The notes under the pieces are model-generated. The model was given only the letters and a program-made list of their open reading frames with translations. It was not told the origin of the DNA and made no database searches. Below, piece after piece: positions 1 through 64,000 of a stretch of DNA of 64,000 nucleotides. Source of the stretch: Myxococcales bacterium (GTDB taxonomy: Bacteria > Myxococcota > Myxococcia > Myxococcales > 40CM-4-68-19); contig DATBZA010000107.1 in NCBI GenBank assembly GCA_036513415.1, positions 37,773 to 101,772 of the forward strand, given 5' to 3'. The position numbers were made by a program, and so were the translations under genes. Positions within the stretch are counted from its first letter, which is position 1. Each line of letters starts with the position of its first letter.

Positions 1-1427
1 TCGCGCTGAGGAGCGGCGTTCCCATGGACCCGGACGTCGCCCGGCTGCTCCGGACCGTGAGGGCTTGCAGCGGGCCTGTCCGATTCGGGCCAGGCTCGGA
101 GCATCCTCTGCCGGCAGAGGTGGCGAGGCGGTTCAGCGTACAGTCCCAGATTTCGATGGCCGTCTACCCCAAGGGCGATCGAGCCTACATGTTCGGGCTC
201 CACCAATGCTCGTACCCGCGGGTTTGGACGCCGCAGGAGGAGCGGCTTTTCCAGGAGATCGGACGAAGGCTGACGGACGCGCTCACCACCCTGTTCATGT
301 TCCGCAACCTGCAGGGCAGCGAAGCCAGGCTCGAACAGGCCCAGCGCGTCGCGCATATCGGTTACTGGGACTGCGACATCGATACCGATCTGGTCACCTG
401 GTCAGACGAAACCTACCGCATCTTTGGGTTGCCCCCGCAGGACCACGCGATCACCGTTTCCGAGTTGCATGAACGAACCCACCCAGAAGATCGGCAGATC
501 AGGGCCCGGGCAGTGGCGGAGGCGGCGCGTGGCGGTCCCCGATACGACGCGGACTACCGGATCGTGCGCCCAAGCGGCGAGGTGCGCTTCGTCCACAGCC
601 AGGGCGATGTGACCAAGGACGCGTCGGGCCGGCCCCGCCGCGTCTTTGGCACCATCCAGGACATCACCGAGCGCAAGCGTACCCAGGACTCGTTGCGCGA
701 AGCCCAATCGGAACTCGCCCACCTGGCCCGGGTGGCGACGGTCGGCGAGCTGGCGGCGTCGCTCGCCCACGAGTTGAGCCAACCGCTCGCCGCCATCAAC
801 ACCAACGCCAGTGCCTGCCTGCGCTGGCTCGGCCATGACCGGCCCGATCTCGACGAAGTGACCGATGCCGTGCGGCGCATCATTCGCGATGGGAAGAGGG
901 CCGGCGAAGTGATCGTGCACACGCGCGCTCTGCTGAAGAAGTCTGGGGGAAAGCGCTCGCCCTTCGATCTCGCGGACGCGTTCCGCGAGGTCGTGGCTCT
1001 CGTCCAGCCTGAGCTGTCCCGCCATCGGATTCTGCTCCACCAGTCGCTCGACGAGGATCTCCCTTCGCTGTTGGGCGCCCGCGTCCAGCTCCAGCAGGTG
1101 GTCCTCAACCTGATCATGAACGCAATCGATGCGATGGCGGACGTGTCCGACCGCAGCCGGGAGCTGGTGATCCGGGCGCAGCGACACGACAGCGACGGCC
1201 GCGAAGGCGTGCTCGTCGCAGTGGAGGACACGGGCATCGGCCTGGCACCGGAGACCCTCGAGAAGGTCTTCCACCCGTTCTACACGACCAAGGAGCACGG
1301 GCTCGGGATGGGCCTGTCGATCTGTCAGTCGATCATCGAGGCGCACGGTGGACGGCTCCGGGCCACCCCGAATGCCGGCCCCGGCGCCACGTTCGAATTC
1401 GTCCTCCCGGCAAGTTTGGAATCATGA
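1..1427 (+). CDS. GAF/PAS sensor histidine kinase, 5'-truncated by window edge
   Basis: The frame is open back to nt 3, with no stop upstream of ATG 24. PAS block HIGYWDCD...IQDITERKR. H-box ELAHLARVATVGELAASLAHELSQPL. ATPase N/G boxes LNLIMNAIDAM, DTGIGL, GLGMGLSI. Confidence 0.85.
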   Translation, partial: ALRSGVPMDPDVARLLRTVRACSGPVRFGPGSEHPLPAEVARRFSVQSQISMAVYPKGDRAYMFGLHQCSYPRVWTPQEERLFQEIGRRLTDALTTLFMFRNLQGSEARLEQAQRVAHIGYWDCDIDTDLVTWSDETYRIFGLPPQDHAITVSELHERTHPEDRQIRARAVAEAARGGPRYDADYRIVRPSGEVRFVHSQGDVTKDASGRPRRVFGTIQDITERKRTQDSLREAQSELAHLARVATVGELAASLAHELSQPLAAINTNASACLRWLGHDRPDLDEVTDAVRRIIRDGKRAGEVIVHTRALLKKSGGKRSPFDLADAFREVVALVQPELSRHRILLHQSLDEDLPSLLGARVQLQQVVLNLIMNAIDAMADVSDRSRELVIRAQRHDSDGREGVLVAVEDTGIGLAPETLEKVFHPFYTTKEHGLGMGLSICQSIIEAHGGRLRATPNAGPGATFEFVLPASLES

Positions 1428-1491
1428 AGCCCTGCGCGACGTGGCGCCAGTCGATCGAAACGTTCGGCGGCCTCGTGCGTCAAAGACGGTC

Positions 1492-3261
1492 ATGCTCAAG
1501 GGGATTGGTGTGTCGGCGGGCGTCGCGCAGGGTACGGCATACGTGGTGGCCGATCGCTTGCAGTCCACGGTTCCGCAGCGAAGGGTCCGGGCGTCCGAAT
1601 TGGACGGCGAGCGCGCGCGCTTCGATGCGGCGGTCGCCCGCGCGGACGCAGAGCTCCTCGCCTTGCAGGAGGAGGTGCGCGAGAACATCGGTCCGACCCA
1701 GGCGGACATCTTCGGCGCGCAGAGGCTGGCACTGGGCGACCCCTTCCTGCGCGAGCAGGTGCTCCGCTCGGCGGCGGAGCAGCGCATCAACGTGGAAGCC
1801 GCCGTGTCGGAAGTCTTCGACGAGTACACCAGAAGCCTGGAGGTCGCGCGGGACGGCCATCTGCGCGCGAGGGCGGCGGATATCCACGACGTACGAAAAC
1901 GATTGCTCTCCGCGCTGGCAGAGCAAGGAGGCCTCGCCGATCCAAGAATCCCCGAGGGGGCGATCGTGGTCTCCGAGGAGCTCTTGCCCTCGGTGACCGC
2001 GCGCCTGGAGCTCGACAACGTGCGGGCGTTCGTGACGGAGAGAGGCAACAGGTTTTCCCACAGCTCGATCCTGGCACGCTCGCTGGGAACGCCGGCGGTC
2101 GCCGGGGTGGCCTCCGCATCGAAGACGATCAAGACCGGCGATCGACTCATCGTCGATGGAGTGGCTGGGATCGTTTTTGTCAACCCGGAAACGTCGATCG
2201 AGCGCGAGTACGATCGCCTGGCGGCAGATCTAAAATCCTCGAAGGAGGAGTTACGCCACCTGGTCGATCTCTCCTCCGTCACGCTCGACGGCACGACGCT
2301 TCCTCTGCTGGCGAACGTGAACAAGTTTTCCGACACCGAAGCCGCGTTGCTCTACAACGCCGACGGGATCGGCCTCTATCGGACGGAGTTCGCCTTCTCC
2401 ATCCGCACCGCCTTTCCGACCGAGGACGAGCAGTACGAGGTCCTCGAGCGCGCGGCGGAGCGGATGCATCCGCGAAAGCTCGTCCTCCGGCTGGTGGATC
2501 TGGGCGGCGACAAGACCCTCACGTACTTCCCGCTTCCTCCCTCCCGGAATCCCTCCCTCGCGGAGCGCGGCATCCGGCTCTTGCTCCGGCACGTCGACGT
2601 GCTGAAGACGCAGCTGCGCGCCTTCCTGCGGGTGAGCGCGCGCCATCCGGTGTCCATCCTGGTCCCTGTGGTGATCGGGGTCGAGGACGTCCGGCAGGTG
2701 CGCGAAGTCGTGCGGCAGGTGCAGGACGAGCTCTCGGCGGAAGGAAAGCGCTTCAATCCCGCCATCCCGATCGGCGCCATGATCGAGGTGCCATCGGCCG
2801 CGCTGATGGCTCGGCCGTTGGCGAAGGAGGCCGACTTCCTCAGCCTCGGGACCAACGACCTCGTACAGTACGTGCTGGCCGCCGACCGCGAGGACGAGAC
2901 CACGGCACCCTACTACCAGCCCTTGCACCCCGCGGTCCTTCGCCTCATCGACTCGGTGGTCGAGGGCGCAAGGAGCGCCGGCAGGGAGCTCGCGATCTGC
3001 GGTGAAATGGCGGGAGACCCGCTGCACACCGCGTTGCTGCTCGGGCTGGGACTGCGCGAGTTCAGCGTGGCGCCGCGCCAGATGCTCGAGGTGAAGGACG
3101 CCATCCGGAGAACGCACCTCGGCGAAGCGCGGCAGCTCGCGCGCATCGCTCTGGAACTCGGATCGGCCGCCGAAGTGGAGGCGCTCTTGAACGAGTACCA
3201 GCCGATGCGCAAGTACGACTCGACCGTGACCTCCGGTTCGACCACTTTGCGCGACTTCTGA
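1492..3261 (+). CDS. ptsI: phosphoenolpyruvate-protein phosphotransferase (PTS enzyme I)
   Basis: N-terminus MLKGIGVSAGVAQG. Phospho-His loop RFSHSSILARSLGTPAV. PEP-utilising C-terminal motifs GTNDLVQY and ICGEMAGDP. Start moved from track ORF start 1348 to ATG 1492. Confidence 0.85.
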   Translation: MLKGIGVSAGVAQGTAYVVADRLQSTVPQRRVRASELDGERARFDAAVARADAELLALQEEVRENIGPTQADIFGAQRLALGDPFLREQVLRSAAEQRINVEAAVSEVFDEYTRSLEVARDGHLRARAADIHDVRKRLLSALAEQGGLADPRIPEGAIVVSEELLPSVTARLELDNVRAFVTERGNRFSHSSILARSLGTPAVAGVASASKTIKTGDRLIVDGVAGIVFVNPETSIEREYDRLAADLKSSKEELRHLVDLSSVTLDGTTLPLLANVNKFSDTEAALLYNADGIGLYRTEFAFSIRTAFPTEDEQYEVLERAAERMHPRKLVLRLVDLGGDKTLTYFPLPPSRNPSLAERGIRLLLRHVDVLKTQLRAFLRVSARHPVSILVPVVIGVEDVRQVREVVRQVQDELSAEGKRFNPAIPIGAMIEVPSAALMARPLAKEADFLSLGTNDLVQYVLAADREDETTAPYYQPLHPAVLRLIDSVVEGARSAGRELAICGEMAGDPLHTALLLGLGLREFSVAPRQMLEVKDAIRRTHLGEARQLARIALELGSAAEVEALLNEYQPMRKYDSTVTSGSTTLRDF

Positions 3262-3373
3262 TCCAGCGGCACCGCTGTCTCGAAGCTGAACAACAGGAGT
3301 CGAGCGACACGACGCCTTCCGGTTCGTGAGTGCGGGCTGCGTCTGGCGAGCGCGGCTCCGGCAAGGCTGCACG

Positions 3374-3389
3374 TGGTCCGGATGTTGCT
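3374..3389 (+). promoter_or_regulatory. candidate sigma-54 (-24/-12) promoter TGGTCC-N5-TTGCT
   Basis: GG and GC have the canonical 10-nt separation. The -12 element is TTGCT. It lies 45 nt upstream of ATG 3434, which has AAGGAG as SD. Confidence 0.35.
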
Positions 3390-3433
3390 CTCCGGCTCAG
3401 CGAACGTGAACGCAACCGACTTCAAGGAGAGCA

Positions 3434-5053
3434 ATGCATATGCTGACGAAGAATCGTAAAGGGCCCTGGCGAAAAGCCGTCCTGATGGGCGCCTTGCTGT
3501 TGGCCCCCGCGCTGAGCGCGGAGGACCGTTCACCCAAGTCCCAATCCAGGCAATGGCGAGTGGCGGGACAGAATCTGGACAATAGCCGGAGCCAGCCGAA
3601 AGAGCACTCGATCACCGCGGCGAACGTCACCGGCCTGAGGGAAAAATGGGTGTTTACGACGGGTGGAGACGTCTCTGCGACTCCCACCGTGGATGGTGAC
3701 GCAGTCTACTTCCCCGATTCGGGCGGCAATCTGTTCGCGGTCGAGAAGAAGAGTGGCCGCCTCATCTGGTCTCATCAGATCTCCGAGTACGATGGTGTGG
3801 CCGGTTCCATCTCTCGTGTCAGTCCTGCCTTGGATGGAGACCAGGTCGTCATTGGGGACATCCTCAGCTCCAATCAGGTCCACAATGGCGCGAACGTGAT
3901 CTCGGTCGATCGGAGATCAGGAAGACGCCGGTGGATCACGCAGGTGGACAGTCATCCGGCAGCAATCATCACTGGATCGCCGGTCGTCTTCGATGGGGTC
4001 GTCTACGTGGGGGTCTCTTCGATCGAAGAGACCCTGGCAACGAATCCAGCCTATCCGTGCTGCACCTTTCGCGGCAGCGTGGTCGCGCTCGACGCCAGGT
4101 CCGGTGCGATGCTCTGGCAGACCCACGATATGCCTGACAACGGCGGTCAACAGGGCGGATACAGCGGCGGAGCGGTGTGGCAACCACCGGCGATCGATCC
4201 AAAGCGCGGTTCGCTCTTCATCGGGACCGGCAACAACTACACCGCGCCCGCGGAGGTGGAAGCTTGCCAGAACGCGGATCCCACCGCGAACTGCGCGGCG
4301 GCTGATGATTTCTTCGACACCGCCCTTGCATTGGATCTGAAGACCGGGCGGATCAAGTGGTCGAAGAGGCTGCAGGGGAACGACACCTGGACGGTCGCGT
4401 GTGTGCTCCCTACAGGACCGAAGGCGAACTGTCCCGTACCCACCAGCCCGGATTTCGACCTGGGAGGATCGGGACCCAACCTGGTGGGCGGCATCGTCGG
4501 CTTTGGTCAGAAGAGCGGCATCTATTGGGCGTTGAATCCCGATGACGGCCACATCGTCTGGAGCGCGGCGGTCGGTCCAGGCGGTTCGCTCGGAGGGATC
4601 CAGTGGGGTACCGCGACCGACGGACGGCGTATCTATGTCGCCATCGCGAACAGGAACATGATGCCTTACACGTTGGTGCCCTCGGGACGGCAGATTACCT
4701 GGGGTTCGTGGAGCGCTCTCGATGTCGACACTGGGACGATCCTCTGGCAAACCGCGGACCCCACTCCAGGCACCATGGACCTGGCCTCGGTGAGCGTTGC
4801 AAATGGCGTCCTGTACGCGGGCTCCTACTCGGGGCAGATGTACGCGCTGAACACGATCACCGGAAACATCCTCTGGGGCTTTGCGAGCGGGGGCTCGGTA
4901 CTGGACGGGCCATCCATCGTGGACGGCACCGTCTATTGGGGATCGGGTTATCGAAACATCCCCCCCGGAACGGGAAACAACAAGATCTACGCGTTTAGTG
5001 TTTCTGGTTCGGACGATCATGAGGAGCAGTCGGACGATCAAGGCGAGCATTGA
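3434..5053 (+). CDS. secreted PQQ-like / BamB-like beta-propeller repeat protein
   Basis: Signal peptide (AVLMGALLLAPALSA). Repeated ...G.(V/L)YAL(D/N)..TG..LW motifs typical of PQQ-type beta-propeller blades. SD AAGGAG upstream. Confidence 0.75.
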   Translation: MHMLTKNRKGPWRKAVLMGALLLAPALSAEDRSPKSQSRQWRVAGQNLDNSRSQPKEHSITAANVTGLREKWVFTTGGDVSATPTVDGDAVYFPDSGGNLFAVEKKSGRLIWSHQISEYDGVAGSISRVSPALDGDQVVIGDILSSNQVHNGANVISVDRRSGRRRWITQVDSHPAAIITGSPVVFDGVVYVGVSSIEETLATNPAYPCCTFRGSVVALDARSGAMLWQTHDMPDNGGQQGGYSGGAVWQPPAIDPKRGSLFIGTGNNYTAPAEVEACQNADPTANCAAADDFFDTALALDLKTGRIKWSKRLQGNDTWTVACVLPTGPKANCPVPTSPDFDLGGSGPNLVGGIVGFGQKSGIYWALNPDDGHIVWSAAVGPGGSLGGIQWGTATDGRRIYVAIANRNMMPYTLVPSGRQITWGSWSALDVDTGTILWQTADPTPGTMDLASVSVANGVLYAGSYSGQMYALNTITGNILWGFASGGSVLDGPSIVDGTVYWGSGYRNIPPGTGNNKIYAFSVSGSDDHEEQSDDQGEH

Positions 5054-5214
5054 TCGGATTCGAATGCTTGCGCCAGCCCCGTAGCAATCCAGCGATCTCG
5101 TGGCCCGGCGGTCCATCCTCGGATGCCGCCGGGTCACCCCGCAGCTGTGTCGTCAGGCTGTCAGGAATCGATCAGTTCACGACATGAACGGGGTCGCTCG
5201 CCTCGGAACGGCGA

Positions 5215-5230
5215 TGGCACGTCGCCTGCA
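5215..5230 (+). promoter_or_regulatory. candidate sigma-54 promoter TGGCACG-N4-CTGCA
   Basis: Perfect -24 TGGCACG, -12 CTGCA, correct spacing, in an intergenic region. The predicted TSS near 5241 leaves an 18-nt leader containing GGAGGA before ATG 5259. Confidence 0.55.
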
Positions 5231-5258
5231 TTTCGGTGTTGAACCAGTGGAGGAAATC

Positions 5259-5825
5259 ATGACGAGCCGTCATCCCCTTGCCGCCCCGGCGGCGATCATG
5301 CTTGCGCTCACCGCCTGCGCATCCGTCGACGTGCGCACGGTGACGAGCCCGGCCGCGAACCTGGGCGGGTTGCACACGTTCGCCGTCATGCCGCAACCGG
5401 AACGGCGATCGGCCGAGGCGCATCCGACGACCGACCCGATGCTGGTGAATTCCATCAGCAACCGCGCGTTGCGCACCGACCTCGTCACGGGATTCCAAAA
5501 CCGCGGCTACGTGCTTTCCGACCATCCGGACTTCGCGGTCGCGTACTATGCATCGGCGAGTGAAAAGCTGGACGTCGCAGAGTGGGATTATGGCTACCGG
5601 TATGATCCGCTCTGGTGGTCCGACCCTGGGCCCTACCCGCCGGCGGTCACATACACCGAGGGGACCGTCATCGTCGACGTGATCAATCCCAGCACCAAGG
5701 AGCTGCTCTGGCGCGGACAGGGAGTGGCCCGGGTGTCGGATGACCAGGGGCAGTACGAGCAGGACCTGGGGAAGACGGTCACGGCGATCCTCGACAAGTT
5801 CCCGCGGGCGGCGGGGGGTTCGTAG
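5259..5825 (+). CDS. DUF4136-like lipoprotein
   Basis: Lipobox LALTAC after a short signal peptide. Overall similarity to the DUF4136 family, recalled rather than searched. Start set at ATG 5259 with GGAGGA SD. Confidence 0.7.
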   Translation: MTSRHPLAAPAAIMLALTACASVDVRTVTSPAANLGGLHTFAVMPQPERRSAEAHPTTDPMLVNSISNRALRTDLVTGFQNRGYVLSDHPDFAVAYYASASEKLDVAEWDYGYRYDPLWWSDPGPYPPAVTYTEGTVIVDVINPSTKELLWRGQGVARVSDDQGQYEQDLGKTVTAILDKFPRAAGGS

Positions 5826-5827
5826 AC

Positions 5828-8221
5828 CTACGCCCCTCGCGGAGCGGCAGGCAGCGTAAACCGCATGGTGGCGCCGGGACCGTCGTTTGGCGCCGCCCAG
5901 ATCTTCCCGCCGTGCATCTCGACGATCGAGCGACTGACGGAGAGTCCCATGCCCAGGCCGGCGGGCTTCGTCGAGAAGAATGCCTCGAAGATCCGCTCCG
6001 CCTGCTCCCGGTCGATCCCGCGGCCACAATCCCTCACCTCGACCAGCACGCCGCCCGAGGCCTCGCGCCGCGATCCCACCGTCAACTCGGCCGACCTGCC
6101 CGTCACGTCGGCCATTGCATCACGAGCGTTGAGGATCAGGTTGACGAGCACCTGCTGCAGCTGGACCCGATCGCCCACGACGACCGGGAGATCGTCGTTC
6201 AGCTCGGTGCGGATGGCGACTCGTTGCCGTTCCAGCTCCGTGCGCGTGAACCCGAGCGCTTCACGAATGACGTCGTTGACGTCCAGCGCATTCCGGTCCG
6301 TCGTGCCTCTCTTCACGAGGGCGCGAATGCGTGCGAGGACCTGGCCGGCGCGCTCGCCGTCCTTCACCACGCGCTGCGCTGCCCCCCGGGCTTCGTCCAG
6401 GTTTGGCGGGTCGGCGGCGAGCCAGCGCCGGCAGGCATTGCCGTTCATCACTAGCGCAGCAAGCGGCTGGTTGACCTCGTGCGCGATCGAAGCGGTGATC
6501 TCTCCCAACATCGTCACGCGAGTGACCCGCGCGAGCTCCGCCTGCGCCTCGCGCAATGCTTCCCAGGCCTGCATGTGCTCGGTGAGATCGCGAGCGATGA
6601 CGAGTGCCGACTCCACCCGATCCGAGGCCGGCCGCAGGGGCGTATAGCTGACCGACAGGTAACGCCGGCCGAGGCCCTTGGAGCTGACCCAGGCCGCATA
6701 GCTGAGATCTTCTCCCGCGAAGCACCGGTTCAGTGCCGGCCCCACCCTTTGCTCCAAGCCGTCCGTGTCCAGCAGCTCAGACAAGTGCGTACCGACTGCG
6801 CTCTCGGCAGGCAATCCCCAAATCCGCCCCATTCCGGCGTTGGCGCGTTGACACCGGTAATCTCTTCCGATGATGCAAACGCCATCCGGTGAAGCCTCGA
6901 ATACCTGCGCGGTCAGATATTGGGCCCGTTTACGCTCGGTGATGTCGGTGAGCGTCACGAGGACGTTGTCGAGACGTGCGGGCGGTGGTGGGAAGGTGGC
7001 CGTGACCAGGACCGTGAGCTTCTCCCCCTTGAGGGTCCGGAGATCGCTCTCGGCCTCGAAGGACGTCCGGCCCTCGGCGATCGCGATCAGCTCGCCCTCA
7101 AAGACCTTTCGCGTCTCGGGCACGAACACCTTGTCCAGCGACACCAGGAGCTCATCCTTGCTGTCCGCCGCAAACAACTCGAGCGTGACGTCGTTGACGT
7201 CCACGATCTTCACCATCGAGATCGCCTGGTCCACGAATTCCGGGTGGGCGGCGACGTACTCGCGAAAATCCTCGATGCCGTCTGCCTTCGACTCGTCGAT
7301 CGCCGCCTTGATCTGAGAGAAATCTTCTTGCCAGATGGACACGCTGACCATCTGGAAGATGTGTCGATATCTCCTCTCGCTTTCGAGCAGCTTCTGTTCG
7401 GCGCGTTTGCGCTCGGTGATGTCGTTGTTGGTCTCCAGCACCCCGGCCGGCCGTCCCTGCTGGTCGCGCTGCAAGGACCAGCGGCTCGCCACCACCACCT
7501 GCGTGCCGTCGCGTTTCGTATGGACGAGCTCCCCTTCCCATTGACCGGTCCGGTAGAGCTCGGCTTCGATCTCCGGGAGTTGTGCGGGGAAGGCGGTCTG
7601 CGTGAGTTGATGGGAGACGCGTCCGACTGCCTCCGCCCCCGACCACCCGTACCGCTCCGCCGCGCCCCGGTTCCAGTACGTGATGACATCGTTCAGGTCG
7701 CGCACGAAGACCGAGTCGTGCGTCAGATCGAGGAGGCTCGCCTGCTTGTAGGCCTCCGCCTCCACCCGCCGGCGCTCGAGGACCTCGGCCTGCAGCCTCT
7801 CGTTTGCGAGGGCGAGGTCACCGATCCTCGCCGTCAAGTCGTCGTGCGCCTTTTGCAGCTCCGCTTTCGTGCGTCGCTGTGTCCCGGTGATCCAGGCGAC
7901 GAGCAAAGCCGAGAGCGCGAAGACGAGGAGGTACCACGCGTCGTCGATCGTGACGGGCCGGAAGATCCGTCGCGGCGCCATGATGAAATGATCCATGGCC
8001 AGGAGCGAGAGGCCGGCGGCGAATAGACCGGGGCCGATGCCACCGTACCAAGCGGTCACGATGATCGCGGGAATGAACGGTGTGCCGCGAATCCCCGGGC
8101 GGTTGAGCGCCAGCGTGGTGAGCAATGCCAGAGCGACGCTCGCGATCGCTACGCCATATCTCAGAATCAACGAGACCGATCGGCCGGGTGCCCGAAGGCG
8201 ACTCCAAATCGCTCCGCTCAT
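5828..8221 (-). CDS. membrane-anchored multi-PAS sensor histidine kinase
   Basis: N-terminal hydrophobic module ([14 protein letters not shown]..., 4 TM-like segments). At least 3 PAS blocks. H-box [26 protein letters not shown]. HATPase motifs DCGRGI and [13 protein letters not shown]. Start is uncertain; ATG 8221 is preferred over 8353. Confidence 0.85.
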
Positions 8222-8315
8222 GCGCGCAGCCCAAGAGGAGTGTCTGGAGGCTGGCGGGCCGCTCACGTCCCTCACGAGCCCCGAGCATAGCCGCCGGCCT
8301 CGCACCACGCCATTC

Positions 8316-8331
8316 CGGCGCGCTCCTTGCA
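8316..8331 (+). promoter_or_regulatory. candidate sigma-54-type element CGGCGC-N5-TTGCA abutting start codon
   Basis: GG-N10-GC with a perfect -12 TTGCA. The C of GC is 14 nt from ATG 8344, with no SD in between. Confidence 0.3.
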
Positions 8332-8343
8332 CTCCTCGTCGTG

Positions 8344-8811
8344 ATGACGACACGTCCTCCGGTGCCTCCGTTCACTCAGGAATCAGCCGCTCAGAAAGTA
8401 CGATTGGCCGAAGATGGCTGGAACTCCCGCGATCCGGAGAAGGTCGCCCTGGCCTATACGCCGGATTCGCGCTGGAGGAACCGCTCGGAGTTCGTCAACG
8501 GAAGGCAGGAGATCGTCGCCTTTCTTGCGCGCAAGTGGAACAAAGAGCTGGACTATCGGCTGATCAAGGAGCTTTGGGTCTTCGGGGGACCTCGGATCGC
8601 AGTCCGCTTCGCGTATGAGTGGCACGATGACTCTGGGAATTGGTACCGCTCGTACGGCAATGAGAACTGGGAATTCGACGAGAATGGCCTGATGCGGTTG
8701 CGGCTGGCCTGCATCAATGATCTTCCCATCAGGGAATCGGACCGGAAGTATCGCTGGACCCTGGGCCGACGTCCGGATGGTCATCCGGGATTGACCGACC
8801 TTGGTCTCTAG
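8344..8811 (+). CDS. DUF1348 family (NTF2-like) protein
   Basis: The sequence [32 protein letters not shown]...WEFDENGLM matches my recollection of DUF1348. Start moved to ATG 8344. Confidence 0.75.
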
Positions 8812-8830
8812 CCCCGGCGCCGCAGCCAAC

Positions 8831-8854
8831 TCAGGGGCTACGCTTGAGCGAGGT
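8831..8854 (+). repeat. copy A of conserved 24-nt element TCAGGGGCTACGCTTGAGCGAGGT
   Basis: 23/24 identical to 34724..34747. Both copies start exactly 20 nt after the last base of a TAG stop codon. Weaker similarity extends about 20 nt on each side. Confidence 0.85.
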
Positions 8855-8886
8855 CATTCGGCAGTTCCGGTGTGAGATGCCGTTCC

Positions 8887-8902
8887 AGGCATCACTCTTG
8901 CT
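8887..8902 (+). promoter_or_regulatory. candidate sigma-54 promoter AGGCAT-N5-TTGCT
   Basis: GGCA and TTGCT with correct spacing, intergenic, about 60 nt upstream of the pal-like ATG 8961. Confidence 0.35.
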
Positions 8903-8960
8903 AGGTCCACTTGCAACCGGGCGCAGGAAAGCCGCTGTCCCCGGACTCAAGGAGTGCGCA

Positions 8961-9494
8961 ATGAAATCGATCTGGATCTTCGCTGCCGCTGTATTGGCCG
9001 CCGCTGCCTGCTCGCATGCGCAGCCGCCTCCTTCCGCCTCAACGCAGCCGGCTGTGGAAGCAGCTCCGCCCCCCGCGCCGCCCGTTCCTGCCGTGGCAGA
9101 GGAACCGGCGCCGGCTCCGCGAACCGTGGAGGTGGAGATCGTCGCAACCAGCGTCTACTTCGACTTCGACAGCTCCGAGCTGAGCCCGGAAACGCGAACC
9201 ACGCTGCAGACGTTCTTCGAGCTGGCGCGGCAGCGCCCGGACAAGGACCTTCGCATCGAGGGGAATTGCGACGAACGTGGCACGCGGGAGTACAACCTGG
9301 CGCTCGGGCAGAGGCGCGCCGATGCCGCGAAAAGCTACCTCGTGAACCTCGGCCTGGATGCATCGCGCATCACGGCGATCAGCTTCGGCAAGGAGCGGCC
9401 GCGCGCGCTCGGAGACGACGAGGCGGCCTGGAGGCAGAACCGTCGCGATGATCTGATGGCGGCAACGGAGGCCGTGAGCCAGGCGTCCCGCTGA
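8961..9494 (+). CDS. pal: peptidoglycan-associated lipoprotein (OmpA-C family)
   Basis: Lipobox LAAAAC. Pro/Ala linker. Pal signature VYFDFDSSEL...IEGNCDERGTREYNLALGQRRADAAKSYL...ISFGKERP. SD AAGGAG before ATG 8961. Confidence 0.8.
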   Translation: MKSIWIFAAAVLAAAACSHAQPPPSASTQPAVEAAPPPAPPVPAVAEEPAPAPRTVEVEIVATSVYFDFDSSELSPETRTTLQTFFELARQRPDKDLRIEGNCDERGTREYNLALGQRRADAAKSYLVNLGLDASRITAISFGKERPRALGDDEAAWRQNRRDDLMAATEAVSQASR

Positions 9495-9627
9495 GTCACG
9501 CTTGCCGCCCCTGTTTCAGTGGTCGTGCCGGGGCGACGTTGCACAGAGATCCGACACCCCATGTCGATGAATCGATCAAAGAAGGCGCTCTCTTCGAATT
9601 CTGAAGGCTTTGTGACCGCCGGGTCGT

Positions 9628-9643
9628 TGGTCCGGATCCTGCT
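9628..9643 (+). promoter_or_regulatory. candidate sigma-54-type element TGGTCC-N5-CTGCT abutting start codon
   Basis: Shares TGGTCCGGAT with the element at 3374. The C of GC is 18 nt from ATG 9660, with no SD. Confidence 0.3.
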
Positions 9644-9659
9644 TCCCTGCTGCCCTGAA

Positions 9660-10262
9660 ATGATGATCTCGCCCAAGCAGCTCGACGACTCCGTTGCGTC
9701 CGACCAGTCGCTGGCTGATCGCGCCCGGAGAGGGAGCGGGGCGGCGTTCGCCGCGCTCGCAACGCGGCACCGCGAGGCGGTGTACGCGATCACGAGGAAC
9801 ATGTGCGCGACCTCGGGCGACGCTGAAGAGGCGCTCAAGCAGGCTTTCCTTTCCGCCTGGCGCGAGCTCGCGTCCTTTCCAGCGGGTGCGAAGTTCACGA
9901 CGTGGCTGTATCGGATCGCCATGAAGACCGCATTGGCGGAGCGGCAGCGCGATCCCCGCAGGGCTTCCGGCTCGCTGGAGCCATTCCTGCCTGGTTTCGA
10001 CCGCGCAGGCCGTCTCGTCTCCAGCAACGGTCGCCGGCCCGAGCTTGACGGCAGCTCTTCGGAGCCGATTCAAATCACGGGACTGCTCCGCGAGGCGCTC
10101 GAATGCATCGACGAACAGACTCGCGGTGCATTCGTCCTGCGCGACCTTCTCCTGCTGCCGGTCGACGAGGTGGCCGCCATCCTTCAAACCTCGCCGCAGG
10201 CGGTCCGTCGAGACGCGCATCGGGCTCGCCTGATGCTCTGTGGATTCCTCAATCAGCTTTGA
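9660..10262 (+). CDS. ECF-type RNA polymerase sigma factor
   Basis: Region 2 (AFLSAWRELASFPAGAKFTTWLYRIAMKTAL) and region 4 HTH (LPVDEVAAILQTSPQAVRRDAHRAR). No adjacent anti-sigma gene is recognisable. Confidence 0.8.
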   Translation: MMISPKQLDDSVASDQSLADRARRGSGAAFAALATRHREAVYAITRNMCATSGDAEEALKQAFLSAWRELASFPAGAKFTTWLYRIAMKTALAERQRDPRRASGSLEPFLPGFDRAGRLVSSNGRRPELDGSSSEPIQITGLLREALECIDEQTRGAFVLRDLLLLPVDEVAAILQTSPQAVRRDAHRARLMLCGFLNQL

Positions 10263-10328
10263 CGCCGGGGTCGACGCGGCGGAGATGCGTTCCCGGTTCC
10301 TGACGTTCCGCGGTTCCTGCGAGCGGCC

Positions 10329-11699
10329 TCACTCTGGGATGATCGGGCCGTACTTCTTCAACCGCTCGATGAGCGATCCGCGGCTCAGGCCCAGGCGTCG
10401 CGCGGCCTCCGACTGGTTTCCGCCGACCGCGGTCATCGTCCGGCCGATCAGGCTGCGCTCCACCGCCTCGACGTGGTCGCGGAGACTGAGCTTCCGGTCG
10501 AGCTGTCCCCCCATACCCTCTCCGCCCGTCTGAACGGTGTCCCGGGGGAGCCAGCTCTCGTCCGCCGAGAGCACCTCGGTGTCGGAGACAATCACCCACC
10601 GTTCGATCACGTTCTGTAGCTCTCGAATGTTGCCCGGCCAGGAGTACGTCCGCAGCATCTCCAGGGTCTTCTCATCCACAGCGCGCACCTTCTTCTCCGC
10701 TCGACCCGCATGGAGGCGAATGAAGTGCTCGACCAGCAGGGGGATGTCCTCTCGTCGCTCCCGCAGGGGCGGGACCTCGATGGGAAACACGTTGAGCCGG
10801 TAGAACAGGTCGCTGCGAAAGGTGCCGGCGGCAATCGCAGCCTGCAAGTCACGATTGGTGGCCGCGATCACCCGCACGTCGACCCGGATCGGTTGATTCC
10901 CGCCCACCCGCTCGAATTCGCGCTCTTGCAGGACCCGCAAGAGAGCAATCTGGGTCTCCGCGGGAAGGTCGCCGACCTCGTCCAGGAAGATCGTTCCTCC
11001 TTCCGCCAGCTCGAAACGGCCCCGGCGCTGCTGCAGCGCTCCCGTGAACGCTCCCTTCTCGTGACCGAACAACTCGGAGGCGATCAGCGAGGGCTGGATG
11101 GCGGCACAATTCACGCTGACGAGTGGTCGCGAGGACCGCTGCGACCGGCTGTGGATTGCATGCGCTACCAGCTCCTTCCCCGTCCCCGTCTCTCCCAGGA
11201 TCAGCACCGTCGATTCCGTCGGCGCGACGCTCGCCACCCGATTCAGAACCGTCTTCAACGAGGCGCTGGTGCCCACGACGCTCTCTGGAGCGTGCTTCGC
11301 AGCTTTCTTCCCCCTGTTCGGGACCTGGTAGCGGACGATCGCTTGCCGGATGGCCGCCAGCAGGGCCTCATCGTCGAAAGGCTTGGTGAAGAACTCGAAG
11401 GCTCCGGACTTCATGGCTCGCACGGACATGGGGATGTCCCCGTGACCGGTGAGAAAGATGATGGGAATCTGGAGATCGGCCTTGGCGAGCTCCTGTTGCA
11501 GATCCAGCCCGCTCAGCCCCGGCAGTCTCACATCCAGCACCAGACAGCTCGGCACCTCGTTCCGCGGCCTGACCAGGAAGTCTTGCGCCGACTTGAACGT
11601 CTCCACTCTTAGCCCCGCCGACCGGATCAGACTTGCCACGGACTCGCGCACCGCCACATCGTCATCCACGACGTAGACGGGAGGATATGTCTCGCTCAT
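10329..11699 (-). CDS. sigma-54-dependent response regulator (FixJ-type REC + AAA+ + Fis HTH)
   Basis: REC (VYVVDDD...[13 protein letters not shown]...KPF). Walker A GETGTGKE. GAFTGA loop. ESELFGHEKGAF. R-finger region. C-terminal HTH NQSEAARRLGLSRGSL. SD GAGGAAAGGTGG before ATG 11699. A GTG at 11771 would overlap the upstream stop (GTGA). Confidence 0.9.
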   Translation of the reverse strand: MSETYPPVYVVDDDVAVRESVASLIRSAGLRVETFKSAQDFLVRPRNEVPSCLVLDVRLPGLSGLDLQQELAKADLQIPIIFLTGHGDIPMSVRAMKSGAFEFFTKPFDDEALLAAIRQAIVRYQVPNRGKKAAKHAPESVVGTSASLKTVLNRVASVAPTESTVLILGETGTGKELVAHAIHSRSQRSSRPLVSVNCAAIQPSLIASELFGHEKGAFTGALQQRRGRFELAEGGTIFLDEVGDLPAETQIALLRVLQEREFERVGGNQPIRVDVRVIAATNRDLQAAIAAGTFRSDLFYRLNVFPIEVPPLRERREDIPLLVEHFIRLHAGRAEKKVRAVDEKTLEMLRTYSWPGNIRELQNVIERWVIVSDTEVLSADESWLPRDTVQTGGEGMGGQLDRKLSLRDHVEAVERSLIGRTMTAVGGNQSEAARRLGLSRGSLIERLKKYGPIIPE

Positions 11700-11767
11700 G
11701 GGCCACCTTTCCTCGACCGGAGCGCGGCGATCACCGAGCTCTACCCACTCTCCGATCATCCATCGCA

Positions 11768-12145
11768 TCACATCATTTTCGGACTCAGGGCTGCCTGGAC
11801 CGCACTCAGCAGCGCTTCCTCGCTGAATGGTTTGAGCAAGAAATCCACCGCGCCCCCTCTCAGAGCTCGCGACCGCAGCTGTTCATCTCCATGTGCGGTG
11901 ATGAAGATGACCGGCATCTGCGGATGGCTGGCCACGAGACGGCTCTGCAACTCGAACCCGCTCATTCCGGGCATGCGCACGTCGAGGATCAAGCAGTCTG
12001 TCTCGCGCAGACGATCCGAGCTCAGGAACTCCTCGGCCGAGGCAAACACCACCACTCCGAAGCTGACGGACCTGAGCAAGCCCCCGACGGAGTCGCGCAC
12101 GGAGTTGTCGTCATCGACGATCGAAATGAGAGGAGTGTTCGCCAT
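11768..12145 (-). CDS. single-domain response regulator (FixJ-type REC only)
   Basis: ISIVDDDNSVRDS...LILDVRMPGMSGFEL...KPF. Paralogous to the REC domains of the two neighbouring regulators. Start is ATG 12145 or GTG 12160. Confidence 0.8.
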   Translation of the reverse strand: MANTPLISIVDDDNSVRDSVGGLLRSVSFGVVVFASAEEFLSSDRLRETDCLILDVRMPGMSGFELQSRLVASHPQMPVIFITAHGDEQLRSRALRGGAVDFLLKPFSEEALLSAVQAALSPKMM

Positions 12146-12196
12146 CTGGGACCGATTCACTCCCTTATGATCGGCGTTCCGATGAGGAGATCAATT

Positions 12197-12245
12197 ACAC
12201 CAAGGTATAGGCCGCTCCTATATACCAAGGTATAGGCAGCTCCTA
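12197..12245. repeat. tandem direct repeat (2 x ~24 nt, 25-bp period) with internal inverted repeat; probable operator/activator site
   Basis: The two units are ACACCAAGGTATAGGCCGCTCCTA and ATACCAAGGTATAGGCAGCTCCTA. Unit 2 contains the perfect IR TATACC-AA-GGTATA. It lies in a locally AT-rich spacer between the stop of the FixJ-like gene and the start of the REC-EBP genes. Confidence 0.85.
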
Positions 12246-12872
12246 GCCCTTCTTGTCGCGCCGTATCCCCAACTTCTCGGCCATCCTGACCAGATCCGCC
12301 AGGGAGCCTGCGCGCATCTTCTGCATCACCTGTCCCCGATGGACTTTGACGGTGACGATGCTGGTACCCAGCTCGGCGGCGACCTGCTTGTTGAGCAGCC
12401 CCGAGACTACCCGTTCCATCACTTCCCGCTCACGCGGCGTCAGCGATCCATACCGGCCTTTCAACTCGCCCATCTCCGCTTGCCGCTGGCGTGTGTCCCG
12501 ATCGCGCTCGATCGCCCGTGCGATGGCATCCAGAAGCTCCCCGTCGGCGACCGGCTTGGTCAAGAACTCCAGGGCCCCTGCTTTCATCGCTCGCACCGAC
12601 GTGGGAACATCGCCATGCCCCGTGATGAACACGACTGGAATCTCCAGGTTGAGCTCGCGCATCCGGGATTGGAGATCCAGCCCACTCAGGCCCGGCATCC
12701 GGACATCGAGCACCAGGCAGCTGGGAACATCGGCGGGCGCGCGGGCCAGGAACTCTTGCGCCGTAGCAAAGGTCTCGGCGTTCAGGCCCGCCGACCGGAT
12801 CAGGCCTGCGAGTGCCTCTCGAATCGACGCATCGTCGTCCACCACGAACACGGTTGCGTCCGGCTTCGGCAT
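12243..12872 (-). CDS. FixJ/LuxR family response regulator (REC + LuxR HTH)
   Basis: [15 protein letters not shown]...[13 protein letters not shown]...KPV. Followed by [36 protein letters not shown]. Start at ATG 12872. Confidence 0.9.
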
Positions 12873-13065
12873 GGCAGTCCCTGCTAGCAGTTGAAGCGAA
12901 CAAGCATCCCAGGGTCGAGGCCTGCCCTCCTGGGCGTGCAATATCCAAATGTACTCGAACACCGTTGCGTTCGCAGCTGCGCCAGCGCACGATTTTTGCA
13001 AGCTGCTCGGAAGCCGTGTTCACCTTTGTGACAGTTATCGTCGGGTGATCAGATTGGAGCCCCAC

Positions 13066-13485
13066 ATGACCCCCCAGCTCGAACCGACTTTCCGGGAACC
13101 GTCGTCCTCCTCGTTCGCCGCGATTCTCGCACTCGCCCTCGCGGGCGCCTCCTCGCACCGCGAGGCCCCGCCCGGGGGCTCCGGGTTCCAGTCGATGATG
13201 GCCGGCGCGACTGCCCGCATGCATGCGGCCATGAACCTTCCGTTCACGGGCAATCCCGACCGCGACTTCGCGCGCATGATGGTCCCGCACCACCAAGGTG
13301 CCATCGACATGGCAATCGCCGAGCTGCGCTACGGAAGGGACCAGCGCCTGAAGCGCCTTGCCCAGGAGATCATCGTCGATCAGCAACAGGAGATCGCGGT
13401 GATGCATCTGGCGCTCGGCGATCCTCTCCCGCCCGGCAGTCCGGCGCCGACGCAGACGACGCCCGATCACGCCGAGGAGGAGTGA
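13066..13485 (+). CDS. DUF305 family protein (secreted, metal-related four-helix protein)
   Basis: DRDFARMMVPHHQGAIDMA and EIIVDQQQEIAVM motifs typical of DUF305. N-terminal hydrophobic segment. Confidence 0.75.
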   Translation: MTPQLEPTFREPSSSSFAAILALALAGASSHREAPPGGSGFQSMMAGATARMHAAMNLPFTGNPDRDFARMMVPHHQGAIDMAIAELRYGRDQRLKRLAQEIIVDQQQEIAVMHLALGDPLPPGSPAPTQTTPDHAEEE

Positions 13486-13486
13486 C

Positions 13487-14938
13487 GTGGCCCGGCTCCT
13501 CTCGACTCTCTTCGCGCTCGCGCTCGCGCTCGCGCTGGTCGCCGGTGCGTCGCTCGCCGGCCAGGTGCCACACGCGGCGACGGCGCCCGAAATCCCCGTG
13601 AACGCTCGCGACCGCGTGTACGCCGGCGAGCAGTTTTCGAACACGGTTTCCGTGATCGACCCGGCCGCCAACAGGCTGTTGGGCGTGATCCGGCTCGGCG
13701 ATCCGCAGCCGGCGAACCTGTCGCCCCTCTACCGCGGCCAACTCCTCGTCCACGGCCTCGGTTTCTCGCCCGACCACCGGACTCTGGTGGTGGTCTCGAT
13801 CGGTTCCAACTCGGTCAGTTTCATCGATACCGCGACCAATGCCGTGAAACACGTCACGTACGTCGGGCGCTCGCCTCACGAGCCGTTTTTCACGCCGGAC
13901 GGCAAGGAGGTGTGGGTCACGGTGCGGGGGGAGGATTACGTCGCGGTCCTCGACGCGAAGACGTTCCTCGAAAAGCGACGGATCAAGCTGTCGAACGGGC
14001 CCGGCATGACGATCTTCTCGCCGGACGGCAAGTACGGCTACGTGTGCTCGAGCTTCACGCCGGAGACCGCTGTCGTGTCCGTCGCCGATCACAAGGTGGT
14101 CGGCAAGGTGAAGCAGGAGTCGCCGTTCTGTCCGAACATCGCCGCGACGCCGGAGGGAGATCAGGTCTGGCTGACCCTGAAGGACGTCGGAAAGACGATG
14201 GCGTTCTCCGCCAGGCCGCCATTCAACGTCCTCAAGGTGCTCGACACCGGTCCGATTACGAACCACGTCAACATCGTCCGGAACGCGCATGGCCGCTTCG
14301 CCTACGTCACCGTCGGCGGGCTGAACGCGGTCCTCGCGTTCCGCACCGACACCTTCGAGCAGGTGGCGAGAATACCGGTCGGTGAGCTGCCGCACGGGAT
14401 CTGGCCCTCCGGTGACGGAACGCGCATCTACGTGGGCATCGAGAACGGCGACACCGTGACGGCGATCGATACTCTCGAGAACAAGGTCGTCGCCACTATT
14501 CCGATCGGCCAGGCGGCGCAGGCGGTCGTCTACGTCCCCAATGCGGTCCCGGCGGGGCAGGGGAGCGAGCATCTCGAACCGCTGGGCATCGCCGGCAACG
14601 TGGTGCAACTCATGCTGGGACCACCGGGCGGGCCGCCCGCGACCCGCGTTTCCCTGTTCGACCAAGGCTTGACCCAGGTCTTGCAAGCCGCAGTCACGGG
14701 TCTCGAGCCCAAGAAGCCCTACGTGCTCGCGCTCTCGCCGAAGGCCGATGCCGACACTCCTTCTCTGGAGCCTCTCGCCGGCTTCGTGACCAACCCGGCG
14801 GGCGCCGCCATCGTCAACGCCGTCGGCCCGATCCGCCAGGTCGTCCAGGGGACGGGCGGTTCGCCAAGGCGCTATCTGGTGATCCTCAGCGGTACGCCTG
14901 CCGTCATCGGCGCGCCCGCGCAGGTGCAACTCCCGTAG
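13487..14938 (+). CDS. YncE/YVTN-type beta-propeller repeat protein, secreted
   Basis: GTG start 1 nt after the DUF305 stop, with GAGGAGGAG as SD. Signal peptide LFALALALALVAGASLAG. Repeated (V/I)D..T.KV...I.VG..PHG blades. Confidence 0.75.
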   Translation: MARLLSTLFALALALALVAGASLAGQVPHAATAPEIPVNARDRVYAGEQFSNTVSVIDPAANRLLGVIRLGDPQPANLSPLYRGQLLVHGLGFSPDHRTLVVVSIGSNSVSFIDTATNAVKHVTYVGRSPHEPFFTPDGKEVWVTVRGEDYVAVLDAKTFLEKRRIKLSNGPGMTIFSPDGKYGYVCSSFTPETAVVSVADHKVVGKVKQESPFCPNIAATPEGDQVWLTLKDVGKTMAFSARPPFNVLKVLDTGPITNHVNIVRNAHGRFAYVTVGGLNAVLAFRTDTFEQVARIPVGELPHGIWPSGDGTRIYVGIENGDTVTAIDTLENKVVATIPIGQAAQAVVYVPNAVPAGQGSEHLEPLGIAGNVVQLMLGPPGGPPATRVSLFDQGLTQVLQAAVTGLEPKKPYVLALSPKADADTPSLEPLAGFVTNPAGAAIVNAVGPIRQVVQGTGGSPRRYLVILSGTPAVIGAPAQVQLP

Positions 14939-14952
14939 GTCGAGCCCGGGAC

Positions 14953-16503
14953 TCAGTGCGCCCCCGCATCCACGGCTGCTCCTCGCTGGGGCCGGCGCAT
15001 CAGAACGATCACCCAGCTAGCGGCGAGAAAGGCGAAGCCCAACAAGAGAAAGGTGTTGTTGAAGGCCCGGAGCAGCGCCTGCGCGCCGATGCGCTGGTTC
15101 AGCACGGCGAGCGCGGCGCCTTGCGGATCGAAGAGCCGGGCGCCCGGACCGTGCTCGAGCAGCGTCCTCTGTTCGGCGACGAGCGTGCTGTACGCGTCCA
15201 CGTGGCTGGTGATGAAGGTGAAGTTCTGCTTCACCTGCCGGGCGAGCGTGGTGCTCATCCATGCCGTTCCGATCGACGCGCCGAGCTCGCGCGTGAGGTT
15301 GAACAGGGCGGTGCCGCCGGGCCGCTGCGCCGCAGGGAGCGACGCAACCCCGAGCACCGTGAGCGGAATGAAGCCAAAGCCGGTGCCGATGGCGCGGACG
15401 AACAGCGGCAGTGCCACCTGCCCGGTGGTCACCTCCGCCGTCAGGTGCGCGTTGAGCCACAGGCTGGCGAGGATGCCCGCGTTGGCGATCACGAGCAGAA
15501 GGCGCGGGTCGACCCTGGTCACGAGCTTGCCCACCACCGGAAAGATCAAGAGCTGGACCCAGGTCCCCATCAGGAATACGCGTCCGATGTCCAGCGCGCG
15601 GTAGTGCAGGATCGTGCCGCAATACAGTGAGAGCAGCACCGAACCCGCGAAGATGGCCGTACCCACGAGGAAGTTGAGGGTGGTGGCCGCCGCATAAGCG
15701 CGATTCCGGAAAACGCGCAGGTCGACGACCGGATGCTCGTGCTCGAGCTCGTGGGAGACGAATCCGATCAAGGCAATCGCGGCAACGACGGCGAGGACGG
15801 TGATGGTCTTGTCCTCGAACCAATCGTTGCGGTTTCCTTCCTCCAGGACGTACTGCATGGAAACCATGCCCAGGGCCAGTAGCGCGATGCCGAAGCGGTC
15901 GACCGGAGAGCGGTCGGAAACGAAGCCCGGCTGCTCGATCTGCGTCCACGCGATCCAGGCGGCGATGAGGCCGAGCGGAACGTTGATGAAGAAGATCCAA
16001 TGCCAGCTCGACCACTCCACCAGGTATCCGCCGATCGTGGGGCCCAGCAGCGGTCCGGTGATGGCGCCCATGGCGAAGAGAGCGCCAGCCATGCCGTGCT
16101 CCTTCTCCGGGTACCGCGAGAAGAGCACGCTCTGTGACGTGGGGATGATGGCTCCGCCGCCCAACCCCTGGAGGATGCGGAAACAGACGAGCGAGGGAAG
16201 ATTCCACGCCAGGCCGCAGAGCGCGCTGGCGGCGGTGAACATCAGGATCGAGACTGTGTAGTAGCGCTTGAAGCCGAAGCGCTTCAGCAGCCATCCCGAC
16301 ATCGGGATGACGGTGATGTTCGCCATTGCATACGCGGTCGACACCCACGCGATTTGATCGAGCGGCGTCCCGAAGTTGGCGCGGATGTCGTTCAAGGCGA
16401 CGTTCACGATGGAGATGTCCAGGAACGCCATCAGACCCGCGAGCATCGCGCCCGTGGTGATGAGCGGCTTGCTCCCGCGAAGGACGGTCGCCTCGGCGCC
16501 CAT
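14953..16503 (-). CDS. MFS drug efflux transporter, DHA2/EmrB family (14-TM type)
   Basis: LDISIVNVALNDI, WVSTAYAMANITVIPMSGWL and LQGLGGGAIIP motifs. Start overlaps the upstream stop (TGATG). Confidence 0.85.
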   Translation of the reverse strand: MGAEATVLRGSKPLITTGAMLAGLMAFLDISIVNVALNDIRANFGTPLDQIAWVSTAYAMANITVIPMSGWLLKRFGFKRYYTVSILMFTAASALCGLAWNLPSLVCFRILQGLGGGAIIPTSQSVLFSRYPEKEHGMAGALFAMGAITGPLLGPTIGGYLVEWSSWHWIFFINVPLGLIAAWIAWTQIEQPGFVSDRSPVDRFGIALLALGMVSMQYVLEEGNRNDWFEDKTITVLAVVAAIALIGFVSHELEHEHPVVDLRVFRNRAYAAATTLNFLVGTAIFAGSVLLSLYCGTILHYRALDIGRVFLMGTWVQLLIFPVVGKLVTRVDPRLLLVIANAGILASLWLNAHLTAEVTTGQVALPLFVRAIGTGFGFIPLTVLGVASLPAAQRPGGTALFNLTRELGASIGTAWMSTTLARQVKQNFTFITSHVDAYSTLVAEQRTLLEHGPGARLFDPQGAALAVLNQRIGAQALLRAFNNTFLLLGFAFLAASWVIVLMRRPQRGAAVDAGAH

Positions 16504-17717
16504 CAGTCCCTCATCCGGACGGTGACGTCCGCGCTCATTCCCGGGCGCAGATCGACCCCGGGAGGGCCATCCAGGCGGATGAGCACCGGGATGCGCTGCA
16601 CGACTTTCACGAAATTCCCCGTCGCATTGTCGGGCGGCAGCAGGGCGAAGCGCGCGCCGGTCCCGCCTGCGACGCTCTCGACGTGGCCGCTAAATGTGCG
16701 CCTGCCGTAGGTGTCGAGGCGCACCGTCGCGCTCTGGCCCGCGCGCATCGCGGCGAGTTGGTCCTCCTTGAAGTTGGCCACGACCCAGACGTCGTCGAGC
16801 GGCACGATGGCGAGGAGAGGACGTTCGGGGCTGACGGTCTGGCCGTCCTCGACGCTGCGCCGCGAGACGACGCCTTTGCGGGCCGCGCGCACGGTCGTAT
16901 AGGAGAGATTCAGCTCCGCGAGCTTGAGGGCCGCGTCCGCTTGCAGCGTTCTCGCTTCCGCGAGGGCGAGCGCGGCGCGCGCCGAAGCGACCTGCTCCGC
17001 AGCGGTCTGGGCGGCGCTCAGCCGTCCTCTCGCGAGCACCAGGCCTCCGCCCGATCCGGCATGCCCGGCGTATGCCGCGCTGACCCGGGCACGCTCCTTC
17101 TCGTATCGCGCGCTGGCGGCGTCGAACTCGGTCTGCTTCAGGTCCAGATCTGCCGCCGGCAATACGTTCGCTTCGACGAGCGCACGTGCCCGCTTCAGAT
17201 TGAGCTCCGCCAGCGCTTTGCGCGACTCGGCGGCGGCGAGGTCCGCGTTCGCCTGCCCGATCGCGGCTGCCGCCGAGCTGATAGAAAATACCGCGGCGGT
17301 CAGGGCGCCCTGGGCCTGGACGAGGTTTGCCGGAGCGGCCTTCTGCGTGAGCGCGAGCGTCGAGCGGGCGCCGTCGGCGGCCGCGCGCGCCGCCGCCAGG
17401 TCGGCGCGGGCAGCATCGACCTTCGCCGCGTAGTCGGCGGGGTCCAGCTCCAGCAGGACATCGCCTGCGTCGACCAGTTGGTTGTCCTGGGCGTGCACGC
17501 GAAGCACCTGGCCCGGGACGCGGGCCGACACGCTGATCACGCGGCCCTCCACCTGCGCGTCATCCGTCGATTCGTTCCCAATGTGAAGCAGGTACCAGAC
17601 GCATGAAATCAGGACCGCTGCGGCGCCCAGGCCGGCGATGAGAACCGGAGTCCGTTTCCGCCGCGTCGTTGGAAGCTGCGCCGGCGGAGCCACCGAGACG
17701 GCCGTCGCGCCGCTCAT
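16503..17717 (-). CDS. HlyD/EmrA-family membrane fusion protein
   Basis: Single N-terminal TM. TDDAQVEGRVISVSARVPGQV lipoyl-like motif. Long Ala-rich coiled coil. C-terminal beta-barrel region. ATG 17717 overlaps the TetR stop (ATGA). Confidence 0.85.
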   Translation of the reverse strand: MSGATAVSVAPPAQLPTTRRKRTPVLIAGLGAAAVLISCVWYLLHIGNESTDDAQVEGRVISVSARVPGQVLRVHAQDNQLVDAGDVLLELDPADYAAKVDAARADLAAARAAADGARSTLALTQKAAPANLVQAQGALTAAVFSISSAAAAIGQANADLAAAESRKALAELNLKRARALVEANVLPAADLDLKQTEFDAASARYEKERARVSAAYAGHAGSGGGLVLARGRLSAAQTAAEQVASARAALALAEARTLQADAALKLAELNLSYTTVRAARKGVVSRRSVEDGQTVSPERPLLAIVPLDDVWVVANFKEDQLAAMRAGQSATVRLDTYGRRTFSGHVESVAGGTGARFALLPPDNATGNFVKVVQRIPVLIRLDGPPGVDLRPGMSADVTVRMRD

Positions 17718-18313
17718 GACCGTTCTCGCTTGCCGCCCCTGGCGGCAGCCACGCCCAGCGCGCGGCAAGCGCGAAGCACTTCGTCGGACAGCTCTGTCCC
17801 CTTGACCGCGCGCGAAAGACTGACCCCGCCGTACATCAAGGCGATGAGCCCGATCGCGAGCAAGCGGCGCGGAACGATGCCGCCCGCCGGCAGACGCTGC
17901 GCCAGACCCTCCACGAGACCCTGCACCTGCTCCGCGACGATCGGGCGGTGTTGCGGCGCGGTGGTACCGACCTCGCCGACCACCGCCGGCATCGGGCACC
18001 CGGGCGCGCCGCCGTCGCGGTGGTCGGCCGAAAGGTATCGCTCGAGGATGACTTCGGCGCGGTCCGCTTCCGGCTTCTCGTCGAGGCGCGCGAAGAGACG
18101 GTCGCGTAGCGTGGCGCTTGTGCGGCGGAGGGTTTCGTCGACCAACTCGTCCTTGGAGGAGAAGTGCGCGTAGAACCCGCCGACGGTAAGCGCGGCCCCC
18201 TTCATCACGTCCGCGACCCCCGCGCCCGAGATCCCCTTTTCGCGGACCAGCCTCGCCGCGGATTGGAGGATCGATTCGTGCGAACGTTCCTTCTGCTCGA
18301 CCTTCGCGTTCAT
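17714..18313 (-). CDS. TetR/AcrR family transcriptional repressor
   Basis: N-terminal HTH ILQSAARLVREKGISGAGVADVMKGAALTVGGFYAHFSSKDEL. First gene of the tetR-emrA-emrB-like operon. SD GGAAGGAG. Confidence 0.85.
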   Translation of the reverse strand: MNAKVEQKERSHESILQSAARLVREKGISGAGVADVMKGAALTVGGFYAHFSSKDELVDETLRRTSATLRDRLFARLDEKPEADRAEVILERYLSADHRDGGAPGCPMPAVVGEVGTTAPQHRPIVAEQVQGLVEGLAQRLPAGGIVPRRLLAIGLIALMYGGVSLSRAVKGTELSDEVLRACRALGVAAARGGKRERS

Positions 18314-18343
18314 GTGCGGAGCTCCTTCCAGCGACGACAGAAG

Positions 18344-18379
18344 TCATCGTACGATCGTAATATCATTTGCGTACGATGA
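18344..18379. promoter_or_regulatory. probable TetR operator: 10-nt perfect inverted repeat with nested palindrome
   Basis: TCATCGTACG (18344-18353) pairs with CGTACGATGA (18370-18379) across a 16-nt AT-rich spacer. A nested perfect palindrome TACGATCGTA lies at 18350-18359. The site is 31-66 nt upstream of the tetR start. Confidence 0.6.
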
Positions 18380-18506
18380 ACGGGTCAGCACCGGGATTCG
18401 CGGGAGCCCCGCGCCGTCTCAAGATTCTGAGTGAAGCCGAGCCAGACCTTCGAAGATTGGCTTCGTCAGCGACCCGATGAATGCACCACCGGCGGCGCCG
18501 GCCGTT

Positions 18507-21500
18507 TCAGGGCGTGGCTTCCGGCTCGGGGGGAAGGGGCGCGGGTTGCTCGTGCCCGCGGCGATTCGCCAGCCGCTCCACCAGCACGAACAGCACCGGA
18601 ATGATGAAGATGGCGATGGCCGTCGCCGCCAGCATGCCCGTGATGACCACGGTGCCCAGGATCTTGCGCGCGATCGCGCCCGCCCCCGTCGCGATCCAGA
18701 GCGGAGCCATGCCGAAGATGAACGCGAACGACGTCATGAGAATCGGGCGGAGCCGCAGTCGAGCTCCCTCGAGTGCCGCCTCGACCAGGGGCCGCCCCTT
18801 CTTCATCTCGTCGCGAGCAAACTCCACGATGAGGATGGCGTTCTTGGCCGCGAGGCCGATCAGCATCGCCAACCCGATCTGGGCGAAGATCCCCAGGTCG
18901 AAATTGCGCAGGTAGAGGCCGAGAAACGCACCCAGGACTGCCACCGGCACCGACAGCAGCACCGAGAACGGAAGCGACCAGCTCTCGTATAGCGCCGCGA
19001 GGATCAGGAACACGAAGCCCAGGGACAGGGCAAAGATCGGCCCCGCCGTTCCCGACGCCTTCTTCTCCTGATAGGACAGATCCGCGAACCCATACCCCAT
19101 CTCGCGCGGCAAGACCTGCGCCGCCACTTGCTCGAGCGCGGCCAGCGCCTGCCCCGAGCTGTACCCGGGGGCGGCCGAGCCCAGGACCTGTGCCGCGCGG
19201 TACAGGTTGAATCGATTGGTGTATTCGGGCCCGGCGATCCGGCGCGTGCTCACCAGCGTGGAGAGGGGCACCATGCTGCCCTGCCCGTTGCGTACGTAGT
19301 ACTGACCGATGTCTTGCTCGCTCAACCGGCTCTCGCCCTCGGCCTGGAGAAACACGCGCCATTGGCGGCCGAATCGGTTGAACTGATTGACGAACAAGCC
19401 GCCCAGATACGTCTGCATCGTCTGGTACACGTCGCCGATCGCGATTCCCTGATTGAGGACCTTGTCCCGGTCCACGTCGGCGTAGACCTGTGGGATTCCG
19501 GCGGTGAACACCGAGTTGACCCCGGTCAGCTCCGGGCGCTTGCGCGCCGCGTCCAGGAACGCCTTGACGTTCTGATCGAGAAACTCCACCGACCCGCCGC
19601 TGCGATCTTGCAGCCACATGGAGAAGCCGCCGGCGTTGCCGAACCCGGGAATGGCCGGAGGGCTGAAGGCGAACGCGGTCGCCTCCGGCACCTGCGCACT
19701 TAGCGCGCGGTTCAGGCTGCGCAGGATCCCGCGCGCCTCCAGCGCCGCCCCCTCGCGCTGGCTCCACGGCTTGAGCTGAATGAACATGAACGCGTTGTAC
19801 GTCGACGACACGCGCGACAGCAGGCTGAAGCCGATGATGCTGGAGTACGCCTGCACTCCCTCGGTCTTGGCCAGGATTCCTTCGACCTTCTTGGTCACCG
19901 CTTCGGTGCGCTCCAGGGACGCGGCGGCTGGCAGCTGCACGTTGGCGAGCAGGAAGCCCTGGTCCTCCTCGGGGATGAAGCTGGTGGGGAGCTTGCGACC
20001 CACCAGGCCGTCGACGGCGATGAACGCGACGAGGATGGCGACGGCGATGACCGGCTTCCGGATCAGGCCGTGGCTCCATCTGACGTAGCCGAGCGCGGAC
20101 CGGTCAAACACCCGATTGAACAGTCCGAAGAAGCGGGCCAGGGGACCACGGCCCGGCCGCCGCGGCCGGAGCAACAGCGCCGACAGCGCCGGTGACAGCG
20201 TGAGCGCGTTGAATGCGGAGATGAGCACCGAGATGGCGATGGTCACCGCGAACTGCGTGTTGAGCCGCCCCTGGATGCCCCCCACGAACGCGATGGGCAC
20301 GAAGACCGACGAGAGCACCAGCGCGATCCCCACGACGGGTCCGGACACCTCCTTCATCGCCTGCAGCGTGGCGTCTCGCGGGGACATCCCTTGCTCGATG
20401 TGGTGCTCCACCGCCTCCACCACTACGATCGCGTCGTCCACCACCAGCCCGATGGCGAGCACCAGCCCGAACAACGAGAGCGTGTTGATGGAGAAGCCCA
20501 GCAAGGGAAAGACCGCAAACGTGCCGATCAACGACACCGGCACTGCGATGAGCGGGATGAGCGTGGCGCGCCAGTTCTGCAGGAACAGGTAGACCACCAG
20601 CGTGACCAGTGCCATTGCCTCCAGGATCGTCTTCGCGATCTCGCTGATCCCCTCCGTGACCGGCAGAGTGCTGTCGAGGGTGACGAGGTAGTCGAGATCG
20701 GGCGGGAATCGCTGCTTGAGCTCCGCCATCGCGCTCTTCACGCCTCGGGCTACGTCGAGCGCATTCGACCCGGGAGCCTGGAACACCGCGATGATGCTGC
20801 CGGGCTCTCCGTTCACGCGCGAGACCTGCTGATAGTTCAGCGCGCCCAGCTCGATGCGAGCCACGTCGGACAGGCGCACGACCGAGCCGTCGGGGTTCGA
20901 GCGAACGACGATCTGCGCGAACTCCTCCGCCGACTGCAGGCGCCCCTGCGCGCGGACCGTGTAGGTCATCTCCTTGCCGGGCGGCGCCGGGTCCGCGCCG
21001 ACCCGGCCTGCCGGATTGACCGTGCTCTGCTGCGACAACGCCTTCACCAAATCCGGCACGGTGAGCCCGAGCTTGGCCAGCACGTCCGGCTTCAGCCAGA
21101 CCCGCATCGCGTAATCGCTGGCTCCGAAGAGACGCACCTCGCCCACGCCGCGCACGCGATAGAGCGCGTCGTTGATGTTGATGTTGGCGTAGTTGGCCAG
21201 GAACAGCGAGTCGTAATGCTGATGGGGCGAGTACAGCGCAATGATCAGCATCGGCAGCCCGGTCGACTTCCGGTAGGCGAGGCCGAACTGGTTGACGTCG
21301 GGAGGCAGGTTGGGCTGCGCCTGCGCCACCCGGTTGGACACGTTGACCTGGTCGATGTTGGGATCGGTGTCGATGTCGAACGTGACCGTCAACGCCATGG
21401 TCCCGTCGTTGGCGTTGGTGGACTGCATGTAGAGCATGTCGTCCACCCCGTTCATCTGCTGCTCGAGCGGCGTGGCGACCGACTGCTCCACCGTCACCGC

Positions 21501-21659
21501 GTCCGCGCCGGTGAAGGTGGTGGACACGATGATCTGGGGCGGGATGATGGCCGGATATTGCGCCACCGGAAGGCTGCGCATCGCCAGCAGACCCGCGACC
21601 AACGTGATGATGGAGATGACCATCGCCACGATGGGGCGATTGATGAAGAAGCGAGCCAT
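18507..21659 (-). CDS. RND (HAE1) multidrug efflux permease, AcrB/MexB-like
   Basis: MARFFINRPIVAMV N-terminus. 12-TM / two-large-loop layout. 1,050 aa. Confidence 0.95.
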   Translation of the reverse strand: MARFFINRPIVAMVISIITLVAGLLAMRSLPVAQYPAIIPPQIIVSTTFTGADAVTVEQSVATPLEQQMNGVDDMLYMQSTNANDGTMALTVTFDIDTDPNIDQVNVSNRVAQAQPNLPPDVNQFGLAYRKSTGLPMLIIALYSPHQHYDSLFLANYANININDALYRVRGVGEVRLFGASDYAMRVWLKPDVLAKLGLTVPDLVKALSQQSTVNPAGRVGADPAPPGKEMTYTVRAQGRLQSAEEFAQIVVRSNPDGSVVRLSDVARIELGALNYQQVSRVNGEPGSIIAVFQAPGSNALDVARGVKSAMAELKQRFPPDLDYLVTLDSTLPVTEGISEIAKTILEAMALVTLVVYLFLQNWRATLIPLIAVPVSLIGTFAVFPLLGFSINTLSLFGLVLAIGLVVDDAIVVVEAVEHHIEQGMSPRDATLQAMKEVSGPVVGIALVLSSVFVPIAFVGGIQGRLNTQFAVTIAISVLISAFNALTLSPALSALLLRPRRPGRGPLARFFGLFNRVFDRSALGYVRWSHGLIRKPVIAVAILVAFIAVDGLVGRKLPTSFIPEEDQGFLLANVQLPAAASLERTEAVTKKVEGILAKTEGVQAYSSIIGFSLLSRVSSTYNAFMFIQLKPWSQREGAALEARGILRSLNRALSAQVPEATAFAFSPPAIPGFGNAGGFSMWLQDRSGGSVEFLDQNVKAFLDAARKRPELTGVNSVFTAGIPQVYADVDRDKVLNQGIAIGDVYQTMQTYLGGLFVNQFNRFGRQWRVFLQAEGESRLSEQDIGQYYVRNGQGSMVPLSTLVSTRRIAGPEYTNRFNLYRAAQVLGSAAPGYSSGQALAALEQVAAQVLPREMGYGFADLSYQEKKASGTAGPIFALSLGFVFLILAALYESWSLPFSVLLSVPVAVLGAFLGLYLRNFDLGIFAQIGLAMLIGLAAKNAILIVEFARDEMKKGRPLVEAALEGARLRLRPILMTSFAFIFGMAPLWIATGAGAIARKILGTVVITGMLAATAIAIFIIPVLFVLVERLANRRGHEQPAPLPPEPEATP

Positions 21660-21662
21660 CGT

Positions 21663-22820
21663 TCAACCCTTGGCAGGCGGCTGGAACGGCACCGGCTTGA
21701 CCGCCACACCGTCCCGGACTTTTTGGACCCCTTCGGCCACCACCTTCTCGCCCGCCGCTACCCCGTCCTCGATCACCCACATCGTGCCGACGCGCGCTCC
21801 GACCTTGACCGGGCGGATCTCTACCTTGTCGTCCTTGTCCACGACCGCAATCTGGTAGGACCCCTGCAGCTCGGTGACCGCGCGTTGCGGCACCACCAGC
21901 GCGCCGTGCTTCACCGCGATGGTCGCGCGCACCCGCCCGAACTGCCCCGGCCGCAGGATGTTCGCCGGGTTGGGAAACGCAGCCGCGATCCGGATCGTGC
22001 CGGTCGCCGGATCGACCTGGCGATCGGCCAGCACGAACTTGCCGGGGTGGGGGTAGACGGTGCCATTGTCGAGGAGGAGATCGAGCGGCGTGTCGCCGTT
22101 GGGGAACGGGCGCGCCTCCGCGGAGGCGGTGAGGCCACCGACGAATTGAAGATACTCGCGCTCGCTGATGGCGACGTACGCCTTGATGGGATCGAGGCGC
22201 GAGACCGAGGTCAGCAGGGTCGACGGCCCGACCAGGTCGCCGAGCTGTCCCCGGGCGATGCCGGCGATTCCGTCGGTGAGCGAGCGCACCTTCGTGAACT
22301 CCAGGTTGAGCTGCGCGGTCTTCACGGCCGCCTTCGCAGAGTCGACCGCCGCTGCGGCGGCGAGCTTGGTCTGGATGTCGTTCTCGAGCTGGCTGCGGGC
22401 GATGGCGCGCGACTCCGCCAGCGGAATGTCGCGCTCGACGTCCAGGGTCGCGCGCCCGAGCTGCGCGTCGGCCTGCGCCTTCTGTCCCCGGGCCTGGTCG
22501 AGCGCCGCCTGGAACGGGCGCGGATCGATCTCGAACAGCACGTCTCCCTTCTTGACGTAGGAGCCCTCGACGTAGGTCTGGTTGACGAGGTAGCCGGTGA
22601 CCTGGGGCTGGATCTTGGCGTTCACGTATCCGTCGAGCGTGGCGACCCAGGTCATGCGAAGCGGGACGTCCTGCGCCACGACGTCGACCACGGCGACGGT
22701 GGCGGGCGGCGGGGGAGGGGCGGCCGATCCTTTGCTGCACGCCAACGGCAGCACCGAGAATAACGAAAGCGCCAGCACTCCGACTGGGCCGCGGGGCACG
22801 AATCCGGTTGTCGTCTGCAT
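21663..22820 (-). CDS. RND efflux periplasmic adaptor lipoprotein (AcrA/MexA-like)
   Basis: Lipobox LPLAC. GYVNAKIQPQVTGYLV, coiled coil and beta-barrel motifs. Start at ATG 22820. TATACT lies 10 nt upstream and there is no SD. Confidence 0.9.
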   Translation of the reverse strand: MQTTTGFVPRGPVGVLALSLFSVLPLACSKGSAAPPPPPATVAVVDVVAQDVPLRMTWVATLDGYVNAKIQPQVTGYLVNQTYVEGSYVKKGDVLFEIDPRPFQAALDQARGQKAQADAQLGRATLDVERDIPLAESRAIARSQLENDIQTKLAAAAAVDSAKAAVKTAQLNLEFTKVRSLTDGIAGIARGQLGDLVGPSTLLTSVSRLDPIKAYVAISEREYLQFVGGLTASAEARPFPNGDTPLDLLLDNGTVYPHPGKFVLADRQVDPATGTIRIAAAFPNPANILRPGQFGRVRATIAVKHGALVVPQRAVTELQGSYQIAVVDKDDKVEIRPVKVGARVGTMWVIEDGVAAGEKVVAEGVQKVRDGVAVKPVPFQPPAKG

Positions 22821-22893
22821 GTGAGCGCCAAGTATACGATGCGCACCGGCAGGATTGGATTCCGCGACGCGTGACCTGATCTTCAAGCTGGGG

Positions 22894-23904
22894 TTAGAAC
22901 TCGAATTGCAGCTGGGCGCCGAAGTCCTGGGTCCTCTCGAAGAAGAACTGGCTGTAGAGCACCGCGGCCCGCTGATACTCGAGCAGCAGCCGGACACGGT
23001 GCGCGCCACCCGGGGATGCCCATTCGAGCCCCCCGCTCACGCTCGCGTTCGGGGTCCACCCAATCGCCTGCACCGATGAGAAATTCCCACCGAGCACCGG
23101 ACGAAAGCGCGTGTTCTTGAGCCAGTCCCAAGGTTCCCAGACGGGACCGCGCAGCTCGAAGCCCCACTGGATGAACGCCGGCGCGGAGGTGAGGTTGACC
23201 GCGCTGGAGTTGAGGACCACCAGGCCGCCTCCGGCGAAAAACCGCCACCACGTGTCCTCGACCGAGACGAGCGCGTCGAGGATCTCGAAGCTCAGGTTCT
23301 GGCGCTGCACGCCGTGGGAGAGGCCATAGTTCACAAGGAACTTGTCACCGAGGTGACTGCTCTGGTGATAGAAACGCGCTCGCCCCGACCAGCGTCCGCG
23401 TCGGAAAGTGACCTCCGGCCCCACGAGGTAGTCGGTGTTGAGGAGGTCCAACTCAGGAGTGTCGAGGTTGAACTGCGAAAGGGCCACGCCGAACAAGCTG
23501 ACTTGGAGGCCGTCGCAACCGCCGGACTGCCGCAGGCCCCAGAGGCCGAACGCGCCGCCGAGGGCGACGAGGGCCGCGTTGATGCTCCTGCCCCGCCCCT
23601 CGGCGAACGCCGCGGAGCTGCTATTGAAGTGGATCCGACGGTAGTCCGCGTAGAACCGGGGCTCGCGCTGGTCGGCGAGCAGCGGGCGGAAGACGTCGTT
23701 GTCGGGCAAGAGAACGCCCTCCAGCGGGCTGGACGTGTCCTCCGCCGACACCTGCGTTGCCGGAGTTGCCGTCGAGTAGCGGCAGTCCAGGTGCTGGGCC
23801 ATCTCGAAGGTCCGCTCTGCGGACAGCGCTGGCGCTGCCGCGACGAGCATGCCCGCCAGGACTTCCTGGAACCGCAACACCGGTCGTAAGCCGCGGCGCA
23901 TCAT
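22894..23904 (-). CDS. outer-membrane beta-barrel protein, DUF1207-like
   Basis: Signal peptide. Alternating amphipathic strands. C-terminal ...GAQLQFEF (terminal Phe). YHQSSHLGDKF motif that I associate with DUF1207. Confidence 0.55.
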   Translation of the reverse strand: MMRRGLRPVLRFQEVLAGMLVAAAPALSAERTFEMAQHLDCRYSTATPATQVSAEDTSSPLEGVLLPDNDVFRPLLADQREPRFYADYRRIHFNSSSAAFAEGRGRSINAALVALGGAFGLWGLRQSGGCDGLQVSLFGVALSQFNLDTPELDLLNTDYLVGPEVTFRRGRWSGRARFYHQSSHLGDKFLVNYGLSHGVQRQNLSFEILDALVSVEDTWWRFFAGGGLVVLNSSAVNLTSAPAFIQWGFELRGPVWEPWDWLKNTRFRPVLGGNFSSVQAIGWTPNASVSGGLEWASPGGAHRVRLLLEYQRAAVLYSQFFFERTQDFGAQLQFEF

Positions 23905-24132
23905 TTCCCAGCTACGACTGCAGCAGCAGCTTCACGGGCAAACGAACCCATACTGCTTCGGCTTTCCGGCTTGGCATCAAAACCCCCTTGCTGCTGTTCC
24001 GCAAAAGATGCGGGCGGGTGCCTTGGCGATTCGCCCGCATTCCGGGTATCTGCTTTGGCAGGGTCCTTCTACCCTTGGGCGGCGTCCGCCTTTCTGAGAG
24101 GCGGGAGAGCTAAAATCAGCTTGGAGCACGGT

Positions 24133-30321
<6,189 letters not shown>

Positions 30322-30342
30322 ATGGTCCATGAGTGCAGCCGC

Positions 30343-30358
30343 TGGCATGACCGTTGCT
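30343..30358 (+). promoter_or_regulatory. candidate sigma-54 promoter TGGCAT-N5-TTGCT
   Basis: Near-consensus -24/-12 match located 22 nt after the stop of the giant EBP gene. My rough base-composition estimate gives about 0.06 chance occurrences of this pattern in the whole window. The C of GC is 18 nt from ATG 30375. Confidence 0.55.
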
Positions 30359-30374
30359 CTCTGACCGAGCCGTC

Positions 30375-30656
30375 ATGTTCAAGATCCGGAGGTCCTCTGC
30401 AGGGCGATGGGTCTTCGTGAGTGGTCGGATCGACGGAGAGGCAGTGTCCGAGTTGCAGCGCCTGTTGGGCCGGGAATCGGCAGGGAGCGGGCTGATTCTG
30501 GATCTCAAGGGAGTTCGACTCGTGGATGCGGAGGCAGTAGAGTTCTTCGCGCGTTGCGAGGACGCGGGGATCAAACTTCGGAGTTGCCCTGCGTACGTCC
30601 GCGAGTGGATCGCCAGCAGTCGGCGTCAAGCCGCACTGATCCCAGCACGGGAATGA
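30375..30656 (+). CDS. small STAS-like (anti-sigma-antagonist fold) protein, hypothetical
   Basis: 93 aa. The pattern ...LILDLKGVRLVDAEAVEFF... resembles the STAS core but lacks the conserved phosphorylatable Ser. No SD. Confidence 0.5.
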   Translation: MFKIRRSSAGRWVFVSGRIDGEAVSELQRLLGRESAGSGLILDLKGVRLVDAEAVEFFARCEDAGIKLRSCPAYVREWIASSRRQAALIPARE

Positions 30657-30711
30657 CGTCCAGCTTCTCCAGCGCCGCCAACCCAGCGCTGGCCGCTGCG
30701 CTCTCGTGTTC

Positions 30712-30758
30712 CGAATTACGAATTTCGGTGATCTCAAAGCACGACATCTCGTAATTCG
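30712..30758. other. perfect 10-nt inverted repeat CGAATTACGA / TCGTAATTCG with 27-nt spacer
   Basis: Arms at 30712-30721 and 30749-30758, in a locally AT-rich spacer between the STAS-like gene and the propeller kinase gene. Confidence 0.7.
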
Positions 30759-30813
30759 AGGGCCCGTGCTGCTCCTGGAGGGCTGGCCCGGTTCATGAAT
30801 AGGCTGCAGTTGG

Positions 30814-33800
30814 ATGGCCGTGGCCACGAACGGGACAGGGCCGGCGCAGGTTGCTGGCGAGCGTGCGATTGCCTCCGGCGACGTGAGCTCGCTCGCCGAA
30901 GTCCGAAGGCTGCGGCGTATTGTCGGTGTGAGCAGGCCGGGATTGCCCCCGAGCGTAACAAAGCGGGCCCGCGTGGCTTGCCTCATCATCCCGTTCGCGC
31001 TGGCGGCACCCGTGTATGCGCTCCGGCCGCAGAAATCGGACACGCAGTTCACTCACACAGGCTGGTCCGCGAAAGATGGCATCCCGGGTCCGGTCCGGGC
31101 AATCGCTCAGACGAGGGACGGGTACTTGTGGCTCGCGACGGAAGCCGGCCTGTACCGGTTCGACGGCCTTCGCTTCGCCCCATACGAGCCCAGCCGCAGC
31201 TCGCATTCCCACGGGCCCGCCGTCCTGTCGCTCCTTGCTGCGCAGGACGGGAGCCTGTGGATGGGATTCGGCTCCGGCGGAATCGGCCGGCTTCGCGACG
31301 GCCAGGTCACCCACTTCCCCCCTGGCGAGGGCGTTCCCGAGGGTGGAATCCTCTCCATCGTGGAAGACGGGGCTGGTTCGATCTGGGCCGCGGGACAGTA
31401 CGGCTTTGCCAGCTTCGACAACGGCAAGTGGCGCCGGGTCGGAGCGGAGACGGGCTATGCCGCCCCAGGAGCGCAAGCGCTATTGGTTGATCATGCGGGC
31501 ACGCTCTGGGTCGCAACGGACGGATTGAATTTCGGATTGAGCAAGCACCCGATTCGCGCGAACACGATCCTGACTCTTGCCAAGAACGCGACGCATTTCT
31601 CCCCGACGGGCGAGGCCGTCGGCATGATCTGGAGCATGGCCGAGGCGCCCGACGGGACTGTCTGGGTCGCGGACACGACCTTCAAGAAGGCGCGACGGAT
31701 GGACGGCCGCGGAGCGGCTTCGCCCGCGGTCGCCGTCGATGGAGAGCCGTTGTGCCTGACCTTCGGCAGGGATGGGAGCCTATGGGTTGGCCTGATCGCA
31801 GGTGGTGTGCGCCGCGTGCGGGACATCGGCCGGGACGCGCCGCTCGATCGGTTTCGCGTCGAGGACCACCTTTCGGGCAGCCTCGTGTATGCGGCGCTGA
31901 AGGATCGGGAAGGCAACCTCTGGTTCGGGACGGGCGGCGGCTTGGATCGGTTTCGCGAGAACAAGATGACTGCCTTCTCAGAGAGCGAAGGCCTGGGTCC
32001 GGATCAGAAGATCGCGCTGACTTCCACACCGGACGGGAGCGTGTGGCTGGTCAGCTATGCCCAGGACAAGGTGCGCCGCTTCCGGGATGGAGCGTTCGTC
32101 AGCTCGACGCTCGCGCCTTACAGCCCATCCGACTCGAGCCGGATCCTGGCCCTGTACGCGAATCCAGCCGGTCAGGTCTGGGTCGGAGGAAGCTTCAAGC
32201 TGGCCAGGGAGAGTCACGGGACGTTCTCGTACCTCGACGTCCCGGGCGTGATTGGTCCGTCGTCCGTCGAAGCGGTCGCCGAGGACAAGGCGGGCGCCCT
32301 GTGGGTGACATTGACGAGCCCCGGCGGGACCAGGCGAATCCTGCGGCGTCGGCGCGGCAAGTGGACAGAGCTACCCGCGCAAACGGTTCTCCCGCCGTAC
32401 CGCTGTCGGGTGCTGCATGCGGACGCTCTGGGCCGCATGTGGCTGGGCTTCGAGAACGGCGAAGTGGTCGTCTTCGAAGGCGATGCGTCCCGCCTGTACT
32501 CGGCGAAGGACGGCCTGCGTAGCGGTCGGGTTCTCGTCATCGCGGAGGACCGCGAGGGCCACGTCTGGATCGGGGGCGAGAGCGGTTTGAGCCGATTTGG
32601 TCAAGATCGGTTCGTTACGCTGACGCAGGACAACGGCCTTCCGGGGAGCTCCGTCTCGGGAATCCTGGAGGACGACGACGGCAACTTGTGGCTCGCTGGG
32701 GCGCTCGGGATCCTTCGGGTGAAGCCGCAGGAGTTGGACAAGGCGCTCGCGTCTGCGTCTTATCGGGTCGAGGGGGTGACCTTCGACGCCACGGACGGAT
32801 TGCACGGTCTTCCGCGACAACGGGAGCCGTTTCCGACCGCCACACGGGCGGCCGACGGGCGGCTCTGGTTCGCCACCACCGGCGGCGTCGCCGTGATCGA
32901 TCCGCGCCGGTGGCCTCGCAACGCGATGGCACCGCCGGTCAAGATCGAGAGAGCCATCGCGGACGATCGCAATCTGGAGTTGTCCAGCGGACTGCGCCTG
33001 CCGCCAAACACGAAGAATCTCGAGCTCCAGTATGCGGCCCTGAGCCTGACGGCCCCGGAACGCGTCCGCTTCCGTTACAAGCTCGAGGGCTACGACGCCG
33101 ACTGGCGGGGGCCGGTCAGCGCCCGGAGCGCGACGTATACCAACCTCCCGCCCGGAGACTACCGGTTTCATGTCGCCGCCTGCAACAACGACGGCGTCTG
33201 GAACGAGGAGGGAGCGGCGCTCGAGTTCACGATCGTTCCGGCCTTTCGCCAGACGCGAGCATTCCTTCTTCTCTGCGCCGCGGCCGCCGGGTGCCTCGTC
33301 TGGGCGGGCTATCGATGGCGGATCCGGCAGGTGAGGTCCCGGCTGCAGCTTCAATTCCGGGAACGGCTGGAGGAGCGAACGCGCATCGCGCAGGAGCTGC
33401 ACGACACGCTGCTCCAGGGCTTCCTCAGCGCGTCGATGCAGCTCCATGTTGCGGTGAACCAAGTGCCGGCGGAAACGGCGGACAAGCGGCGCTTGAATCG
33501 GGTGCTCGAGCTGATGAGGAGCGTGATCGAAGAAGGACGCAACGCCGTCAAAGGGTTGCGTTCTTCGCCGGGCTGCCATGACGATCTCGAAGAGGCGTTC
33601 TCTCGAGTCCGTGAGGAATTGGACGCGAAGGAGGACATCGACTTCTTCGTGATCGGTGAAGGCCAGGCGCGCCCGCTGCACGCCATCATCCGGGACGAAG
33701 TCTACCGGATCGGCCGCGAAGCGGTGGTCAACGCGTTTCAACATTCGGGAGCGAACCGGATCGAGGTCGAGGTCGAGTTCGCCGCGAAGGGGTTGCGGGT

Positions 33801-34074
33801 CACGGTGCGCGATGATGGCCGCGGGATCGATCCGCAGCTTCTCGAGTCCGGACGGGAGGGACACTGGGGACTCGCCGGCATGCGGGAACGCGCGAAGAGG
33901 ATTGGCGCGCGACTCAAGCTCTGGAGCCGGGCACTTGGCGGCACGGAAGTCGAGCTGTCCGTTCCGAGCGGCATTGCTTTTCGGGCGCAGTACCGCCGGT
34001 GGCCGTGGGACTGGCTGGCGCGGCTGTATCCGGGAAGGGCTGGGGATCTCGACGGCAGGAAGCGAGCGGGCTGA
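30814..34074 (+). CDS. sensor histidine kinase with periplasmic two-component-regulator beta-propeller + Y_Y_Y domain, HisKA_3 type
   Basis: Many repeats of the form (D/R)G.LW(V/I)(G/A)T..GL..F. Then PRFRYKLEGYDADW (Y_Y_Y), a TM segment, H-box RIAQELHDTLLQ and HATPase (DDGRGI). Start is uncertain; GTG 30928 is an alternative. Confidence 0.85.
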   Translation: MAVATNGTGPAQVAGERAIASGDVSSLAEVRRLRRIVGVSRPGLPPSVTKRARVACLIIPFALAAPVYALRPQKSDTQFTHTGWSAKDGIPGPVRAIAQTRDGYLWLATEAGLYRFDGLRFAPYEPSRSSHSHGPAVLSLLAAQDGSLWMGFGSGGIGRLRDGQVTHFPPGEGVPEGGILSIVEDGAGSIWAAGQYGFASFDNGKWRRVGAETGYAAPGAQALLVDHAGTLWVATDGLNFGLSKHPIRANTILTLAKNATHFSPTGEAVGMIWSMAEAPDGTVWVADTTFKKARRMDGRGAASPAVAVDGEPLCLTFGRDGSLWVGLIAGGVRRVRDIGRDAPLDRFRVEDHLSGSLVYAALKDREGNLWFGTGGGLDRFRENKMTAFSESEGLGPDQKIALTSTPDGSVWLVSYAQDKVRRFRDGAFVSSTLAPYSPSDSSRILALYANPAGQVWVGGSFKLARESHGTFSYLDVPGVIGPSSVEAVAEDKAGALWVTLTSPGGTRRILRRRRGKWTELPAQTVLPPYRCRVLHADALGRMWLGFENGEVVVFEGDASRLYSAKDGLRSGRVLVIAEDREGHVWIGGESGLSRFGQDRFVTLTQDNGLPGSSVSGILEDDDGNLWLAGALGILRVKPQELDKALASASYRVEGVTFDATDGLHGLPRQREPFPTATRAADGRLWFATTGGVAVIDPRRWPRNAMAPPVKIERAIADDRNLELSSGLRLPPNTKNLELQYAALSLTAPERVRFRYKLEGYDADWRGPVSARSATYTNLPPGDYRFHVAACNNDGVWNEEGAALEFTIVPAFRQTRAFLLLCAAAAGCLVWAGYRWRIRQVRSRLQLQFRERLEERTRIAQELHDTLLQGFLSASMQLHVAVNQVPAETADKRRLNRVLELMRSVIEEGRNAVKGLRSSPGCHDDLEEAFSRVREELDAKEDIDFFVIGEGQARPLHAIIRDEVYRIGREAVVNAFQHSGANRIEVEVEFAAKGLRVTVRDDGRGIDPQLLESGREGHWGLAGMRERAKRIGARLKLWSRALGGTEVELSVPSGIAFRAQYRRWPWDWLARLYPGRAGDLDGRKRAG

Positions 34075-34704
34075 ATGGCTGGACACGACCCGATCCGTGT
34101 TCTCTGCGTCGACGACCACCCTGTGCTTCGAGAGGGGATCGCTGCCCTGGTCGAGAGTCAGCGAGACATGAAGCTCGTGGCCGAGGCGGGGAGCGGACGC
34201 CAGGCCCTTCTCAGCTTTCGCGAGCACCGTCCAGACGTCACCCTGATGGATCTGAGGCTTCCCGACATGAGCGGCATCGATACGTTGGCCGCGATCCGCT
34301 CGGCGTTCCCCGATGCGCGCATCATCATGCTGACGACGTTCGAAGGCGACGTCGAGATCCGGCGCGCCCTCGAGGCGGGCGCGCGAGGGTACATGTTGAA
34401 GAGCATGCCTCCGCAGGACTTGATCGACGGGATCCGGCAAGTGCATGCGGGGAAGAAACGCATTCCGCTTGAGGTCGGGTCCCATCTCGCGGAGCACATG
34501 GGCGAGGAGGACCTGACGGCTCGCGAGGTCGAGGTCCTGCAGCAGATCGCCGGCGGGAACCGGAATCAAGACATCGCGAGTCGACTCTTCATCGCTGAAG
34601 AAACGGTCAAGGTCCACGTCAAGCACGTCATGGAGAAGCTCGGAGCAAGCGACCGCACTGAAGCCGTCTCGATCGCGCTCCGGCGCGGGATCATCCAGCT
34701 TTAG
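34075..34704 (+). CDS. NarL/LuxR family response regulator
   Basis: ATG directly follows the kinase stop. REC (VLCVDDHPVLREG...LMDLRLPDMSG) + LuxR HTH (LTAREVEVLQQIAGGNRNQDIASRLFIAEETVKVH). Confidence 0.9.
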   Translation: MAGHDPIRVLCVDDHPVLREGIAALVESQRDMKLVAEAGSGRQALLSFREHRPDVTLMDLRLPDMSGIDTLAAIRSAFPDARIIMLTTFEGDVEIRRALEAGARGYMLKSMPPQDLIDGIRQVHAGKKRIPLEVGSHLAEHMGEEDLTAREVEVLQQIAGGNRNQDIASRLFIAEETVKVHVKHVMEKLGASDRTEAVSIALRRGIIQL

Positions 34705-34723
34705 CCGCGGCCACTTCAGATCC

Positions 34724-34747
34724 TCAGGGGCTACGTTTGAGCGAGGT
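34724..34747 (+). repeat. copy B of conserved 24-nt element TCAGGGGCTACGTTTGAGCGAGGT
   Basis: 23/24 identical to 8831..8854. It has the same 19-nt offset from a TAG stop (34702-34704). Confidence 0.85.
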
Positions 34748-34835
34748 TCGTCGGGCGTTCGATGGCGATCCGCGCGAATACCACGATCGAGGGACTCGCC
34801 CCGGAGCAGGATTCGCTAGCCTGTGCGCGCCGAAC

Positions 34836-35258
34836 ATGCAGCGGCTATTCTCGACCTTTCCGGATGGGCGCCCCGGCGCAGGATTGCTGCTCTTGCGCGC
34901 GGCCGTTGGCGGCTCGCTCCTGGTCCTCGGCGGAACCTACCTCGTGCACGCGCATCAAGCCGGCGGGTGGAGCCTGGCCATCGGACTGCTGGCCGCCGCG
35001 AGCGGCGCCTCGCTGCTGATCGGATTCCTGACGCCGTTGGGCGTCCTCGCCGGCCTGGTGGCCATCGGCCTCGCCCTGGTGTGGCCGTCACCCGCCACTC
35101 GCGTCCTCCCGAACGGAAAGCTCGCCGCGCTCTTGCTGGGCGTCCTCGCTGCCGCGGTCGCCCTGTTGGGTCCCGGCGCGCTCTCCATCGACGCTCGACT
35201 GTTCGGGCGCCGCGAGATCAGCATTCCCCGCGCCCGGAACGGAGCTCCGGGAGAGTGA
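34836..35258 (+). CDS. DoxX-like small integral membrane protein
   Basis: Four hydrophobic segments. N-terminal LLLLRAAVGGSLLVLG pattern resembling DoxX. Start set to ATG 34836. Confidence 0.5.
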   Translation: MQRLFSTFPDGRPGAGLLLLRAAVGGSLLVLGGTYLVHAHQAGGWSLAIGLLAAASGASLLIGFLTPLGVLAGLVAIGLALVWPSPATRVLPNGKLAALLLGVLAAAVALLGPGALSIDARLFGRREISIPRARNGAPGE

Positions 35259-35432
35259 GACCATCGCGCCCGCCAGCTCGACGACCACGATCCGAAGGCC
35301 TGCGGATACCCCGATCGCGGTAGCCCGAGCTAGGCCGGAGGTGGCAGGAAAAAGGCCTTCCATCTCGTGATGCGGTCGGGTCGAGCGACGTTCTACCTTG
35401 CCGACATGGAGCGAACACCAGGAGAGCATTCC

Positions 35433-36563
35433 ATGAGCATCATCACGATCCGAGACGGCACGCCGGCATCCAATCTCGAGGTCCCGGTTGCCCTCGCCAA
35501 CCTGGATCTCGGGGACGAGATCGATCACGAGATCAACTTCGGCCGGATCGTCGGCAAAAGCCCTGCGCTGCGGCGCGTGCTCAAGCAGATCGAGACGGTG
35601 AGCGGCACGGTCAGCACGGTCATCCTCGAGGGCGAGACCGGGACCGGCAAGGAACTGTTCGCCCAGGCCATCCATGATCTCAGCGGCCGGCGTTCGGGCC
35701 CGTTCGTGAAGCTGAACTGTTCAGCGATTCCCAGCGGTCTTCTGGAAAGCGAGCTCTTCGGGCACGAGAAGGGAGCGTTCACGAGCGCCTCCGCTCAACG
35801 CGTCGGACGTTTCGAGCTGGCGAATGGCGGAACCATCTTCCTCGACGAAGTCGGCGAGCTCTCGCTCGAGCTGCAGCCGAAGCTCCTCCGGGTGCTTCAG
35901 GAAAGGGAATTCGAGCGTCTGGGCGGCGCGCGCACCCTGCGTACCGACATCCGGGTGATCGCGGCGACGAACCGCGACCTGAGAACGATGGTCGAGCGGG
36001 GGATGTTCCGGTCCGATCTCTTCTACCGTCTGAACGTCTTTCCCGTCCGGGTCCCCGCGCTTCGAGACCGGCCGGAGGACATTCCTCTTCTGGTCCGGTC
36101 CTTCGCCGACGAGTTTTCGCGGCGCATGAACAAATCGTTCGAGGCCATTCCCTGCTCGACCATGAGAGAACTGTGCCGGCACCCCTGGCCGGGCAACATC
36201 CGGGAGCTCCGGAACGTCGTTGAGCGCGCGGTCATCCTCTCGTCCGGTCCGGTCCTCGAAATCGACATCGCCGACATGAACGCTCGCAAATCGCCGATGC
36301 GCAGGGCAGACAGCAGGGTCGAGGCGTTCCCGTTGAGAAGACTTCGCGACGAACTGGATGACGCCCAACGCGATGTGATCCTCGGCGCGCTGAGGCAAGC
36401 GGATGGGCGTGTCGGAGGACCCGATGGTGCCGCAGCAAGGCTTGGTCTGAAGCGTACGACACTCATCGGCCGCATGAAGCGGCTCGGTATCGAGTCTCAC
36501 TCGCGAGATGGAAAGTCTTATGGGACCTCTCAACCAGACCTGTCAAAGACGATCGCTTCTTGA
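35433..36563 (+). CDS. sigma-54 enhancer-binding protein without N-terminal sensor domain (PspF/HrpR-like layout), GAFTSA loop variant
   Basis: Only about 45 aa precede the AAA+ core. Walker A GETGTGKE. ESELFGHEKGAFTSA at 35770-35787 (Ser replaces the second Gly of GAFTGA). HTH AAARLGLKRTTLIGRMKRLG. SD GGAGAG before ATG 35433. Confidence 0.85.
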   Translation: MSIITIRDGTPASNLEVPVALANLDLGDEIDHEINFGRIVGKSPALRRVLKQIETVSGTVSTVILEGETGTGKELFAQAIHDLSGRRSGPFVKLNCSAIPSGLLESELFGHEKGAFTSASAQRVGRFELANGGTIFLDEVGELSLELQPKLLRVLQEREFERLGGARTLRTDIRVIAATNRDLRTMVERGMFRSDLFYRLNVFPVRVPALRDRPEDIPLLVRSFADEFSRRMNKSFEAIPCSTMRELCRHPWPGNIRELRNVVERAVILSSGPVLEIDIADMNARKSPMRRADSRVEAFPLRRLRDELDDAQRDVILGALRQADGRVGGPDGAAARLGLKRTTLIGRMKRLGIESHSRDGKSYGTSQPDLSKTIAS

Positions 36564-36691
36564 TCCTGCGCGCGGCGGTACCAAGGTTGTACAGACCTGC
36601 GGGGCCTTGCGTGCTTCAATCCTGGTCCATGACAACCCCCGTGCGCCCGGCAGGTCGGGAGGTGACCGCGGTTTCCTGGATCCGAGTGCAC

Positions 36692-36707
36692 TGGCCGAGC
36701 ACTTGCA
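36692..36707 (+). promoter_or_regulatory. candidate sigma-54 promoter TGGCCG-N5-TTGCA
   Basis: Correct spacing and a perfect -12 TTGCA, in an intergenic region. It lies 129 nt after the sensor-less EBP gene and 15 nt (C of GC to A of ATG) before the first gene of the glycogen/PPP cluster. Confidence 0.5.
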
Positions 36708-36720
36708 ACCCTCGCTGGCC

Positions 36721-37350
36721 ATGAGCGACGCACTTCCTGTCGTTTACCTGGCGAGGCACGGCGAGACCGCCTGGACCATCTCAGGTCAGCACACAGGGGC
36801 GACCGATCTACCGCTGACCGCACAGGGTGAAGCCGAGGCCGTCCGGCTCGCAGAGCCGCTCGCGGGATTGACGTTCGCCGCGGTGTTCACGAGTCCGTTG
36901 CAGCGGGCGGTCCAAACGTGCGAGCTGGCTGGCTTCGGCCCTGTGGCCGAAGTCGAGCCTGACCTCGTCGAATGGAACTACGGCACGTACGAAGGTCGCA
37001 CCAGCGCCGAGATTCGCGCCGAGCGCCCTGGCTGGCAAGTGTTCCGCGATGGTTGCCCGGGAGGGGAGTCGCCAGCGCAGATCGGAGCACGAGCCGACCG
37101 GGTGGTACGCCGGATGCGAGCAATCGAAGGGAACGTCCTGCTCTTTTCGAGCGGGCATATCCTCCGGGTGTTCGCCGCGCGCTGGCTTGGGCTCGAACCG
37201 GGGACGGGCAGGTACTTCCTGCTCGGCACGGCCAGTCTCAGCGCGTTGGGATACGAGCATGATCGCTCCGAGCCGGTTATCCGTCTCTGGGACGAGAGGC
37301 CTCACGAACGGCGCGTCACCAAGGGGCAGGTATCGGGCACCGGGAGGTAG
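36721..37350 (+). CDS. histidine phosphatase superfamily protein (phosphoglycerate-mutase-like)
   Basis: N-terminal catalytic motif VYLARHGETAW. Later LFSSGHILR (second His). Confidence 0.8.
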   Translation: MSDALPVVYLARHGETAWTISGQHTGATDLPLTAQGEAEAVRLAEPLAGLTFAAVFTSPLQRAVQTCELAGFGPVAEVEPDLVEWNYGTYEGRTSAEIRAERPGWQVFRDGCPGGESPAQIGARADRVVRRMRAIEGNVLLFSSGHILRVFAARWLGLEPGTGRYFLLGTASLSALGYEHDRSEPVIRLWDERPHERRVTKGQVSGTGR

Positions 37351-37351
37351 C

Positions 37352-39886
37352 ATGGCGATGAGCGAAAAAAGGGTGGCGGTTCTTCGAGCAGGGGTGCCGG
37401 TTCTTCGAACAGGAGCAGCCTCGGACACCTTGGAGGCGCTGCGCTGGCAATACGGATGCGGTCCGGTGGACCTCACGGGCACCGCCGATGCGCTCTATGA
37501 GCGGCACCTGCTCTTCGACAACGTCGCCGATCCCGCGGCCGCCGGGACGCGTGAGCGCTACGAGGCCCTCGCGCGCTCCGTCCGGGACGTCCTCTCGCAG
37601 CGATGGGTCCGGACGGAGCAGACCTACGAGAGCTTGAACCCCAAGCGCGTCTACTACCTGTCGATGGAGTTCCTGATCGGCCGCTCGCTGTCCAACAACA
37701 TCACGAATCTGCTGCTCAGTCCCTTCCTGAGCGAAGCCGTCAAGCAGAGATCCCTGGATTGGCTTGGCCCGCTCGAAGAGGAACCCGACGCCGCCCTGGG
37801 AAACGGCGGCCTCGGGCGTCTGGCTGCGTGCTTCCTCGATTCGATGGCCACCCTGCAGTTGCCGGCGATGGGGTACGGGCTCCGGTACGAGTACGGAATG
37901 TTCCGGCAATCCATCCAAGACGGTTGGCAACACGAGCAGCCCGACAACTGGCTTCGTCGCCCCGACCCGTGGGAGGTCGCGCGTCCCGACGACAAGGTCG
38001 AGATCGAGCTGAACTGCTCGTTCGAGGTCCGGGGAGGGGCGCTGAGCGCGATCCTGGGAAGGCCATCCAAGCTGATCGGCATTCCGTTCGATCGGCCCGT
38101 GGTGGGCTATGGCGGCAAGACGATCAACACGCTGCGCCTCTGGGCGGCGCGCGCGGGCGATTACTTCGATTTCCAGGCGTTCAGCCATGGCGACTTCGTC
38201 GCCGCGCTGGCCGAAACGCTCGCGGCCGAGTCTCTCACGCGGGTCCTCTATCCCGACGACTCCACCACCCAGGGGCAGGGGCTGCGGTTCGTGCAGGAGT
38301 ACTTTCTCGTCGCCTGCTCACTCGCCGATCTGATCCGGCGATTTCGCCGCACCAACGCGGACTGGGGTGCGCTTCCCGACAAGGCCGCCATCCAGCTCAA
38401 CGATACCCACCCGTCAATCGCCGTTCCCGAGCTGATGCGGCTCCTGCTCGACGAGGCTCACCTCGGATGGGACCAGGCCTGGGACCTCACCCAACGTACG
38501 CTGGCGTATACGAACCACACGCTGCTGCCCGAGGCGCTGGAAAAATGGCCGCTGGCGTGGTTCGAGACGCTGCTCCCTCGCCACCTCGAGATCATCCTCG
38601 AGATCAACCGGCGATTGCTCGATGCGGTCCGGCGCCGCTTTCCCGGCGACGAGGGCCGTGTGGGACGCACGAGCCTGATCGAAGAAGGCCCGAGCAAACA
38701 CGTCCGCATGGCCAACCTCGCCATCGTGGGCTCGCACAGCACCAACGGCGTGGCGGCGATTCACTCCGCGCTGCTGCGCTCGAACACGGTGAGGGACCTG
38801 GCCGAGACGTTTCCCGAGCGTTTCGGCAACAAGACCAATGGCGTCACGCCGCGGCGCTGGCTGCTGCTCTCGAACCCGGCGCTGGCCAGGACCATCACTG
38901 AAAGCATCGGCGAAGACTGGATCGCCGACCTCGGCCAGCTTGCCAGGCTCAAGCCGCTCGCCGACGACTCGAGCTTCCGCGACGCGTTCCGCTCCACCAA
39001 GCGAGCGGCCAAGTCCGCCTTCGCGGAGTGGCTCCGAGCGAGCTCGGGGCAGACGGTGGATCCCGATACCATCTTCGACAGCCAGGTGAAGCGCATCCAC
39101 GAATACAAGCGGCAGCTTCTCAACGCGTTGCGGATCGTCGTGCTCTACAACCGCTTGCGGGAGGACCCGACGCTGCAGACGACGCCGCGGACTTTCCTGT
39201 TCGCCGGCAAGGCGGCGCCGGCGTACCATCTGGCCAAGCTCATCATCAAGCTCCTGAACAACCTCGCCGGGACCATCGACGCCGATCCGTCGGTGCGTGG
39301 GAGGCTCAAGGTGATGTTCCTCCCCGAGTACTCCGTGTCCCTGGCCGAGCGGTTGATTCCAGCCACCGATGTCTCCAACCAGATCTCGACCGCCGGCTAC
39401 GAGGCGAGCGGCACCAGCAACATGAAGTTCATGATGAACGGCGCGCTGACGATCGGCACCCGCGACGGCGCGACGATCGAGATGGCGCAGGAGGCCGGGG
39501 AGGAGAACTTCTTCCTCTTTGGCCTGACGGCGGAGCAGGTTGCCGGCAGCCGCGGCTGGTACAACCCGCGCTGGCACTACGACAACCAGCCGGAGATCCG
39601 CGCGGCGCTGGACCTGATCTTCTCCGATCACTTCAGCCGCAATGAGCCCGGCGTGTTTGCGCCGCTGCGCGACACGCTGCTGACGAGCGACCATTACATG
39701 CACCTCGCGGACCTCGGATCCTATCTCGAGGCCGATCGCAGCCTCTGCGCGCTATACGCAGACCCGGAAGCATGGGCGCGCAAGGCCATCCTGAACGTGG
39801 CCAGCTCCGGGAAGTTCTCCAGCGACCGCACCATTGCCGAGTACGCGGCCGACATCTGGCACGTCAGTCCGTGTCCGGTGCCGTGA
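37352..39886 (+). CDS. glgP: glycogen/maltodextrin phosphorylase
   Basis: [34 protein letters not shown]-lysine region [32 protein letters not shown] before ATG 37352. Confidence 0.95.
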
Positions 39887-39947
39887 AGGAGCCGCGCAGC
39901 GACGACGCCGTCCTGGACAAGGCAAGCTGACAGGAAAGGGGAAACCG

Positions 39948-41591
39948 ATGACGAGAATGCTGCCACTGACCGCGCGTCAATCGTGGAAGGCGCTCCAGAC
40001 CCACCAGGAGAAGATCCGGGAGGTGCACCTCCGCACGCTCTTCGACGACGACCCGACGCGCGGCGAGCGCTTCACCGCGGAGGCGGCCGGAATCCATCTC
40101 GACTACTCCAAGAATCGCGTCACGGACGAGACCCTGGCGCTGCTCCGCCGGCTGGCCGAGGAGTCCGGCCTGCGCGAACGCATCGATGCCATGTTCCGGG
40201 GAGACAAGATCAACCTGACGGAAAACAGATCCGTCCTGCATGTCGCCCTGCGCGCCCCGCGCGGCAAGGCGATCGTCGTGGACGGCAAGGACGTGGTGCC
40301 CGACGTCCACGCCGTGCTCGGCGCGATGACCGACTTCTCCAATCGGGTGCGGAGCGGCGCGTGGAAGGGGCACACCGGCAAGCGCATTCGCAACGTGGTC
40401 AACATCGGCATCGGCGGCTCAGACCTCGGCCCCGTGATGGCCTACGAGGCGCTCAAGCACTACAGCGATCGCGCGATGGCCTTTCGCTTCGTCTCGAACG
40501 TAGATGGGACCGATCTGGTGGAGGCGACCCGCGACCTGGACCCTGCGGAGACGCTCTTCATCGTTTCCTCGAAGACCTTCACCACGCTGGAAACGATGAC
40601 CAACGCCGAGAGCGCGCGCCAGTGGTTGCTCAAGGAGCTCGGCGGAGACGTCAAGGCGGTGTCCAAGCATTTCGTCGCCGTCTCCACCAACGCCAAGAAG
40701 GTCTCGGAGTTCGGCATCGACACCGCGAACATGTTTGGATTCTGGGACTGGGTGGGCGGGCGCTATTCGATGGACTCGGCGATCGGTCTGTCGACGATGC
40801 TCGCCGTCGGTCCCGAGAATTTCCGCGCTCTGCTGGATGGCTTCCACCAGATGGACGAGCACTTCCGCACCGCCCCATTCGAGCGCAACCTGCCGGTGCT
40901 CCTCGGCCTGTTGACGGTGTGGTACGCGGATTTCTTCGACGCCGAGACGGTGGCCGTGCTGCCCTACGAGCAATACCTGAAGCGTTTCCCCGCCTACCTG
41001 CAGCAGCTGGCGATGGAAAGCAACGGCAAGCACGTCACCCGCGAGGGAGACGAGATCAGCTATCCGACCGGGCCCATCTACTGGGGCGAGCCGGGAACAA
41101 ACGGGCAGCACTCGTTCTACCAGCTGATCCATCAAGGCACCCGTCTCATTCCCTGCGACTTCATTGCCTTCTCCGAAACGCTGAATCCGCTCGGCCGCCA
41201 CCACGACATGCTGCTCGCGAACGTGTTCGCGCAGACCGAGGCGCTGGCCTTCGGGAAGACGCGCGAGCAGGTGAAAGCGGAAGGAACGGCGGACAGCCTC
41301 GTTCCCCATCGCGTATTCAAGGGGAACCGCCCGTCGAACACCATCCTCGCCGAGCGGCTGACGCCGGAGACCCTTGGCAAGCTGGTCGCGCTCTACGAGC
41401 ACAGCGTGTTCACCCAGGGCATGATCTGGGACGTCGACTCCTTCGATCAGTGGGGAGTCGAGCTGGGCAAGGTGCTGGCCCAGCGGATCATCCCGGAGCT
41501 CGAGAGCGAGACGGAGCCCGCGCTCCGTCACGACAGCTCGACGAACGCGCTCATCCGGCGCTACCGGACGCGCAAGGGCGCCGTGCGATGA
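39948..41591 (+). CDS. pgi: glucose-6-phosphate isomerase
   Basis: [28 protein letters not shown]..., [17 protein letters not shown] motifs. Confidence 0.95.
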
Positions 41592-42490
41592 CCGGGATGG
41601 CCCAGTTCACGCAGCAGCTGCAGAGGATGAAAACGGATCCCGGGTTCATCGCGGCGCTGGATCAAAGCGGTGGGAGCACGCCCGGCGCGCTGCGCGCTTA
41701 CGGAATCAAGGAAGGCGCGTGGTCCAACGACGAGGAGATGTTCGCGCTCGTGCATCAGATGCGCACGCGCATCATCACCAGCCCGTCCTTCACCGGCGAG
41801 CGGATCCTCGGCGCCATCCTCTTCGAGAACACCATGGACAGGGACATCGAGGGACAGCCGACCGGGGATTACCTGTGGAACGTGAAACGGGTCGTGCCCT
41901 TCCTGAAAGTCGACAAGGGCCTGGCAGCGGAGAAGGACGGTGTCCAGTTGATGAAGCCGATACCCGGGCTCGCCGCGCTGCTCGACAAGGCCAAGACGAA
42001 GCGCATCTTCGGAACCAAGATGCGCTCGTTCGTCAAGCAAGCCAACCGAGCGGGCATCCAAGGCATCGTGACCCAGCAGTTCGAGGCTGCCCGGCAGATC
42101 ACCGCCGCGGGCCTCGTGCCGATCGTCGAGCCGGAAGTGGACATTCACTGTCCAGAAAAGGCCGAGGCCGAGGAGTTGCTCAAAGGGGCCATCCTCGAGA
42201 AGCTCGACGGACTGCCCGAGGGCCAGCTCGTCATGCTGAAGATCACCTTGCCGGAGAAAGACGACTTCTACAGCGAGTTCGTCAGCCATCCCAAGGTGGT
42301 GAGGGTGGTTGCGCTTTCTGGCGGTTACACGCGGGAAGAAGCCAACGAGCGCTTGCGGAGGAACCACGGCGTCGTGGCGAGCTTTTCACGGGCGCTGGTC
42401 GAGGGGTTGTCCGCCCCGCAATCCGACGCAGAGTACGACGCCCGGCTGGATGCAGCCGTTCGGAGCATCTTCGAGGCGTCCAACACTTGA
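41588..42490 (+). CDS. fba: class I fructose-bisphosphate aldolase
   Basis: [29 protein letters not shown] (Schiff-base Lys region). ATG overlaps the pgi stop (ATGA). Confidence 0.85.
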
Positions 42491-42531
42491 AGCGAAGCCG
42501 CCGAGCAATCGGCCTTGAAAAGGAGTGAGCG

Positions 42532-43566
42532 ATGCAACTCGGAATGATCGGACTTGGTCGCATGGGCGCGAACATGGCCCGGCGGCTTCTTGCAGGCGGC
42601 CACCGATGCGTGGTCTTCAGCAGGTCGGCGAACGCGGTCGAGGAGTTGAGTCGGGCCAAGGCGGTCGGCGCCTCGTCTCTGGCCGATCTCGTGAAGAAGC
42701 TGGAGACGCCGCGGGCCATCTGGCTGATGGTCCCGGCGGCAGCCGTGGACGCGACCGTCAGCGACCTTTTGCCCCATCTCGCGCCTGGCGACATCATCAT
42801 CGATGGCGGGAATTCCTATTACGTCGACGACATCCGGCGCGCGAAGGAGCTTGCGGAGAAGGGCATCCACTACGTGGACGTCGGGACCAGCGGCGGAGTC
42901 TGGGGACGGGAGCGCGGGTACTGCCTGATGATCGGCGGCGAGGATGCGGTGGTGAAACACCTCGATCCCATCTTCGCGCAATTGGCGCCCGGCGCCGGCG
43001 ACATCCCCCGCACTCCGGGGCGGGAAGCCATCCGCGGCACGGCCGAGCAGGGATACCTGCACTGCGGACCGAACGGCGCCGGCCATTTCGTCAAGATGGT
43101 GCACAACGGAATCGAGTACGGCGTCATGGCCGCTTACGCCGAGGGACTGGGCATCTTGCGGAACGCCAACGTCGGAAAGCGAGAACACGCGGTCGACGCC
43201 GAGACCACGCCGCTGCGGGCCCCGGAGCGCTACCAGTACGACCTCGACCTTCGCGACATCACCGAGGTCTGGCGGCGCGGCAGCGTCATCGCTTCGTGGC
43301 TGCTCGATCTGACGGCAGCCGCCCTGATCAAGGATCCCGCGCTGTCGGAGTTCTCGGGCCGGGTCTCGGACTCGGGCGAGGGACGGTGGACGATCAACGC
43401 GGCCATCGACGAGGCGGTGCCGGCGCCCGTGCTGTCCGCCGCCCTCTATCAGCGGTTCAGCTCACGCGGCGAGGCGGACTTTCAAGACCGCGTCCTGTCC
43501 GCCCTGCGGTACCAGTTCGGCGGACACCTGGAGAAGCCCGGCGGCAGCGGCGGGAGCTCACGATGA
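42532..43566 (+). CDS. gnd: 6-phosphogluconate dehydrogenase, decarboxylating (short-chain type)
   Basis: [19 protein letters not shown] Rossmann N-terminus. [16 protein letters not shown] signature. AAGGAG SD. Confidence 0.9.
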
Positions 43567-44945
43567 GCGACGCCCGTTCGGATGCCCTGGTGTTCTTCGG
43601 CGCGACGGGCGACCTGGCGTTCAAGAAGATCTTTCCGGCACTGCAGGCGATGGTGAAACGCGGCCATCTCAACGTGCCGATCATCGGCGTGGCGAAGGCG
43701 GGCTGGGGCGTCGACGAGCTCCGCGCCCGCGCGCGCGACAGCGTCAAGCAGCACGGCGGGCTGGATGCCGCGGCGTTCGACAAGCTGTCTCGACTGCTGC
43801 GCTATGTGGACGGCGACTACCGGGACGCGGCGACGTTCCAGGCCATTCGCCAGCAACTCGGTTCCGCTCAGCGCCCCGTCCACTACCTCGCCATCCCGCC
43901 CACGCTGTTCGGGCCGGTCGTGGAACAGCTCAACCGGTCAGGCTGCGCGAAAGGCGCTCGCATCATCGTCGAGAAGCCGTTCGGCGGCGATCTCTCCTCG
44001 GCGCAGGAACTCAACCGCACGCTGCTCGGCTCCTTCGACGAGAGGACGATCTTTCGCATCGACCATTACCTCGGCAAACGGCCGGTGCATCACATGTTGT
44101 TTTTCCGGTTTGCGAACCCGTTCATGGCGCCTTTCTGGAACAGGAATGACGTCGAGAGCGTCCAGATCACGATGGCCGAGGAGTTCGGGATCCAGGGAAG
44201 GGGCGCCTTCTACGACGAGACGGGCACCGTGCGCGATGTGGTGCAGAACCACCTGTTCCAGGTGCTGACCAACCTGGCCATGGAGCCTCCGGTCAGGACC
44301 GACAGCCAATCCATCCGAGACGAGAAGGTGAAAGTCCTCGAGGCGATCCCGGCCCTCGTCCCGGACAACGTCGTGCGCGGACAGTTTCGCGGTTATCGAT
44401 TGGAGAAGGGAGTGGCGGCGGATTCGCAGGTGGAAACGTTCGTCGCCATGCGCCTCCAGATCGACTCCTGGCGCTGGCAGGGCGTGCCCTTCTACATCCG
44501 GGCCGGAAAGTGCCTGCCCGTGACGTGCACGGAGATCGTCATCCGGCTCCGCCGGCCTCCCACGATCTTTCAAGGCTTCCACCTCGACTCGAACTACTGC
44601 CGCTTCCGGATCAGTCCCGACGTTACGCTCGCCCTCGGCGCGAACGTGATCGCGCCGGGACAGGAGACGCGCAGCCAGACCGCGGAAATGGTGGGGACCC
44701 AGCTCCCTGGCGCGGACGAAATGGATGCTTACGAGCGGGTCCTGGGAGACGCGATGGAGGGCGATTCCACGCTGTTCGCGCGGGAGGACTACGTCGAAGA
44801 AGCGTGGCGAATCGTCGATCCGGTGCTGAAGGTCGGCACACCCGTCTACGAATACGAGCCAGGAACCTGGGGACCAAAAGAGGTCGACTCTAAAGTCTCG
44901 CCCCCCGGAGGCTGGCAGAACCCTCCGCTGTCGGGAAGGGCGTAA
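43563..44945 (+). CDS. zwf: glucose-6-phosphate 1-dehydrogenase
   Basis: [46 protein letters not shown] overlaps the gnd stop (ATGA). Confidence 0.95.
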
Positions 44946-44958
44946 GCGGAGCGGACGC

Positions 44959-47055
44959 TTGCAGGACGATGCGAGCAGCAGGGGACGAAGCGCGCCTCTG
45001 GGAGCGACGCCCTGTGACGGCGGCGTCAACTTCAGCGTCTACTCGCGCGGAGCCACCGGCGTGGAGTTGCTGCTCTTCGACCGGGAGAACGATGCACGCG
45101 CGACCCGGGTCATCCCGCTCGACCCCGCGGCGAATCGGACTTACCACTACTGGCACGTCTTCGTGTCGGGCATTCGGCAGGGCCAGATGTACGGGTATCG
45201 CATGCACGGAGCGTGGGACCCCGCGAGCGGGATGCGCTTCGACCCGACCAAGGTGCTCCTCGATCCCTATGGCCGAGGCGTCGTGGTTCCGAAGAGCTAC
45301 AGCCGCGAAGCGGCGTGCGGGGAAACCGACACCGCCGCGTCGGCGATGAGGAGCGTCGTGGCCGACGTTTCCGCGTACGACTGGGAGGGCGATGTCCCGC
45401 TGCAACGGCCGTCGTCGCGGACCATCATCTACGAGATGCACGTGAGAGGGTTCACGTGCCATCCCAGCTCCGGGGTTTCGGAACAAAAGCGGGGGACCTA
45501 CGCCGGCGTGGTCGAGAAGATTCCCTATCTCCAGCAGCTGGGCATCACCGCCGTCGAGTTGCTGCCGGTGTTCCAGTTCGACGCCCAGGATGCTCCGCTC
45601 GGACGGATCAACTACTGGGGATATGCGCCGATCTCGTTCTTTGCGCCGCACCACGCCTACAGCTCCGGTCAGGATCCGCTCGCCCCGATCGACGAGTTCC
45701 GCGACATGGTGAAGGCGCTCCACCGCGCAGGGATCGAGGTCATTCTCGACGTCGTGTTCAACCACACCGCGGAAGGCGACCACCGCGGACCGACGCTGAG
45801 CTTCCGCGGACTGGACAACGCCACATACTACATCCTCGAAGAGGATCACTCACGCTACGCCAATTACAGCGGCACGGGGAATACGCTGAACGCCAATCAT
45901 CCGATCGTGCGCCGGATGATCGTGGACTGCCTCCGGTACTGGGTGGAGACGATGCACGTCGACGGGTTCCGCTTCGACCTCGCGTCGATCCTGGCGCGCG
46001 ATTCGTCGGGCCAGGTGATCCCGAATCCGCCGGTGCTGTGGGACATCGAGTCGGAGCCGGCGCTGGCGGGGACGAAGCTCATCGCTGAAGCATGGGATGC
46101 AGTTGGTCTGTACCAGGTGGGGACCTTCGTCGGGGACAGTTGGAAGGAATGGAACGGACGCTTCCGCGACGACGTCCGCAGCTTCTTCCGCGGCGACGAA
46201 GGCTCCATCGGCGCGTTTGTCGACCGGTTCATCGGCAGCCCGTCGTTGTACGGCCACAAGGAGCGCGAGATCGAGGAAAGCATCAACTTTGTCACGTCTC
46301 ACGATGGCTTCACCCTCAACGATCTCGTCTCCTACGACCGCAAGCACAACGAAGCGAACGGCGAGGACAACCGGGACGGCGCCGACGACAACCGAAGTTG
46401 GAACTGTGGAGTGGAAGGCCCGACGGAAGATCCCGCGGTCGACAAGCTGCGAACGCGACAGGTGAAGAACTTCTTCACCGTGACGATGCTCTCCGGGGGG
46501 ATGCCCATGATGCTCATGGGCGACGAAGTGCGGCGTACGCAGGGCGGCAACAACAACGCCTATTGTCAGGACAACGAGACCAGCTGGTTCGACTGGACCC
46601 TGCTCGCGAAGCGGGCCGACGTGCTCCGGTTCGTGAGCTTGCTCAATGCTCGCCGGGTCTTGCGAGACGTCGAGCACGAGCGGCAGCGGGTAGCCCTGAA
46701 CCAACTGATCCGCCAGGCCGACCTGACCTGGCACGGCGTGAGACTCCACGAACCTGACTGGGGTCACGACTCGCACAGCGTGGCTTTCACGACGAAGTTC
46801 GCGAACGAACCAGGTCTCTTTCACATCATTCTCAATGCGTACTGGGAACCGCTCGAATTCGAGCTGCCGCCGGCCGCCGGCGGCGCCGGACATCCATGGC
46901 ACCGATGGATCGACACCTTTCTCGACTCTCCGCACGATATCGCTGATTGGGAGCGGGCACCCTTGGTTTCCGGCGACAGCTATCGGGCGGAACGCCGGTC
47001 CGTGGTGGTGCTGTTCGCGGGCGTCGAACCGGCTCCTACTGCAACGCCGACGTGA
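44959..47055 (+). CDS. glgX: glycogen debranching enzyme (isoamylase-type)
   Basis: PLGATPCDGGVNFSVYS, YEMHVRGFT, GYAPISFFAP, VILDVVFNHT, DGFRFDLAS, IAEAWD, FVTSHDGFTL. TTG 44959 start is uncertain. Confidence 0.9.
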   Translation: MQDDASSRGRSAPLGATPCDGGVNFSVYSRGATGVELLLFDRENDARATRVIPLDPAANRTYHYWHVFVSGIRQGQMYGYRMHGAWDPASGMRFDPTKVLLDPYGRGVVVPKSYSREAACGETDTAASAMRSVVADVSAYDWEGDVPLQRPSSRTIIYEMHVRGFTCHPSSGVSEQKRGTYAGVVEKIPYLQQLGITAVELLPVFQFDAQDAPLGRINYWGYAPISFFAPHHAYSSGQDPLAPIDEFRDMVKALHRAGIEVILDVVFNHTAEGDHRGPTLSFRGLDNATYYILEEDHSRYANYSGTGNTLNANHPIVRRMIVDCLRYWVETMHVDGFRFDLASILARDSSGQVIPNPPVLWDIESEPALAGTKLIAEAWDAVGLYQVGTFVGDSWKEWNGRFRDDVRSFFRGDEGSIGAFVDRFIGSPSLYGHKEREIEESINFVTSHDGFTLNDLVSYDRKHNEANGEDNRDGADDNRSWNCGVEGPTEDPAVDKLRTRQVKNFFTVTMLSGGMPMMLMGDEVRRTQGGNNNAYCQDNETSWFDWTLLAKRADVLRFVSLLNARRVLRDVEHERQRVALNQLIRQADLTWHGVRLHEPDWGHDSHSVAFTTKFANEPGLFHIILNAYWEPLEFELPPAAGGAGHPWHRWIDTFLDSPHDIADWERAPLVSGDSYRAERRSVVVLFAGVEPAPTATPT

Positions 47056-47085
47056 TGGGGGGCGGCGAGGCGTCATCACGAGATG

Positions 47086-47101
47086 GGGCACATCGCCTGC
47101 T
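47086..47101 (+). promoter_or_regulatory. candidate sigma-54 promoter GGGCAC-N5-CTGCT
   Basis: GGCACATCGCCTGC is almost identical to the core at 5216 (GGCACGTCGCCTGC). Intergenic, about 50-nt leader, GGAGG SD before ATG 47162. Confidence 0.45.
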
Positions 47102-47161
47102 GTGGCAGGCCGCTGCGGCGTTCTGTTAGATTCAGGCTGTGGGGAAGGGGCATGGAGGCAC

Positions 47162-48718
47162 ATGGGCGGTGGCGCCAGAGCGGGAATGGCCACAGCGGTT
47201 CGCGCTGCGGTTCGAGCCATCGCGCCGCAGCGCCTGCTACCGCTGAGGGGTACCCGATCCGCGATTGAGCGGTACGGTGTTGCAGCCGCGGCCGTCGCCG
47301 TTGCACTCGGGGCGGCACTGCTTCTGCAGCGGTCTCGCATCGAGCGCCTGGAATTCCCGATCTTCCTGTTCGAGATCGCGCTGGTCGTCTGGTTCCTCGG
47401 GGTCGGACCTGCGATTCTCGCGGTCGTACTCTCGAGTCTGGCTTTCGACTACTACTTCACGGAGCCCCTTCACAGCTTCTCGGTCAACTCGACCGACCTC
47501 GCGTACTACGTCGTCTTCATCCTGTTCGCGCTCCTGATCACCTGGTTCAGCGCCATCCGGCGCCGCTTCGAGCAACAGCTGCTGCAATCGCGAGACGAGC
47601 TCCGGAAGGAAGTGGCCGTGCGAAGCCAGCAGGCCAGCCTCCTGAACCTGACTCACGACACGATTTTCGTCCGCGACATGAGCGACACAATCACCTACTG
47701 GAATCGAGGAGCCCAGGAGTTGTACGGGTGGACGGCAGAGCAGGCGATGGGGAAGCACAGCCACGAGCTCTTGCAAACGGATTTTCCCATACCGATCGAT
47801 GAAGTTCGCGCGGAATTGCTGCGCACCGGCCGCTGGGAGGGCGAGCTGCAGAAGACGAAGGCCGACGGATCGCGGATCGTAGCGGCAAGCCGATGGTCTC
47901 TGCGGCGAGACGAGCAGGGCCGGCCGCTCGCCATCCTGGAAACGAACAACGACGTGACCGATCGCAAGCGACGGGAAGAGGAAATTCGCAAGCTCAACCA
48001 CGAGCTGGGAAAAAGAAGCGGCGAGCTCGAGGCCAGCAACAAAGAGCTGGAAGCCTTTGCTTATTCCGTCTCACACGACCTGCGTGCGCCACTTCGCCAC
48101 ATGGTCGGGTTTACCGAGCTGCTGCAAAAGCATGCGTCATCGGCTCTGGATGAAAAGAGCAAGCGATACATGACGACGATCCTGGATTCGGCGAAGCGGA
48201 TGGGCAACTTGATCGATGACCTCTTGTCCTTTTCGAGGATCGCACGTACGGAGACGCGAGAGACGACGGTCAGCCTGGAGCAACTGGTCAAGGAAGTCCG
48301 GGCTGAAATGCAGCCGGAGACAGGCGGGCGCAACATCGCTTGGAGGGTCGGCGAGTTGCCCGATCTCTATGGAGATCGCTCGATGCTCAGGCTCGCGCTG
48401 GTCAATCTCATTTCCAATGCCGTCAAGTTCACACGCAAGCGCCCGCAAGCCGAGATCGAAATCGGTTGTCTGGAGAAGAAGAGCGATGGAGTGACGATGT
48501 TCATCAAAGACAACGGAGTTGGTTTCGACATGAAGTACGTCAACAAGCTGTTTGGCGTATTTCAACGGCTTCACCGGCCCGAGGCTTTCGAAGGCACCGG
48601 CATCGGTCTGGCCACCGTGCAACGGATCATCCATCGCCATGGAGGCAGAGTCTGGGCTGAGGCCCTCGTGGATGGAGGCGCAACGTTCTTCATCTCGATT
48701 CCTAGCCGCGGGAGATGA
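47162..48718 (+). CDS. membrane-anchored PAS sensor histidine kinase (phytochrome-type HisKA output)
   Basis: The N-terminal TM module and first PAS are paralogous to the kinase at 5828..8221. H-box FAYSVSHDLRAPLR. HATPase DNGVGFD, GTGIGLATV. Confidence 0.9.
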   Translation: MGGGARAGMATAVRAAVRAIAPQRLLPLRGTRSAIERYGVAAAAVAVALGAALLLQRSRIERLEFPIFLFEIALVVWFLGVGPAILAVVLSSLAFDYYFTEPLHSFSVNSTDLAYYVVFILFALLITWFSAIRRRFEQQLLQSRDELRKEVAVRSQQASLLNLTHDTIFVRDMSDTITYWNRGAQELYGWTAEQAMGKHSHELLQTDFPIPIDEVRAELLRTGRWEGELQKTKADGSRIVAASRWSLRRDEQGRPLAILETNNDVTDRKRREEEIRKLNHELGKRSGELEASNKELEAFAYSVSHDLRAPLRHMVGFTELLQKHASSALDEKSKRYMTTILDSAKRMGNLIDDLLSFSRIARTETRETTVSLEQLVKEVRAEMQPETGGRNIAWRVGELPDLYGDRSMLRLALVNLISNAVKFTRKRPQAEIEIGCLEKKSDGVTMFIKDNGVGFDMKYVNKLFGVFQRLHRPEAFEGTGIGLATVQRIIHRHGGRVWAEALVDGGATFFISIPSRGR

Positions 48719-49182
48719 ACATGCTGGACAACCTGGGACGTATTTTGATGGTTGAAGACGACCCCAAAGACGTCGAGCTCACCCTGACGGCGTTGGAGGA
48801 CTACAACCTCACCAATGAGGTCGTCGTCACTCGTGACGGGGAAGAGGCCCTGGACTATCTCTATTGCCGGGGCAGCTTCAAGATGCGTACGAATGAAAAT
48901 CCTGCGGTCCTGCTGCTTGATCTGAAGTTGCCCAAGATCGACGGACTGGAGGTGCTGCAGCAGATCAAGTCCGATGAGAAATTGAAGATGATTCCCGTCG
49001 TGGTGCTGACCTCGTCTCGCGAAGAAAGGGACATGGTCGCAAGCTACAAGCTGGGCGTGAACGCTTACGTAGTGAAGCCGGTCGATTTTCACGAGTTCGT
49101 CAACGCGATCAAGGAGCTTGGGGTTTTCTGGGCCATCATCAATGAGCCGCCACCTGGGAGCGTAAAGAGGAAGCAAGTGTGA
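48715..49182 (+). CDS. single-domain response regulator (Rcp1-like REC)
   Basis: ILMVEDDPKDVELT...LLLDLKLPKIDGLEVL...KPVDFHEF. ATG overlaps the kinase stop (ATGA). Confidence 0.9.
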   Translation: MNMLDNLGRILMVEDDPKDVELTLTALEDYNLTNEVVVTRDGEEALDYLYCRGSFKMRTNENPAVLLLDLKLPKIDGLEVLQQIKSDEKLKMIPVVVLTSSREERDMVASYKLGVNAYVVKPVDFHEFVNAIKELGVFWAIINEPPPGSVKRKQV

Positions 49183-50672
49183 GGCCCCTTCACATTCTCC
49201 ATCTCGAAGACGATCCGAGTGACTCGGAGCTCGTTCAAGCGCGGCTGGAGGTGGACTGTGTCGCCTGCCACGTAACGCGTGTCGAGACCGAGGTTGATTT
49301 CTGCGCCTCGCTCGACCGAGGTGGCTATGACCTCATCCTTGCGGATTACACGCTTCCCTCGTTCGACGGCCTTTCAGCGTTGAAGATCGCGCTGGAAAAG
49401 CGCCCGGAAATGCCGTTCATCTTCGTTTCTGGAACGCTGGACGAGGAGCTGGCGATCGAAGCGCTCAAGATCGGGGCGACGGACTACGTCTTCAAGACTC
49501 GTCTGTCGAGGCTCCTCCCTTCGGTTCAAAGAGCGCTTCGCGAAGGCGAGGAGAGAGCCGAGCGCAAGCGGGCAGAGGAAGGCCTGCGCCGGAGTGAGGC
49601 TTATCTGGCCGAGGCACAGAGACTCAGCCACACGGGCAGTTTCGGCTGGGACCTTTCCAGCGGCGATATCTATTGGTCACTGGAGACCTTTCGAATATTT
49701 GAGTTCGAGCCGGTGACCAAGCCGACATTGGAGCGAGTGCTGCAACGAACCCACCCGGAAGACAGGTCGACTGTCCGGCAGCTCATCGATTCCGCTTCAG
49801 AGGAGAGAAAGGGGTTTGATTTCGAGCATCGGCTGCTGATGCCGGATGGCGCCGTCAAGTACATCAGAGTGGTCGCTCATCCTTCGACAAGCGGCCCGGC
49901 GTTCGTAGGAGCGGTGACGGACATCACCGAGAGCAAGCGGGCGCAGGAAGCTCTGCGAACGAGCCAGGCAGAGCTCGCTCACGTCACTCGCATCATGACG
50001 ATGGGGGAGTTGGCCGCTTCCATCGCCCACGAAGTCAATCAGCCGCTCTCCGCCATCGTCGCCAGCGGCAGCGCCTGTATTCGCTGGCTCGACGGTCCCG
50101 TCCCCAGTCTTGCGGACGCGCGCGAAGCGGCCCAGCGCATCGTCCGAGACGGGAAGCGAGCGGGCGAGGTGATCGCACGAATCCGCGCACTGACGCGGAA
50201 AGCGACCACCGAAAAGGAACGTCTCGACCTCAACTGCACGATCGAGGAGGTCGTCGCCCTCGTCGGGGGCGAGATCCTGAAGAACCGGGTGGCGCTTCGA
50301 ACGGAGCTTCGAGATCACCTCCCCGCAGTATTGGGCGATCGCATCCAACTGCAGCAACTGGTGCTGAACCTCGTCATGAACGCGATCGAAGCCATGAGCG
50401 CAGTTGCAGACCGGCCTCGGGAGTTGGCCATCACGACCCAGAACGTCGAGACGGATCAGGTGGTCGTGGCGGTGCGAGACTCGGGAGTTGGCCTCGACCC
50501 GAAGAGCAGCGAACGCATCTTCGAAGCTTTCTATACGACCAAGCCGGCAGGCATGGGCATGGGGCTATCGATCAGCCGATCGATTGTCCAGAATCACGGG
50601 GGCCGCCTCTGGGCGGTAGCGAACGACGGCCCCGGCACTACGTTCCAATTCACCGTTCCCAAGTACGAGTAA
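49179..50672 (+). CDS. hybrid REC-PAS histidine kinase
   Basis: GTG overlaps the upstream stop (GTGA). REC (ILHLEDDPSDSEL...ILADYTLPSFDG). PAS (SEAYLAEAQRLSHTGSFGW...). H-box [26 protein letters not shown]. HATPase. Confidence 0.9.
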   Translation: MRPLHILHLEDDPSDSELVQARLEVDCVACHVTRVETEVDFCASLDRGGYDLILADYTLPSFDGLSALKIALEKRPEMPFIFVSGTLDEELAIEALKIGATDYVFKTRLSRLLPSVQRALREGEERAERKRAEEGLRRSEAYLAEAQRLSHTGSFGWDLSSGDIYWSLETFRIFEFEPVTKPTLERVLQRTHPEDRSTVRQLIDSASEERKGFDFEHRLLMPDGAVKYIRVVAHPSTSGPAFVGAVTDITESKRAQEALRTSQAELAHVTRIMTMGELAASIAHEVNQPLSAIVASGSACIRWLDGPVPSLADAREAAQRIVRDGKRAGEVIARIRALTRKATTEKERLDLNCTIEEVVALVGGEILKNRVALRTELRDHLPAVLGDRIQLQQLVLNLVMNAIEAMSAVADRPRELAITTQNVETDQVVVAVRDSGVGLDPKSSERIFEAFYTTKPAGMGMGLSISRSIVQNHGGRLWAVANDGPGTTFQFTVPKYE

Positions 50673-50815
50673 GAGCGGTCGTCAGTGGTCCCGTATCCTT
50701 GCAACCCGCCGCGGTTGGCGGAAGCGGAGCTACGGGTGGGCACTCGATCTACCCGGCCCAGACCGCCGGCAATGTCAGACCCCTCTGGCAATCTGTCCCC
50801 AATCAAATGGGATAG

Positions 50816-51183
50816 CTCGAATTCAAATTGCCGCAGCGAGGTGGACGCCGTCGCGGCGCCGGACGCAAGCCAAAAGGGCCACGACCGATGGTGTCGCACA
50901 AGGCACCCCGACCGAGCTGGTCAACGCGATCGCATACGTTCTTGGGAACCACGCGCATCACCACGGGGGGCCGTCTGCCGCGGACGCGTTCTCGTCAGCG
51001 TGTTGCGATCGCAATCGCTTGATCGGCGAGCTCCGCTCCTGGCTGCTGCGCGTCGGCTGGCGGCGGGCAAGGCGAAAGCTGCCAGACTGGATTTCGGGAA
51101 TGCCTGGAACCTTGCGGGCTGCGCGGCTACGCTCGGGCGAATGGCCGTCGACCGAACCGCTCCTCACATCCGCATCACCGTAA
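50816..51183 (+). pseudogene. probable internally deleted, frameshifted remnant of an IS200/RayT-like (Y1) transposase gene
   Basis: One frame reads LPQRGGRRRGAGRKPKGPRPMVSHKAPRP. After a frame change near 50910 it reads ELVNAIAYVLGNHAHHHG...DAFSSA...SWLLRVGWRR...* (stop 51181-51183). From memory, these resemble the N- and C-terminal ends of that family. The HUH/Tyr catalytic core is absent. Confidence 0.4.
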
Positions 51184-52361
51184 GCGATGCGCGCCGAATC
51201 GCGATCGCCGCGCAGCGGATTGTGGGAGCCCCACCGGCGACGCGGAAGGGGATCCTCGAAGTCGTCCGCGACGTCGGATACCTCCAACTCGATCCGATCA
51301 ACGTCGTCGCGCGGAACCCCCAGCTCGTGCTCTGGACCCGGCTGGGCCGCTACGATCCGGCGCTCCTCGAGGGGTTGCTCGCGAAGCGCGAGCTCTTCGA
51401 GACGGTCTCGCTCATCGTCCCGACCAGCGACCTGGCCGTCCACTCGGCGACGATGCGCGCGTACCGGCGAGCGACGGACCCGGGCGCCGCCCGGTCGGCG
51501 CACGGTAGTCTCGCCGGTGCGGGCGGCGGCACGTGGCCGCAGCGCGCGGCAAAGTTGCTGGCGCAGAACCCGCAGCTCCGGCGCAGCGTGCTCATGCGTC
51601 TGCGGCGCGAAGGCCCGCTTCCACTGACCGCGTTCGAAGATCGGGCCCTCGTCAGCTGGACCTCGGGCGTGTGGAACGACGAGCGGAACGTGACGATGAT
51701 GCTCGCGATCCTCCAGCGCCGTGGCGAGGTCGTCGTCGCGGGACGCAGCCGCGGGCGGAAGCTGTGGGCGCTCGCCCAGGGCTGGCTGCCGAAATCCGTG
51801 CCGCTCTCCGGGCCCGCTCTCGAGCGCGAGGCGACCTTGCGGGCGCTGCGTGCGATGGGCGTGGCGACGCTGAAGCAGCTGCGCTGGCACTACGCGTTCG
51901 CGCGGCACGTGACGCAGCACGCACTCGCCGCGCTGGTGCGCGAGGGCGCTGCAGTGCGGGTGGAGATCGCCGACGCTGCTTGGAAGGGCCCGCATTACGC
52001 GCTGGCCGGCGTCCCGATGCGCGACGGCTGGGAGGGCCGGACGACGTTGCTGTCGCCGTTCGACAACCTCATCATCGACCGCGCCCGCACCGAGCAGCTC
52101 TTCGGCTACCGCTACCGCATGGAGATCTATACTCCTCCGCACCTTCGGAAGCTCGGGTACTGGGCGATGCCCGTGCTCCACGGCGACCGCATCGTCGGGA
52201 GCGTCGATCCACGCTTCGAGCGCGCGCGGGGCGAGCTGGTCGTCAACAAGGTGGTGCTCGAGCCCAGTGCGCCAGGAAATGTCATGCGTCACGTCAAGGG
52301 CGCGGTCGAAGAGCTTGCAGCATTCGTAGGTGCGACGAAGGTGCGCTGGCCGCGAGCGTAA
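51141..52361 (+). CDS. YcaQ-like winged-helix DNA-binding protein (DUF1006; interstrand-crosslink glycosylase family)
   Basis: 406 aa. ISVSDARRIAIAAQ..., GYLQLDPINVVARN, LFGYRYRMEIYTPPHLRKLGYWAMPVL motifs recalled for the family. Confidence 0.7.
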   Translation: MAVDRTAPHIRITVSDARRIAIAAQRIVGAPPATRKGILEVVRDVGYLQLDPINVVARNPQLVLWTRLGRYDPALLEGLLAKRELFETVSLIVPTSDLAVHSATMRAYRRATDPGAARSAHGSLAGAGGGTWPQRAAKLLAQNPQLRRSVLMRLRREGPLPLTAFEDRALVSWTSGVWNDERNVTMMLAILQRRGEVVVAGRSRGRKLWALAQGWLPKSVPLSGPALEREATLRALRAMGVATLKQLRWHYAFARHVTQHALAALVREGAAVRVEIADAAWKGPHYALAGVPMRDGWEGRTTLLSPFDNLIIDRARTEQLFGYRYRMEIYTPPHLRKLGYWAMPVLHGDRIVGSVDPRFERARGELVVNKVVLEPSAPGNVMRHVKGAVEELAAFVGATKVRWPRA

Positions 52362-52459
52362 TCACGAGAACGCTAGAGTGGTGACCGGTGTCGATGACAT
52401 GGACAGATGTTTCGACATTTGCCGGCGAACGCAACCCTCGATTCCTGGTGATCCTTCGT

Positions 52460-52475
52460 TGGCACGTCCGCTGCA
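52460..52475 (+). promoter_or_regulatory. candidate sigma-54 promoter TGGCACG-N4-CTGCA
   Basis: TGGCACGTCCGCTGCA is nearly identical to TGGCACGTCGCCTGCA at 5215. Intergenic, upstream of the TolC-adaptor-RND operon. Confidence 0.5.
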
Positions 52476-52496
52476 CTGGTCGGGTCGACAACCACC

Positions 52497-53828
52497 ATGG
52501 TCAACCCACCCAAGCGAACGCTGCACTGCATGGCACCTCTTGCTCTGCTGCTCCTCCTGGCCCCCCGGGCCTCGATGGCCCTGCAATCGCTCGAGGTATT
52601 TGCGGCCGGAGCGCGCCAACGGAATCCGGCTGCTCTCGAAGCGCGCGCGAATCTTCGCGAGAGGGGTGCGGAAGCGGATGTCGCGCTGGGCCGCGTGCTG
52701 CCGGGCATTTCGTTCGACGGCAGGTACGCCCGGAACCAGTACAGCAGTGAGATCGATCTCGGCGCCCTCGGTGGTCCCAACCGGACGATCGTGCTGCTCC
52801 CCAAGAACCAGTGGAACGGCACCGCAACGGCGACCGTGCCGCTGGTGGACCTGGCCAACTTCCAGCGCATCGGAGCGGCAAGGACGGAGGCCGAAGCGGC
52901 CGCGCGCCAGCTGGAGGCGACGCGCCTGGAGGTCGAGGCCCAGGTCGCGCAATCGTACTACCAGCTCGTCGCGAGCGTAGCGTTGGTCGCAGCCTCGACC
53001 GAGGCGCTCGAGGTGTCGCGCGAGGGCTTGCGCCTGGCGGAGGAACACTACCGCGCCGGCACTGCAGCCAGTCTGGAGACGTCCCGGGCGCGCGCCGAGG
53101 TCGAGCAGCGCGTCCAGCAGGTGGCGTCCGCGGAGTTGCAGGTTGCCCTGGCGGCCCGCGCGCTGCTTTCCGGTTCGGGCGTGGACCCCGACCTGTCGAG
53201 CTCGGTCGAGCTCGACTTCGACGCGCGTCCCGAGCCGCCGCTGTCGGACTTCGAAAGGAGCCTTGCAAGCGTTCCCGCTGTCCTCGCGGCCGCGCTCACG
53301 ACGCGCGCCGCCGAACAGCTCTCCACTGCGCAGCGGCTCACGCTGGCTCCATCGATCGCAGGGTATTTCGCCGAGACCGGTTCCAATGCCGCTGGCTTCG
53401 TCGGGCGTGACTGGAGCTACCAGGCGGGGATCACGCTGACGTGGTCGCTCGACCTCACGACCTTCGCCAACATCCGCAGGCAGGATGCGATCCTGGACGC
53501 TGAGCGGGCCCGCGAGCTTCGCACCTGGCTGTCTTCGGGCGACGCCATCCACCAGCAGTGGAACACGGTGGCCGCCGGAATCGCCAAGAGCCGCGCGGCG
53601 CGAGCGGGAGGGCGAGCGGCTTTCCAGGCCGCCGCGCAAGCGCGAAGCCGATATGCCGTGGGGAACATCGCGCAGCTCGATCTGCTGCAAGCGCAGCGGG
53701 ACGCTTTCACCGCCGACGTGAACCGCATCCAGGCCGACGCCGAGCTCGCGAACGCGCGGGCCCAGCTTCGCCTCGCTGCCGGCCGGAGCCTTGTCGAATC
53801 AACCAACGAAAGGAATGCGCTGCCATGA
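52497..53828 (+). CDS. TolC-family outer membrane efflux protein
   Basis: Signal peptide. Two repeats of the TolC coiled-coil/beta pattern (NP.L..A...........GRVLPGISF...). ATG 52530 is an alternative start. Confidence 0.85.
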   Translation: MVNPPKRTLHCMAPLALLLLLAPRASMALQSLEVFAAGARQRNPAALEARANLRERGAEADVALGRVLPGISFDGRYARNQYSSEIDLGALGGPNRTIVLLPKNQWNGTATATVPLVDLANFQRIGAARTEAEAAARQLEATRLEVEAQVAQSYYQLVASVALVAASTEALEVSREGLRLAEEHYRAGTAASLETSRARAEVEQRVQQVASAELQVALAARALLSGSGVDPDLSSSVELDFDARPEPPLSDFERSLASVPAVLAAALTTRAAEQLSTAQRLTLAPSIAGYFAETGSNAAGFVGRDWSYQAGITLTWSLDLTTFANIRRQDAILDAERARELRTWLSSGDAIHQQWNTVAAGIAKSRAARAGGRAAFQAAAQARSRYAVGNIAQLDLLQAQRDAFTADVNRIQADAELANARAQLRLAAGRSLVESTNERNALP

Positions 53829-55003
53829 CCTCGCTACGCCGTCCAGGGTGTCGGTGGAATCGCCGTGCCACGTTGGCCGTCCTCGCTGCCGGCCTGCTCA
53901 CCGCCTGCGGGCGAAGGGCCGAAGCCGTCGCGCCGCATTCCGGCAAGGTCGAGGTCGGCGTGGTGACGGCCGCGCCGACCGACGTCCCGCTCGTCCATGA
54001 GCTGCAAGGCCGCGCCTCCGCCTATCGAGTCGCCGAGGTTCGCGCCCGCGTCAATGGAGTGGTCCTCAAGCGGCTGTTCGACGAGGGAAGCGAAGTGCGG
54101 ACCGGCCAGCCGCTCTTCCAGATCGACCCAGCCCCTTACGAGGCGGCGCTCGACAGCGCAAAGGCCACGCTCGCTCGGGCGCAGGCAAATCGGGAGTTCC
54201 AGAGGTTGCAGGAGGCGCGGTACGAGCAGTTGATCTCCGCCGACGTCGTCAGCAAGCAGGACTACACGAGCGTCGTGGCGGCCCACGGAGCTTCGGAGGC
54301 GGATGTCGCTGCCGGCACTGCCGCTGTGCGCCTCGCGTCGATCAACCTCGGCTACACGCTGGTCCGATCTCCCGTGTCGGGAAAGATCGGTCGCGCAGCC
54401 GTGACCGAGGGCGCATACGTGCAGCAAGGGCCCGCGACCCCCCTTGCCACGGTGCAGCAGCTCGATCCCATCTACGTGGACCTGACACAGTCGAGCGATG
54501 AGTTGCGCCGCCTGCGCCAGCGGATCGACAGCGGCGAGATCCGTTCGGAGCAGGGGGAGGTCTCCGCCACCGTCGTGTTCGAGGACGGAAGCGAGTATCC
54601 GTACAAAGGCAAGCTCCAGTTCTCCGATGTCACCGTCGATCAGGGCACCGGATCGGTCGTCCTCCGCGCGATCGTCGCCAATCCCGAGCGCGCGTTGCTT
54701 CCCGGGATGTTCCTGCGCGCGCGCCTCGAGCAAGGGGTGACGCCTCAAGCGATCCTGGTCCCCCAGGCGGCGCTGGCGCGCGATCCGACCGGGGTGGCGA
54801 CGGTGATGGTCGTCGATCCCGAGAAGAAGGTCGAGGTCCGACGGGTGAGGACCGACCGCGCCAACGGGAACGACTGGGTCGTCACCGAAGGGCTCAAGAG
54901 CGGCGATCAGATCATCGTCGACGGGCTACAAAAGATAAGCCCCGGCACCGAAGTCGTCGCCGTCGCGGCCAACCCCAAGACCGCAAGTCCCGAGCCTCGA
55001 TAG
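53825..55003 (+). CDS. RND efflux periplasmic adaptor lipoprotein
   Basis: ATG overlaps the TolC stop (ATGA). Lipobox [33 protein letters not shown], coiled coil, GLQKISPG. Confidence 0.9.
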
Positions 55004-55020
55004 CTCCCGCAGGAGACGCC

Positions 55021-58000
55021 ATGGCCAGATTTTTCATCGATCGCCCGATCTTTGCGTTCGTCATCGCCATCGTCCTGATGCTGGCCGGTGTGCTCGCCAT
55101 CTTGTCGCTGCCGGTGGCGCAATACCCCGCGATTGCGGCGCCGACCGTCACAATCAGCGCGACCTTTCCCGGCGCTTCAGCGAAGACCCTCGAGGACACG
55201 GTCACACAGGTGATCGAGCAGAAGATCAACGGCATCGACAACCTGCGCTACCTCGCCAGCACCAGCGATTCCGCCGGGAACGTCGCCATCACCCTCACCT
55301 TCGATTCGGAGGCCAATCCCGACATTGCGCAGGTCCAGGTGCAAAACAAGCTCCAGCTCGCGTTGCCGCTGCTCCCGCCCGAGGTCCAGCGTCTGGGTGT
55401 GAGCGTCGCCAAGTCCGTCTCCAATTACCTGCTCGTGGTCGCGTTCCTCTCGAAGGATGGCAGCATCAACAGCAGCGGCCTTTCCGATTACGTCGCCTCA
55501 TCCGTGCAGGACCAGATCAGCCGCCTGCCGGGCGTGGGCGACGTGTATCTCTTCGGCGCGCAGTACGCCATGCGCATCTGGCTCAACCCCGACAAGCTCA
55601 CCAGCTACCAGCTCACCGCCGCCGAGGTGACCAACGCCGTCCAGGCGCAGAATGCCCAGGTCTCCGCAGGACAGCTCGGCGGGCTGCCGTCGGTCGCCGG
55701 GCAGCAGCTCAACGCGACCATCACTGCGCAAACGAGGCTTCAGACCGCCGAGGAGTTCGGCGACATCCTCTTGCGCGTGAGCCCCGACGGTTCCCACGTC
55801 CGTCTGCGGGACGTCGCCCGCATCGAGCTCGACGGCGAGAATTTCGTCACCGCTGCCGAGTTCAACGGGCACCCTGCCTCCGCCTTGGGCATCAAGCTGA
55901 CCACCGGCGCGAACGCTCTCGACACCGCCAAGCGGGTACGGGCGCGGCTCGCCGAGCTCTCAGCGTTCTTTCCCCCCTCGATGGAGATCGCGTACCCGCT
56001 CGACACCACGCCTTTCGTGCGGCTCTCGATCGAGGAGGTGGTGAAGACCCTCTTGGAAGCGATCGGCCTGGTCTTCATCGTGATGTTCGTCTTCCTTCAG
56101 AGCATCCGCGCGACGCTCATTCCGACCATCGCGGTGCCGGTGGTGCTGCTCGGCACGTTCGCGATCCTCTCCGCCGCGGGATTCAGCATCAATACGCTCA
56201 GCATGTTTGCCATGGTCCTCGCCATCGGCCTCCTGGTCGATGACGCCATCGTGGTCGTCGAGAACGTGGAGCGCGTGATGAGCGAGGAACGGCTGTCGCC
56301 CAAGGAGGCGACCCGCAAGTCCATGGGCCAGATCACCGGAGCCCTGGTCGGAATCGCCATGGTCCTGTCCGCCGTATTCGTTCCGATGGCCTTCTTCGGC
56401 GGCTCGGTCGGCGTGATCTACCGGCAATTCTCGATCACGCTGGTCAGCGCGATGGCGCTGTCGGTCCTGGTAGCGCTGATCCTGACGCCGGCCCTGTGCG
56501 TCACCCTCCTGAAGCCGGTGGAGCACGGTCAGGCCGCGGGTCGTCGTGGATTCTTTGGCTGGTTCAACCGCGCGTACGACCGCACCAGCCACGGCTACCA
56601 GGGCGTGGTGCGCAGGCTTCTGGCGCGGACCGGGCGTTCGCTGCTCGTGTACGGCGCCATCGTGGCCGCCATGGCCGTGCTCTTCGTCCGCATCCCCGGC
56701 GGTTTCCTCCCCGACGAGGACCAGGGGTACGTCTATCTGCAAGTCCAGTTGCCTCCGGGCGGCACGATGGAGCGGACGGGGGAGGTGTTGCGGCAGGTCT
56801 CGGATCATCTCCTCACCCAGGAGGCCGATGCCGTCGAGTCGGTGGCCGTCATCCGTGGGTTCAACTTCAGCGGGCGCGGTCAGAACTCCGGATTCGGATT
56901 CGTCAAGCTGAAGGACTGGAGCCTGCGCAAGTCGCCGCGCCTCAAGGCAAGGGCCGTCGCCGGCCGGGCGATGGCGGCCTTCTCGCGGATTCGGGGTGCT
57001 GTCGTCTTCGCGTTCATCCCTCCGGCGGTGCAGGAGCTCGGCAACGCGACCGGCTTCGACCTCCAGCTCCTGGACCGCGGTGGCGCGGGCCACGCGAGGC
57101 TGATGGAGGCCCGCAACGAGCTCCTCCGCCTGGCCGCCGGGAGCCCGCTGCTCGCCAAGGTGCGCCCGAACGGACTGGAGGACACTCCGGATTACCGCGT
57201 GGACGTCGACCGGAAGAAGGCTTCGGCCCTCGGCCTCTCGCTCGGAGACGTGAACCGGAACCTCTCCGCAACCTGGGGAAGCGCCTACGTCAACGATTTC
57301 ATCGACAAGGGTCGGGTGAAGAAGGTCTACCTCCAGGCCGACGCTCCGTTCCGCATGCAGCCGCAAGACATCGATCGCTGGTACGTGCGCAACACGAACG
57401 GAGGCATGGTGCCCTTCTCCTCCTTCGCCACCGGCCACTGGACCTACGGTTCGCCTAAGCTCGAGCGCTACAACGGGATCTCGTCGCTGGAGATCCTGGG
57501 CGAACCGGCTCCCGGCAGAAGCTCGGGCGAGGCGATGGCGGAGATGGAGAGATTGATCAAGAAGCTCCCCGCCTGGATCGGCTATTCGTGGACGGGCTTG
57601 TCGTACGAGGAAAGGTTGGCGGGATCGAACACGCTCGCTTTGTACGGCATCTCGCTCCTGGTCGTGTTCCTCTGCCTCGCGGCGCTGTACGAGAGCTGGT
57701 CGATCCCCGCCGCGGTGATGCTCGTCGTGCCGCTCGGCGTACTCGGCGCCGTCATCGCCAGCGGGTTGCGCGGGTTTGCGAACGACGTGTACTTCCAGGT
57801 CGCCCTTCTCACCACCATCGGCCTCTCCACCAAGAACGCCATCCTCATCGTCGAATTCGCCAAGGAACAGCACGAGGGCGGAAAGGATCTCGCTGCGGCT
57901 GCGCTCGAGGCTGCGCGGCTGCGCCTCCGTCCGATCCTGATGACGTCGCTGGCGTTCATCCTCGGGGTCCTGCCGCTCGCCATCTCGAACGGGGCTGGTT

Positions 58001-58152
58001 CGGGAAGCCAGAACGCGCTCGGCACGGCCGTCATCGGGGGAATGGTGACGGGCACCGTCCTGGCCGTCTTCCTGGTGCCCGTGTTCTTCGTCGTCGTCCG
58101 GCGCTTCGCGCGAGCCAGAGCGGCCGCCGGTCCCGTTCCCGAGGCGGCATGA
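55021..58152 (+). CDS. RND (HAE1) multidrug efflux permease, AcrB/MexB-like
   Basis: [19 protein letters not shown]-terminus. 1,043 aa with the canonical 12-TM layout. AGGAGA SD. Confidence 0.95.
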
Positions 58153-58167
58153 AAAGTCAGTCGTGTT

Positions 58168-58641
58168 TCACTCGGCGGGCCGGCGCTTGCCGGCGCAGAC
58201 CATCAACCCCAGCGTCCCGAGGCCGCAGAAGGCGAGCGGAGCCAGCGCCGGGGGCCGGCTGCCCATCTTGATGCCACCGTCCTGGCCGAGAGGAACGCTC
58301 CATGCGGCGAGCAGGTCGCGAATGCCGCCAAGAAGATGTCCATCGGTGTGGAACCAGAACCCGAGGACTCCGACGGCGATGCCCAGGGCGAACAACGCGC
58401 CGAGAGCGCCGCGACCCCAGGTGGACCAGCGGCGCAAGGCGAAGGCTCCCGCCGCCAGTGTCGAGCCGCAGTACACGAGAGGTATCCACGAGCGCCACGT
58501 CTCACCCAGTACTTCGCGGTGCTCGAAGCGCAGCTCGAGGAGCAGGAAAGCCGCGCCTCCGACCAGGAAGGCTGCCAGGAGCCGGTCGCGATCGGCGGCC
58601 AGGGCGAGCGGGAAGGGGAGGATGCCTTTGCGCACGGTCAT
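58168..58641 (-). CDS. hypothetical 4-TM membrane protein
   Basis: Four hydrophobic segments. Last gene of the ECF-led gene string. GTG 58650 would overlap the upstream stop. Confidence 0.5.
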   Translation of the reverse strand: MTVRKGILPFPLALAADRDRLLAAFLVGGAAFLLLELRFEHREVLGETWRSWIPLVYCGSTLAAGAFALRRWSTWGRGALGALFALGIAVGVLGFWFHTDGHLLGGIRDLLAAWSVPLGQDGGIKMGSRPPALAPLAFCGLGTLGLMVCAGKRRPAE

Positions 58642-58646
58642 CTTCC

Positions 58647-59000
58647 TCACGGTTTGACGACGATCTCGCCGGCCATCTCCTCGTGCCCGCTGCCGCAGAA
58701 AACGTCGCAGTGGAAGAGGAAGGTGCCGGCCTTTGCCGGCGAGATGCGCACGCGCGTGACCTTGCCCGGTTCGATGCTCTCGTCGATGTTCAGGTCGGAG
58801 ACCTGGAAGCCGTGCTTGCGATCGAGCGTGGTCAGCTCGAGCACCACCGGCTCGCCCAGCTTCAGCTCGATGACCGCGGGGGTGAACTTGAACTTCTCGG
58901 CGGTCACCTGGATGATCTTCTCCTGCGCCGCCACGTCCGACGACGCGGCTGCGAGGACGGCGGCGAACGAACCTGCCAGGATCCAGTACAGACGGCGCAT
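58647..59000 (-). CDS. secreted mini-cupredoxin with CuA-like ligand motif
   Basis: Signal peptide MRRLYWILAGSFAAVLAAA. Upstream His in RKHGFQV. C-terminal FHCDVFCGSGHEEM (C-x3-C-x3-H-x2-M). Confidence 0.7.
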   Translation of the reverse strand: MRRLYWILAGSFAAVLAAASSDVAAQEKIIQVTAEKFKFTPAVIELKLGEPVVLELTTLDRKHGFQVSDLNIDESIEPGKVTRVRISPAKAGTFLFHCDVFCGSGHEEMAGEIVVKP

Positions 59001-59938
59001 CAGTAGGTTCCGCTCGCAGCCGCCGGCTTCACCGCTCCCGTGCCCTCGAGCGAATCTTCCTTGAGCGTGAGCACCAGACGAGACTCGCCGACGGAGATCT
59101 CGCGGTATCCGAGGCCGCGCCGCGGATGCGCGGGATCCCACGGCACCGGGGCGCGCTTGGGTTGCGAGAGCGGCGCAGGCAGCGGGAAGATGAGCGACTG
59201 GGCCGCGTGATGCGCGATGGCGCCAGTGCGGAAGTGGTGCTCCTGATGGATGTGCCCGTAGAAAACGGTCACGTTCTTCCAGTGCTGCAACAGATCGATG
59301 GCCTTGCTGCCGTCTTTCGTGGCCCAGTCCCACTGCGGGGCCAGGTCGAAGAGCGGCCGGTGCGTGAACACCACGATGGGCGCGTCGGCCGGCAACGGCT
59401 TGAGATCCGCGAGGAGCCAGTCGAGCTGTGCGTCGCCGATGGCCGCCTGCGCATCGGAGACGTTGTCGAGCACGGCGAAGTGAAGTCCCTTGTGGTCAAA
59501 CGAGTAGTGTGTCGCCCCGAAGTGTTCCTGGAACGCCTTGCCCTGGTCGAGCGAGGCGTCGTGCTCGCCGGGCATGTAGCGCTGCACGGGGGCCTTCAGT
59601 CCCCCGACGATGGCCTTGAACTCGCGCATGCGCTTGTGGCGCTCGGCCTCGTCGTCGGTGGTGTGGGTCAGGTCGCCGGTGAAGACGACGAAGTCGGGTT
59701 GCTGCGGGAGCGCGTTGACCGCCTCCACCGCTTGCTGGAGGGTGTTGGCCGCCTCGGGATTCGGCGGACCCTTGAAGCCCCAGTGCGTGTCGGAGAGCTG
59801 GACGAAGAAGAAATCATCCTCCCGTCCGCCCGACTTGCGCGGGATCCTGGTGCATGCTCCGGCCAACCCCGAGGCGAAGACTACGCCTCCGAAACCGAGA
59901 AGCTTGATGAGCTCGCGACGCCCTTTGGGTTCGTTCAT
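59000..59938 (-). CDS. Tat-exported metallophosphoesterase (calcineurin-like)
   Basis: Twin-arginine-like RRELIKLLGFGGVV. Metallophosphoesterase motifs LSDTHWG, FTGDLTH, GEHD, VFTHRP, GHIHQEH. Confidence 0.85.
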   Translation of the reverse strand: MNEPKGRRELIKLLGFGGVVFASGLAGACTRIPRKSGGREDDFFFVQLSDTHWGFKGPPNPEAANTLQQAVEAVNALPQQPDFVVFTGDLTHTTDDEAERHKRMREFKAIVGGLKAPVQRYMPGEHDASLDQGKAFQEHFGATHYSFDHKGLHFAVLDNVSDAQAAIGDAQLDWLLADLKPLPADAPIVVFTHRPLFDLAPQWDWATKDGSKAIDLLQHWKNVTVFYGHIHQEHHFRTGAIAHHAAQSLIFPLPAPLSQPKRAPVPWDPAHPRRGLGYREISVGESRLVLTLKEDSLEGTGAVKPAAASGTY

Positions 59939-59994
59939 CGGAAACCCTCCGGCGTCGTGACTGCACGGGTCTGACGTCTATTCCCGCTCCGCAG

Positions 59995-60789
59995 TCAGCG
60001 CTGGCGGCGCGCCAGCTCGACAAACTTCTGCAGCTCGGCCTCATTCAGGTCCGAGACCGCCCAGTAGTGCATGCCGTCCTTCGCCCAGCAGTACGCGTTG
60101 TAGCCGCGTCGCGAGAGGCGCTGCAGCGGCTCGTCGCCGCCGCGCTTGCTCGGCCAGACGAACAGGTTCACCACGTGCTGAGCGCGCTTGTACACGAGCG
60201 ATGCCGCGGGCGTGTTCTCGACGTAGTCCAGCCGGCCTCCCACCAGCGGGAAACCTTCGGCCGCCCAGTCCGTCACCGATACGGAGTAGTCGAGCTTGCC
60301 CTGGAACCAGGGTTTGACCGTGTGCTGGTCCGACGAAGCCACGTCGGTGAGGTGATTGGCGAGCAGCGAGCGCACGTGCGCCGCGACTACGGCGTCCGCG
60401 ACCGAGGCCTCGGAGGGCTGTGGCCACAAGCGCGGCCCGGCGACGATGAGCAGCGCGGCGGCTGCTGCAGCCGGCGCGAGCGCCGCCCACCTCCAGGCAC
60501 GCCGCAGGGGCCGCGCCGCTCGCTCAGGCACCAGCGCATGTGCGGATGCTGCCGGCACGGCTGGTTCCCCCGTGCGCACCAGGTCACGCAGGCGAGCCTC
60601 CAACTCCGGCGGCATCGGGTACCGGGTCAAGCTCGCCCGGGCGGACGCCTGCAACTCGCGCAGGCTCTTCTCCTCGGCGCTACAGGCCGGGCAGTGCGCG
60701 ACGTGCTCCTCCACCTCGAGCGCGCCGCGCAGGTCGAGCTCGTTGTCCACGTAGGCATCCAGCAGCCGCTGCGTCTCATTGCAGATCAT
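59995..60789 (-). CDS. anti-sigma factor, zinc-finger (ZAS, H-x3-C-x2-C) type with TM and periplasmic domain
   Basis: VEEHVAHCPACSAEE motif. Central TM WAALAPAAAAAALLIVAG. ATG overlaps the sigma stop (ATGA). Confidence 0.8.
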   Translation of the reverse strand: MICNETQRLLDAYVDNELDLRGALEVEEHVAHCPACSAEEKSLRELQASARASLTRYPMPPELEARLRDLVRTGEPAVPAASAHALVPERAARPLRRAWRWAALAPAAAAAALLIVAGPRLWPQPSEASVADAVVAAHVRSLLANHLTDVASSDQHTVKPWFQGKLDYSVSVTDWAAEGFPLVGGRLDYVENTPAASLVYKRAQHVVNLFVWPSKRGGDEPLQRLSRRGYNAYCWAKDGMHYWAVSDLNEAELQKFVELARRQR

Positions 60790-61325
60790 GACGTGCTCCC
60801 GGCCTGCTCGCGCCGCGCGACCGCCGCCTGCAATTGACGCCGCGCGCGCGACAGCCGCGACATCACCGTTCCGATGGGAATATGGGCCAGGTCGGCGATC
60901 TCCTTGTACGAAAGCCCTTCCATCTCCCGGAGCACGAATACCTCCCGGAACTCGACGGGCAGCGCCTCGACGGCTTCGTTGAGAAACCGCTGCTGGGCGG
61001 AGCGCAGCAGCAGCACCTCGGGCGTGTCGGAGGTGCGCCCGTTCGAGACAGCTTCGGTGTGCAGCTCCTCGTCGAACTCGGTGCCCAGCTCGCGCGCGCG
61101 GTTCTGCTGCAGGAAGGTATAGGCGCTGTTGCGGACCACCGTGAGGAGCCAAGCGCGAGGGTTGGTGCCAGTGAAGCCGTCGAAAAAACGGAATGCGCGC
61201 ATGACCGCCTCCTGCATGACGTCTTCGGCGTCGTGGTCATTGCGCAACAGCCAGCGCGCCAGGTTGTAGCCCGCCAGCAAGTGAGGCAGCACGAGCTGCT
61301 CGAACGACACGACGCGGTCCGGCAA
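60786..61325 (-). CDS. ECF-type RNA polymerase sigma factor
   Basis: Region 2 DAEDVMQEAVMRAFRFFDGF...RAWLLTVVRN. Region 4 EVFVLREMEGLSYKEIADLAHIPIGTVMSRLSRAR. TTG 61325 start is uncertain. Confidence 0.85.
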   Translation of the reverse strand: MPDRVVSFEQLVLPHLLAGYNLARWLLRNDHDAEDVMQEAVMRAFRFFDGFTGTNPRAWLLTVVRNSAYTFLQQNRARELGTEFDEELHTEAVSNGRTSDTPEVLLLRSAQQRFLNEAVEALPVEFREVFVLREMEGLSYKEIADLAHIPIGTVMSRLSRARRQLQAAVARREQAGSTS

Positions 61326-61535
61326 CGCCCCTCCGAATGCCCGGGTCCAATCACGCGACCGGGGCGCCGGCCAGTTTATTCCCGTCTCGCAAGGGCTCGA
61401 GGGGCCTTCGGTTTTTGAGCCGCCCGATGGAGCGCTCGTGGTAGGGCGGGGGCGATGTCGAGAACCGTCGTTCCGTTCCGACTACCAGGTGAACGCGCGC
61501 CCCATGGAGGGGCGCCCACACGGAAGGAATCGACC

Positions 61536-61931
61536 ATGAAATACCTGCTGATGATGCACACCCCGTCCGGAGGCCCCTACCAGATCGCCAGCTGGCCGAA
61601 GCAGGACATCAAGGCGCACATCGCGTTCATGGTCAGCTTCGCCAAGAAGCTAGGGGAGTCGGGTGAGCTGGTGTCCGCCGAGGGCCTGGCCGCTCCCGAT
61701 CAGGCCAAGCGGGTGCGCGCCGGAAAGGATGGCAAGCCGATCACGGACGGCGTGTTCCCCGAGTCGAAGGAGTTTCTCGCCGGGTACTGGATCGTGGACG
61801 TCGAGAGCCCCGAGCGCGCCCACCAGATCGCCGCGCAGGCCTCCGCCGCTCCCGGCCCTGGCGGGGCGCCACTCAACATGGCGATCGAGGTGCGGCAAGT
61901 GATGAGCGGGGCGCCGAAAGACTGGCTCTGA
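61536..61931 (+). CDS. YciI/DGPF-family protein
   Basis: MKYLLMMH... N-terminus. GVFPESKEFLAGYWIVDVES motif. GGAAGGA SD. Confidence 0.8.
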   Translation: MKYLLMMHTPSGGPYQIASWPKQDIKAHIAFMVSFAKKLGESGELVSAEGLAAPDQAKRVRAGKDGKPITDGVFPESKEFLAGYWIVDVESPERAHQIAAQASAAPGPGGAPLNMAIEVRQVMSGAPKDWL

Positions 61932-63190
61932 TGACACCGTCACCGCATCCCAGCGCCCAGGACCTGTTGCGCGACCTCGCGCCGCAAGTGCTGGGCGTTG
62001 TCATCCGGCGGTTCCGCGACTTCGCCGCTTCGGAGGATGCGGTTCAGGAAGCCCTGATCGCGGCCGCGACGCAGTGGCCGCGCGAGGGCCTGCCCGAAAA
62101 CCCGCGCGCCTGGCTGATCCAGGTCGCCTCGCGGCGCGTCGCCGATCATGTCCGCGCCGAGACCGCCCGCCGGCACCGCGAGGCGATCGTGGTCAGCCTG
62201 GTGCCCCCGGAGGAACAGCTCGCCCTGGCGGCGGATGAGGAGGACGCAACGGAGCGGGACGACGCCCTTGACCTCCTCTTCATGTGTTGCCACCCGGTGC
62301 TCTCGTCAGCGTCCGCGATCGCGCTCACGCTGCGCGCCGTCGGTGGCTTGACGACCTTCGAGATTGCCAAGGCGTTCCTGGTGCCGGAAACGACGATGGC
62401 GCAGCGGATCAGCCGAGCGAAGCAGAGCATCAAGGTCTCAGGGGTGCCCTTCGAGATGCCTGGGGCCGAGGAGCGCGCCGCGCGCCTCGGCGCGGTGACG
62501 CACGTGCTGTATCTGATCTTCAGCGAGGGTTACACGGCAACCTCCGGCCCTGAGCTCCACCGCAGCGACCTCTCGGGGGAGGCGATCCGCCTCACGCGCA
62601 TGCTCCATCGTCTCGTTCCCGACGATGCCGAGGTCGCGGGCCTCCTCTCGCTCATGCTCCTGACCGACGCGCGGCGCGCCGCGCGAACCGGGCCGTCGGG
62701 CGAGCTCATCCCGCTCGACCAGCAGGACCGAACCCTGTGGGAACGGAGCGCAATCGCCGAGGGCGTGGCGCTGCTCACCGCGACCTTGTCACGGGGTTCG
62801 ATCGGCCCGTATCAGGTGCAAGCGGCGATCGCGGCAGTGCACGACGAGGCTGCAAGCGCCGAGGACGCGGACTGGGCGCAGATCCTGGGGCTGTACGGCC
62901 TCTTGCAGCGCATGTCCGACAATCCGATGGTGACGCTCAACCACGCGATCGCGCTGGCGATGGTCCACGGCCCGGCTGCGGGACTCGAGCGCCTCGACGC
63001 GCTCGCCAAGGACCCGCGCCTGCAGGGCCATCATCGCCTCGACGCGGTCCGTGCGCACCTCCTGGAGCGGGCCGGCGACCACGAGCGCGCGATCGCGCAC
63101 TACCGGCGCGCAGCGGAGGGTACGACGAGCACCTCGGAGCGGAACTACCTTCTGATGCACGCGGCACGGCTGAGCGAGACTCTGAAGTAG
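61931..63190 (+). CDS. ECF-like sigma factor with long C-terminal TPR-like extension (ECF42-like, YciI-associated)
   Basis: Sigma regions 2 and 4 (DAVQEALIAAATQW..., PRAWLIQVASRRVAD, LTTFEIAKAFLVPETTMAQRISRAK) followed by about 220 extra residues. Start overlaps the YciI stop. Confidence 0.8.
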   Translation: MTPSPHPSAQDLLRDLAPQVLGVVIRRFRDFAASEDAVQEALIAAATQWPREGLPENPRAWLIQVASRRVADHVRAETARRHREAIVVSLVPPEEQLALAADEEDATERDDALDLLFMCCHPVLSSASAIALTLRAVGGLTTFEIAKAFLVPETTMAQRISRAKQSIKVSGVPFEMPGAEERAARLGAVTHVLYLIFSEGYTATSGPELHRSDLSGEAIRLTRMLHRLVPDDAEVAGLLSLMLLTDARRAARTGPSGELIPLDQQDRTLWERSAIAEGVALLTATLSRGSIGPYQVQAAIAAVHDEAASAEDADWAQILGLYGLLQRMSDNPMVTLNHAIALAMVHGPAAGLERLDALAKDPRLQGHHRLDAVRAHLLERAGDHERAIAHYRRAAEGTTSTSERNYLLMHAARLSETLK

Positions 63191-63209
63191 GGAATCACGT
63201 GAGCAAGAC

Positions 63210-63225
63210 CGGCACGAAACTAGCG
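63210..63225 (+). promoter_or_regulatory. candidate sigma-54-type element CGGCAC-N5-TAGCG abutting start codon
   Basis: GGCAC at -24 and GC at -12 with correct spacing. The C of GC is 17 nt from ATG 63241. Confidence 0.3.
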
Positions 63226-63240
63226 GATTGCCCCGGATGA

Positions 63241-63702
63241 ATGGATAACCAATGCGTGCCTAGCGAACGCGTTCTCGCTATCTGGAGCTTGATGGCGATC
63301 GTGGTGCCTCTTGCCGCCGGCCGACTCGGCCGGGGCAAGAGCAGCGTGGACCGTTACTTTTTCGGAAGCTGCGCACTACTGACGTTCTTGTTCATCCGCT
63401 TCGTGCCGCGAGGGACTCTCGATCCGGCCCTGGCGGCAGGTGCGACCTTCGCCTTCAGCGGATTGGTGGCACTTGTCTATCTGGCACTTTCCCCATTCGC
63501 GCGGCACGCAACGCTCGGCCTGCTGGTCCTGCTCGGGGTCGTCGACATCGCGGGGCTCGCGGCCGTCCACTTCAGTGCGCGCAGAGGCCTTGCCTATTTG
63601 CCCTTCTCGCTTCTCACCCTGGCGGTGACGGCTGTCGCAGGGTTCGCGGCGCTCTGGGTCATCGAGCGCTTCGGGTCAAAGGGCGCCGCCGGAATGCACT
63701 GA
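63241..63702 (+). CDS. hypothetical 4-TM membrane protein
   Basis: Four hydrophobic segments. No recognisable family. Confidence 0.45.
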   Translation: MDNQCVPSERVLAIWSLMAIVVPLAAGRLGRGKSSVDRYFFGSCALLTFLFIRFVPRGTLDPALAAGATFAFSGLVALVYLALSPFARHATLGLLVLLGVVDIAGLAAVHFSARRGLAYLPFSLLTLAVTAVAGFAALWVIERFGSKGAAGMH

Positions 63703-64000
63703 GGCGGGGCGCGTGAGGCGTTCGGCCTGGCGCTCGTCGAGCGGCACGAAGCGGTCCTGCTCGGGGTCGTAAGCGAGCACCTCCGCGTTGCCGATGTCGA
63801 ACCAGAAGGCGTGCAGGCGCAGCCCGCTCTCCTTCTCGGCGCGCTCGACCACCGGGTAGGTGCGCAGGTGCTCGAGTTGGAGCAACACGTTTGCCTGCGA
63901 GAGCCGGTCCACGGCTTCCACCGCGGTGCGATCCGGAATGCGCTCGAGCGCGCGCTCCGCGTGCCGCAGCCAGGAGCGCAGGTGAGGGGCGGAAACGCTC
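63676..64000 (-). CDS. beta-class carbonic anhydrase, C-terminal part (5' end beyond window)
   Basis: The frame stays open from 63921 to the window edge, reading ...HLRSWLRHAERALERIPDRTAVEAVDRL. The C-terminal pattern NVLLQLEHLRTYPVV...LRLHAFWFDIGNAEV is typical of beta-CA. Confidence 0.6.
   Translation of the reverse strand, partial: SVSAPHLRSWLRHAERALERIPDRTAVEAVDRLSQANVLLQLEHLRTYPVVERAEKESGLRLHAFWFDIGNAEVLAYDPEQDRFVPLDERQAERLTRPASVHSGGAL

Follow-up and report, generated by a model that had tools for sequence, protein, structure and literature searches.

Putative sigma-54 promoters 14 to 23 nt upstream of start codons that lack Shine-Dalgarno sequences may yield near-leaderless messages in a Myxococcales lineage

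The analyzed stretch (the window) comprises 64 kb of contig DATBZA010000107.1 from the Myxococcales assembly GCA_036513415.1. Its DUF1348 (NTF2-like) gene (positions 8344 to 8811, + strand; Pfam DUF1348, E = 3e-67) starts with an ATG that has no Shine-Dalgarno (SD) sequence and is preceded by a sigma-54-type −24/−12 element, CGGCGCGCTCCTTGCA (CGGCGCG-CTCC-TTGCA; 8316 to 8331, + strand). This element scores 8.2 bits with our sigma-54 weight matrix, an approximation that was built on the published consensus and used with a threshold of at least 8 bits, and its distance d, measured from the C of the −12 GC to the A of the ATG, is 14 nt. For phylogenetic footprints, relatives with 72 to 96% protein identity were used. 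The 12 core positions of the element (CGGCGCG and TTGCA) are unchanged in five distinct relatives, all with d = 14, while the 4 spacer bases, half of the 12 leader bases, and the greater part of the upstream flank vary. The N terminus MTTRPP(L/V)PPF is common to DUF1348 orthologues from several phyla. Outside the lineage (GTDB genomes, several phyla), the orthologues have AAGGAG SDs and no sigma-54 motif; they confirm the start codon and are uninformative about the promoter. Near-identical metagenome contigs offered no informative variation, and a scan of positions 8150 to 9700 for sigma-70-like promoters and terminators found none. A conserved block at 8244 to 8292 could be an activator site.

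Farther downstream, an extracytoplasmic function (ECF) sigma factor gene (9660 to 10262, + strand; 200 amino acids; Pfam Sigma70_r2 and r4_2) also has an SD-less ATG, 18 nt from the element TGGTCCGGATCCTGCT (9628 to 9643, + strand; 11.0 bits). In relatives with 72 to 83% protein identity, this 16-mer is 94 to 100% identical and d stays at 17 to 18, while the 30 nt upstream are 40 to 50% identical and the leader 17 to 42%. Homologues at 55 to 87% identity are mostly 199 to 201 amino acids long with full coverage. The AAC/CGT pattern of an ECF-type autoregulated promoter was sought by eye in the aligned relatives, and none was seen. Convergent with the ECF gene lies a response-regulator-type sigma-54 activator, or EBP (10329 to 11699, − strand; Pfam Response_reg, Sigma54_activat, and HTH_8; GAFTGA loop), and this pairing is kept in relatives L173 to L180.

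The top match of the window, TGGCATGACCGTTGCT (30343 to 30358, + strand; 17.6 bits), sits 18 nt from the SD-less ATG of a gene for a STAS-domain (anti-sigma antagonist-like) protein of 93 amino acids (30375 to 30656, + strand; weak Pfam STAS_2 match). It occupies a 53-nt gap behind a giant gene (24133 to 30321, + strand; start codon uncertain) whose product combines Ser/Thr kinase, AAA_16, GAF, PAS, and sigma-54 activator domains (Pfam; GAFTGA loop) and which ends 22 nt before the element. In relatives L094 and L096, TGGCATGATCGTTGCT is found at d = 18 next to 30 nt of upstream DNA that is only 33 to 37% identical, placing the STAS promoter at the same distance in three lineages. An independent gene call gives the same STAS start, and homologues at 89% and 48% identity share the N terminus from residue 1 on.

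A histidine phosphatase gene with an SD-less ATG (36721 to 37350, + strand; Pfam His_Phos_1 from residue 8) heads an operon that continues with glycogen phosphorylase, Pgi, Gnd, Zwf, and GlgX. Its element, TGGCCGAGCACTTGCA (36692 to 36707, + strand; 11.3 bits), lies at d = 15 and is identical in relative L095. The start ATGAGCGAC (MSDALP) is kept in ~75 relatives with unrelated upstream DNA, and since the catalytic RHG motif occupies residues 12 to 14, a downstream start is impossible. Unrelated sigma-54 motifs occur at d = 15 in L144 (15.9 bits) and at d = 14 in L112 and L118; motifs at d = 14 to 15 precede the gene in three upstream contexts that are unrelated in sequence. In other relatives the motifs lie at 21 to 22 or 46 to 173 nt, in most cases together with a GGAG SD close to the ATG, and the GTG-started orthologues, which are preceded by an SD-like GGAG or by an upstream gene, never have a short-distance motif. 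Two observations count against the sigma-54 reading here: L093, L094, and L096 have GG-N8-GC at this site, and the sensor-less sigma-54 activator encoded directly upstream of the promoter (35433 to 36563, + strand; Pfam Sigma54_activat, E = 2.5e-70) has a GAFTSA loop instead of GAFTGA.

A further element, missing from the original prediction, is TGGCACGTCCGCTGCA (52460 to 52475, + strand; 14.7 bits), at d = 23 from the SD-less start of an outer-membrane efflux protein gene (52497 to 53828, + strand) that heads an OEP-HlyD-RND operon (Pfam OEP, HlyD, and ACR_tran). The motif is 94 to 100% identical in L111 (d = 20) and L144 (d = 16), where the leaders differ in both length and sequence, and the N terminus M-x-N-x-P-(K/R)-R is conserved in relatives. 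Doubtful geometry attaches to the weak sigma-54-like element CGGCACGAAACTAGCG (63210 to 63225, + strand; 8.4 bits), 17 nt from the ATG at 63241. Its GG-N10-GC is kept in L105 (6.8 bits), which says little because conservation there extends over the whole 45-nt block. The N terminus of 63241 homologues is M-P-S-E-R, the equivalent of a GTG at 63256 that gives d = 32, and this GTG is probably the true start.

The window also holds sigma-54 promoters of ordinary layout. The DUF4136 gene at 5259 has TGGCACGTCGCCTGCA (5215 to 5230, + strand; 15.5 bits) at d = 30 and a GGAGG SD, and in L175 and L176 the orthologue is preceded by TGGCACATCGTGTGCA at d = 54, again with an SD. The OmpA-like gene at 8961 has AGGCATCACTCTTGCT (8887 to 8902, + strand; 13.3 bits) at d = 60, a distance conserved in L173, L180, L184, and L185, together with an AAGGAG SD. 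An AAGGAG SD is likewise present in the PQQ beta-propeller gene at 3434, whose element TGGTCCGGATGTTGCT (3374 to 3389, + strand; 12.4 bits) lies at d = 46 and has an unusual −24 half, TGGTCCGGAT, that recurs in the ECF promoter. As had been predicted, the long-leader genes at 5259, 8961, 3434, and 47162 all have GGAGG- or AAGGAG-type SDs, with d = 30 to 62. At the DUF1348, ECF, STAS, and efflux genes, the half-sites and their position relative to the ATG persist between diverged flanks, and half-site and position conservation extends to the long-leader promoters at 5215 and 8887.

Matrix scans and their controls covered the regions upstream of 29 uncoupled gene starts in the window. By the approximate matrix, 11 of the 29 starts have a sense, correctly spaced sigma-54 match of at least 8 bits, and 6 of these 11 have it at d = 13 to 23. 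Dinucleotide shuffles yielded means of 0.83 regions overall and 0.14 at 13 to 23 nt, with neither observed count reached in any of 1,000 shuffles; at 10 bits or more, the shuffle mean was 0.30 regions. Wrong spacer lengths gave 0 to 3 regions against the 11 at correct spacing, with zero at 13 to 23 nt, and on the antisense strand of the 29 upstream regions no match of at least 8 bits was found. The top matches of the window are intergenic and oriented toward genes. All listed elements are sense, lie upstream of a gene, have GG and GC exactly 10 nt apart, and match the extended consensus TGGCAC-N5-TTGCW above background (8.2 to 17.6 bits with the approximate matrix).

All five elements of the original prediction were found again at distances of 14, 15, 17, 18, and 18 nt, and their occurrence well beyond chance is confirmed by the matrix, the spacing controls, and the relatives. 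The chance argument first offered for them, 7 bare GG-N10-GC hits against ~3 expected, retains a slight excess (6 of 29 uncoupled starts at 14 to 21 nt against ~2.2 expected) and is weak on its own, the test being only marginal because the neighboring windows of 22 to 29 and 30 to 37 nt score 6 and 5. The bare motif, as common at 22 to 37 nt, was dropped as a usable test. Two genes proposed as weaker cases are unsupported: the distance of 20 nt at 34836 is correct and the 21 nt given for 51141 is 22 nt by our measurement, and each scores below 6 bits and has no comparative support.

The distance from promoter to start goes together with the presence of an SD. In the window, none of the 6 short-distance genes has an SD, whereas all 4 long-distance genes do, as do 11 of the 19 motif-less starts; a hypergeometric estimate worked out by hand puts the chance of finding all six short-distance genes within the SD-less group at ~0.006. 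All six start with ATG, and GGAG, GAGG, and AGGA are missing from their last 20 nt. These strings are also missing from every leader of the short-distance genes originally described as SD-less. Every short-distance case in the window, and every one supported by footprints, has an ATG start. Short leaders without an SD and long leaders with one remain distinct sets in the window as well as in the relatives, where both layouts recur; SD-like strings lie between the −12 element and the ATG in three short-distance candidates of relatives (L108, L106, and the L144 efflux gene). Conserved N termini or homologue lengths back the starts at 8344, 36721, 30375, and 9660, so that four of the five originally assigned start codons are right, and the fifth, at 63241, probably belongs 15 nt downstream. 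Across families the distance is not sharply fixed (14, 15, 17 to 18, 18, and 16 to 23 nt), and efflux orthologues alone span 16 to 23 nt. Footprint-supported promoters never lie closer than d = 14, in keeping with a need for the AUG to lie inside the transcript.

Clustered by family, the pooled ~745 kb of relatives have only about three times as many correctly spaced as wrongly spaced matches, with homologous loci that are not independent, and an annotation-free histogram of ATG offsets has an excess at 13 to 22 nt that is contaminated by repeated homologous loci. Over the 134 start families of these relatives, the profile of the bare GG-N10-GC has no clear peak, and a strict set of unambiguous starts held too few promoter matches to be informative. 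In ~600 kb of proteobacterial and acidobacterial loci, short distances are not in excess of the spacing controls.

Three genes in the window encode Sigma54_activat domains, two with GAFTGA and one with GAFTSA, and two of these genes terminate shortly before a candidate promoter. rpoN is not among the genes of the 64-kb window, inverted repeats sought as enhancer sites upstream of five promoters were not convincing, and an Rfam scan of the whole window found nothing. A TANNNT hexamer ~5 to 10 nt upstream of the ATG is present at none of the five genes, and such hexamers have no positional enrichment over the 134 start families. The TATACT that had been noted 10 nt before the minus-strand ATG at 22820 is there and is the sole TANNNT case at that spacing.

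From the spacing-specific enrichment, the phylogenetic footprints, and the adjacent GAFTGA activator genes, the elements are very probably real sigma-54 promoters, and several of the regulated genes probably give rise to messages that have hardly any leader. The full reading, that genuine sigma-54 promoters with the −12 GC 14 to 23 nt before an SD-less AUG yield near-leaderless initiation, is the one we favor, with somewhat better than even confidence. Sigma-54 RNA polymerase would bind the −24/−12 element as a closed complex, which a nearby enhancer-binding ATPase would open, and transcription would start ~11 to 13 nt past the C of the GC. The 5′ end of the mRNA would then fall 0 to 6 nt ahead of the AUG in the DUF1348, histidine phosphatase, ECF sigma factor, and STAS genes and up to ~11 nt ahead of it in the efflux gene; with the C of the GC taken as −12, the predicted leaders are 2 to 6 nt for d = 14 to 18 and ~11 nt for d = 23. 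As four of the five starts are right, only very short, SD-less leaders are possible on transcripts from these promoters, and since such leaders are too short for an SD, initiation would have to use the 5′-proximal AUG in a leaderless-like, SD-independent manner. The AUG would be near a 5′ end only in sigma-54-born transcripts, and read-through from upstream genes would be poorly translated, making expression strictly activator gated. The proposal of leaderless or very short leader transcripts therefore survives in its second form: the start codons support very short SD-less leaders, while the spread of d from 14 to 23 nt disfavors strict leaderlessness and argues for variable leaders of 2 to 11 nt. 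The lack of a sharp peak in d sets these genes apart from classical leaderless genes and implies leaders of up to 11 nt that would have to be translated without an SD.

The elements could be real sigma-54 sites and the genes still be expressed mainly from other promoters upstream, with longer leaders and internal SD-independent initiation, the inactive bound holoenzyme acting as a poised complex or roadblock at the start codon. We regard this as unlikely, although it has a basis in the genome. Both an SD and a sigma-54 motif are missing at many first genes (1492, 8221, 12872, 22820, 23904, and 30814), which means that SD-independent initiation on ordinary leaders must exist here, and an SD-like string is found in only about one third of the 134 start families. 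Read-through is possible at the STAS and 63241 elements, which follow closely on upstream genes, and the variable distance of 14 to 23 nt is unlike a strict leaderless geometry. Against it, the elements are gene directed in every case, with no antisense matches, they adjoin activator genes, and where footprints support them they never lie closer than 14 nt, as expected of an AUG that must be transcribed from this promoter. The search upstream of 8344 and 9660 turned up no sigma-70-like promoter, and longer-distance relatives gain an SD, tying the length of the leader from the sigma-54 promoter to the mode of translation.

It is quite improbable that some short distances stem from misassigned starts, with the true starts downstream behind normal leaders. 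This does seem to be the case at 63241, and automated callers disagree with our assignments elsewhere, placing the 9660 start at 9561 (231 to 233 amino acids) and the 34836 start at 34737 and extending DUF1348 in relatives, with lengths of 167, 200, and 237 amino acids. Yet these alternatives are upstream extensions that bury the conserved promoter in coding sequence, as the ECF start at 9561 would do, and protein conservation begins exactly at the ATGs of 8344, 36721, 30375, 52497, and 9660, with unrelated or variable DNA upstream; the histidine phosphatase, as noted, has no possible start downstream. Least probable of all, and hardly to be expected, is that the matches are chance GC-rich sequence or sites of another factor, conserved through recent common ancestry. 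The bare-motif counts would be compatible with this, as would the scores of only ~8 bits at 8316 and 63210 and of less than 6 bits at 34836 and 51141, and the ECF 16-mer is conserved through its spacer too, beyond what sigma-54 requires. Against it stand an enrichment that is specific to the correct spacing and the sense strand and is not reached by shuffling, half-sites that are invariant between variable spacers and flanks as the sigma-54 consensus predicts, motifs at the same short distance in nonhomologous contexts upstream of the histidine phosphatase gene, and the adjoining activator genes.

Taken as sigma-54 promoters, these elements resemble the canonical glnAp2, pspA, and nifH promoters in having a GG and a GC 10 nt apart in a TGGCAC-N5-TTGCW-like sequence, in sense orientation upstream of operons, and as in canonical systems, genes for AAA+ Sigma54_activat proteins with a GAFTGA loop lie nearby. 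Ordinary layouts, with 30 to 62 nt to the ATG and a good SD, are found in the same window (5259, 3434, 8961, and 47162). To our knowledge, characterized sigma-54 promoters have leaders of at least 20 nt with an SD; in the short class described here, the −12 element is 14 to 23 nt from the AUG, and the predicted leader of 0 to 11 nt has no room for an SD. The full-text literature searched held no description of sigma-54-driven leaderless transcripts, and the S. meliloti RpoN promoter table might hold single cases. The parts themselves are known, and what appears to be new is the combination of promoter and translation.

We know of leaderless and short-leader mRNAs only in connection with −10-type promoters. 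Leaderless mRNAs with a −10 box adjoining the open reading frame (ORF) occur in Actinobacteria and for lambda cI. In Deinococcus-Thermus, too, they arise from sigma-70-type promoters with the −10 box next to the ORF (PMC12340547), and a leaderless mRNA has been defined as one with a 5′UTR of at most 5 nt (PMC12754779). The genes described here are similar in that the promoter abuts an SD-less AUG, the predicted 5′UTR is within or near that limit, and callers misplace the starts; they differ in having probable promoters of the activator-dependent sigma-54 class instead of a −10 hexamer and in a promoter-AUG distance that is spread over 10 nt, not sharply fixed. With the SD-independent initiation on leadered mRNAs of Bacteroidetes and cyanobacteria, the lineage shares many SD-less genes and a dispensable SD/anti-SD pairing. 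Unlike in those groups, the absence of an SD tracks promoter distance, and long-leader genes of the lineage use GGAGG. A preprint (bioRxiv 10.1101/086108) describes insulation within sigma-54 promoters that limits protein from read-through transcripts, with short CT-rich motifs. The short leaders here are likewise C/T rich, and a limitation of read-through is proposed; unlike in that mechanism, there is no SD at all here, and any insulation would stem from an AUG that is 5′ proximal only in promoter-born transcripts.

A broader version of the favored reading, put forward tentatively and with somewhat less than even confidence, is that a large share, perhaps about half, of the sigma-54 promoters of this lineage make mRNAs that are leaderless or nearly so, with the A of the AUG at least 14 nt from the −12 C, and that activator gating is thereby coupled to 5′-end-dependent, SD-independent translation that ignores read-through. 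If true, this would be a regulatory architecture unreported for sigma-54 in any organism, with an unusual tolerance of the ribosome for leaders of 2 to 11 nt, and it would add activator-dependent sigma-54 as a mechanistically distinct promoter class for leaderless messages. A motif-to-ATG rule could correct misplaced SD-less starts in annotations and could assign sigma-54 regulons in the lineage, for which the glycogen/pentose-phosphate operon, the ECF sigma factor, the STAS protein, and the efflux pump are candidates. It would be the first promoter and translation rule for this soil lineage, in which a promoter that is silent until activated, joined to an AUG used only at a 5′ end, would render expression immune to read-through.

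The five -24/-12 elements of the original prediction lie exactly at the positions claimed, with the C of the -12 GC 14, 15, 17, 18, and 18 nt from the A of the start codons at 8344 (DUF1348), 36721 (histidine phosphatase), 63241, 9660 (ECF sigma factor), and 30375 (STAS). None of these genes has a Shine-Dalgarno (SD) sequence, while the four contrast genes at 30 to 62 nt (5259, 8961, 3434, and 47162) all have one. The chance argument from bare GG-N10-GC is weak, as a match at 14 to 21 nt occurs at 6 of 29 uncoupled starts versus 2.2 expected; the bare motif is as frequent at 22 to 37 nt. A sigma-54 weight matrix approximating the published consensus placed its top matches (both strands, 128 kb) in intergenic DNA, directed toward genes. 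Sense matches of at least 8 bits were found in 11 of the 29 upstream regions, 6 of them at 13 to 23 nt. Dinucleotide shuffles gave means of 0.83 regions overall and 0.14 at 13 to 23 nt, and none of 1,000 reached the observed counts. Wrong-length spacers yielded 0 to 3 matches, none at 13 to 23 nt, and the antisense strand yielded none.

The scan added a sixth short-distance case, TGGCACGTCCGCTGCA (14.7 bits), 23 nt before the ATG of an outer-membrane efflux gene at 52497. The weaker cases proposed at 34836 and 51141 score below 6 bits and gained no support from relatives, and 63241 is doubtful in its motif strength as well as its start codon: among 1.84 billion representatives searched, its homologues start level with residue 6 (MPSER...), corresponding to GTG 63256, which would lie 32 nt from the element. 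An unusual -24 half, TGGTCCGGAT (TGGTCC versus TGGCAC), is common to window positions 3374-3389 and 9628-9643 and to the minus strand of a related locus (L105, near 17229). All three promoters also keep the spacer, a pattern that suggests a sub-class, perhaps with one common activator or an overlapping site of another factor.

The remaining start codons agree with homologous proteins. DUF1348 orthologues from several phyla share the N-terminus MTTRPP(L/V)PPF, the histidine phosphatase start ATGAGCGAC (MSDALP) recurs in ~75 relatives with unrelated upstream DNA, and alignments of the STAS and efflux proteins with relatives begin at residue 1. ECF sigma homologues are mostly 199 to 201 aa long, which favors a start at 9660 rather than at the automatically called 9561. 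The gene map drew on ORFs with GC3 bias, on Pfam, and on gene calls made independently for contigs that match the window. Automated callers extend SD-less genes upstream (window 8125-8343 and 9561-9659; proteins P0275-P0279; locus L185), giving DUF1348 proteins of 167, 200, and 237 aa and ECF sigma factors of 231 to 233 aa. This looks like a systematic annotation artifact in the lineage. In one relative (L111), an in-frame ATG 17 codons before the MSDALP start (~68 nt upstream) lies 17 nt after the sigma-54 motif CGGCATGGTCCGTGCA and could be an alternative short-leader start for an N-terminally extended histidine phosphatase.

The window has a G+C content of 65%, and across its first 18.8 kb a 131-kb soil-metagenome contig matches it at all but 5 positions. 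Its phosphoglucose isomerase is 88 to 91% identical to proteins named “Candidatus Rokubacteria” or Rokuibacteriota by NCBI, some coming from MAGs labeled Deltaproteobacteria or Myxococcales; from these names, the organism is most likely a Rokubacterium.

Single promoters are conserved in relatives. In five distinct relatives, the DUF1348 element reads CGGCGCG-(CTCC/CGAT/TCAC)-TTGCA, with all 12 core positions invariant and the 14-nt distance kept in all five, while variation affects all 4 spacer positions and 6 of the 12 positions in the leader, and the 20 nt upstream of the element are scrambled. DUF1348 genes outside the lineage use an SD and lack the sigma-54 motif. Two loci (L173:3860-4355 and L174, same coordinates) carry a DUF1348 pseudogene, with a ~60-codon internal deletion and a frameshift, that retains the element at 14 nt. 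The ECF sigma promoter keeps TTGGTCCGGATC(C/T)TGCT at 17 to 18 nt in relatives with 72 to 83% protein identity and 17 to 50% identical flanks, and the STAS promoter keeps TGGCATGA(C/T)CGTTGCT at 18 nt. The efflux motif is essentially identical in relatives, at 20 and 16 nt as against 23 nt in the window. Conservation extends to the long-leader promoters, those of DUF4136 and OmpA.

Histidine phosphatase genes carry sigma-54 motifs in differing sequence contexts, at 14 nt (L112, L118), 15 nt (the window, L095, L144), 21 to 22 nt, or 46 to 173 nt, the long-distance versions usually having a GGAG SD. GTG-started orthologues have an SD-like GGAG or another gene upstream, and none has a short-distance motif. 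A weak point is a two-base deletion at this site (GG-N8-GC) in L093, L094, and L096. In many relatives (L098-L104, L143, L157, L170-L172), a strong SD, GGAGGAGG, precedes the gene (e.g., L170:1420-1466) and is followed by a ~14-codon upstream ORF with a TTG or GTG start, absent from the window. Its stop overlaps the main ATG in L098-L104 (..CCATGAGC), and the arrangement suggests a leader peptide or coupled translation.

In ~745 kb from relatives, a pooled set of limited independence because it contains homologous loci, correctly spaced intergenic matches linked to ORF starts were ~3-fold more frequent than wrong-spacing controls, in the short and long classes alike. Another weak point is that three short-distance candidates in relatives have SD-like strings, which would lie upstream of the predicted start. 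The same scan of proteobacterial and acidobacterial loci (~600 kb) showed no excess of short distances; there, matches of at least 14 bits lie at 23 to 101 nt, only one below 33 nt.

The GC of a sigma-54 promoter sits at about -12, so distances of 14 to 18 nt predict leaders of ~2 to 6 nt and 23 nt one of ~11 nt, too short for an SD. In the window, an SD precedes none of the 6 short cases, all 4 long ones, and 11 of the 19 motif-less starts; for all six short cases to fall among SD-less starts, the hypergeometric probability is ~0.006 (hand calculation). Given this split and a lower bound of 14 nt among the supported short cases, it is likely that sigma-54 holoenzyme, controlled by neighboring activators, transcribes these genes and that translation would begin leaderless-like at the 5′-proximal AUG. 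The original prediction allowed leaderless or very short leaders; the latter, without an SD, are retained, while a strictly leaderless reading is disfavored because the distances span 14 to 23 nt rather than being sharply fixed, and “very short leader” is the safer term. At window positions 22820-22846 (minus strand), the efflux adaptor gene does have the proposed TATACT 10 nt before an SD-less ATG, perhaps an instance of leaderless expression of the sigma-70 type. In relatives, TANNNT showed no general enrichment close to starts.

Three sigma-54 enhancer-binding proteins are encoded in the window, which contains no rpoN gene: a response-regulator-type activator (10329-11699, minus strand; loop GAFTGA), a giant protein (24133-30321; GAFTGA), and a sensor-less activator (35433-36563; GAFTSA). 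The giant protein combines Ser/Thr kinase, AAA_16 (STAND-like), GAF, PAS, and sigma-54 AAA+ domains on one polypeptide of ~2060 to 2116 aa, an unusual signaling route to sigma-54. The sensor-less activator resembles PspF in lacking an N-terminal sensor domain, and its sigma-54 contact loop is GAFTSA, not GAFTGA. No enhancer-like repeats were found upstream of five candidate promoters. Between DUF1348 and a divergent histidine-kinase gene lies a block, ctggaggctggcgggccgCTCACGtccCTCACGagccccgagcatagcc (8244-8292), with a CTCACG direct repeat; it hardly varies among relatives, unlike the 20 nt that follow. Its possible roles are an activator or response-regulator site, the kinase promoter, or the coding sequence for the kinase N-terminus, should the kinase start at GTG 8266 or 8275.

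Sigma-54 promoters, enhancer-binding proteins, and leaderless or SD-less translation are already known. Consistently with the original claim of novelty, full-text searches gave no description of a sigma-54 promoter combined with a leaderless or SD-less start, although single cases might be listed in one supplementary table. In these searches, together with transcription start site mapping papers on Bradyrhizobium, Leptospira, and Sinorhizobium and a Myxococcus sigma-54 study, leaderless transcripts occurred only with sigma-70-type promoters. A possible benefit lies in read-through transcripts, where the same AUG would be internal and SD-less and therefore poorly translated.

The candidate promoter before the histidine phosphatase heads an apparent operon (36721-47055) that continues with genes for glycogen phosphorylase, glucose-6-phosphate isomerase, an unknown ORF, a 6-phosphogluconate-dehydrogenase-like protein, glucose-6-phosphate dehydrogenase, and glycogen debranching enzyme. 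Sigma-54 may therefore control the route from glycogen breakdown into the pentose-phosphate pathway.

Follow-up and report, generated by a model that had tools for sequence, protein, structure and literature searches.

Most small mobile repeats of bacteria have TA termini and target duplications, and they are usually A+T-rich and bounded by terminal inverted repeats (TIRs) (Delihas 2008, PMC2229807). RUP, ERIC and Correia, which are TA-flanked MITEs, have this architecture: they are small (100–200 bp), non-coding and multi-copy, carry TIRs of 7–24 bp, fold end-to-end, and show TA termini, a target-site duplication, and filled and empty sites among relatives (PMC2229807). CIR, found in Caulobacter and Brucella, is listed as a TIR-less exception with TA termini and independent stem-loops, and is only partly MITE-like (PMC2229807). 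GTAG-REPs are short, GC-rich stem-loops with (G)TAG at the foot, occur in several sequence subfamilies, are associated with a RAYT (the REPtron), and have termini that often supply TAG stops (Di Nocera, De Gregorio & Rocco 2013, PMC3733652). Also described are TIRYTs, enzymes that resemble RAYTs but have flanks other than REPs (PMC3733652).

The repeat family presented here is previously undescribed and belongs to the small dispersed mobile repeats. It combines a REP-like hairpin and the provision of stops with MITE-like TA flanks, and does so without TIRs or a demonstrated RAYT. Two of its copies lie in the window, by which is meant the whole 64,000-nt stretch of DNA analyzed; loci elsewhere carry L numbers. 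Like RUP, ERIC and Correia, the family is small, non-coding and multi-copy, with truncated derivatives. Unlike them, it is G+C-rich and shorter, folds in its 5′ third only, and has no convincing TIR beyond TAG/CTA on inspection of the consensus and the subfamily alignments. It shares with CIR the absence of TIRs, the TA termini and the independent stem-loops, but the two have no sequence relation, and CIRs have a CcrM methylation motif and no described placement on stop codons. The Geobacter MITE Chunjie was considered and set aside as dissimilar (9-bp repeats, 21-bp TIRs, A+T-rich).

The window copies and their family

The 24-mer TCAGGGGCTACG(C/T)TTGAGCGAGGT occurs on the forward strand at 8831–8854 and again at 34724–34747 with 23/24 identity, as a preliminary description of the window had reported; none of 100 dinucleotide-preserving shuffles gave any match. 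In both places it starts 20 nt past the G of a TAG stop codon (19 nt between), a spacing that was also reported and that holds for the DUF1348 gene stop at 8809–8811 and the regulator stop at 34702–34704. Pfam searches upheld the names given to these two genes. The next ATG is 130 nt downstream of copy 1 (8961) and 111 nt downstream of copy 2 (34835), in agreement with the 110–130 nt given earlier. The label “DoxX-like” for the gene after copy 2 went unconfirmed, as its 140-aa product has no Pfam match. The features of the two loci are as follows.

8809–8888, + strand: copy 1, near full length (nhmmer profile match 8809–8884, E 8e-19; empty site in L049)
8809–8810, + strand: left TA of copy 1, making the DUF1348 TAG stop with the element’s first G
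8811–8885, + strand: body of copy 1, the element between its TA flanks
8886–8888, + strand: right TA(G) duplicate of copy 1, decayed to CAG
8809–8840, + strand: hairpin module of copy 1, with outer arms TAGCCCC (8809–8815) and GGGGCTA (8834–8840)
8831–8854, + strand: 24-nt core of copy 1, which covers the 3′ outer-stem arm and runs into the tail
8841–8885, + strand: non-palindromic tail of copy 1 (CGCTTGAGCGAGGTCATTCGGCAGTTCCGGTGTGAGATGCCGTTC), from the family alignment
34702–34751, + strand: copy 2, 3′-truncated or diverged (nhmmer match 34702–34769, E 1e-9)
34724–34747, + strand: 24-nt core of copy 2, from the pattern match
8347–8811, + strand: DUF1348 gene (Pfam PF07080, E 3e-67), whose TAG stop is the copy 1 insertion site
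34075–34704, + strand: NarL/GerE-type response regulator gene (Pfam Response_reg+GerE), whose TAG stop adjoins copy 2

Pairwise alignment confines the similarity of the two copies to the ~65 nt from the TAG to about 20 nt beyond the core (about 8809–8875). A larger segmental duplication, named in the preliminary description as a refuting outcome, is ruled out by this local similarity. In the family alignment, the TAG falls within the repeated unit instead of beside it. Copy 2 consists of the regulator TAG stop, a hairpin with a type C-like inner segment, and the core. A profile search of the window found no third family copy and no extra hairpin-only or tail-only fragments. The best account of the two 24-mers, put forward with good though not full confidence, is a dispersed mobile repeat of ~75 nt that is non-coding and non-autonomous; each 24-mer would be the conserved core of one copy.

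A search for further copies and their position relative to stops, as had been proposed, supports this reading. A pattern scan returned 38 soil-metagenome loci that match the relaxed 20-nt core exactly, of which ~34 have a much longer shared consensus. About 30 copies are independent and mostly lie on stops, and all are on soil-metagenome contigs; they were ascertained via the core, whose conservation is inflated accordingly. The consensus reads (C)TAG-CCCCGG, a variable segment of 12–16 nt, CTCA-GGGGCTA, and CGCTTGAGCGAGGTCATTCGGCAGTTC(C)GGTTGTGAGATGCGTTC-TA, with the tail ending GCGTTC-TA. Its boundaries are sharp, at (C)TAG on the 5′ end and at ...GCGTTCTA on the 3′ end, and the unit is ~75 nt long (~80 nt with its TA flanks). 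Each unit comprises a REP-like GC hairpin (TAGCCCC...GGGGCTA), a variable inner segment, and a non-palindromic tail of ~45 nt ending in GCGTTC. The profile search added full-length copies that have diverged, modules with the hairpin alone, and tandem arrays in which hairpin modules are joined by a TCAGACACGG linker.

The inner segment exists in discrete versions, A, A′, B, B′ and C. Type A (GGCCACCGGAGGTGGC) adds a second tier to the hairpin; type A′ (GCCGCC...GGCGGC) is a compensated form of type A. No inner stem is present in types B and B′; copy 1 of the window is of type B (GGCGCCGCAGCCAAC). Type C is GGCCCCTTGAGATAC, which the inner segment of copy 2 resembles. At one orthologous locus, strains differ by a block swap of the 12-nt inner segment, CCCTTGAGATAC in L003/L005/L023 vs. 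CACCGGAGGTGG in L006/L013/L018/L032, while the remainder of the element and its flanks are ~97% identical. Gene conversion between copies or repeated insertion at the same site could produce such a swap. A copy at L036 represented by its right part only was considered as a parent element and rejected, as it is another inner-segment variant. There (L036 1156–1250), a convergent gene that is out of frame with the element’s terminal CTA reads ~10 codons in (...MARTHDRTAE*), and the repeat provides it with a new C-terminus.

Outside soil metagenomes, a scan of 185,579 species-representative reference genomes with the relaxed 20-nt core found no family copy. Its two matches (Agarivorans and Pontixanthobacter) are coding coincidences, both encoding the peptide GLRLSE, and the idea of a tyrosine-recombinase “GLRLSE” coding remnant was dropped on that basis. 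Plasmid and phage collections likewise held no family match. The window genes have close orthologues in soil metagenomes and in MAGs with the label Deltaproteobacteria or Myxococcales, and the nearest cultured match for one linked gene is Vitiosangium, at 70%. The host of the family is probably, and tentatively, an uncultured, Myxococcota-like soil lineage.

Two coding explanations of the 24-mer were also rejected. In both window copies, the frame continues past the TAG to a TGA (...LRGYA*/...LRGYV*), as it would in a shared C-terminal extension reached by readthrough. Inner lengths differ among the subfamilies, however, and no reading frame is conserved across them. A shared N-terminal leader of the downstream genes (TTG-AGC-GAG-GT, “MSEV”) is ruled out by the orthologues without the repeat block, whose downstream gene is called from an ATG (140 aa). 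In the window (34737–35258) and in L041–L043, gene callers start this gene at the TTG within the element (173 aa, “MSEV...”); the 173-aa call is an annotation artefact of the repeat.

Hairpin structure and the RNA reading

The hairpin module is 33 nt long, yet the repeated unit of ~75 nt also includes a conserved non-palindromic tail. The pairing of TAGCC with GGCTA that had been noted in the window copies is real and extends to TAGCC(C/G)C with GGGGCTA; the outer stem of copy 2 (TAGCCGC/GGGGCTA) has one mismatch. A reverse-strand GTAG beside the short stem was recovered as well, as CTAC at 8838–8841. Its TAG pairs with the opposite arm, so that only the G is unpaired. The 24-nt core contains a further short palindrome, CGCTnnAGCG.

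Type A copies have a hairpin of two tiers, the outer stem TAGCCCC/GGGGCTA and the inner stem, and their ~90-nt unit folds at about −39 kcal/mol (z about −1.7 vs. shuffles). Among 13 distinct type A hairpins, 96% of cells are paired, and compensatory double changes occur at one pair per helix (CG to GC in L022; AU to GC three times). Because the regex used to select these hairpins favored paired sequences, this covariation is supportive only. On folding of the window copies, which the preliminary description had suggested, neither copy does better than shuffles (z +0.29 for copy 1, which has no strong inner stem, and +1.74 for copy 2).

Maintenance of the stem by compensatory changes is what would be expected of a host-beneficial RNA module at the 3′ end of genes, one that stabilizes or terminates mRNA or modulates translation and that is kept and spread for this function. 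The majority orientation, in which the hairpin adjoins the upstream gene, suits such a module, and in E. coli, REPs within 15 nt of stops affect translation (PMC12306157). At a single related locus, a T-run follows the hairpin: a bare hairpin at L022 5171–5141 runs into GGTTTTCTT, in the manner of an intrinsic terminator. The window hairpins themselves are weak, however, and across 8600–9100 no terminator-like site, T-run or sigma-70 promoter-like site accompanies copy 1. No Rfam 15 family matches the window at gathering thresholds, and 8700–9000 has no match even at E ≤ 10. Nor is the orientation absolute, as the gene is abutted only by the tail in L007a and the L018 group. Taken with the turnover of copies described below, an RNA module selected for its function is an unlikely account of the family. 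By analogy with REPs, an effect of the mobile repeat on its host would likely take the form of a stem-loop at the mRNA 3′ end.

A separate structure of the window, unrelated to the repeat family, is a perfect 11-bp GC-rich inverted repeat at 5101–5136 (GGCCCGGCGG...CCGCCGGGTC region). It lies between the co-directional ORFs 3410–5053 and 5085–5825 and may be a terminator-type hairpin.

Filled and empty sites among relatives

The site of copy 1 is filled in the window (GGTCTC-TAG-[CCCCGG...GCCGTTC]-CAG-GCATCACT) and empty in L049, a syntenic orthologue at 95% (GGTCTT-TAG-GCACCACT). In the 93% orthologues L044–47, the site reads TAG-GCGCGGCCGCGGC-CAG, which is an internally deleted remnant with the same decayed CAG. 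Since L049 is empty but the more distant L044 keeps a remnant, precise loss or strain-to-strain recombination is indicated.

At copy 2, a 46-nt block comprising the hairpin and core (34706–34751) is missing from the 92% orthologues L050–52, which align as TAGC|CGGACGTTCGATGG; the missing block is bounded by a CG microrepeat. Orthologues of the regulator all end in TAG, whether the block is present or absent. Patchy similarity downstream of the 24-mer, another feature of the preliminary description, is indeed present, but at copy 2 it also occurs in orthologues that lack the hairpin and core. The sequence concerned, CGG(G/A)CGTTC, is kept in the block-less orthologues as well as in 84% orthologues and is native or older spacer.

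These sites suggest a simple scheme of integration. The element would insert at a TA dinucleotide and duplicate it, and because its ends are 5′-G...C-3′, each flank would read TAG on the strand pointing into the element, which would rebuild the stop on both strands. The 19-nt spacing from TAG to core would be the same in both window copies because the element sits on the stop TA. Possible targets would include a single TA common to two convergent genes with overlapping stops (CTAG/CTAA). A prediction followed from the TA duplication and the 5′-G...C-3′ ends, and was set before the test: loci with stops at both element ends should derive from convergent stops sharing one TA. This was borne out at L033. 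In its 90% and 82% orthologues, L060 and L062, the genes for a LytTR regulator and a UPF0014 protein overlap by exactly 4 nt, CTAG and CTAA, respectively. In L033, the same genes are separated by exactly one element, ...CGC-TA-[GCCCCGG...GCGCCTC]-TA-GGGCG. Thus TA stands on both sides of the element in the comparisons of copy 1 with L049 and of L033 with L060/L062, as expected of the target-site duplication of a MITE. Each site is represented by two taxa, and the filled/empty pairs fit insertion or precise deletion; the direction of events is in this sense inferred. In a 20.8-kb stretch of the 90% relative of L033, no family copy is present.

A second L033 copy, L033b, is an exception. Here, a 171-nt insert, of which only the first ~56 nt belong to the family, replaces 6 nt. 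The relative’s gene stops at TGA, there is no TA at the site, and TA duplication does not fit. Directly after the phosphoesterase stop of the relative lies a textbook sigma-54 promoter (TGGCAC-N5-TTGCT; L064 5085–5125/L033 6290–6300), which L033 retains downstream of the 171-nt insert.

The gain, loss or decay of copies between relatives at 90–95%, with conserved flanks, counts against the RNA module discussed above. Another suggestion is that the 24-mer is a shared protein-binding site, that is, an operator or upstream activator site through which a sigma-54 enhancer-binding protein or the NarL-type regulator controls the downstream genes. Both window copies do lie upstream of co-directional genes, a sigma-54-like −24/−12 motif follows copy 1, and the core contains the CGCTnnAGCG palindrome. 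Most family members, however, lie between convergent genes or beside unrelated ones, the promoter at 8887–8902 is kept in L049 without the element, and the copy 2 block is missing in 92% orthologues with the same gene order. An operator is very improbable. A false lead is removed in this way, in that the 24-mer is taken neither for a shared operator nor for an RNA gene, and such repeats can mislead motif searches for regulatory sites.

Several features of the neighboring spacers are of separate interest. The motif at 8887–8902 (AGGCAT-N5-TTGCT), of the sigma-54 −24/−12 type, is upstream of an OmpA/pal-like gene and conserved in all orthologues. At the empty site of L049, it reads TAGGCAC-cacta-TTGCT, with the −24 box overlapping the DUF1348 stop codon. 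Copy 1 is inserted exactly between the DUF1348 stop and the promoter, and neither is destroyed. In this lineage, a sigma-54 promoter directly at a stop codon seems to be a recurrent arrangement. A block at 34779–34800 (TACCACGATCGAGGGACTCGCC), in the spacer that separates the 140-aa gene from the response regulator gene, is near-invariant in 84–92% orthologues while the rest of the spacer varies; it may have a regulatory role independent of the repeat.

Stop codons at the element ends and the question of mobilization

In ~30/36 copies, the reading frame that the 5′ TAG closes is a long ORF whose GC1/GC2/GC3 values are of coding type. A gene finder based on the GC pattern proved too noisy, and Pfam validation was used instead. 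By this measure, at least 15 unrelated genes end at the 5′ TAG, 13 in metagenomes and two in the window. The former are:

Sigma-54 activator, BBP2 porin, Fe-ADH, UPF0014, PhaR, phosphoesterase and GNAT (Pfam)
PilZ, TatA, DUF6760, GATase1-like, EamA and molybdopterin-binding domain (Pfam)

Four convergent genes validated in the same way (MlaC, MAPEG, MFS and a LytTR regulator) have their TAG stop in the 3′ CTA of the element. In L017 and L033, both ends carry validated stops and the element makes up the whole intergenic region.

In a genome of 66% GC, tolerated TA sites would be rare, and the copies that persist would be found almost exclusively on TAG or TAA stops. The window has a GC content of 65.7%, and under a rough gene model stop codons account for ~10 of its 139 putatively neutral TA sites (7%). 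At least 24 of the 30 independent copies are on stops, against an expectation of ~7% (P ~1e-22 with the same rough model). This placement is so far above the neutral-TA expectation that TA rarity alone is not enough to explain it. Selection against other sites, a wider target or an unrecognized targeting rule may contribute to the excess. Placement almost exclusively at stops is also an argument for the RNA module.

A more radical reading of the same excess is a stop-codon-homing mobile element that picks TAG/TAA, the TA common to overlapping convergent stops included, beyond TA availability through an undescribed targeting rule or enzyme and that has neither inverted repeats nor a known transposase. 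Were this true, the rule might be, for instance, recognition of a gene 3′-end structure, and a mechanism would be at hand for creating intergenic spacers between formerly overlapping genes. Such homing appears rather improbable. On the preferred reading of a mobile repeat that integrates at TA, ends that rebuild the stop and insertion where convergent stops overlap make a neat design, though not one of a new category. The family offers an example, at the level of sequence, of a small mobile element that colonizes stop codons without harm to genes because its ends would rebuild TAG on both strands, even where it splits a pair that shares CTAG.

The means by which the element would move can be narrowed in part. 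The junctions are enriched for C before the TA and for G/A after it. The target of IS630 is CTAG, the TA of which is duplicated on insertion. This resemblance is a lead only, as neither IS630-like TIRs nor an IS630-like transposase was found for the family. A classical DDE-type MITE mechanism is not evident because there are no TIRs beyond TAG/CTA, and the searches made revealed no mobilizing enzyme, no transposase with matching ends and no parent IS.

Of the three options left standing in the preliminary description, the REP-like repeat comes closest, given the multiple copies, the GC hairpin and the (G)TAG. The argument offered for it did not survive, since the RayT-like remnant proposed at 50.8 kb lacks Pfam support: a six-frame Pfam search of 50450–51250 found no Y1/HUH transposase. 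The large ORF there (50685–52361) is an AlkZ-like DNA glycosylase (PF06224, E 1.5e-52), and the ~400 nt upstream of its likely start (50.7–51.1 kb) match no protein family in any frame. No transposase was spotted by eye among the window ORFs, and no RAYT of the kind that makes up a REPtron came to light in the regions covered.

A REP/REPIN-type element moved by a RAYT or TIRYT (HUH Y1) acting on single-stranded hairpins would nevertheless account for several properties of the family, and the TA would then reflect a motif that the enzyme cleaves or targets instead of a duplication of the DDE type. The reverse-strand GTAG sits right at the foot of a GC-rich palindrome, hairpins occur in tandem arrays, TIRs are lacking, an IS110-like element has entered a hairpin, GTAG-REP termini supply TAG stops, and TIRYTs with non-REP flanks are on record (PMC3733652). 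Weighing on the other side are the lack of a Y1 signal in the region first proposed, a unit of ~75 nt with a conserved 45-nt non-palindromic tail instead of a palindrome of 20–40 nt, and a TAG that is base-paired in the stem and not an unpaired tag. TA also stands on both sides of the element, as if duplicated. REPs of the GTAG super-family are marked by high copy number (>100 per genome) and by inverted dimers or BIMEs. The 64-kb window contains two copies of the present family; the only arrays seen are direct tandems, and no inverted dimers or BIME-like clusters were seen among the family copies. Movement by a RAYT is accordingly possible but doubtful.

The IS110-like insertion lies at L040 766–1730 (− strand), at CTCAG|GGGCTACG, within the final hairpin module of a tandem array. 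REPs are frequent targets of IS110-family elements. The ORF of the insertion is internally deleted, and it matches Pfam DEDD_Tnp_IS110 only weakly, short of the curated cut-off (E 7.7e-5). The insertion has subterminal inverted repeats, ATGGAACGACC, and is flanked by TCAG on both sides.

Follow-up and report, generated by a model that had tools for sequence, protein, structure and literature searches.

Soil bacteria very probably carry a widespread, hitherto undescribed regulatory module in which a gene for a sigma-54 enhancer-binding protein (EBP), a sigma-54 promoter and a gene for a small STAS-fold protein follow one another. We consider it fairly probable that positions 30343-30358 of the DNA analysed here (the whole stretch of 64,000 nucleotides, hereafter the window) are a functional sigma-54 promoter within one such three-part module, made up of the giant activator EBP1, the promoter P54a and a stand-alone STAS-fold protein, and that the module works as proposed below. 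Within the regulated unit, the STAS-fold gene would come first and be the constant member. Full-text searches of the literature brought up no account of a STAS protein that is paired with a bEBP; one study (PMC10621929) reportedly mentions RpoN and an EBP along with an anti-sigma-factor antagonist. The features of the window on which the argument rests are the following.

23971..30321, + strand: EBP1, giant sigma-54 enhancer-binding protein, 2116 aa from TTG (first ATG near 24133)
30343..30358, + strand: P54a, very probable promoter, TGGCATGACCGTTGCT, a near-consensus sigma-54 -24/-12 element
30375 (ATG)..30656 (stop), + strand: STAS-like gene, 93 aa, conserved core of about 86 aa
30709..30760, no strand assigned: candidate enhancer (UAS), AT-rich, with a perfect 10-nt inverted repeat and the half-site TCGTAAT/ATTACGA
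30784..30799, + strand: P54b-like element, TGGCCCGGTTCATGAA, with a sigma-54-like -24 part (TGGCCC), the right spacing and GA, not GC, at -12
30814..34074, + strand: sensor histidine kinase with Reg_prop beta-propeller repeats, Y_Y_Y, HisKA_3 and HATPase_c
34075..34704, + strand: NarL-type response regulator with receiver and GerE domains
35433..36563, + strand: EBP2, second EBP, without a sensor domain (about 40 aa before the AAA+ domain) and with a C-terminal HTH
10329-11771: NtrC-type EBP, the third EBP of the window

The sigma-54 motif and the activator gene upstream

The sequence TGGCATGACCGTTGCT matches TGGCAY-N5-TTGCW exactly, as the initial annotation had stated, and it is the sole exact match on both strands of the window. 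Its GG (30344-30345) and GC (30356-30357) are exactly 10 bp apart, the spacing of a sigma-54 element. P54a is intergenic: it lies inside the 53-nt gap that separates the end of EBP1 (30321) from the ATG at 30375, shares the strand of the STAS-like gene and faces it. The positions given earlier, 22 nt after the EBP stop and ahead of a 93-aa STAS-like ORF, hold as well, with the motif beginning 22 nt past the TGA (30319-30321) and ending 16 nt before the ATG. Dinucleotide-preserving shuffles of the window gave a mean of 0.08 chance matches to the pattern, with at least one match in 8 of 100 shuffles, which is close to the previous hand estimate of 0.06. With up to two mismatches, the window holds 32 matches versus 21 expected. 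One match at 0.08 expected is suggestive only, and it is the comparative evidence that makes the promoter convincing.

From the standard sigma-54 geometry, transcription from P54a is predicted to start at about 30368-30370, leaving a leader of about 5-7 nt before the ATG. A leader of this length without a Shine-Dalgarno sequence is unusual and counts against the proposed explanation. Neither a terminator nor a sigma-70 consensus promoter nor an Rfam family was found in 29800-31200.

EBP1 is built, in this order, from a kinase-like domain, an AAA_16 (STAND) domain, a helical region, a GAF domain, two PAS domains, the Sigma54_activat AAA+ domain and a Fis-type HTH. The corresponding Pfam matches are Pkinase, AAA_16, GAF, two PAS, Sigma54_activat (PF00158, E 7.8e-72), AAA_lid_14 and HTH_8, the last slightly under the Pfam cut-off (E 2.4e-4, 21.2 bits versus 22). 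The translation shows a Walker A motif (GETGTGKE) and the GAFTGA loop, and the C-terminal Fis-type HTH contains LGMPATTLYSKIKNMKI, so that the AAA+ domain, Walker A, GAFTGA and HTH that define the NtrC family are all present. A search for rpoN among the window ORFs scanned gave no hit; the three EBP genes imply that it lies elsewhere in the genome.

Downstream of the STAS-like gene, the Pfam domains bear out the beta-propeller kinase and NarL-type regulator pair that had been proposed to follow it. No terminator-like site was found between the STAS-like gene and the kinase gene, and transcription therefore probably runs on into the pair. The P54b-like element stands 14 nt ahead of the kinase ATG and downstream of the inverted repeat. 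All kinase-type sister loci conserve it as TGGCCCGGTTCrTGAA, and the Fer2/MoCoBD-type sister loci have cGGCCCrGCTnrTGCA (GG-N10-GC) at a distance of 12 nt from the ATG; in sister loci the element is always downstream of a UAS-like palindrome. It is an uncertain candidate for a promoter. Its GA replaces the near-invariant GC at -12, which counts against a promoter role, and the stretch from the UAS to the kinase start holds no canonical sigma-54 site but only this GA variant at 30784-30799. The sequence TGGCGAGCGTGCGATTGCC at about 30847 has, read by eye, the wrong spacing.

A recurrent arrangement in related loci

The STAS-like protein belongs to a large family of stand-alone proteins (1315 clusters at E<=1e-10), encoded mainly in Acidobacteriota metagenome-assembled genomes. 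The closest genome record, locus L001, is labelled as a Planctomycetota metagenome-assembled genome, in a family that is mostly from Acidobacteriota.

Upstream of the family genes, TGG-N8-TTGC occurs in 43 of 76 distinct 100-nt regions versus 1.1% of background windows. An unbiased dyad scan of the regions upstream of 71 non-redundant members returned TGG-N9-TGC as the top dyad (47/71 versus 4.5% in the background, P = 1.5e-45). An EBP gene on the same strand ends less than 700 nt upstream in 46 of 69 loci, and the motif follows it: it is found in 37 of the 46 loci with such an EBP versus 4 of the 23 without (odds ratio 19.5, Fisher p = 7.8e-7). The order of EBP gene, -24/-12 motif and small STAS-like gene is repeated in dozens of independent loci. 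The EBPs directly upstream in other loci are giant or multi-PAS proteins as well, with AAA+ domains 72-79% identical to that of EBP1. The genes downstream of the STAS-like gene vary across loci, and in about half of the other loci a sensor-less EBP follows it directly, to which EBP2 of the window corresponds.

In the clade of the window, P54a is nearly invariant (TGGCA[T/C]G..CGTTGCT) and stands usually 16 nt (14-17) before the ATG, whereas the flanks diverge. Purifying selection on P54a is strong, unlike on its flanks. Could the motif nevertheless be a chance match without promoter function? The match in the window is a single one, it arises at least once in 8% of the shuffles, and relaxed matches are more frequent than expected. 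We regard this as very improbable, because the distance to the ATG is near-fixed in about 15 distinct sister sequences with differing flanks and because the same -24/-12 dyad is the top signal upstream of the 71 non-redundant members. Judged from these comparisons the chance reading is close to excluded, and TGGCATGACCGTTGCT is very probably a real sigma-54 promoter.

The initial annotation had further suggested that the giant EBP may activate this promoter and that both possibly belong to a self-contained module. The comparison speaks for this, through the recurrent layout, the association of motif and EBP gene (p = 7.8e-7) and the covariation of HTH and palindromes described below, and on this comparative basis the adjacent EBP1 probably activates P54a and forms a module with it. 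It is unlikely, in our estimate, that P54a is real and fired by another activator, namely EBP2 (35433-36563), the NtrC-type EBP at 10329-11771 or an EBP encoded elsewhere, with the adjacency of EBP1 reflecting shared membership in a regulon. The window does encode three EBPs, P54a has no upstream UAS in the window clade, and about half of the family loci have an EBP2 co-transcribed right behind the STAS-like gene, which would make positive autoregulation possible. Against this, the motif tracks the upstream EBP1 (37/46 versus 4/23) and the UAS half-sites covary with the HTH of EBP1. Moreover, the sigma-54 contact loop of EBP2 in the window reads GAFTSA, not GAFTGA, and its HTH (LGLKRTTLIGRMKRLGI) is of a different type.

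To our knowledge, the Acidobacteriota are abundant in soil and their regulation is almost unstudied. For hundreds of uncultured genomes the module would offer an activator, a likely code that relates HTH residues to half-site bases, a promoter and a constant first target gene.

A candidate enhancer behind the first gene

Typical loci of the family resemble NtrC/NifA-type promoters. In them a palindromic UAS is followed first by an IHF-like TCAAnnnnTTA and then by the -24/-12 element TGG-N8-TTGC, and the AT-rich palindromes sit about 75-125 nt upstream of the promoter (about -125 to -75). The window clade departs from this pattern: no upstream enhancer and no IHF-like site are present at P54a, the candidate UAS comes only after the first regulated gene and between two promoter-like sites, and both of these sites are 12-16 nt from start codons, which implies near-leaderless mRNAs. 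The upstream activating sequence had been expected inside the 3' coding region of the EBP gene. This expectation failed, since the half-site of the clade is absent from 29900-30340 even at two mismatches, and the sole enhancer-like element is the inverted repeat 30712-30758, downstream of the STAS-like gene.

The arms of this repeat, CGAATTACGA (30712-30721) and TCGTAATTCG (30749-30758), are the only two exact copies in the 64 kb, and a third related site, CGAATTTCGG, lies at 30719-30728. The candidate UAS is located about 340-400 bp downstream of P54a, behind the STAS-like gene, and it is conserved in L001, whose kinase orthologue is 91-94% identical, and in L087-L090. The loci L083-85 and L107, which share a P-A-[ST]-T-L-Y HTH, have the same half-sites upstream of P54a; in other sister loci the half-sites are downstream of it. 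Additionally, the half-sites covary with the HTH of the EBP: PASTLE goes with CGCGAATTCGCG, PRSTLE with CGCCAATTGGCG, PRSTLD with CGGAAATTTCCG and P[AS]TTL[YE] with TTACGAA, a qualitative covariation that shared ancestry confounds in part. A generic UAS HMM built from 41 aligned UAS zones did not detect the window element and gave no significant match anywhere in the window, as the motif varies too much among EBP paralogues. Strict half-site regular expressions gave elsewhere in the window only chance matches in coding regions. The assignment of the window UAS rests on the identity of its half-sites with those of L083, L107 and L042 and on the HTH covariation, from which we infer that EBP1 binds it.

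Activation from about 370 bp downstream is possible but uncommon, and it counts against the proposed explanation. NtrC-type enhancers are said to act from downstream positions and over kilobase distances, in work attributed to Reitzer and Magasanik from 1986.

The repeat at 30712-30758 could also be something other than an enhancer of P54a: the operator through which the NarL-type regulator controls its own expression, an enhancer that serves P54b alone, or an RNA hairpin between the STAS-like and kinase genes. In that case P54a would be silent or weak, or its activation would need no DNA-bound enhancer, and most expression of the STAS-like gene would come from transcripts that read through from the EBP gene. 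TACGAAT in the repeat indeed resembles TACYNMT, which we take to be the NarL heptamer, the element is directly upstream of the kinase/regulator operon, and its RNA fold reaches -21.7 kcal/mol (z = -2.27); read-through would be allowed by the gap of only 53 nt between the EBP1 stop and the ATG, which holds no terminator. We nevertheless give this explanation little weight. L083-85 and L107 have the half-sites upstream of P54a with no kinase/regulator pair following, and at the corresponding place the Fer2-type sister loci, which have no NarL-type regulator, show an analogous palindrome. The palindromes of typical loci lie upstream of the promoter and hence outside a transcript initiated at P54a, and P54a, unlike its flanks, is under strong purifying selection.

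With EBP1 as the probable activator, the following course of events can be proposed. EBP1 would integrate signals via its kinase-like/STAND/GAF/PAS part, and its C-terminal HTH would bind TCGTAAT-type half-sites. Its ATP hydrolysis would then open the sigma-54 holoenzyme complex at P54a, giving rise to an almost leaderless transcript that encodes the STAS-like protein. The UAS at 30709-30760 could serve P54a by looping back, and additionally the weaker P54b-like site. Sigma-54 systems are the bacterial model of enhancer-dependent transcription. In the window variant the candidate enhancer follows the first gene, and the two promoter-like sites would give near-leaderless transcripts. This variant would be a natural case for position-independent enhancer action in bacteria.

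The STAS-like protein and its possible role

The STAS frame has 176 homologues, showing that the small gene is real. Two overlapping reading frames were rejected, a minus-strand ORF at 30258-31052 (264 aa) and a +2 frame ORF at 30407-30754; both have low-complexity, R/P/S-rich translations, and homologues were obtained for the STAS frame only. By GC content at the codon positions the minus frame at 30258-31052 fits about as well as the STAS frame.

Its sequence is marked by the family motif NCPAY[VI]REWI and by a pair of near-invariant Cys residues (C61 and C71). Its Pfam matches to STAS_2 (E 6.3e-5, 23.5 bits versus a cut-off of 29.2) and STAS (E 2.7e-3, 17.9 bits versus 22.6) are under threshold, and there is no match to an NCBIfam family; some of its homologues have precomputed PF13466 matches. 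The AlphaFold2 model (pLDDT 77) shows the order beta-beta-alpha-beta-alpha-beta-alpha, and the top Foldseek matches of the model in the PDB are RsbV, MlaB and SpoIIAA (E 2e-4 to 1e-2, TM about 0.6), so that a STAS fold is predicted.

The initial annotation had seen in the gene a STAS-fold partner-switching protein. The fold is supported by the model and its structural matches, while the phospho-switch finds no support. Like SpoIIAA and RsbV, the protein has the STAS fold in its model, the same order of secondary structures and a conserved LDL..V..hD segment (Foldseek matches to RsbV, 6m36; SpoIIAA, 1tid and 1h4y; and TM1442). However, when the window protein is aligned by profile with TM1442 and SpoIIAA, its Ala53 falls at the position of Ser58 of SpoIIAA, at the start of helix 2. 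Among 199 family sequences the residue is Arg in 87, Ala in 63, Gln in 35, Ser in one and Thr in none, so that 198 of the 199 members are without this Ser. Lacking a phosphorylatable Ser, the protein is not a classical partner-switching antagonist. A Pfam scan of 34 window ORFs turned up neither an RsbW/SpoIIAB-type kinase nor a PP2C phosphatase, and together with the missing Ser this leaves a phosphorylation-driven partner switch unsupported. In related loci the gene stands next to EBP genes, HisKA_3 kinase genes or varied cargo. The family thus differs from SpoIIAA and RsbV also in its linkage to sigma-54 activators instead of anti-sigma factors of the sigma-70 family, in its shorter chain with a core of about 86 aa and in its own sequence motif and Cys pair.

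A second comparison is offered by MlaB. This STAS protein is likewise small (about 95 aa), stands alone and has no phospho-switch, and it binds MlaF as an accessory subunit of this ATPase. MlaB is among the top structural matches of the model (6xbd, 6zy2; TM about 0.63-0.66). Unlike in the case of MlaB, neither the window nor the related loci have Mla or ABC genes next to the STAS-like gene, and the sequence identity is 16-20%.

By analogy, the STAS-like protein is most likely a protein-binding adaptor in sigma-54 feedback. Functional precedents are the actions of PspA on PspF and of FleN on FleQ: pspA and fleN are sigma-54-dependent, and their products inhibit their own activators. In both systems, as here, an EBP gene adjoins a sigma-54-dependent gene for a small or medium-sized protein; in the Psp and Fle systems that protein binds back to the AAA+ domain of the EBP and tunes it. 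EBP2 resembles PspF in being without a regulatory domain. The differences are equally clear. PspA is a coiled coil and FleN a MinD-type ATPase, both unrelated to the STAS-like protein in sequence and fold; EBP1 brings its own, very large sensor region; and binding of the STAS-like protein to an EBP is here a proposal. This feedback on sigma-54 signalling is the weakest link of the mechanism, and the target might be EBP1, EBP2 or the kinases. If EBPs are bound, the STAS fold would gain a new class of partners, the AAA+ activators of sigma-54; the STAS partners that we know of so far are anti-sigma kinases, transporters and MlaF.

More generally, one may speculate, with considerable doubt, that the NCPAY[VI]REWI family with its more than 1300 clusters is a new class of trans-acting modulators of sigma-54 activators. 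Each member would be made from a promoter fired by the neighbouring EBP and would bind that EBP, EBP2 or a kinase as feedback or relay, the Cys pair would be a possible redox input, and the enhancer of the window would serve both flanking promoters. Fusions of the STAS-like protein to an EBP or a kinase were not found among the best 150 family representatives. Some family members carry the JGI label 'anti-anti-sigma regulatory factor'.

Probable promoter P54a and its gene neighbourhood

On both strands of the window we found a single exact match to the sigma-54 -24/-12 pattern TGGCAY-N5-TTGCW, namely TGGCATGACCGTTGCT (P54a), as the initial annotation had stated. Its rough estimate of about 0.06 chance matches was close to the mean of 0.08 in shuffled windows, with at least one match in 8 of 100 shuffles. 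The described neighbours were recovered as well: an ORF with a Sigma54_activat domain that stops 22 nt 5' of P54a, a STAS-like ORF with STAS_2 and STAS matches below threshold, and a propeller kinase followed by a NarL-type regulator.

Features of the locus (window positions)
23971-30321, +: EBP1, giant sigma-54 enhancer-binding protein (EBP), 2116 aa; Pfam Pkinase, AAA_16, GAF, PAS x2, Sigma54_activat (E 7.8e-72), AAA_lid_14, marginal HTH_8
30343-30358, +: P54a
ATG 30375: small STAS-like gene, 93 aa
30712-30721: CGAATTACGA, first arm of an inverted repeat
30749-30758: TCGTAATTCG, its perfect inverted copy
30784-30799: P54b, sigma-54-like site TGGCCCGGTTCrTGAA, 14 nt 5' of the kinase ATG
30814-34074: propeller kinase, Reg_prop/Y_Y_Y/HisKA_3
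34075-34704: NarL-type regulator
35433-36563, +: EBP2, a sensor-less second EBP after kinase, regulator and a small membrane ORF; contact loop GAFTSA

The EBP1 translation shows GAFTGA and a Walker A motif. Its N-terminal kinase-like domain (24100-24900) matched only the C-lobe of the Pkinase profile (positions 101-256) and reads HKDVKPAH for the expected HRDLKPxN and LTGFS for the expected DFG; it probably lacks kinase activity and serves as a pseudokinase sensor or scaffold.

Among the closest related loci, the window clade (27 close metagenome loci, L001 and L081-L086), the P54a form TGGCA[T/C]G..CGTTGCT hardly varies and lies, as a rule, 16 nt (14-17) 5' of the ATG. The stretch from the EBP stop to P54a is wholly divergent in sequence and 35-260 nt long. 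Standard sigma-54 geometry predicts a start at about 30369, giving a 5-7-nt leader. A terminator, a sigma-70 consensus promoter and Rfam families were sought in 29800-31200, and none was found. The prediction of P54a as a sigma-54 promoter is solid.

Conservation of promoter, activator and palindromes

Across the family, TGG-N8-TTGC occurs within 100 nt 5' of the start codon in 43 of 76 distinct loci, compared with 1.1% of background windows. When every trimer-gap-trimer dyad was counted in 71 non-redundant upstream regions, TGG-N9-TGC ranked first (47/71 vs 4.5% background, P = 1.5e-45) and TGG-N8-TTG second, an enrichment that is the sigma-54 signature. The next dyads, TTA-N4-TGG (30/71 loci) and TCA-N5-TTA (25/71), outline TCAAnnnnTTA abutting the -24 box, which we take to resemble an IHF core, in a position unusually near the promoter. 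This element, conserved as TTTTCAAnnnnTTAC-n-AT at about -45 to -28 from the predicted start in the set of ~71 non-redundant family loci, is absent from the window clade.

The related loci were searched by tblastn with pieces of the window EBP1; of the 69 with enough upstream sequence, 46 carry a same-strand EBP ending less than 700 nt 5' of the small gene (median gap ~195 nt). The AAA+ domains of these neighbours are 72-79% identical to that of the window, and their sensor regions vary, being either multi-PAS or, as in the window, kinase-AAA_16-GAF-PAS. Of the 46 loci with an adjacent EBP, 37 carry the promoter motif, versus 4 of the 23 without (odds ratio 19.5, p = 7.8e-7). Once the upstream regions are aligned on the -24 box, palindromes rich in AT become visible between about -125 and -75; their form is TTTCG-NN-AATT-NN-CGAAA, joined by a third half-site. 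Their variable bases covary with the residues opening the HTH recognition helix, a qualitative relation that shared ancestry explains in part.

Opening of the HTH recognition helix and associated half-site or palindrome
P-A-S-T-L-E: CGCGAATTCGCG
P-R-S-T-L-E: CGCCAATTGGCG
P-R-S-T-L-D: CGGAAATTTCCG
P-G-S-T-L-D: CGTAAATTTACG
P-[AS]-T-T-L-[YE]: TTACGAA / TCGTAA

Read most simply, these palindromes would be binding sites of the adjacent EBP. Conserved are the sigma-54-type element, the EBP neighbour, palindromes tracking its HTH, and the small STAS-fold gene.

Enhancer-like repeats behind the small gene

Within the window clade, enhancer-like sites lie 5' of P54a only in L083-85 and L107, in the order (C/T)TACGAA, TTTACGAT, TTCGTAA. 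The window, L001 and L087-L090 have the same half-sites 3' of the small gene; the HTH helix P-A-[ST]-T-L-Y is common to L083-85, L107 and the window. In the window they form the inverted repeat, accompanied by a related site CGAATTTCGG, and its 64 kb contain no exact copies other than the two arms. The proposed upstream activating sequence (UAS) within the EBP1 3' coding region could not be upheld: half-site copies were sought there and none was found, the copies lying behind the small gene. A minor rival is that the repeat acts as an RNA hairpin, and as RNA it could indeed fold (-21.7 kcal/mol, z = -2.27). We favour DNA sites, which EBP1 would bind at TCGTAAT, activating P54a by looping from ~370 bp downstream. 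Reitzer and Magasanik reportedly found in 1986 that NtrC-type enhancers can act when placed downstream. The P54a transcript would be near-leaderless and may continue into the kinase and regulator genes.

The same putative enhancer may also serve P54b, which has GA at -12 and is a candidate second sigma-54-like site only. The spacer from the repeat to P54b varies in length: the window has ~23 nt, and the sister loci have more. Sister loci with a Fer2/MoCoBD operon in the kinase's place have a TTTCGGCAAnTGCCGAA-nn-TTCGGCA palindrome and, ~45 nt past it and 12 nt 5' of the ATG, cGGCCCrGCTnrTGCA (GG-N10-GC).

In L001, L087 and L088, the nearest relatives, the STAS-like ORF has lost its usual stop and reads across the repeat (tail ...LRISAISxxDIS); the window protein ends in AALIPARE, with ~65 nt extra before the repeat (30630-30710). 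These differences in tail and spacing indicate that the gene-enhancer junction is evolving rapidly. L081, L091, L096, L101 and L104 have a further consensus sigma-54 site, TGGCGCCACGCTTGCA, ~45-60 nt past the STAS-like stop, preceding a conserved 76-aa ORF that separates the STAS-like gene from the UAS/Fer2 operon. In L107, CGGCACGTCCGTTGCT lies between the STAS-like gene and EBP2.

The small protein, its cargo and other signalling genes

Codon-position GC fails to tell the + frame of the small gene from a 264-aa ORF overlapping it on the minus strand. For the + frame we found 176 homologues, most of them ~88 aa long, with invariant G17, L27, L30, D43, C71, Y74 and W78 and the common motif NCPAY[VI]REWI. 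We rejected the minus-strand ORF and the +2 frame as genes; both translations are low-complexity. Searching 1.84 billion representatives with a profile gave 2821 clusters at E<=1e-3, of which 1315 reach E<=1e-10, and NCBIfam has no model matching the family. Scanning one genome per species gave 268 relatives, mostly Acidobacteriota metagenome-assembled genomes. The best 150 matches are small stand-alone proteins, without partner-revealing fusions; the sole multi-domain form among them, P0121 (200 aa), is a tandem duplicate of the domain.

The AlphaFold2 model (pLDDT 77, pTM 0.62; beta-beta-alpha-beta-alpha-beta-alpha) best matched RsbV (6m36), MlaB (6xbd, 6zy2), a Haliangium antagonist (4hyl) and SpoIIAA in a Foldseek search of the PDB. 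Of the annotated STAS-fold partner switcher, the predicted fold is retained and a phosphorylation-driven switch is not supported. When the family profile is aligned with TM1442 and SpoIIAA, its consensus Ala falls where the phospho-serine is expected (across 199 family sequences: R 87, A 63, Q 35, S 1, T 0), and neither an RsbW-like kinase nor a PP2C phosphatase was found near the gene among the 34 window ORFs scanned with Pfam; therefore the modelled protein appears to be STAS-fold, yet no phosphorylation-driven partner switcher. The near-invariant pair C61 and C71 hints, speculatively, at redox or metal sensitivity.

At typical loci, 20-90 nt separate the small gene from the next one, which has a ribosome-binding site. 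Most commonly this next gene encodes a sensor-less EBP2 with ~45-60 aa before the AAA+ domain (36/74 loci), and sometimes a HisKA_3 kinase, also sensor-less, paired with a NarL-type regulator (6/74); the remaining cargo includes TolC-like, ClpB-like and small membrane proteins. Window-clade loci carry propeller kinase plus regulator, Fer2/MoCoBD, lactonase plus urease, or EBP2. Because the cargo varies, the constant pairing is that of EBP1 and the small protein. EBP2 homologues at other loci have the contact loop GAFTGA (26), GAYTGA (8) or GSFTGA (2), and the window's GAFTSA could weaken or alter sigma-54 contact.

The ~45-aa N-terminal tails (M-x-[FL]-[ND]-x-L...) are alike between the EBP2s of L010, L014, L025, L027 and L049 and the HisKA_3 kinases of L047, L051 and L052, and three short kinases keep F-x-G-I, the normal opening of the EBP AAA+ domain (NFAGIVG, SDFEGI, GLAGI). 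The pattern points to a swap of output domains behind a tail that stayed conserved and that could be a docking site for the STAS-like protein. By analogy, and most speculatively, the small protein may act as an adaptor, either feeding back on EBP1 or controlling sensor-less EBP2s and kinases; functional precedents for such feedback are PspA/PspF and FleN/FleQ.

Each component of the module is of a known kind. Full-text literature searches returned no account that pairs a STAS-type protein with a bacterial EBP, nor one of an EBP/promoter/STAS module. New are the conserved triad of EBP, sigma-54 promoter and STAS-like gene, a large protein family that has no annotation, an apparent code linking HTH to half-site, and the window's putative variant with a downstream enhancer and two promoters.

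Signalling genes are very abundant in the region. Another sigma-54-type site, TGGCACGTCCGCTGCA (52460-52475, +), lies 21 nt 5' of ATG 52497, before an outer-membrane-factor/HlyD/AcrB efflux operon; its short-leader geometry is like that of P54a, and a UAS-like TTTCGACATTTGCCGGCGAA lies ~30 nt 5' of it (52405-52475, +). The window also encodes a third sigma-54 activator of response-regulator (NtrC) type (10329-11771, - strand), PAS histidine kinases (24-1427, 5828-8353, 46835-48718, 49179-50672) and two ECF-type sigma factors (9519-10262 and 61931-63190).

Follow-up and report, generated by a model that had tools for sequence, protein, structure and literature searches.

A sensor-less GAFTSA enhancer-binding protein and a candidate sigma-54 promoter beside a glycogen-degradation operon

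Is the breakdown of an internal glycogen store under sigma-54 control, and is the enhancer-binding protein (EBP) encoded next to the operon its activator? The locus described here raises both questions. Within the 64,000-nucleotide stretch of DNA that was analysed (the window), a gene for an EBP without a sensor domain stands directly ahead of seven genes for glycogen breakdown and sugar-phosphate metabolism, with a -24/-12 element between them. Taken as a whole, the best explanation is that sigma-54 reads the operon from this element with the adjacent EBP as activator, a reading that we hold with a little less than even confidence. Its parts differ in strength: for sigma-54 control of the glycogen operon there is good support at the level of the lineage, and in the window such control is plausible; the EBP is no more than a putative cognate activator of the element and the operon.

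That this organism uses sigma-54 at all is suggested by a second predicted promoter, 6 kb upstream of the locus.

30343 to 30358, + strand: separate predicted sigma-54 promoter, TGGCATGACCGTTGCT, fully conserved

The core CTGGCAYG-N4-TTGCT is preserved across all the orthologous loci and the flanks vary around it, conservation that would show sigma-54 to be in use. Its GC lies 17 nt from the ATG at 30375, giving a very short leader. We noticed no rpoN in the part of the window's ORFs that was scanned; the three EBP genes in 64 kb and this fully conserved -24/-12 site nevertheless imply that the organism probably has one.

The EBP gene and its surroundings comprise the following features.

35363 to 35432, + strand: non-coding leader/promoter region of the EBP gene, conserved, with an AGGAG Shine-Dalgarno sequence 9 nt before the ATG
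35433 to 36563, + strand: sensor-less EBP of 376 aa, with a 38-aa tail, AAA+ sigma-54 interaction domain, lid and Fis-type HTH
35772 to 35789, + strand: GAFTSA loop (L1, sigma-54 contact), read directly; GHEKGAFTSA occupies 35760-35789

The absence of a sensor domain, claimed in an initial annotation made from the sequence alone, stands, but by the Pfam boundary the tail before the core is 38 aa and not about 45: the Sigma54_activat domain begins at residue 39 (PF00158, full-length match, E=2.5e-70), and an upstream stop in frame allows the ORF an N-terminal extension of at most 22 aa. Every AAA+/sigma-54 motif is present, among them Walker A (GETGTGKE), Walker B (DEVGE) and the arginine-finger region. 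The Pfam match to HTH_8 is faint; the Fis-type HTH segment AAARLGLKRTTLIGRMKRLGI is almost the same in paralogues, and PF02954 is found in the orthologues P0004-P0009. Across seven lineages the gene has accumulated no indels and has a dN/dS of 0.22-0.44, above the 0.10-0.26 of the enzymes, and it is under purifying selection. Its leader is conserved in 7/7 orthologue types, including locus L090 with its different upstream genes, and is not coding, since it is out of frame in L081. Across the orthologues this leader holds no conserved GG-N10-GC and no covariation that would mark an RNA structure. A TGGCAG-N5-AGGCC sequence upstream of the EBP gene was rejected as a sigma-54 promoter, its GC being gone in L092 and its GG in L081.

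The initial annotation also supposed a partner protein acting in trans, and here the neighbourhood gives no encouragement. Next to the EBP gene lie a DoxX-like membrane ORF, which neither Pfam nor NCBIfam assigns to a family, and a kinase/LuxR regulator pair. None of these is kept in L090 or L092. No partner gene is conserved beside the EBP, and no cognate negative regulator encoded with it was found among its neighbours.

The closest relatives of the EBP are GAF-bearing. From its residue 19-27 onwards, through the AAA+ domain and HTH, it is 73-78% identical to the GAF-bearing EBPs P0018 and P0014, and the HTH sequence GAAARLGLKRTTLI(G/A)RMK is nearly unchanged between them; its best partial NCBIfam match, FhlA, covers the C-terminal two thirds of that protein only. 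From these comparisons the EBP appears to be a GAF-less derivative of a GAF-bearing EBP and, given such close relatives, its lack of a sensor is best viewed as a recent truncation. The loop points to the same clade. GAFTSA in place of GAFTGA, as first read, occurs in 23/120 of the best homologues, GAF-bearing ones among them. In the survey of loop variants that the initial annotation had proposed, 150 representatives at 50% identity carried D at the fifth position in GAFTDA (5) and GSFTDA (1), and S in GAFTSA (3). GAFTSA is a conserved natural variant of a clade that also holds GAF-bearing EBPs; we did not find 'GAFTSA' described in the literature. Saturation mutagenesis of NorR at the second Gly of GAFTGA left the protein active only with D, N, Q, S, C or M, and NorR G266S activates sigma-54 transcription in vivo, partly escaping repression by the GAF domain while still being partly regulated (PMC2941729). 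By analogy with NorR, where Ser is tolerated and functional, the loop of the window EBP is probably competent.

Downstream, Pfam and NCBIfam place all eight genes of the initial annotation where it had put them, and the seven that follow the EBP are tightly packed (gaps of 1, 61, -4, 41, -4 and 13 nt).

36721 to 37350, + strand: HisP, histidine phosphatase (branch 1), leading gene (PF00300, E=1.4e-46)
37352 to 39886, + strand: GlgP, glycogen or alpha-glucan phosphorylase (TIGR02093, 1058 bits, cut-off 553)
39948 to 41591, + strand: Pgi, glucose-6-phosphate isomerase (NF001211, 862 bits, cut-off 492)
41588 to 42490, + strand: Fba, class I fructose-bisphosphate aldolase of PRK05377 type (NF003784, 484 bits, cut-off 392)
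42532 to 43566, + strand: Gnd, short-chain 6-phosphogluconate dehydrogenase (NF007161 and TIGR00872, both above cut-offs)
43563 to 44945, + strand: Zwf, glucose-6-phosphate dehydrogenase (TIGR00871, 461 bits, cut-off 401)
44959 to 47055, + strand: GlgX, glycogen debranching enzyme (TIGR02100, 720 bits, cut-off 641)

The cofactor of Gnd is ambiguous, as the two models above cut-off represent the NADP type (NF007161) and the NAD type (TIGR00872). HisP falls below every NCBIfam equivalog cut-off (best NF009993, 154 bits against 226), including those for the characterised histidine phosphatases (Rv3214-type acid phosphatase, CobC, GpmB, YKR043C); the structures closest to it are Mtb Rv3214 and yeast YKR043C (2a6p, E=1e-35; 3f3k, E=4e-26). 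HisP has no Shine-Dalgarno sequence, and GGGAGG precedes the glgP start at 37352. Phosphoglucomutase (PGM) and 6-phosphogluconolactonase are missing from the cluster, as first annotated. In related loci PGM, MalQ and transaldolase lie within the operon, and the absence of PGM is peculiar to the version in the window. In the model that we propose, GlgP and GlgX would break down glycogen, the hexose phosphate would enter the oxidative pentose-phosphate steps (Zwf, Gnd), and Pgi and the aldolase would carry fructose and triose phosphate back to glucose-6-phosphate, with PGM and the lactonase encoded elsewhere.

Between the EBP and HisP lies the candidate promoter.

36692 to 36707, + strand: element B, TGGCCGAGCACTTGCA (TGGCCG-N5-TTGCA), candidate sigma-54 promoter of the operon

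The element sits where the initial annotation had placed it, its first nucleotide being the 129th after the EBP stop. Its GG and GC are separated by the canonical 10 nt and it matches TGGCAC-N5-TTGCW at 9/11 specified positions, with a -24 half (TGGCCG) that is weaker than, and unlike, the GGCAY of related loci. From the C of the GC to the HisP ATG at 36721 there are 14 nt, which predicts a leader of ~3 nt. We found no convincing inverted repeats and no enhancer for the EBP upstream of the element. Rfam gave 0 matches at the gathering threshold in the whole window and 0 at E up to 5 in 35200-36900.

Such a match might have arisen by chance, with the EBP brought alongside by an accident of rearrangement and the glycogen operon having no link to sigma-54. 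The motif is short, 9/11 matches are common in this window of 65% G+C, and the conservation of element B among the three sublineages of clade I, the one of the two EBP-linked clades that keeps it (the window, L084-87/96 and L089), cannot be told from the background expected of relatives so close. The motif class is nevertheless enriched: TGGC-N7-TTGCW has 3 matches in the window where 0.49 would be expected, and 0/100 shuffles reach 3, even though 1/3 of these matches falls within the ptsI coding region. Element B is itself intergenic and exactly spaced, and it holds the position of strong sites in other lineages, being alignable with the CGGCAC-N5-GTGCA sites that stand 13-14 nt before the HisP ATG in L113, L119 and L145. 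We regard coincidence as very unlikely, in view also of what is seen upstream of HisP in relatives. The HisP-glgP adjacency is found in most of 80 loci, and the module recurs widely among Rokuibacteriota-like contigs. In 11/51 distinct upstream types, YGGCAY-N5-KTGC occurs in the 160 nt that precede HisP, a ~27-fold enrichment over the 0.8% of random 160-nt segments that contain it. In four upstream types, one of them from a Rokuibacteriota MAG, a palindrome, CTGCYAGTCGRCTGGCAG, lies ~130 nt upstream of the promoter and may be viewed as a putative enhancer-like site; it is absent from the window.

The EBP is a far less regular companion of the module. An EBP of GAFTSA type next to HisP-glgP is missing at most loci and occurs only in a small sub-group, where its adjacency to HisP is retained even when the upstream genes differ (L090). 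A scan of a genome collection with the EBP returned 80 loci, all of them paralogues at no more than 66% identity and none with the glycogen cluster nearby. Sensor-less EBPs near HisP in L110 and L121 were rejected as counterparts: they are members of another subfamily, one with GAFTGA, and their nearness to HisP is thus taken as coincidence.

The intergenic region holds more than the element first annotated. Element B stands, but a second promoter-like module, not of sigma-54 type, had been missed.

36580 to 36600, + strand: element A, ACCAAGGTTGTACAGACCTGC (21 nt), 5' signature of GAFTSA-type EBP genes
36629 to 36724, + strand: 31-codon uORF, apparently left over from the opening codons of a GAF-EBP gene and ending in a stop that overlaps the HisP ATG as ATGA

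Element A is unique in the window (0.01 expected), is found at 0-1 mismatch solely in EBP-linked loci, carries a CAAG-N10-CYTG dyad and lies ~100 nt upstream of element B; it may be a promoter or a binding site for the EBP. It was rejected as a sigma-54 promoter, since no locus but the window, L093 and L176 has GG-N10-GC in register, and the conserved bases fall at the spacer.

These features bear on the doubtful but possible alternative that element B is a decaying relic. The operon would then be read mainly from the A module, a native non-sigma-54 promoter of GAFTSA-type EBP genes that the fragment brought along, or on transcripts reading through from the EBP gene, with HisP translated by termination-reinitiation at ATGA and the EBP acting on sigma-54 promoters elsewhere. 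In four other lineages (L093, L174, L175 and L176/177) element A stands before EBP genes in an invariant arrangement, with 27-30 nt between it and the ATG, and in clade II the same unit directly abuts the HisP ATG. In the four sublineages of this clade the GG and spacing of element B are lost (L081/92/94) or the element is deleted (L090, where only 12 nt separate EBP and HisP), and the EBP is intact. Clade II looks as if a window-like ancestor had lost ~92 nt between two TGC repeats, a deletion that joined A to HisP and took away the -24 of B. No other strong -24/-12 site was found inside the cluster at any locus, nor any internal sigma-54 promoter where element B is lacking, and the missing Shine-Dalgarno of HisP and the overlap of its ATG by the uORF stop would both suit reinitiation. 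On the other hand, A has no recognisable sigma-70 hexamers (neither these nor intrinsic terminators were found in 34600-37400), and its role as a promoter is only inferred; L089 retains B but not A; the peptide of the uORF is not conserved; and the relatives' promoters indicate that the operon was ancestrally sigma-54 dependent. The glycogen regulon proposed by the initial annotation is supported by the recurrence of sigma-54-type promoters before HisP-glgP and weakened by the destruction of B in clade II with the EBP intact.

The uORF suggests how the EBP came to stand here. Its peptide MTTPVRPAGREV resembles the N-terminal sequence of P0015, MTNPMRAAGRQV (tblastn E=2e-5; alignment A3), and its substitutions between the window and L085 are mostly non-synonymous. 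Together with element A it would be the relic of the 5' end of a second EBP copy, downstream of the EBP. We propose that a fragment extending from mid-gene in one GAF-EBP copy to the 5' part of the following copy came to lie at the site of the older enhancer. A bolder version, which we think unlikely, is a swap of activator and enhancer: that GAF-EBP fragment, on landing where an ancestral sigma-54 glycogen operon had its enhancer, would have supplied in one step a constitutively competent, sensor-less GAFTSA activator and its own binding site (A) ~100 nt upstream of the promoter, with transcripts almost leaderless.

The same origin could fit a protein that is not a dedicated glycogen regulator and mainly modulates its GAF-bearing paralogues, through mixed hexamers or competition for DNA sites, as a constitutive or dominant subunit (compare HrpR/HrpS co-dependence and truncated anti-activators). 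It began as a fragment of a GAF-EBP gene, shares with P0018 and P0014 the GAFTSA loop, a near-identical recognition helix and 73-78% identity, and persists in clade II, where B is lost; a sensor-less relative (L093, L174) stands behind a stand-alone receiver gene in a sigma-54-driven ferritin-ECF sigma operon. But neither the window nor the orthologous contigs show a GAF paralogue, and the tight, repeated EBP-HisP linkage favours a local role. We consider modulation of paralogues distinctly improbable.

Returning to the preferred reading, sigma-54 RNA polymerase would transcribe the operon from element B into an almost leaderless mRNA, the element being a local, weakened descendant of the sigma-54 promoter that heads HisP-glgP in many Rokuibacteriota-like lineages, and the adjacent EBP would provide the ATP-driven opening step. 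Without a GAF sensor and with the Ser of NorR G266S, the EBP is probably active whenever it is made, and control would then act through its own expression or an unlinked partner.

If this is true, glycogen use and the supply of reducing power in uncultured Rokuibacteriota are tied to an enhancer-dependent on/off switch. In the literature we did not find a case of sigma-54 governing the breakdown of a carbon reserve inside the cell, nor any relevant work that links sigma-54 to glycogen or to Rokubacteria. Proteins of the GAFTSA clade, like those with GAFTDA, may be regarded as naturally occurring equivalents of NorR G266 variants released from repression by the sensor domain, and offer a ready test of the regulatory use of the sigma-54 contact loop. 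The locus would illustrate the rise of a sensor-less EBP through fragment duplication; near-leaderless mRNAs, predicted from several sigma-54 promoters of the group, would be unusual for sigma-54; and HisP, as the leader of glgP, may be an uncharacterised partner of glycogen degradation.

Among known systems, PspF of Escherichia coli has the same architecture of AAA+ sigma-54 interaction domain and C-terminal HTH only, with a short N-terminal tail (PspF chains, E ~1e-60). The window EBP differs in its GAFTSA loop, in having no PspA-like negative regulator nearby, in having GAF-bearing EBPs as its closest relatives, and in its proposed target, a metabolic rather than an envelope-stress operon. 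GAF domains of the kind seen in NorR/FhlA-type EBPs are also present in its paralogues; in contrast to NorR G266S, Ser is here the wild type of a whole clade, and the window EBP has no GAF domain to repress it. HrpR/HrpS of Pseudomonas syringae are likewise sensor-less paralogous EBPs that arose by duplication, and natural loop variation has been reported in them; here there is one intact copy and the 5' relic of a second, with no sign of co-dependence or of an HrpV-like partner at the EBP locus. In Firmicutes, sigma-54 and dedicated LevR-type EBPs, often encoded adjacently, control carbohydrate catabolic operons. There the EBPs have PRD and EII-like domains as sensors and serve PTS uptake systems, whereas the EBP here is sensor-less and the substrate is glycogen, an internal store. 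The enterobacterial glgBXCAP operon has glgP and glgX in common with ours, but it is sigma-70 dependent and mixes synthesis with degradation, without pentose-phosphate genes or a histidine phosphatase.

Promoters of the sigma-54 type recur ahead of the histidine phosphatase gene (HisP) that leads the glycogen operon, and comparison of upstream sequences lends good support to sigma-54 control of the HisP-glgP glycogen module as a trait of this bacterial group. The full pattern YGGCAY-N5-KTGC was found on the coding strand within 160 nt before HisP in 11 of 51 distinct upstream types, with two more types matching at 9 of 10 positions; in random 160-nt segments from the same loci its frequency was 0.8%. 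Four upstream types, including that of a named Rokuibacteriota MAG, add a palindrome, CTGCYAGTCGRCTGGCAG (perfect in loci L171-173), with a CGGCAYSSCGATTGCY promoter following ~130 nt downstream, ahead of HisP-glgP; this is a classic enhancer-plus-promoter layout. This palindrome, a candidate site for an enhancer-binding protein (EBP), was seen ~230-250 nt upstream of HisP in L099-L105, L133/134, L143, L171-173 and L178-180. It is absent from the window, where a search upstream for the relatives' palindrome and inverted repeats defined no enhancer for the resident EBP.

The window carries the following features between the EBP gene and HisP:

35433-36563, EBP gene, 376 aa
36580-36600, element A, a 21-nt motif, ACCAAGGTTGTACAGACCTGC
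36629-36724, 31-codon upstream ORF (uORF)
36692-36707, element B, -24/-12 element, TGGCCGAGCACTTGCA
36721, HisP ATG

Element B, proposed in the initial annotation as the operon's promoter, has exact GG-N10-GC spacing, and the window has three copies of TGGC-N7-TTGCW where 0.49 would be expected (at least three in 0 of 100 shuffles). With just 14 nt between the C of its GC and the HisP ATG, a transcript starting ~12 nt past the GC would have a ~3-nt leader and no Shine-Dalgarno sequence. The promoters of L113, L119 and L145 (CGGCACGGCCGGTGCA, TGGCATGTCTGCTGCA) likewise lie 13-14 nt ahead of the HisP ATG, and because their GGC and TGCA columns line up with element B in MAFFT alignments, we regard it as homologous in position to good sigma-54 promoters but weaker in its -24 half. 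We take element B to be the local descendant of the group's sigma-54 promoter for the HisP-glgP module.

The window, with a G+C content of 64-69%, holds three EBP genes and therefore points to heavy sigma-54 use. A CTGGCAYG-N4-TTGCT promoter at 30343-30358, located between a 2116-aa kinase-EBP fusion, which ends just before it, and a small STAS-like ORF 17 nt further on, is present in every orthologous locus despite varying flanks; its conservation implies active use of sigma-54 in this organism, where a very short leader would be nothing unusual. Other features observed in the window are:

1492-3261, PTS enzyme I gene, with one TGGC-N7-TTGCW match (1547) within its coding region
5215-5230, further good -24/-12 match, TGGCACGTCGCCTGCA, ahead of a lipoprotein-like ORF
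10329-11882, minus strand, third EBP, with receiver, AAA+ and HTH_8 domains
23971-30321, the 2116-aa fusion: Ser/Thr kinase, AAA_16/TPR, GAF, PAS and sigma-54 EBP (GAFTGA)
30343-30656, the promoter and STAS-like ORF (93 aa), followed by a Y_Y_Y/HisKA_3 kinase and a LuxR-type regulator
52460-52475, further good -24/-12 match, TGGCACGTCCGCTGCA, ahead of genes for an outer-membrane efflux protein and AcrB

The fusion, the STAS-like ORF, the HisKA_3 kinase and the LuxR-type regulator could together make up a regulatory cascade above the sensor-less EBP.

All eight genes of the initial annotation were recovered as ORFs and by Pfam and NCBIfam. The EBP does lack a sensory domain, since Sigma54_activat begins at residue 39 (rather than after ~45 aa) and a stop codon upstream permits an N-terminal extension of at most 22 residues; its ATG at 35433 is backed by a conserved AGGAG, and in L081 the region 5' of the gene is out of frame and reaches a stop. 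A small hairpin at 35340-35362, after a DoxX-like ORF, shows compensatory changes among orthologues (stem pairs GGTAGG/CCTACC, GGTAGC/GCTACC and GGC/GCC; loop AGGAAAAAG; no T tail).

From residue 19-27 to its end, the EBP is 73% identical to P0018 and 78% to P0014, homologues bearing a GAF sensor domain, and its helix-turn-helix is nearly the same as theirs. Element A, starting 17 nt past the EBP stop, is present in one copy in the window (0.01 expected), and across the 1.9 Mb of loci fetched, copies with 0-1 mismatch were found only beside EBPs of the GAFTSA clade. In sister lineages it lies 5' of the EBP gene, 27-30 nt ahead of the ATG, whether the gene codes for a sensor-less EBP and stands behind a receiver gene (L093, L174), codes for a GAF-EBP (L175) or is that of L176/177. 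In the window, 28 nt past element A comes ATGACAACCCCC, where the uORF starts; its peptide opens with MTTPVRPAGREV, which matches MTNPMRAAGRQV at the N-terminus of the GAF-EBP P0015 (tblastn E=2e-5; DNA alignment A3). Because element A and the uORF match the 5' ends of sister EBP genes, and the EBP matches the remainder of a GAF-EBP, the three together look like a fragment that spans the latter part of one GAF-EBP copy, from mid-gene onward, and the beginning of a following copy. The EBP itself is no dead remnant: every one of the seven orthologue types is free of stops and measures exactly 1131 nt, with dN/dS of 0.22-0.44. The corresponding values are 0.17-0.26 (HisP), 0.10-0.15 (GlgP, Pgi) and 0.17-0.38 (the kinase and regulator nearby). 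In L093 (3344) and L174 (4184), TGGCACGCCCYGTGCT precedes an operon of ferritin, ECF sigma, stand-alone receiver and sensor-less GAFTSA EBP, with an ACCTGT...GACAGGT inverted repeat ~75 nt further upstream; the receiver could be a regulatory domain that has become detached.

Synonymous distance divides the EBP-linked loci into two clades. Clade I (the window, L084-type and L089) keeps element B, its specified positions unchanged among sequences too close for significance, and has lost element A in L089. In clade II, L081, L092 and L094 have element A followed by ...TGCATGGCCTTGCGTGCAAAGCTCGG..ATG, with the GG altered and the spacing wrong, an arrangement that would follow from the loss of ~92 nt between two TGC repeats in an ancestor resembling the window; in L090 only 12 nt separate EBP and HisP. 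The clusters of these loci hold no other strong -24/-12 site, so the operon is expressible, and the EBP retained, without element B. Because element A plus 28 nt plus ATG sits directly on the HisP start in clade II, with the spacing seen before EBP genes elsewhere, the A unit may be a compact promoter yielding a leaderless message. Element A has no recognisable sigma-70 hexamers, no Rfam match and no consistent GG-N10-GC. Its CAAG-N10-CYTG dyad would suit an HTH dimer, and element A could be the native promoter of the GAFTSA-type EBP family, that family's own binding site, or both. A transcript from element A in the window would translate the uORF, whose stop overlaps the HisP ATG as ATGA, potentially a second route to HisP translation. 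That element B still fires, with the adjacent GAF-less GAFTSA EBP as its activator, is plausible, and we hold it tentatively; the sequences are also compatible with expression from the A module or by read-through, the EBP then acting elsewhere or on its GAF paralogues. The features first described hold up, and the earlier interpretation is supported in part, sigma-54 control being well supported for the module across the group; no trans-acting partner gating the EBP was found.

The gaps between the seven operon genes are 1, 61, -4, 41, -4 and 13 nt. All the enzymes after HisP (GlgP, Pgi, class I Fba, short Gnd, Zwf and GlgX) score above curated NCBIfam cut-offs, and HisP reaches no equivalog cut-off there. 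Gnd passes NADP-type and NAD-type models alike and may use either cofactor. Named PGI homologues at 89-91% identity are mostly from Candidatus Rokuibacteriota or Rokubacteria, and one HisP homologue (82% identity) belongs to a Rokuibacteriota MAG. Many close PGI homologues (P0409, P0431, P0445 and others) are ~776 aa long, and precomputed Pfam lists for some give a ROK-family domain (PF00480) plus PGI; they look like glucokinase-PGI fusions from the same bacterial group. Orthologous contigs carry EBP-HisP and then variable cargo. In a HisP-anchored scan of metagenome contigs HisP-glgP was a widespread pair, with the EBP beside it only in the window-like sub-group.

Gene order in related loci
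L081: EBP, then all seven genes
L085: EBP, then HisP-glgP-pgi-gnd-glgX
L090: EBP, then HisP-pgi-glgX
L103: HisP-glgP-PGM-MalQ
L119: HisP-MalQ...fba...glgX
L162: phosphoketolase-HisP-glgP
L178: HisP-glgP-PGM-transaldolase-PGI

In L090, RND efflux genes replace the upstream kinase/regulator block, and the EBP-HisP adjacency is still present. Phosphoglucomutase (PGM) is missing from the window's cluster, as originally noted; its absence is particular to this version of the operon, because the related modules of L103 and L178 contain it. The closest solved structures to HisP are M. tuberculosis Rv3214 (2a6p, E=1e-35) and yeast YKR043C (3f3k, E=4e-26), the latter also known as Shb17, a sedoheptulose/fructose bisphosphatase. 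As a sugar-bisphosphatase, HisP might complete a cyclic oxidative pentose phosphate pathway with Pgi, Fba, Zwf and Gnd. Since its constant partner is glgP, not fba, action on glucan-derived phosphates (G1P, maltose-1-P, phosphoglucan) seems at least as likely.

The sigma-54 contact loop reads GHEKGAFTSA, with GAFTSA at 35772-35789, exactly as first described; "GAFTSA" as a term had no match in the literature searched. Of the 120 best homologues, GAFTSA is present in 23 and GAFTGA in 97, the GAFTSA set including EBP orthologues (84-100% identity, 374-392 aa) and a sister group (69-78% identity) that numbers GAF-bearing proteins of 500-570 aa among its members. The suggested survey of loop variants, made by regular expression on the 150 best representatives of clusters at 50% identity, gave GAFTGA 139, GAFTDA 5, GAFTSA 3, GSFTGA 3 and single cases of GAYTGA, GSFSGA and GSFTDA, with GTFTGA in one sequence; four further GAFTGA loops behind a GNEK lead-in fall outside the pattern used for the count of 139. 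The GAFTDA carriers are P0252, P0256, P0265, P0269 and P0290, all five with two matched stretches, and their loop corresponds in nature to that of NorR G266D, a fully constitutive mutant. In saturation mutagenesis of NorR G266, the second Gly of the loop, activity was found with D, N, Q, S, C and M only; the D and N variants were fully constitutive, and Q, S, C and M gave signal-free activity with GAF control partly retained (PMC2941729). Natural S and D at this position therefore fall inside NorR's functional set, and by this comparison the GAFTSA loop argues for sigma-54 activity with altered sensor-domain coupling and against loss of function.
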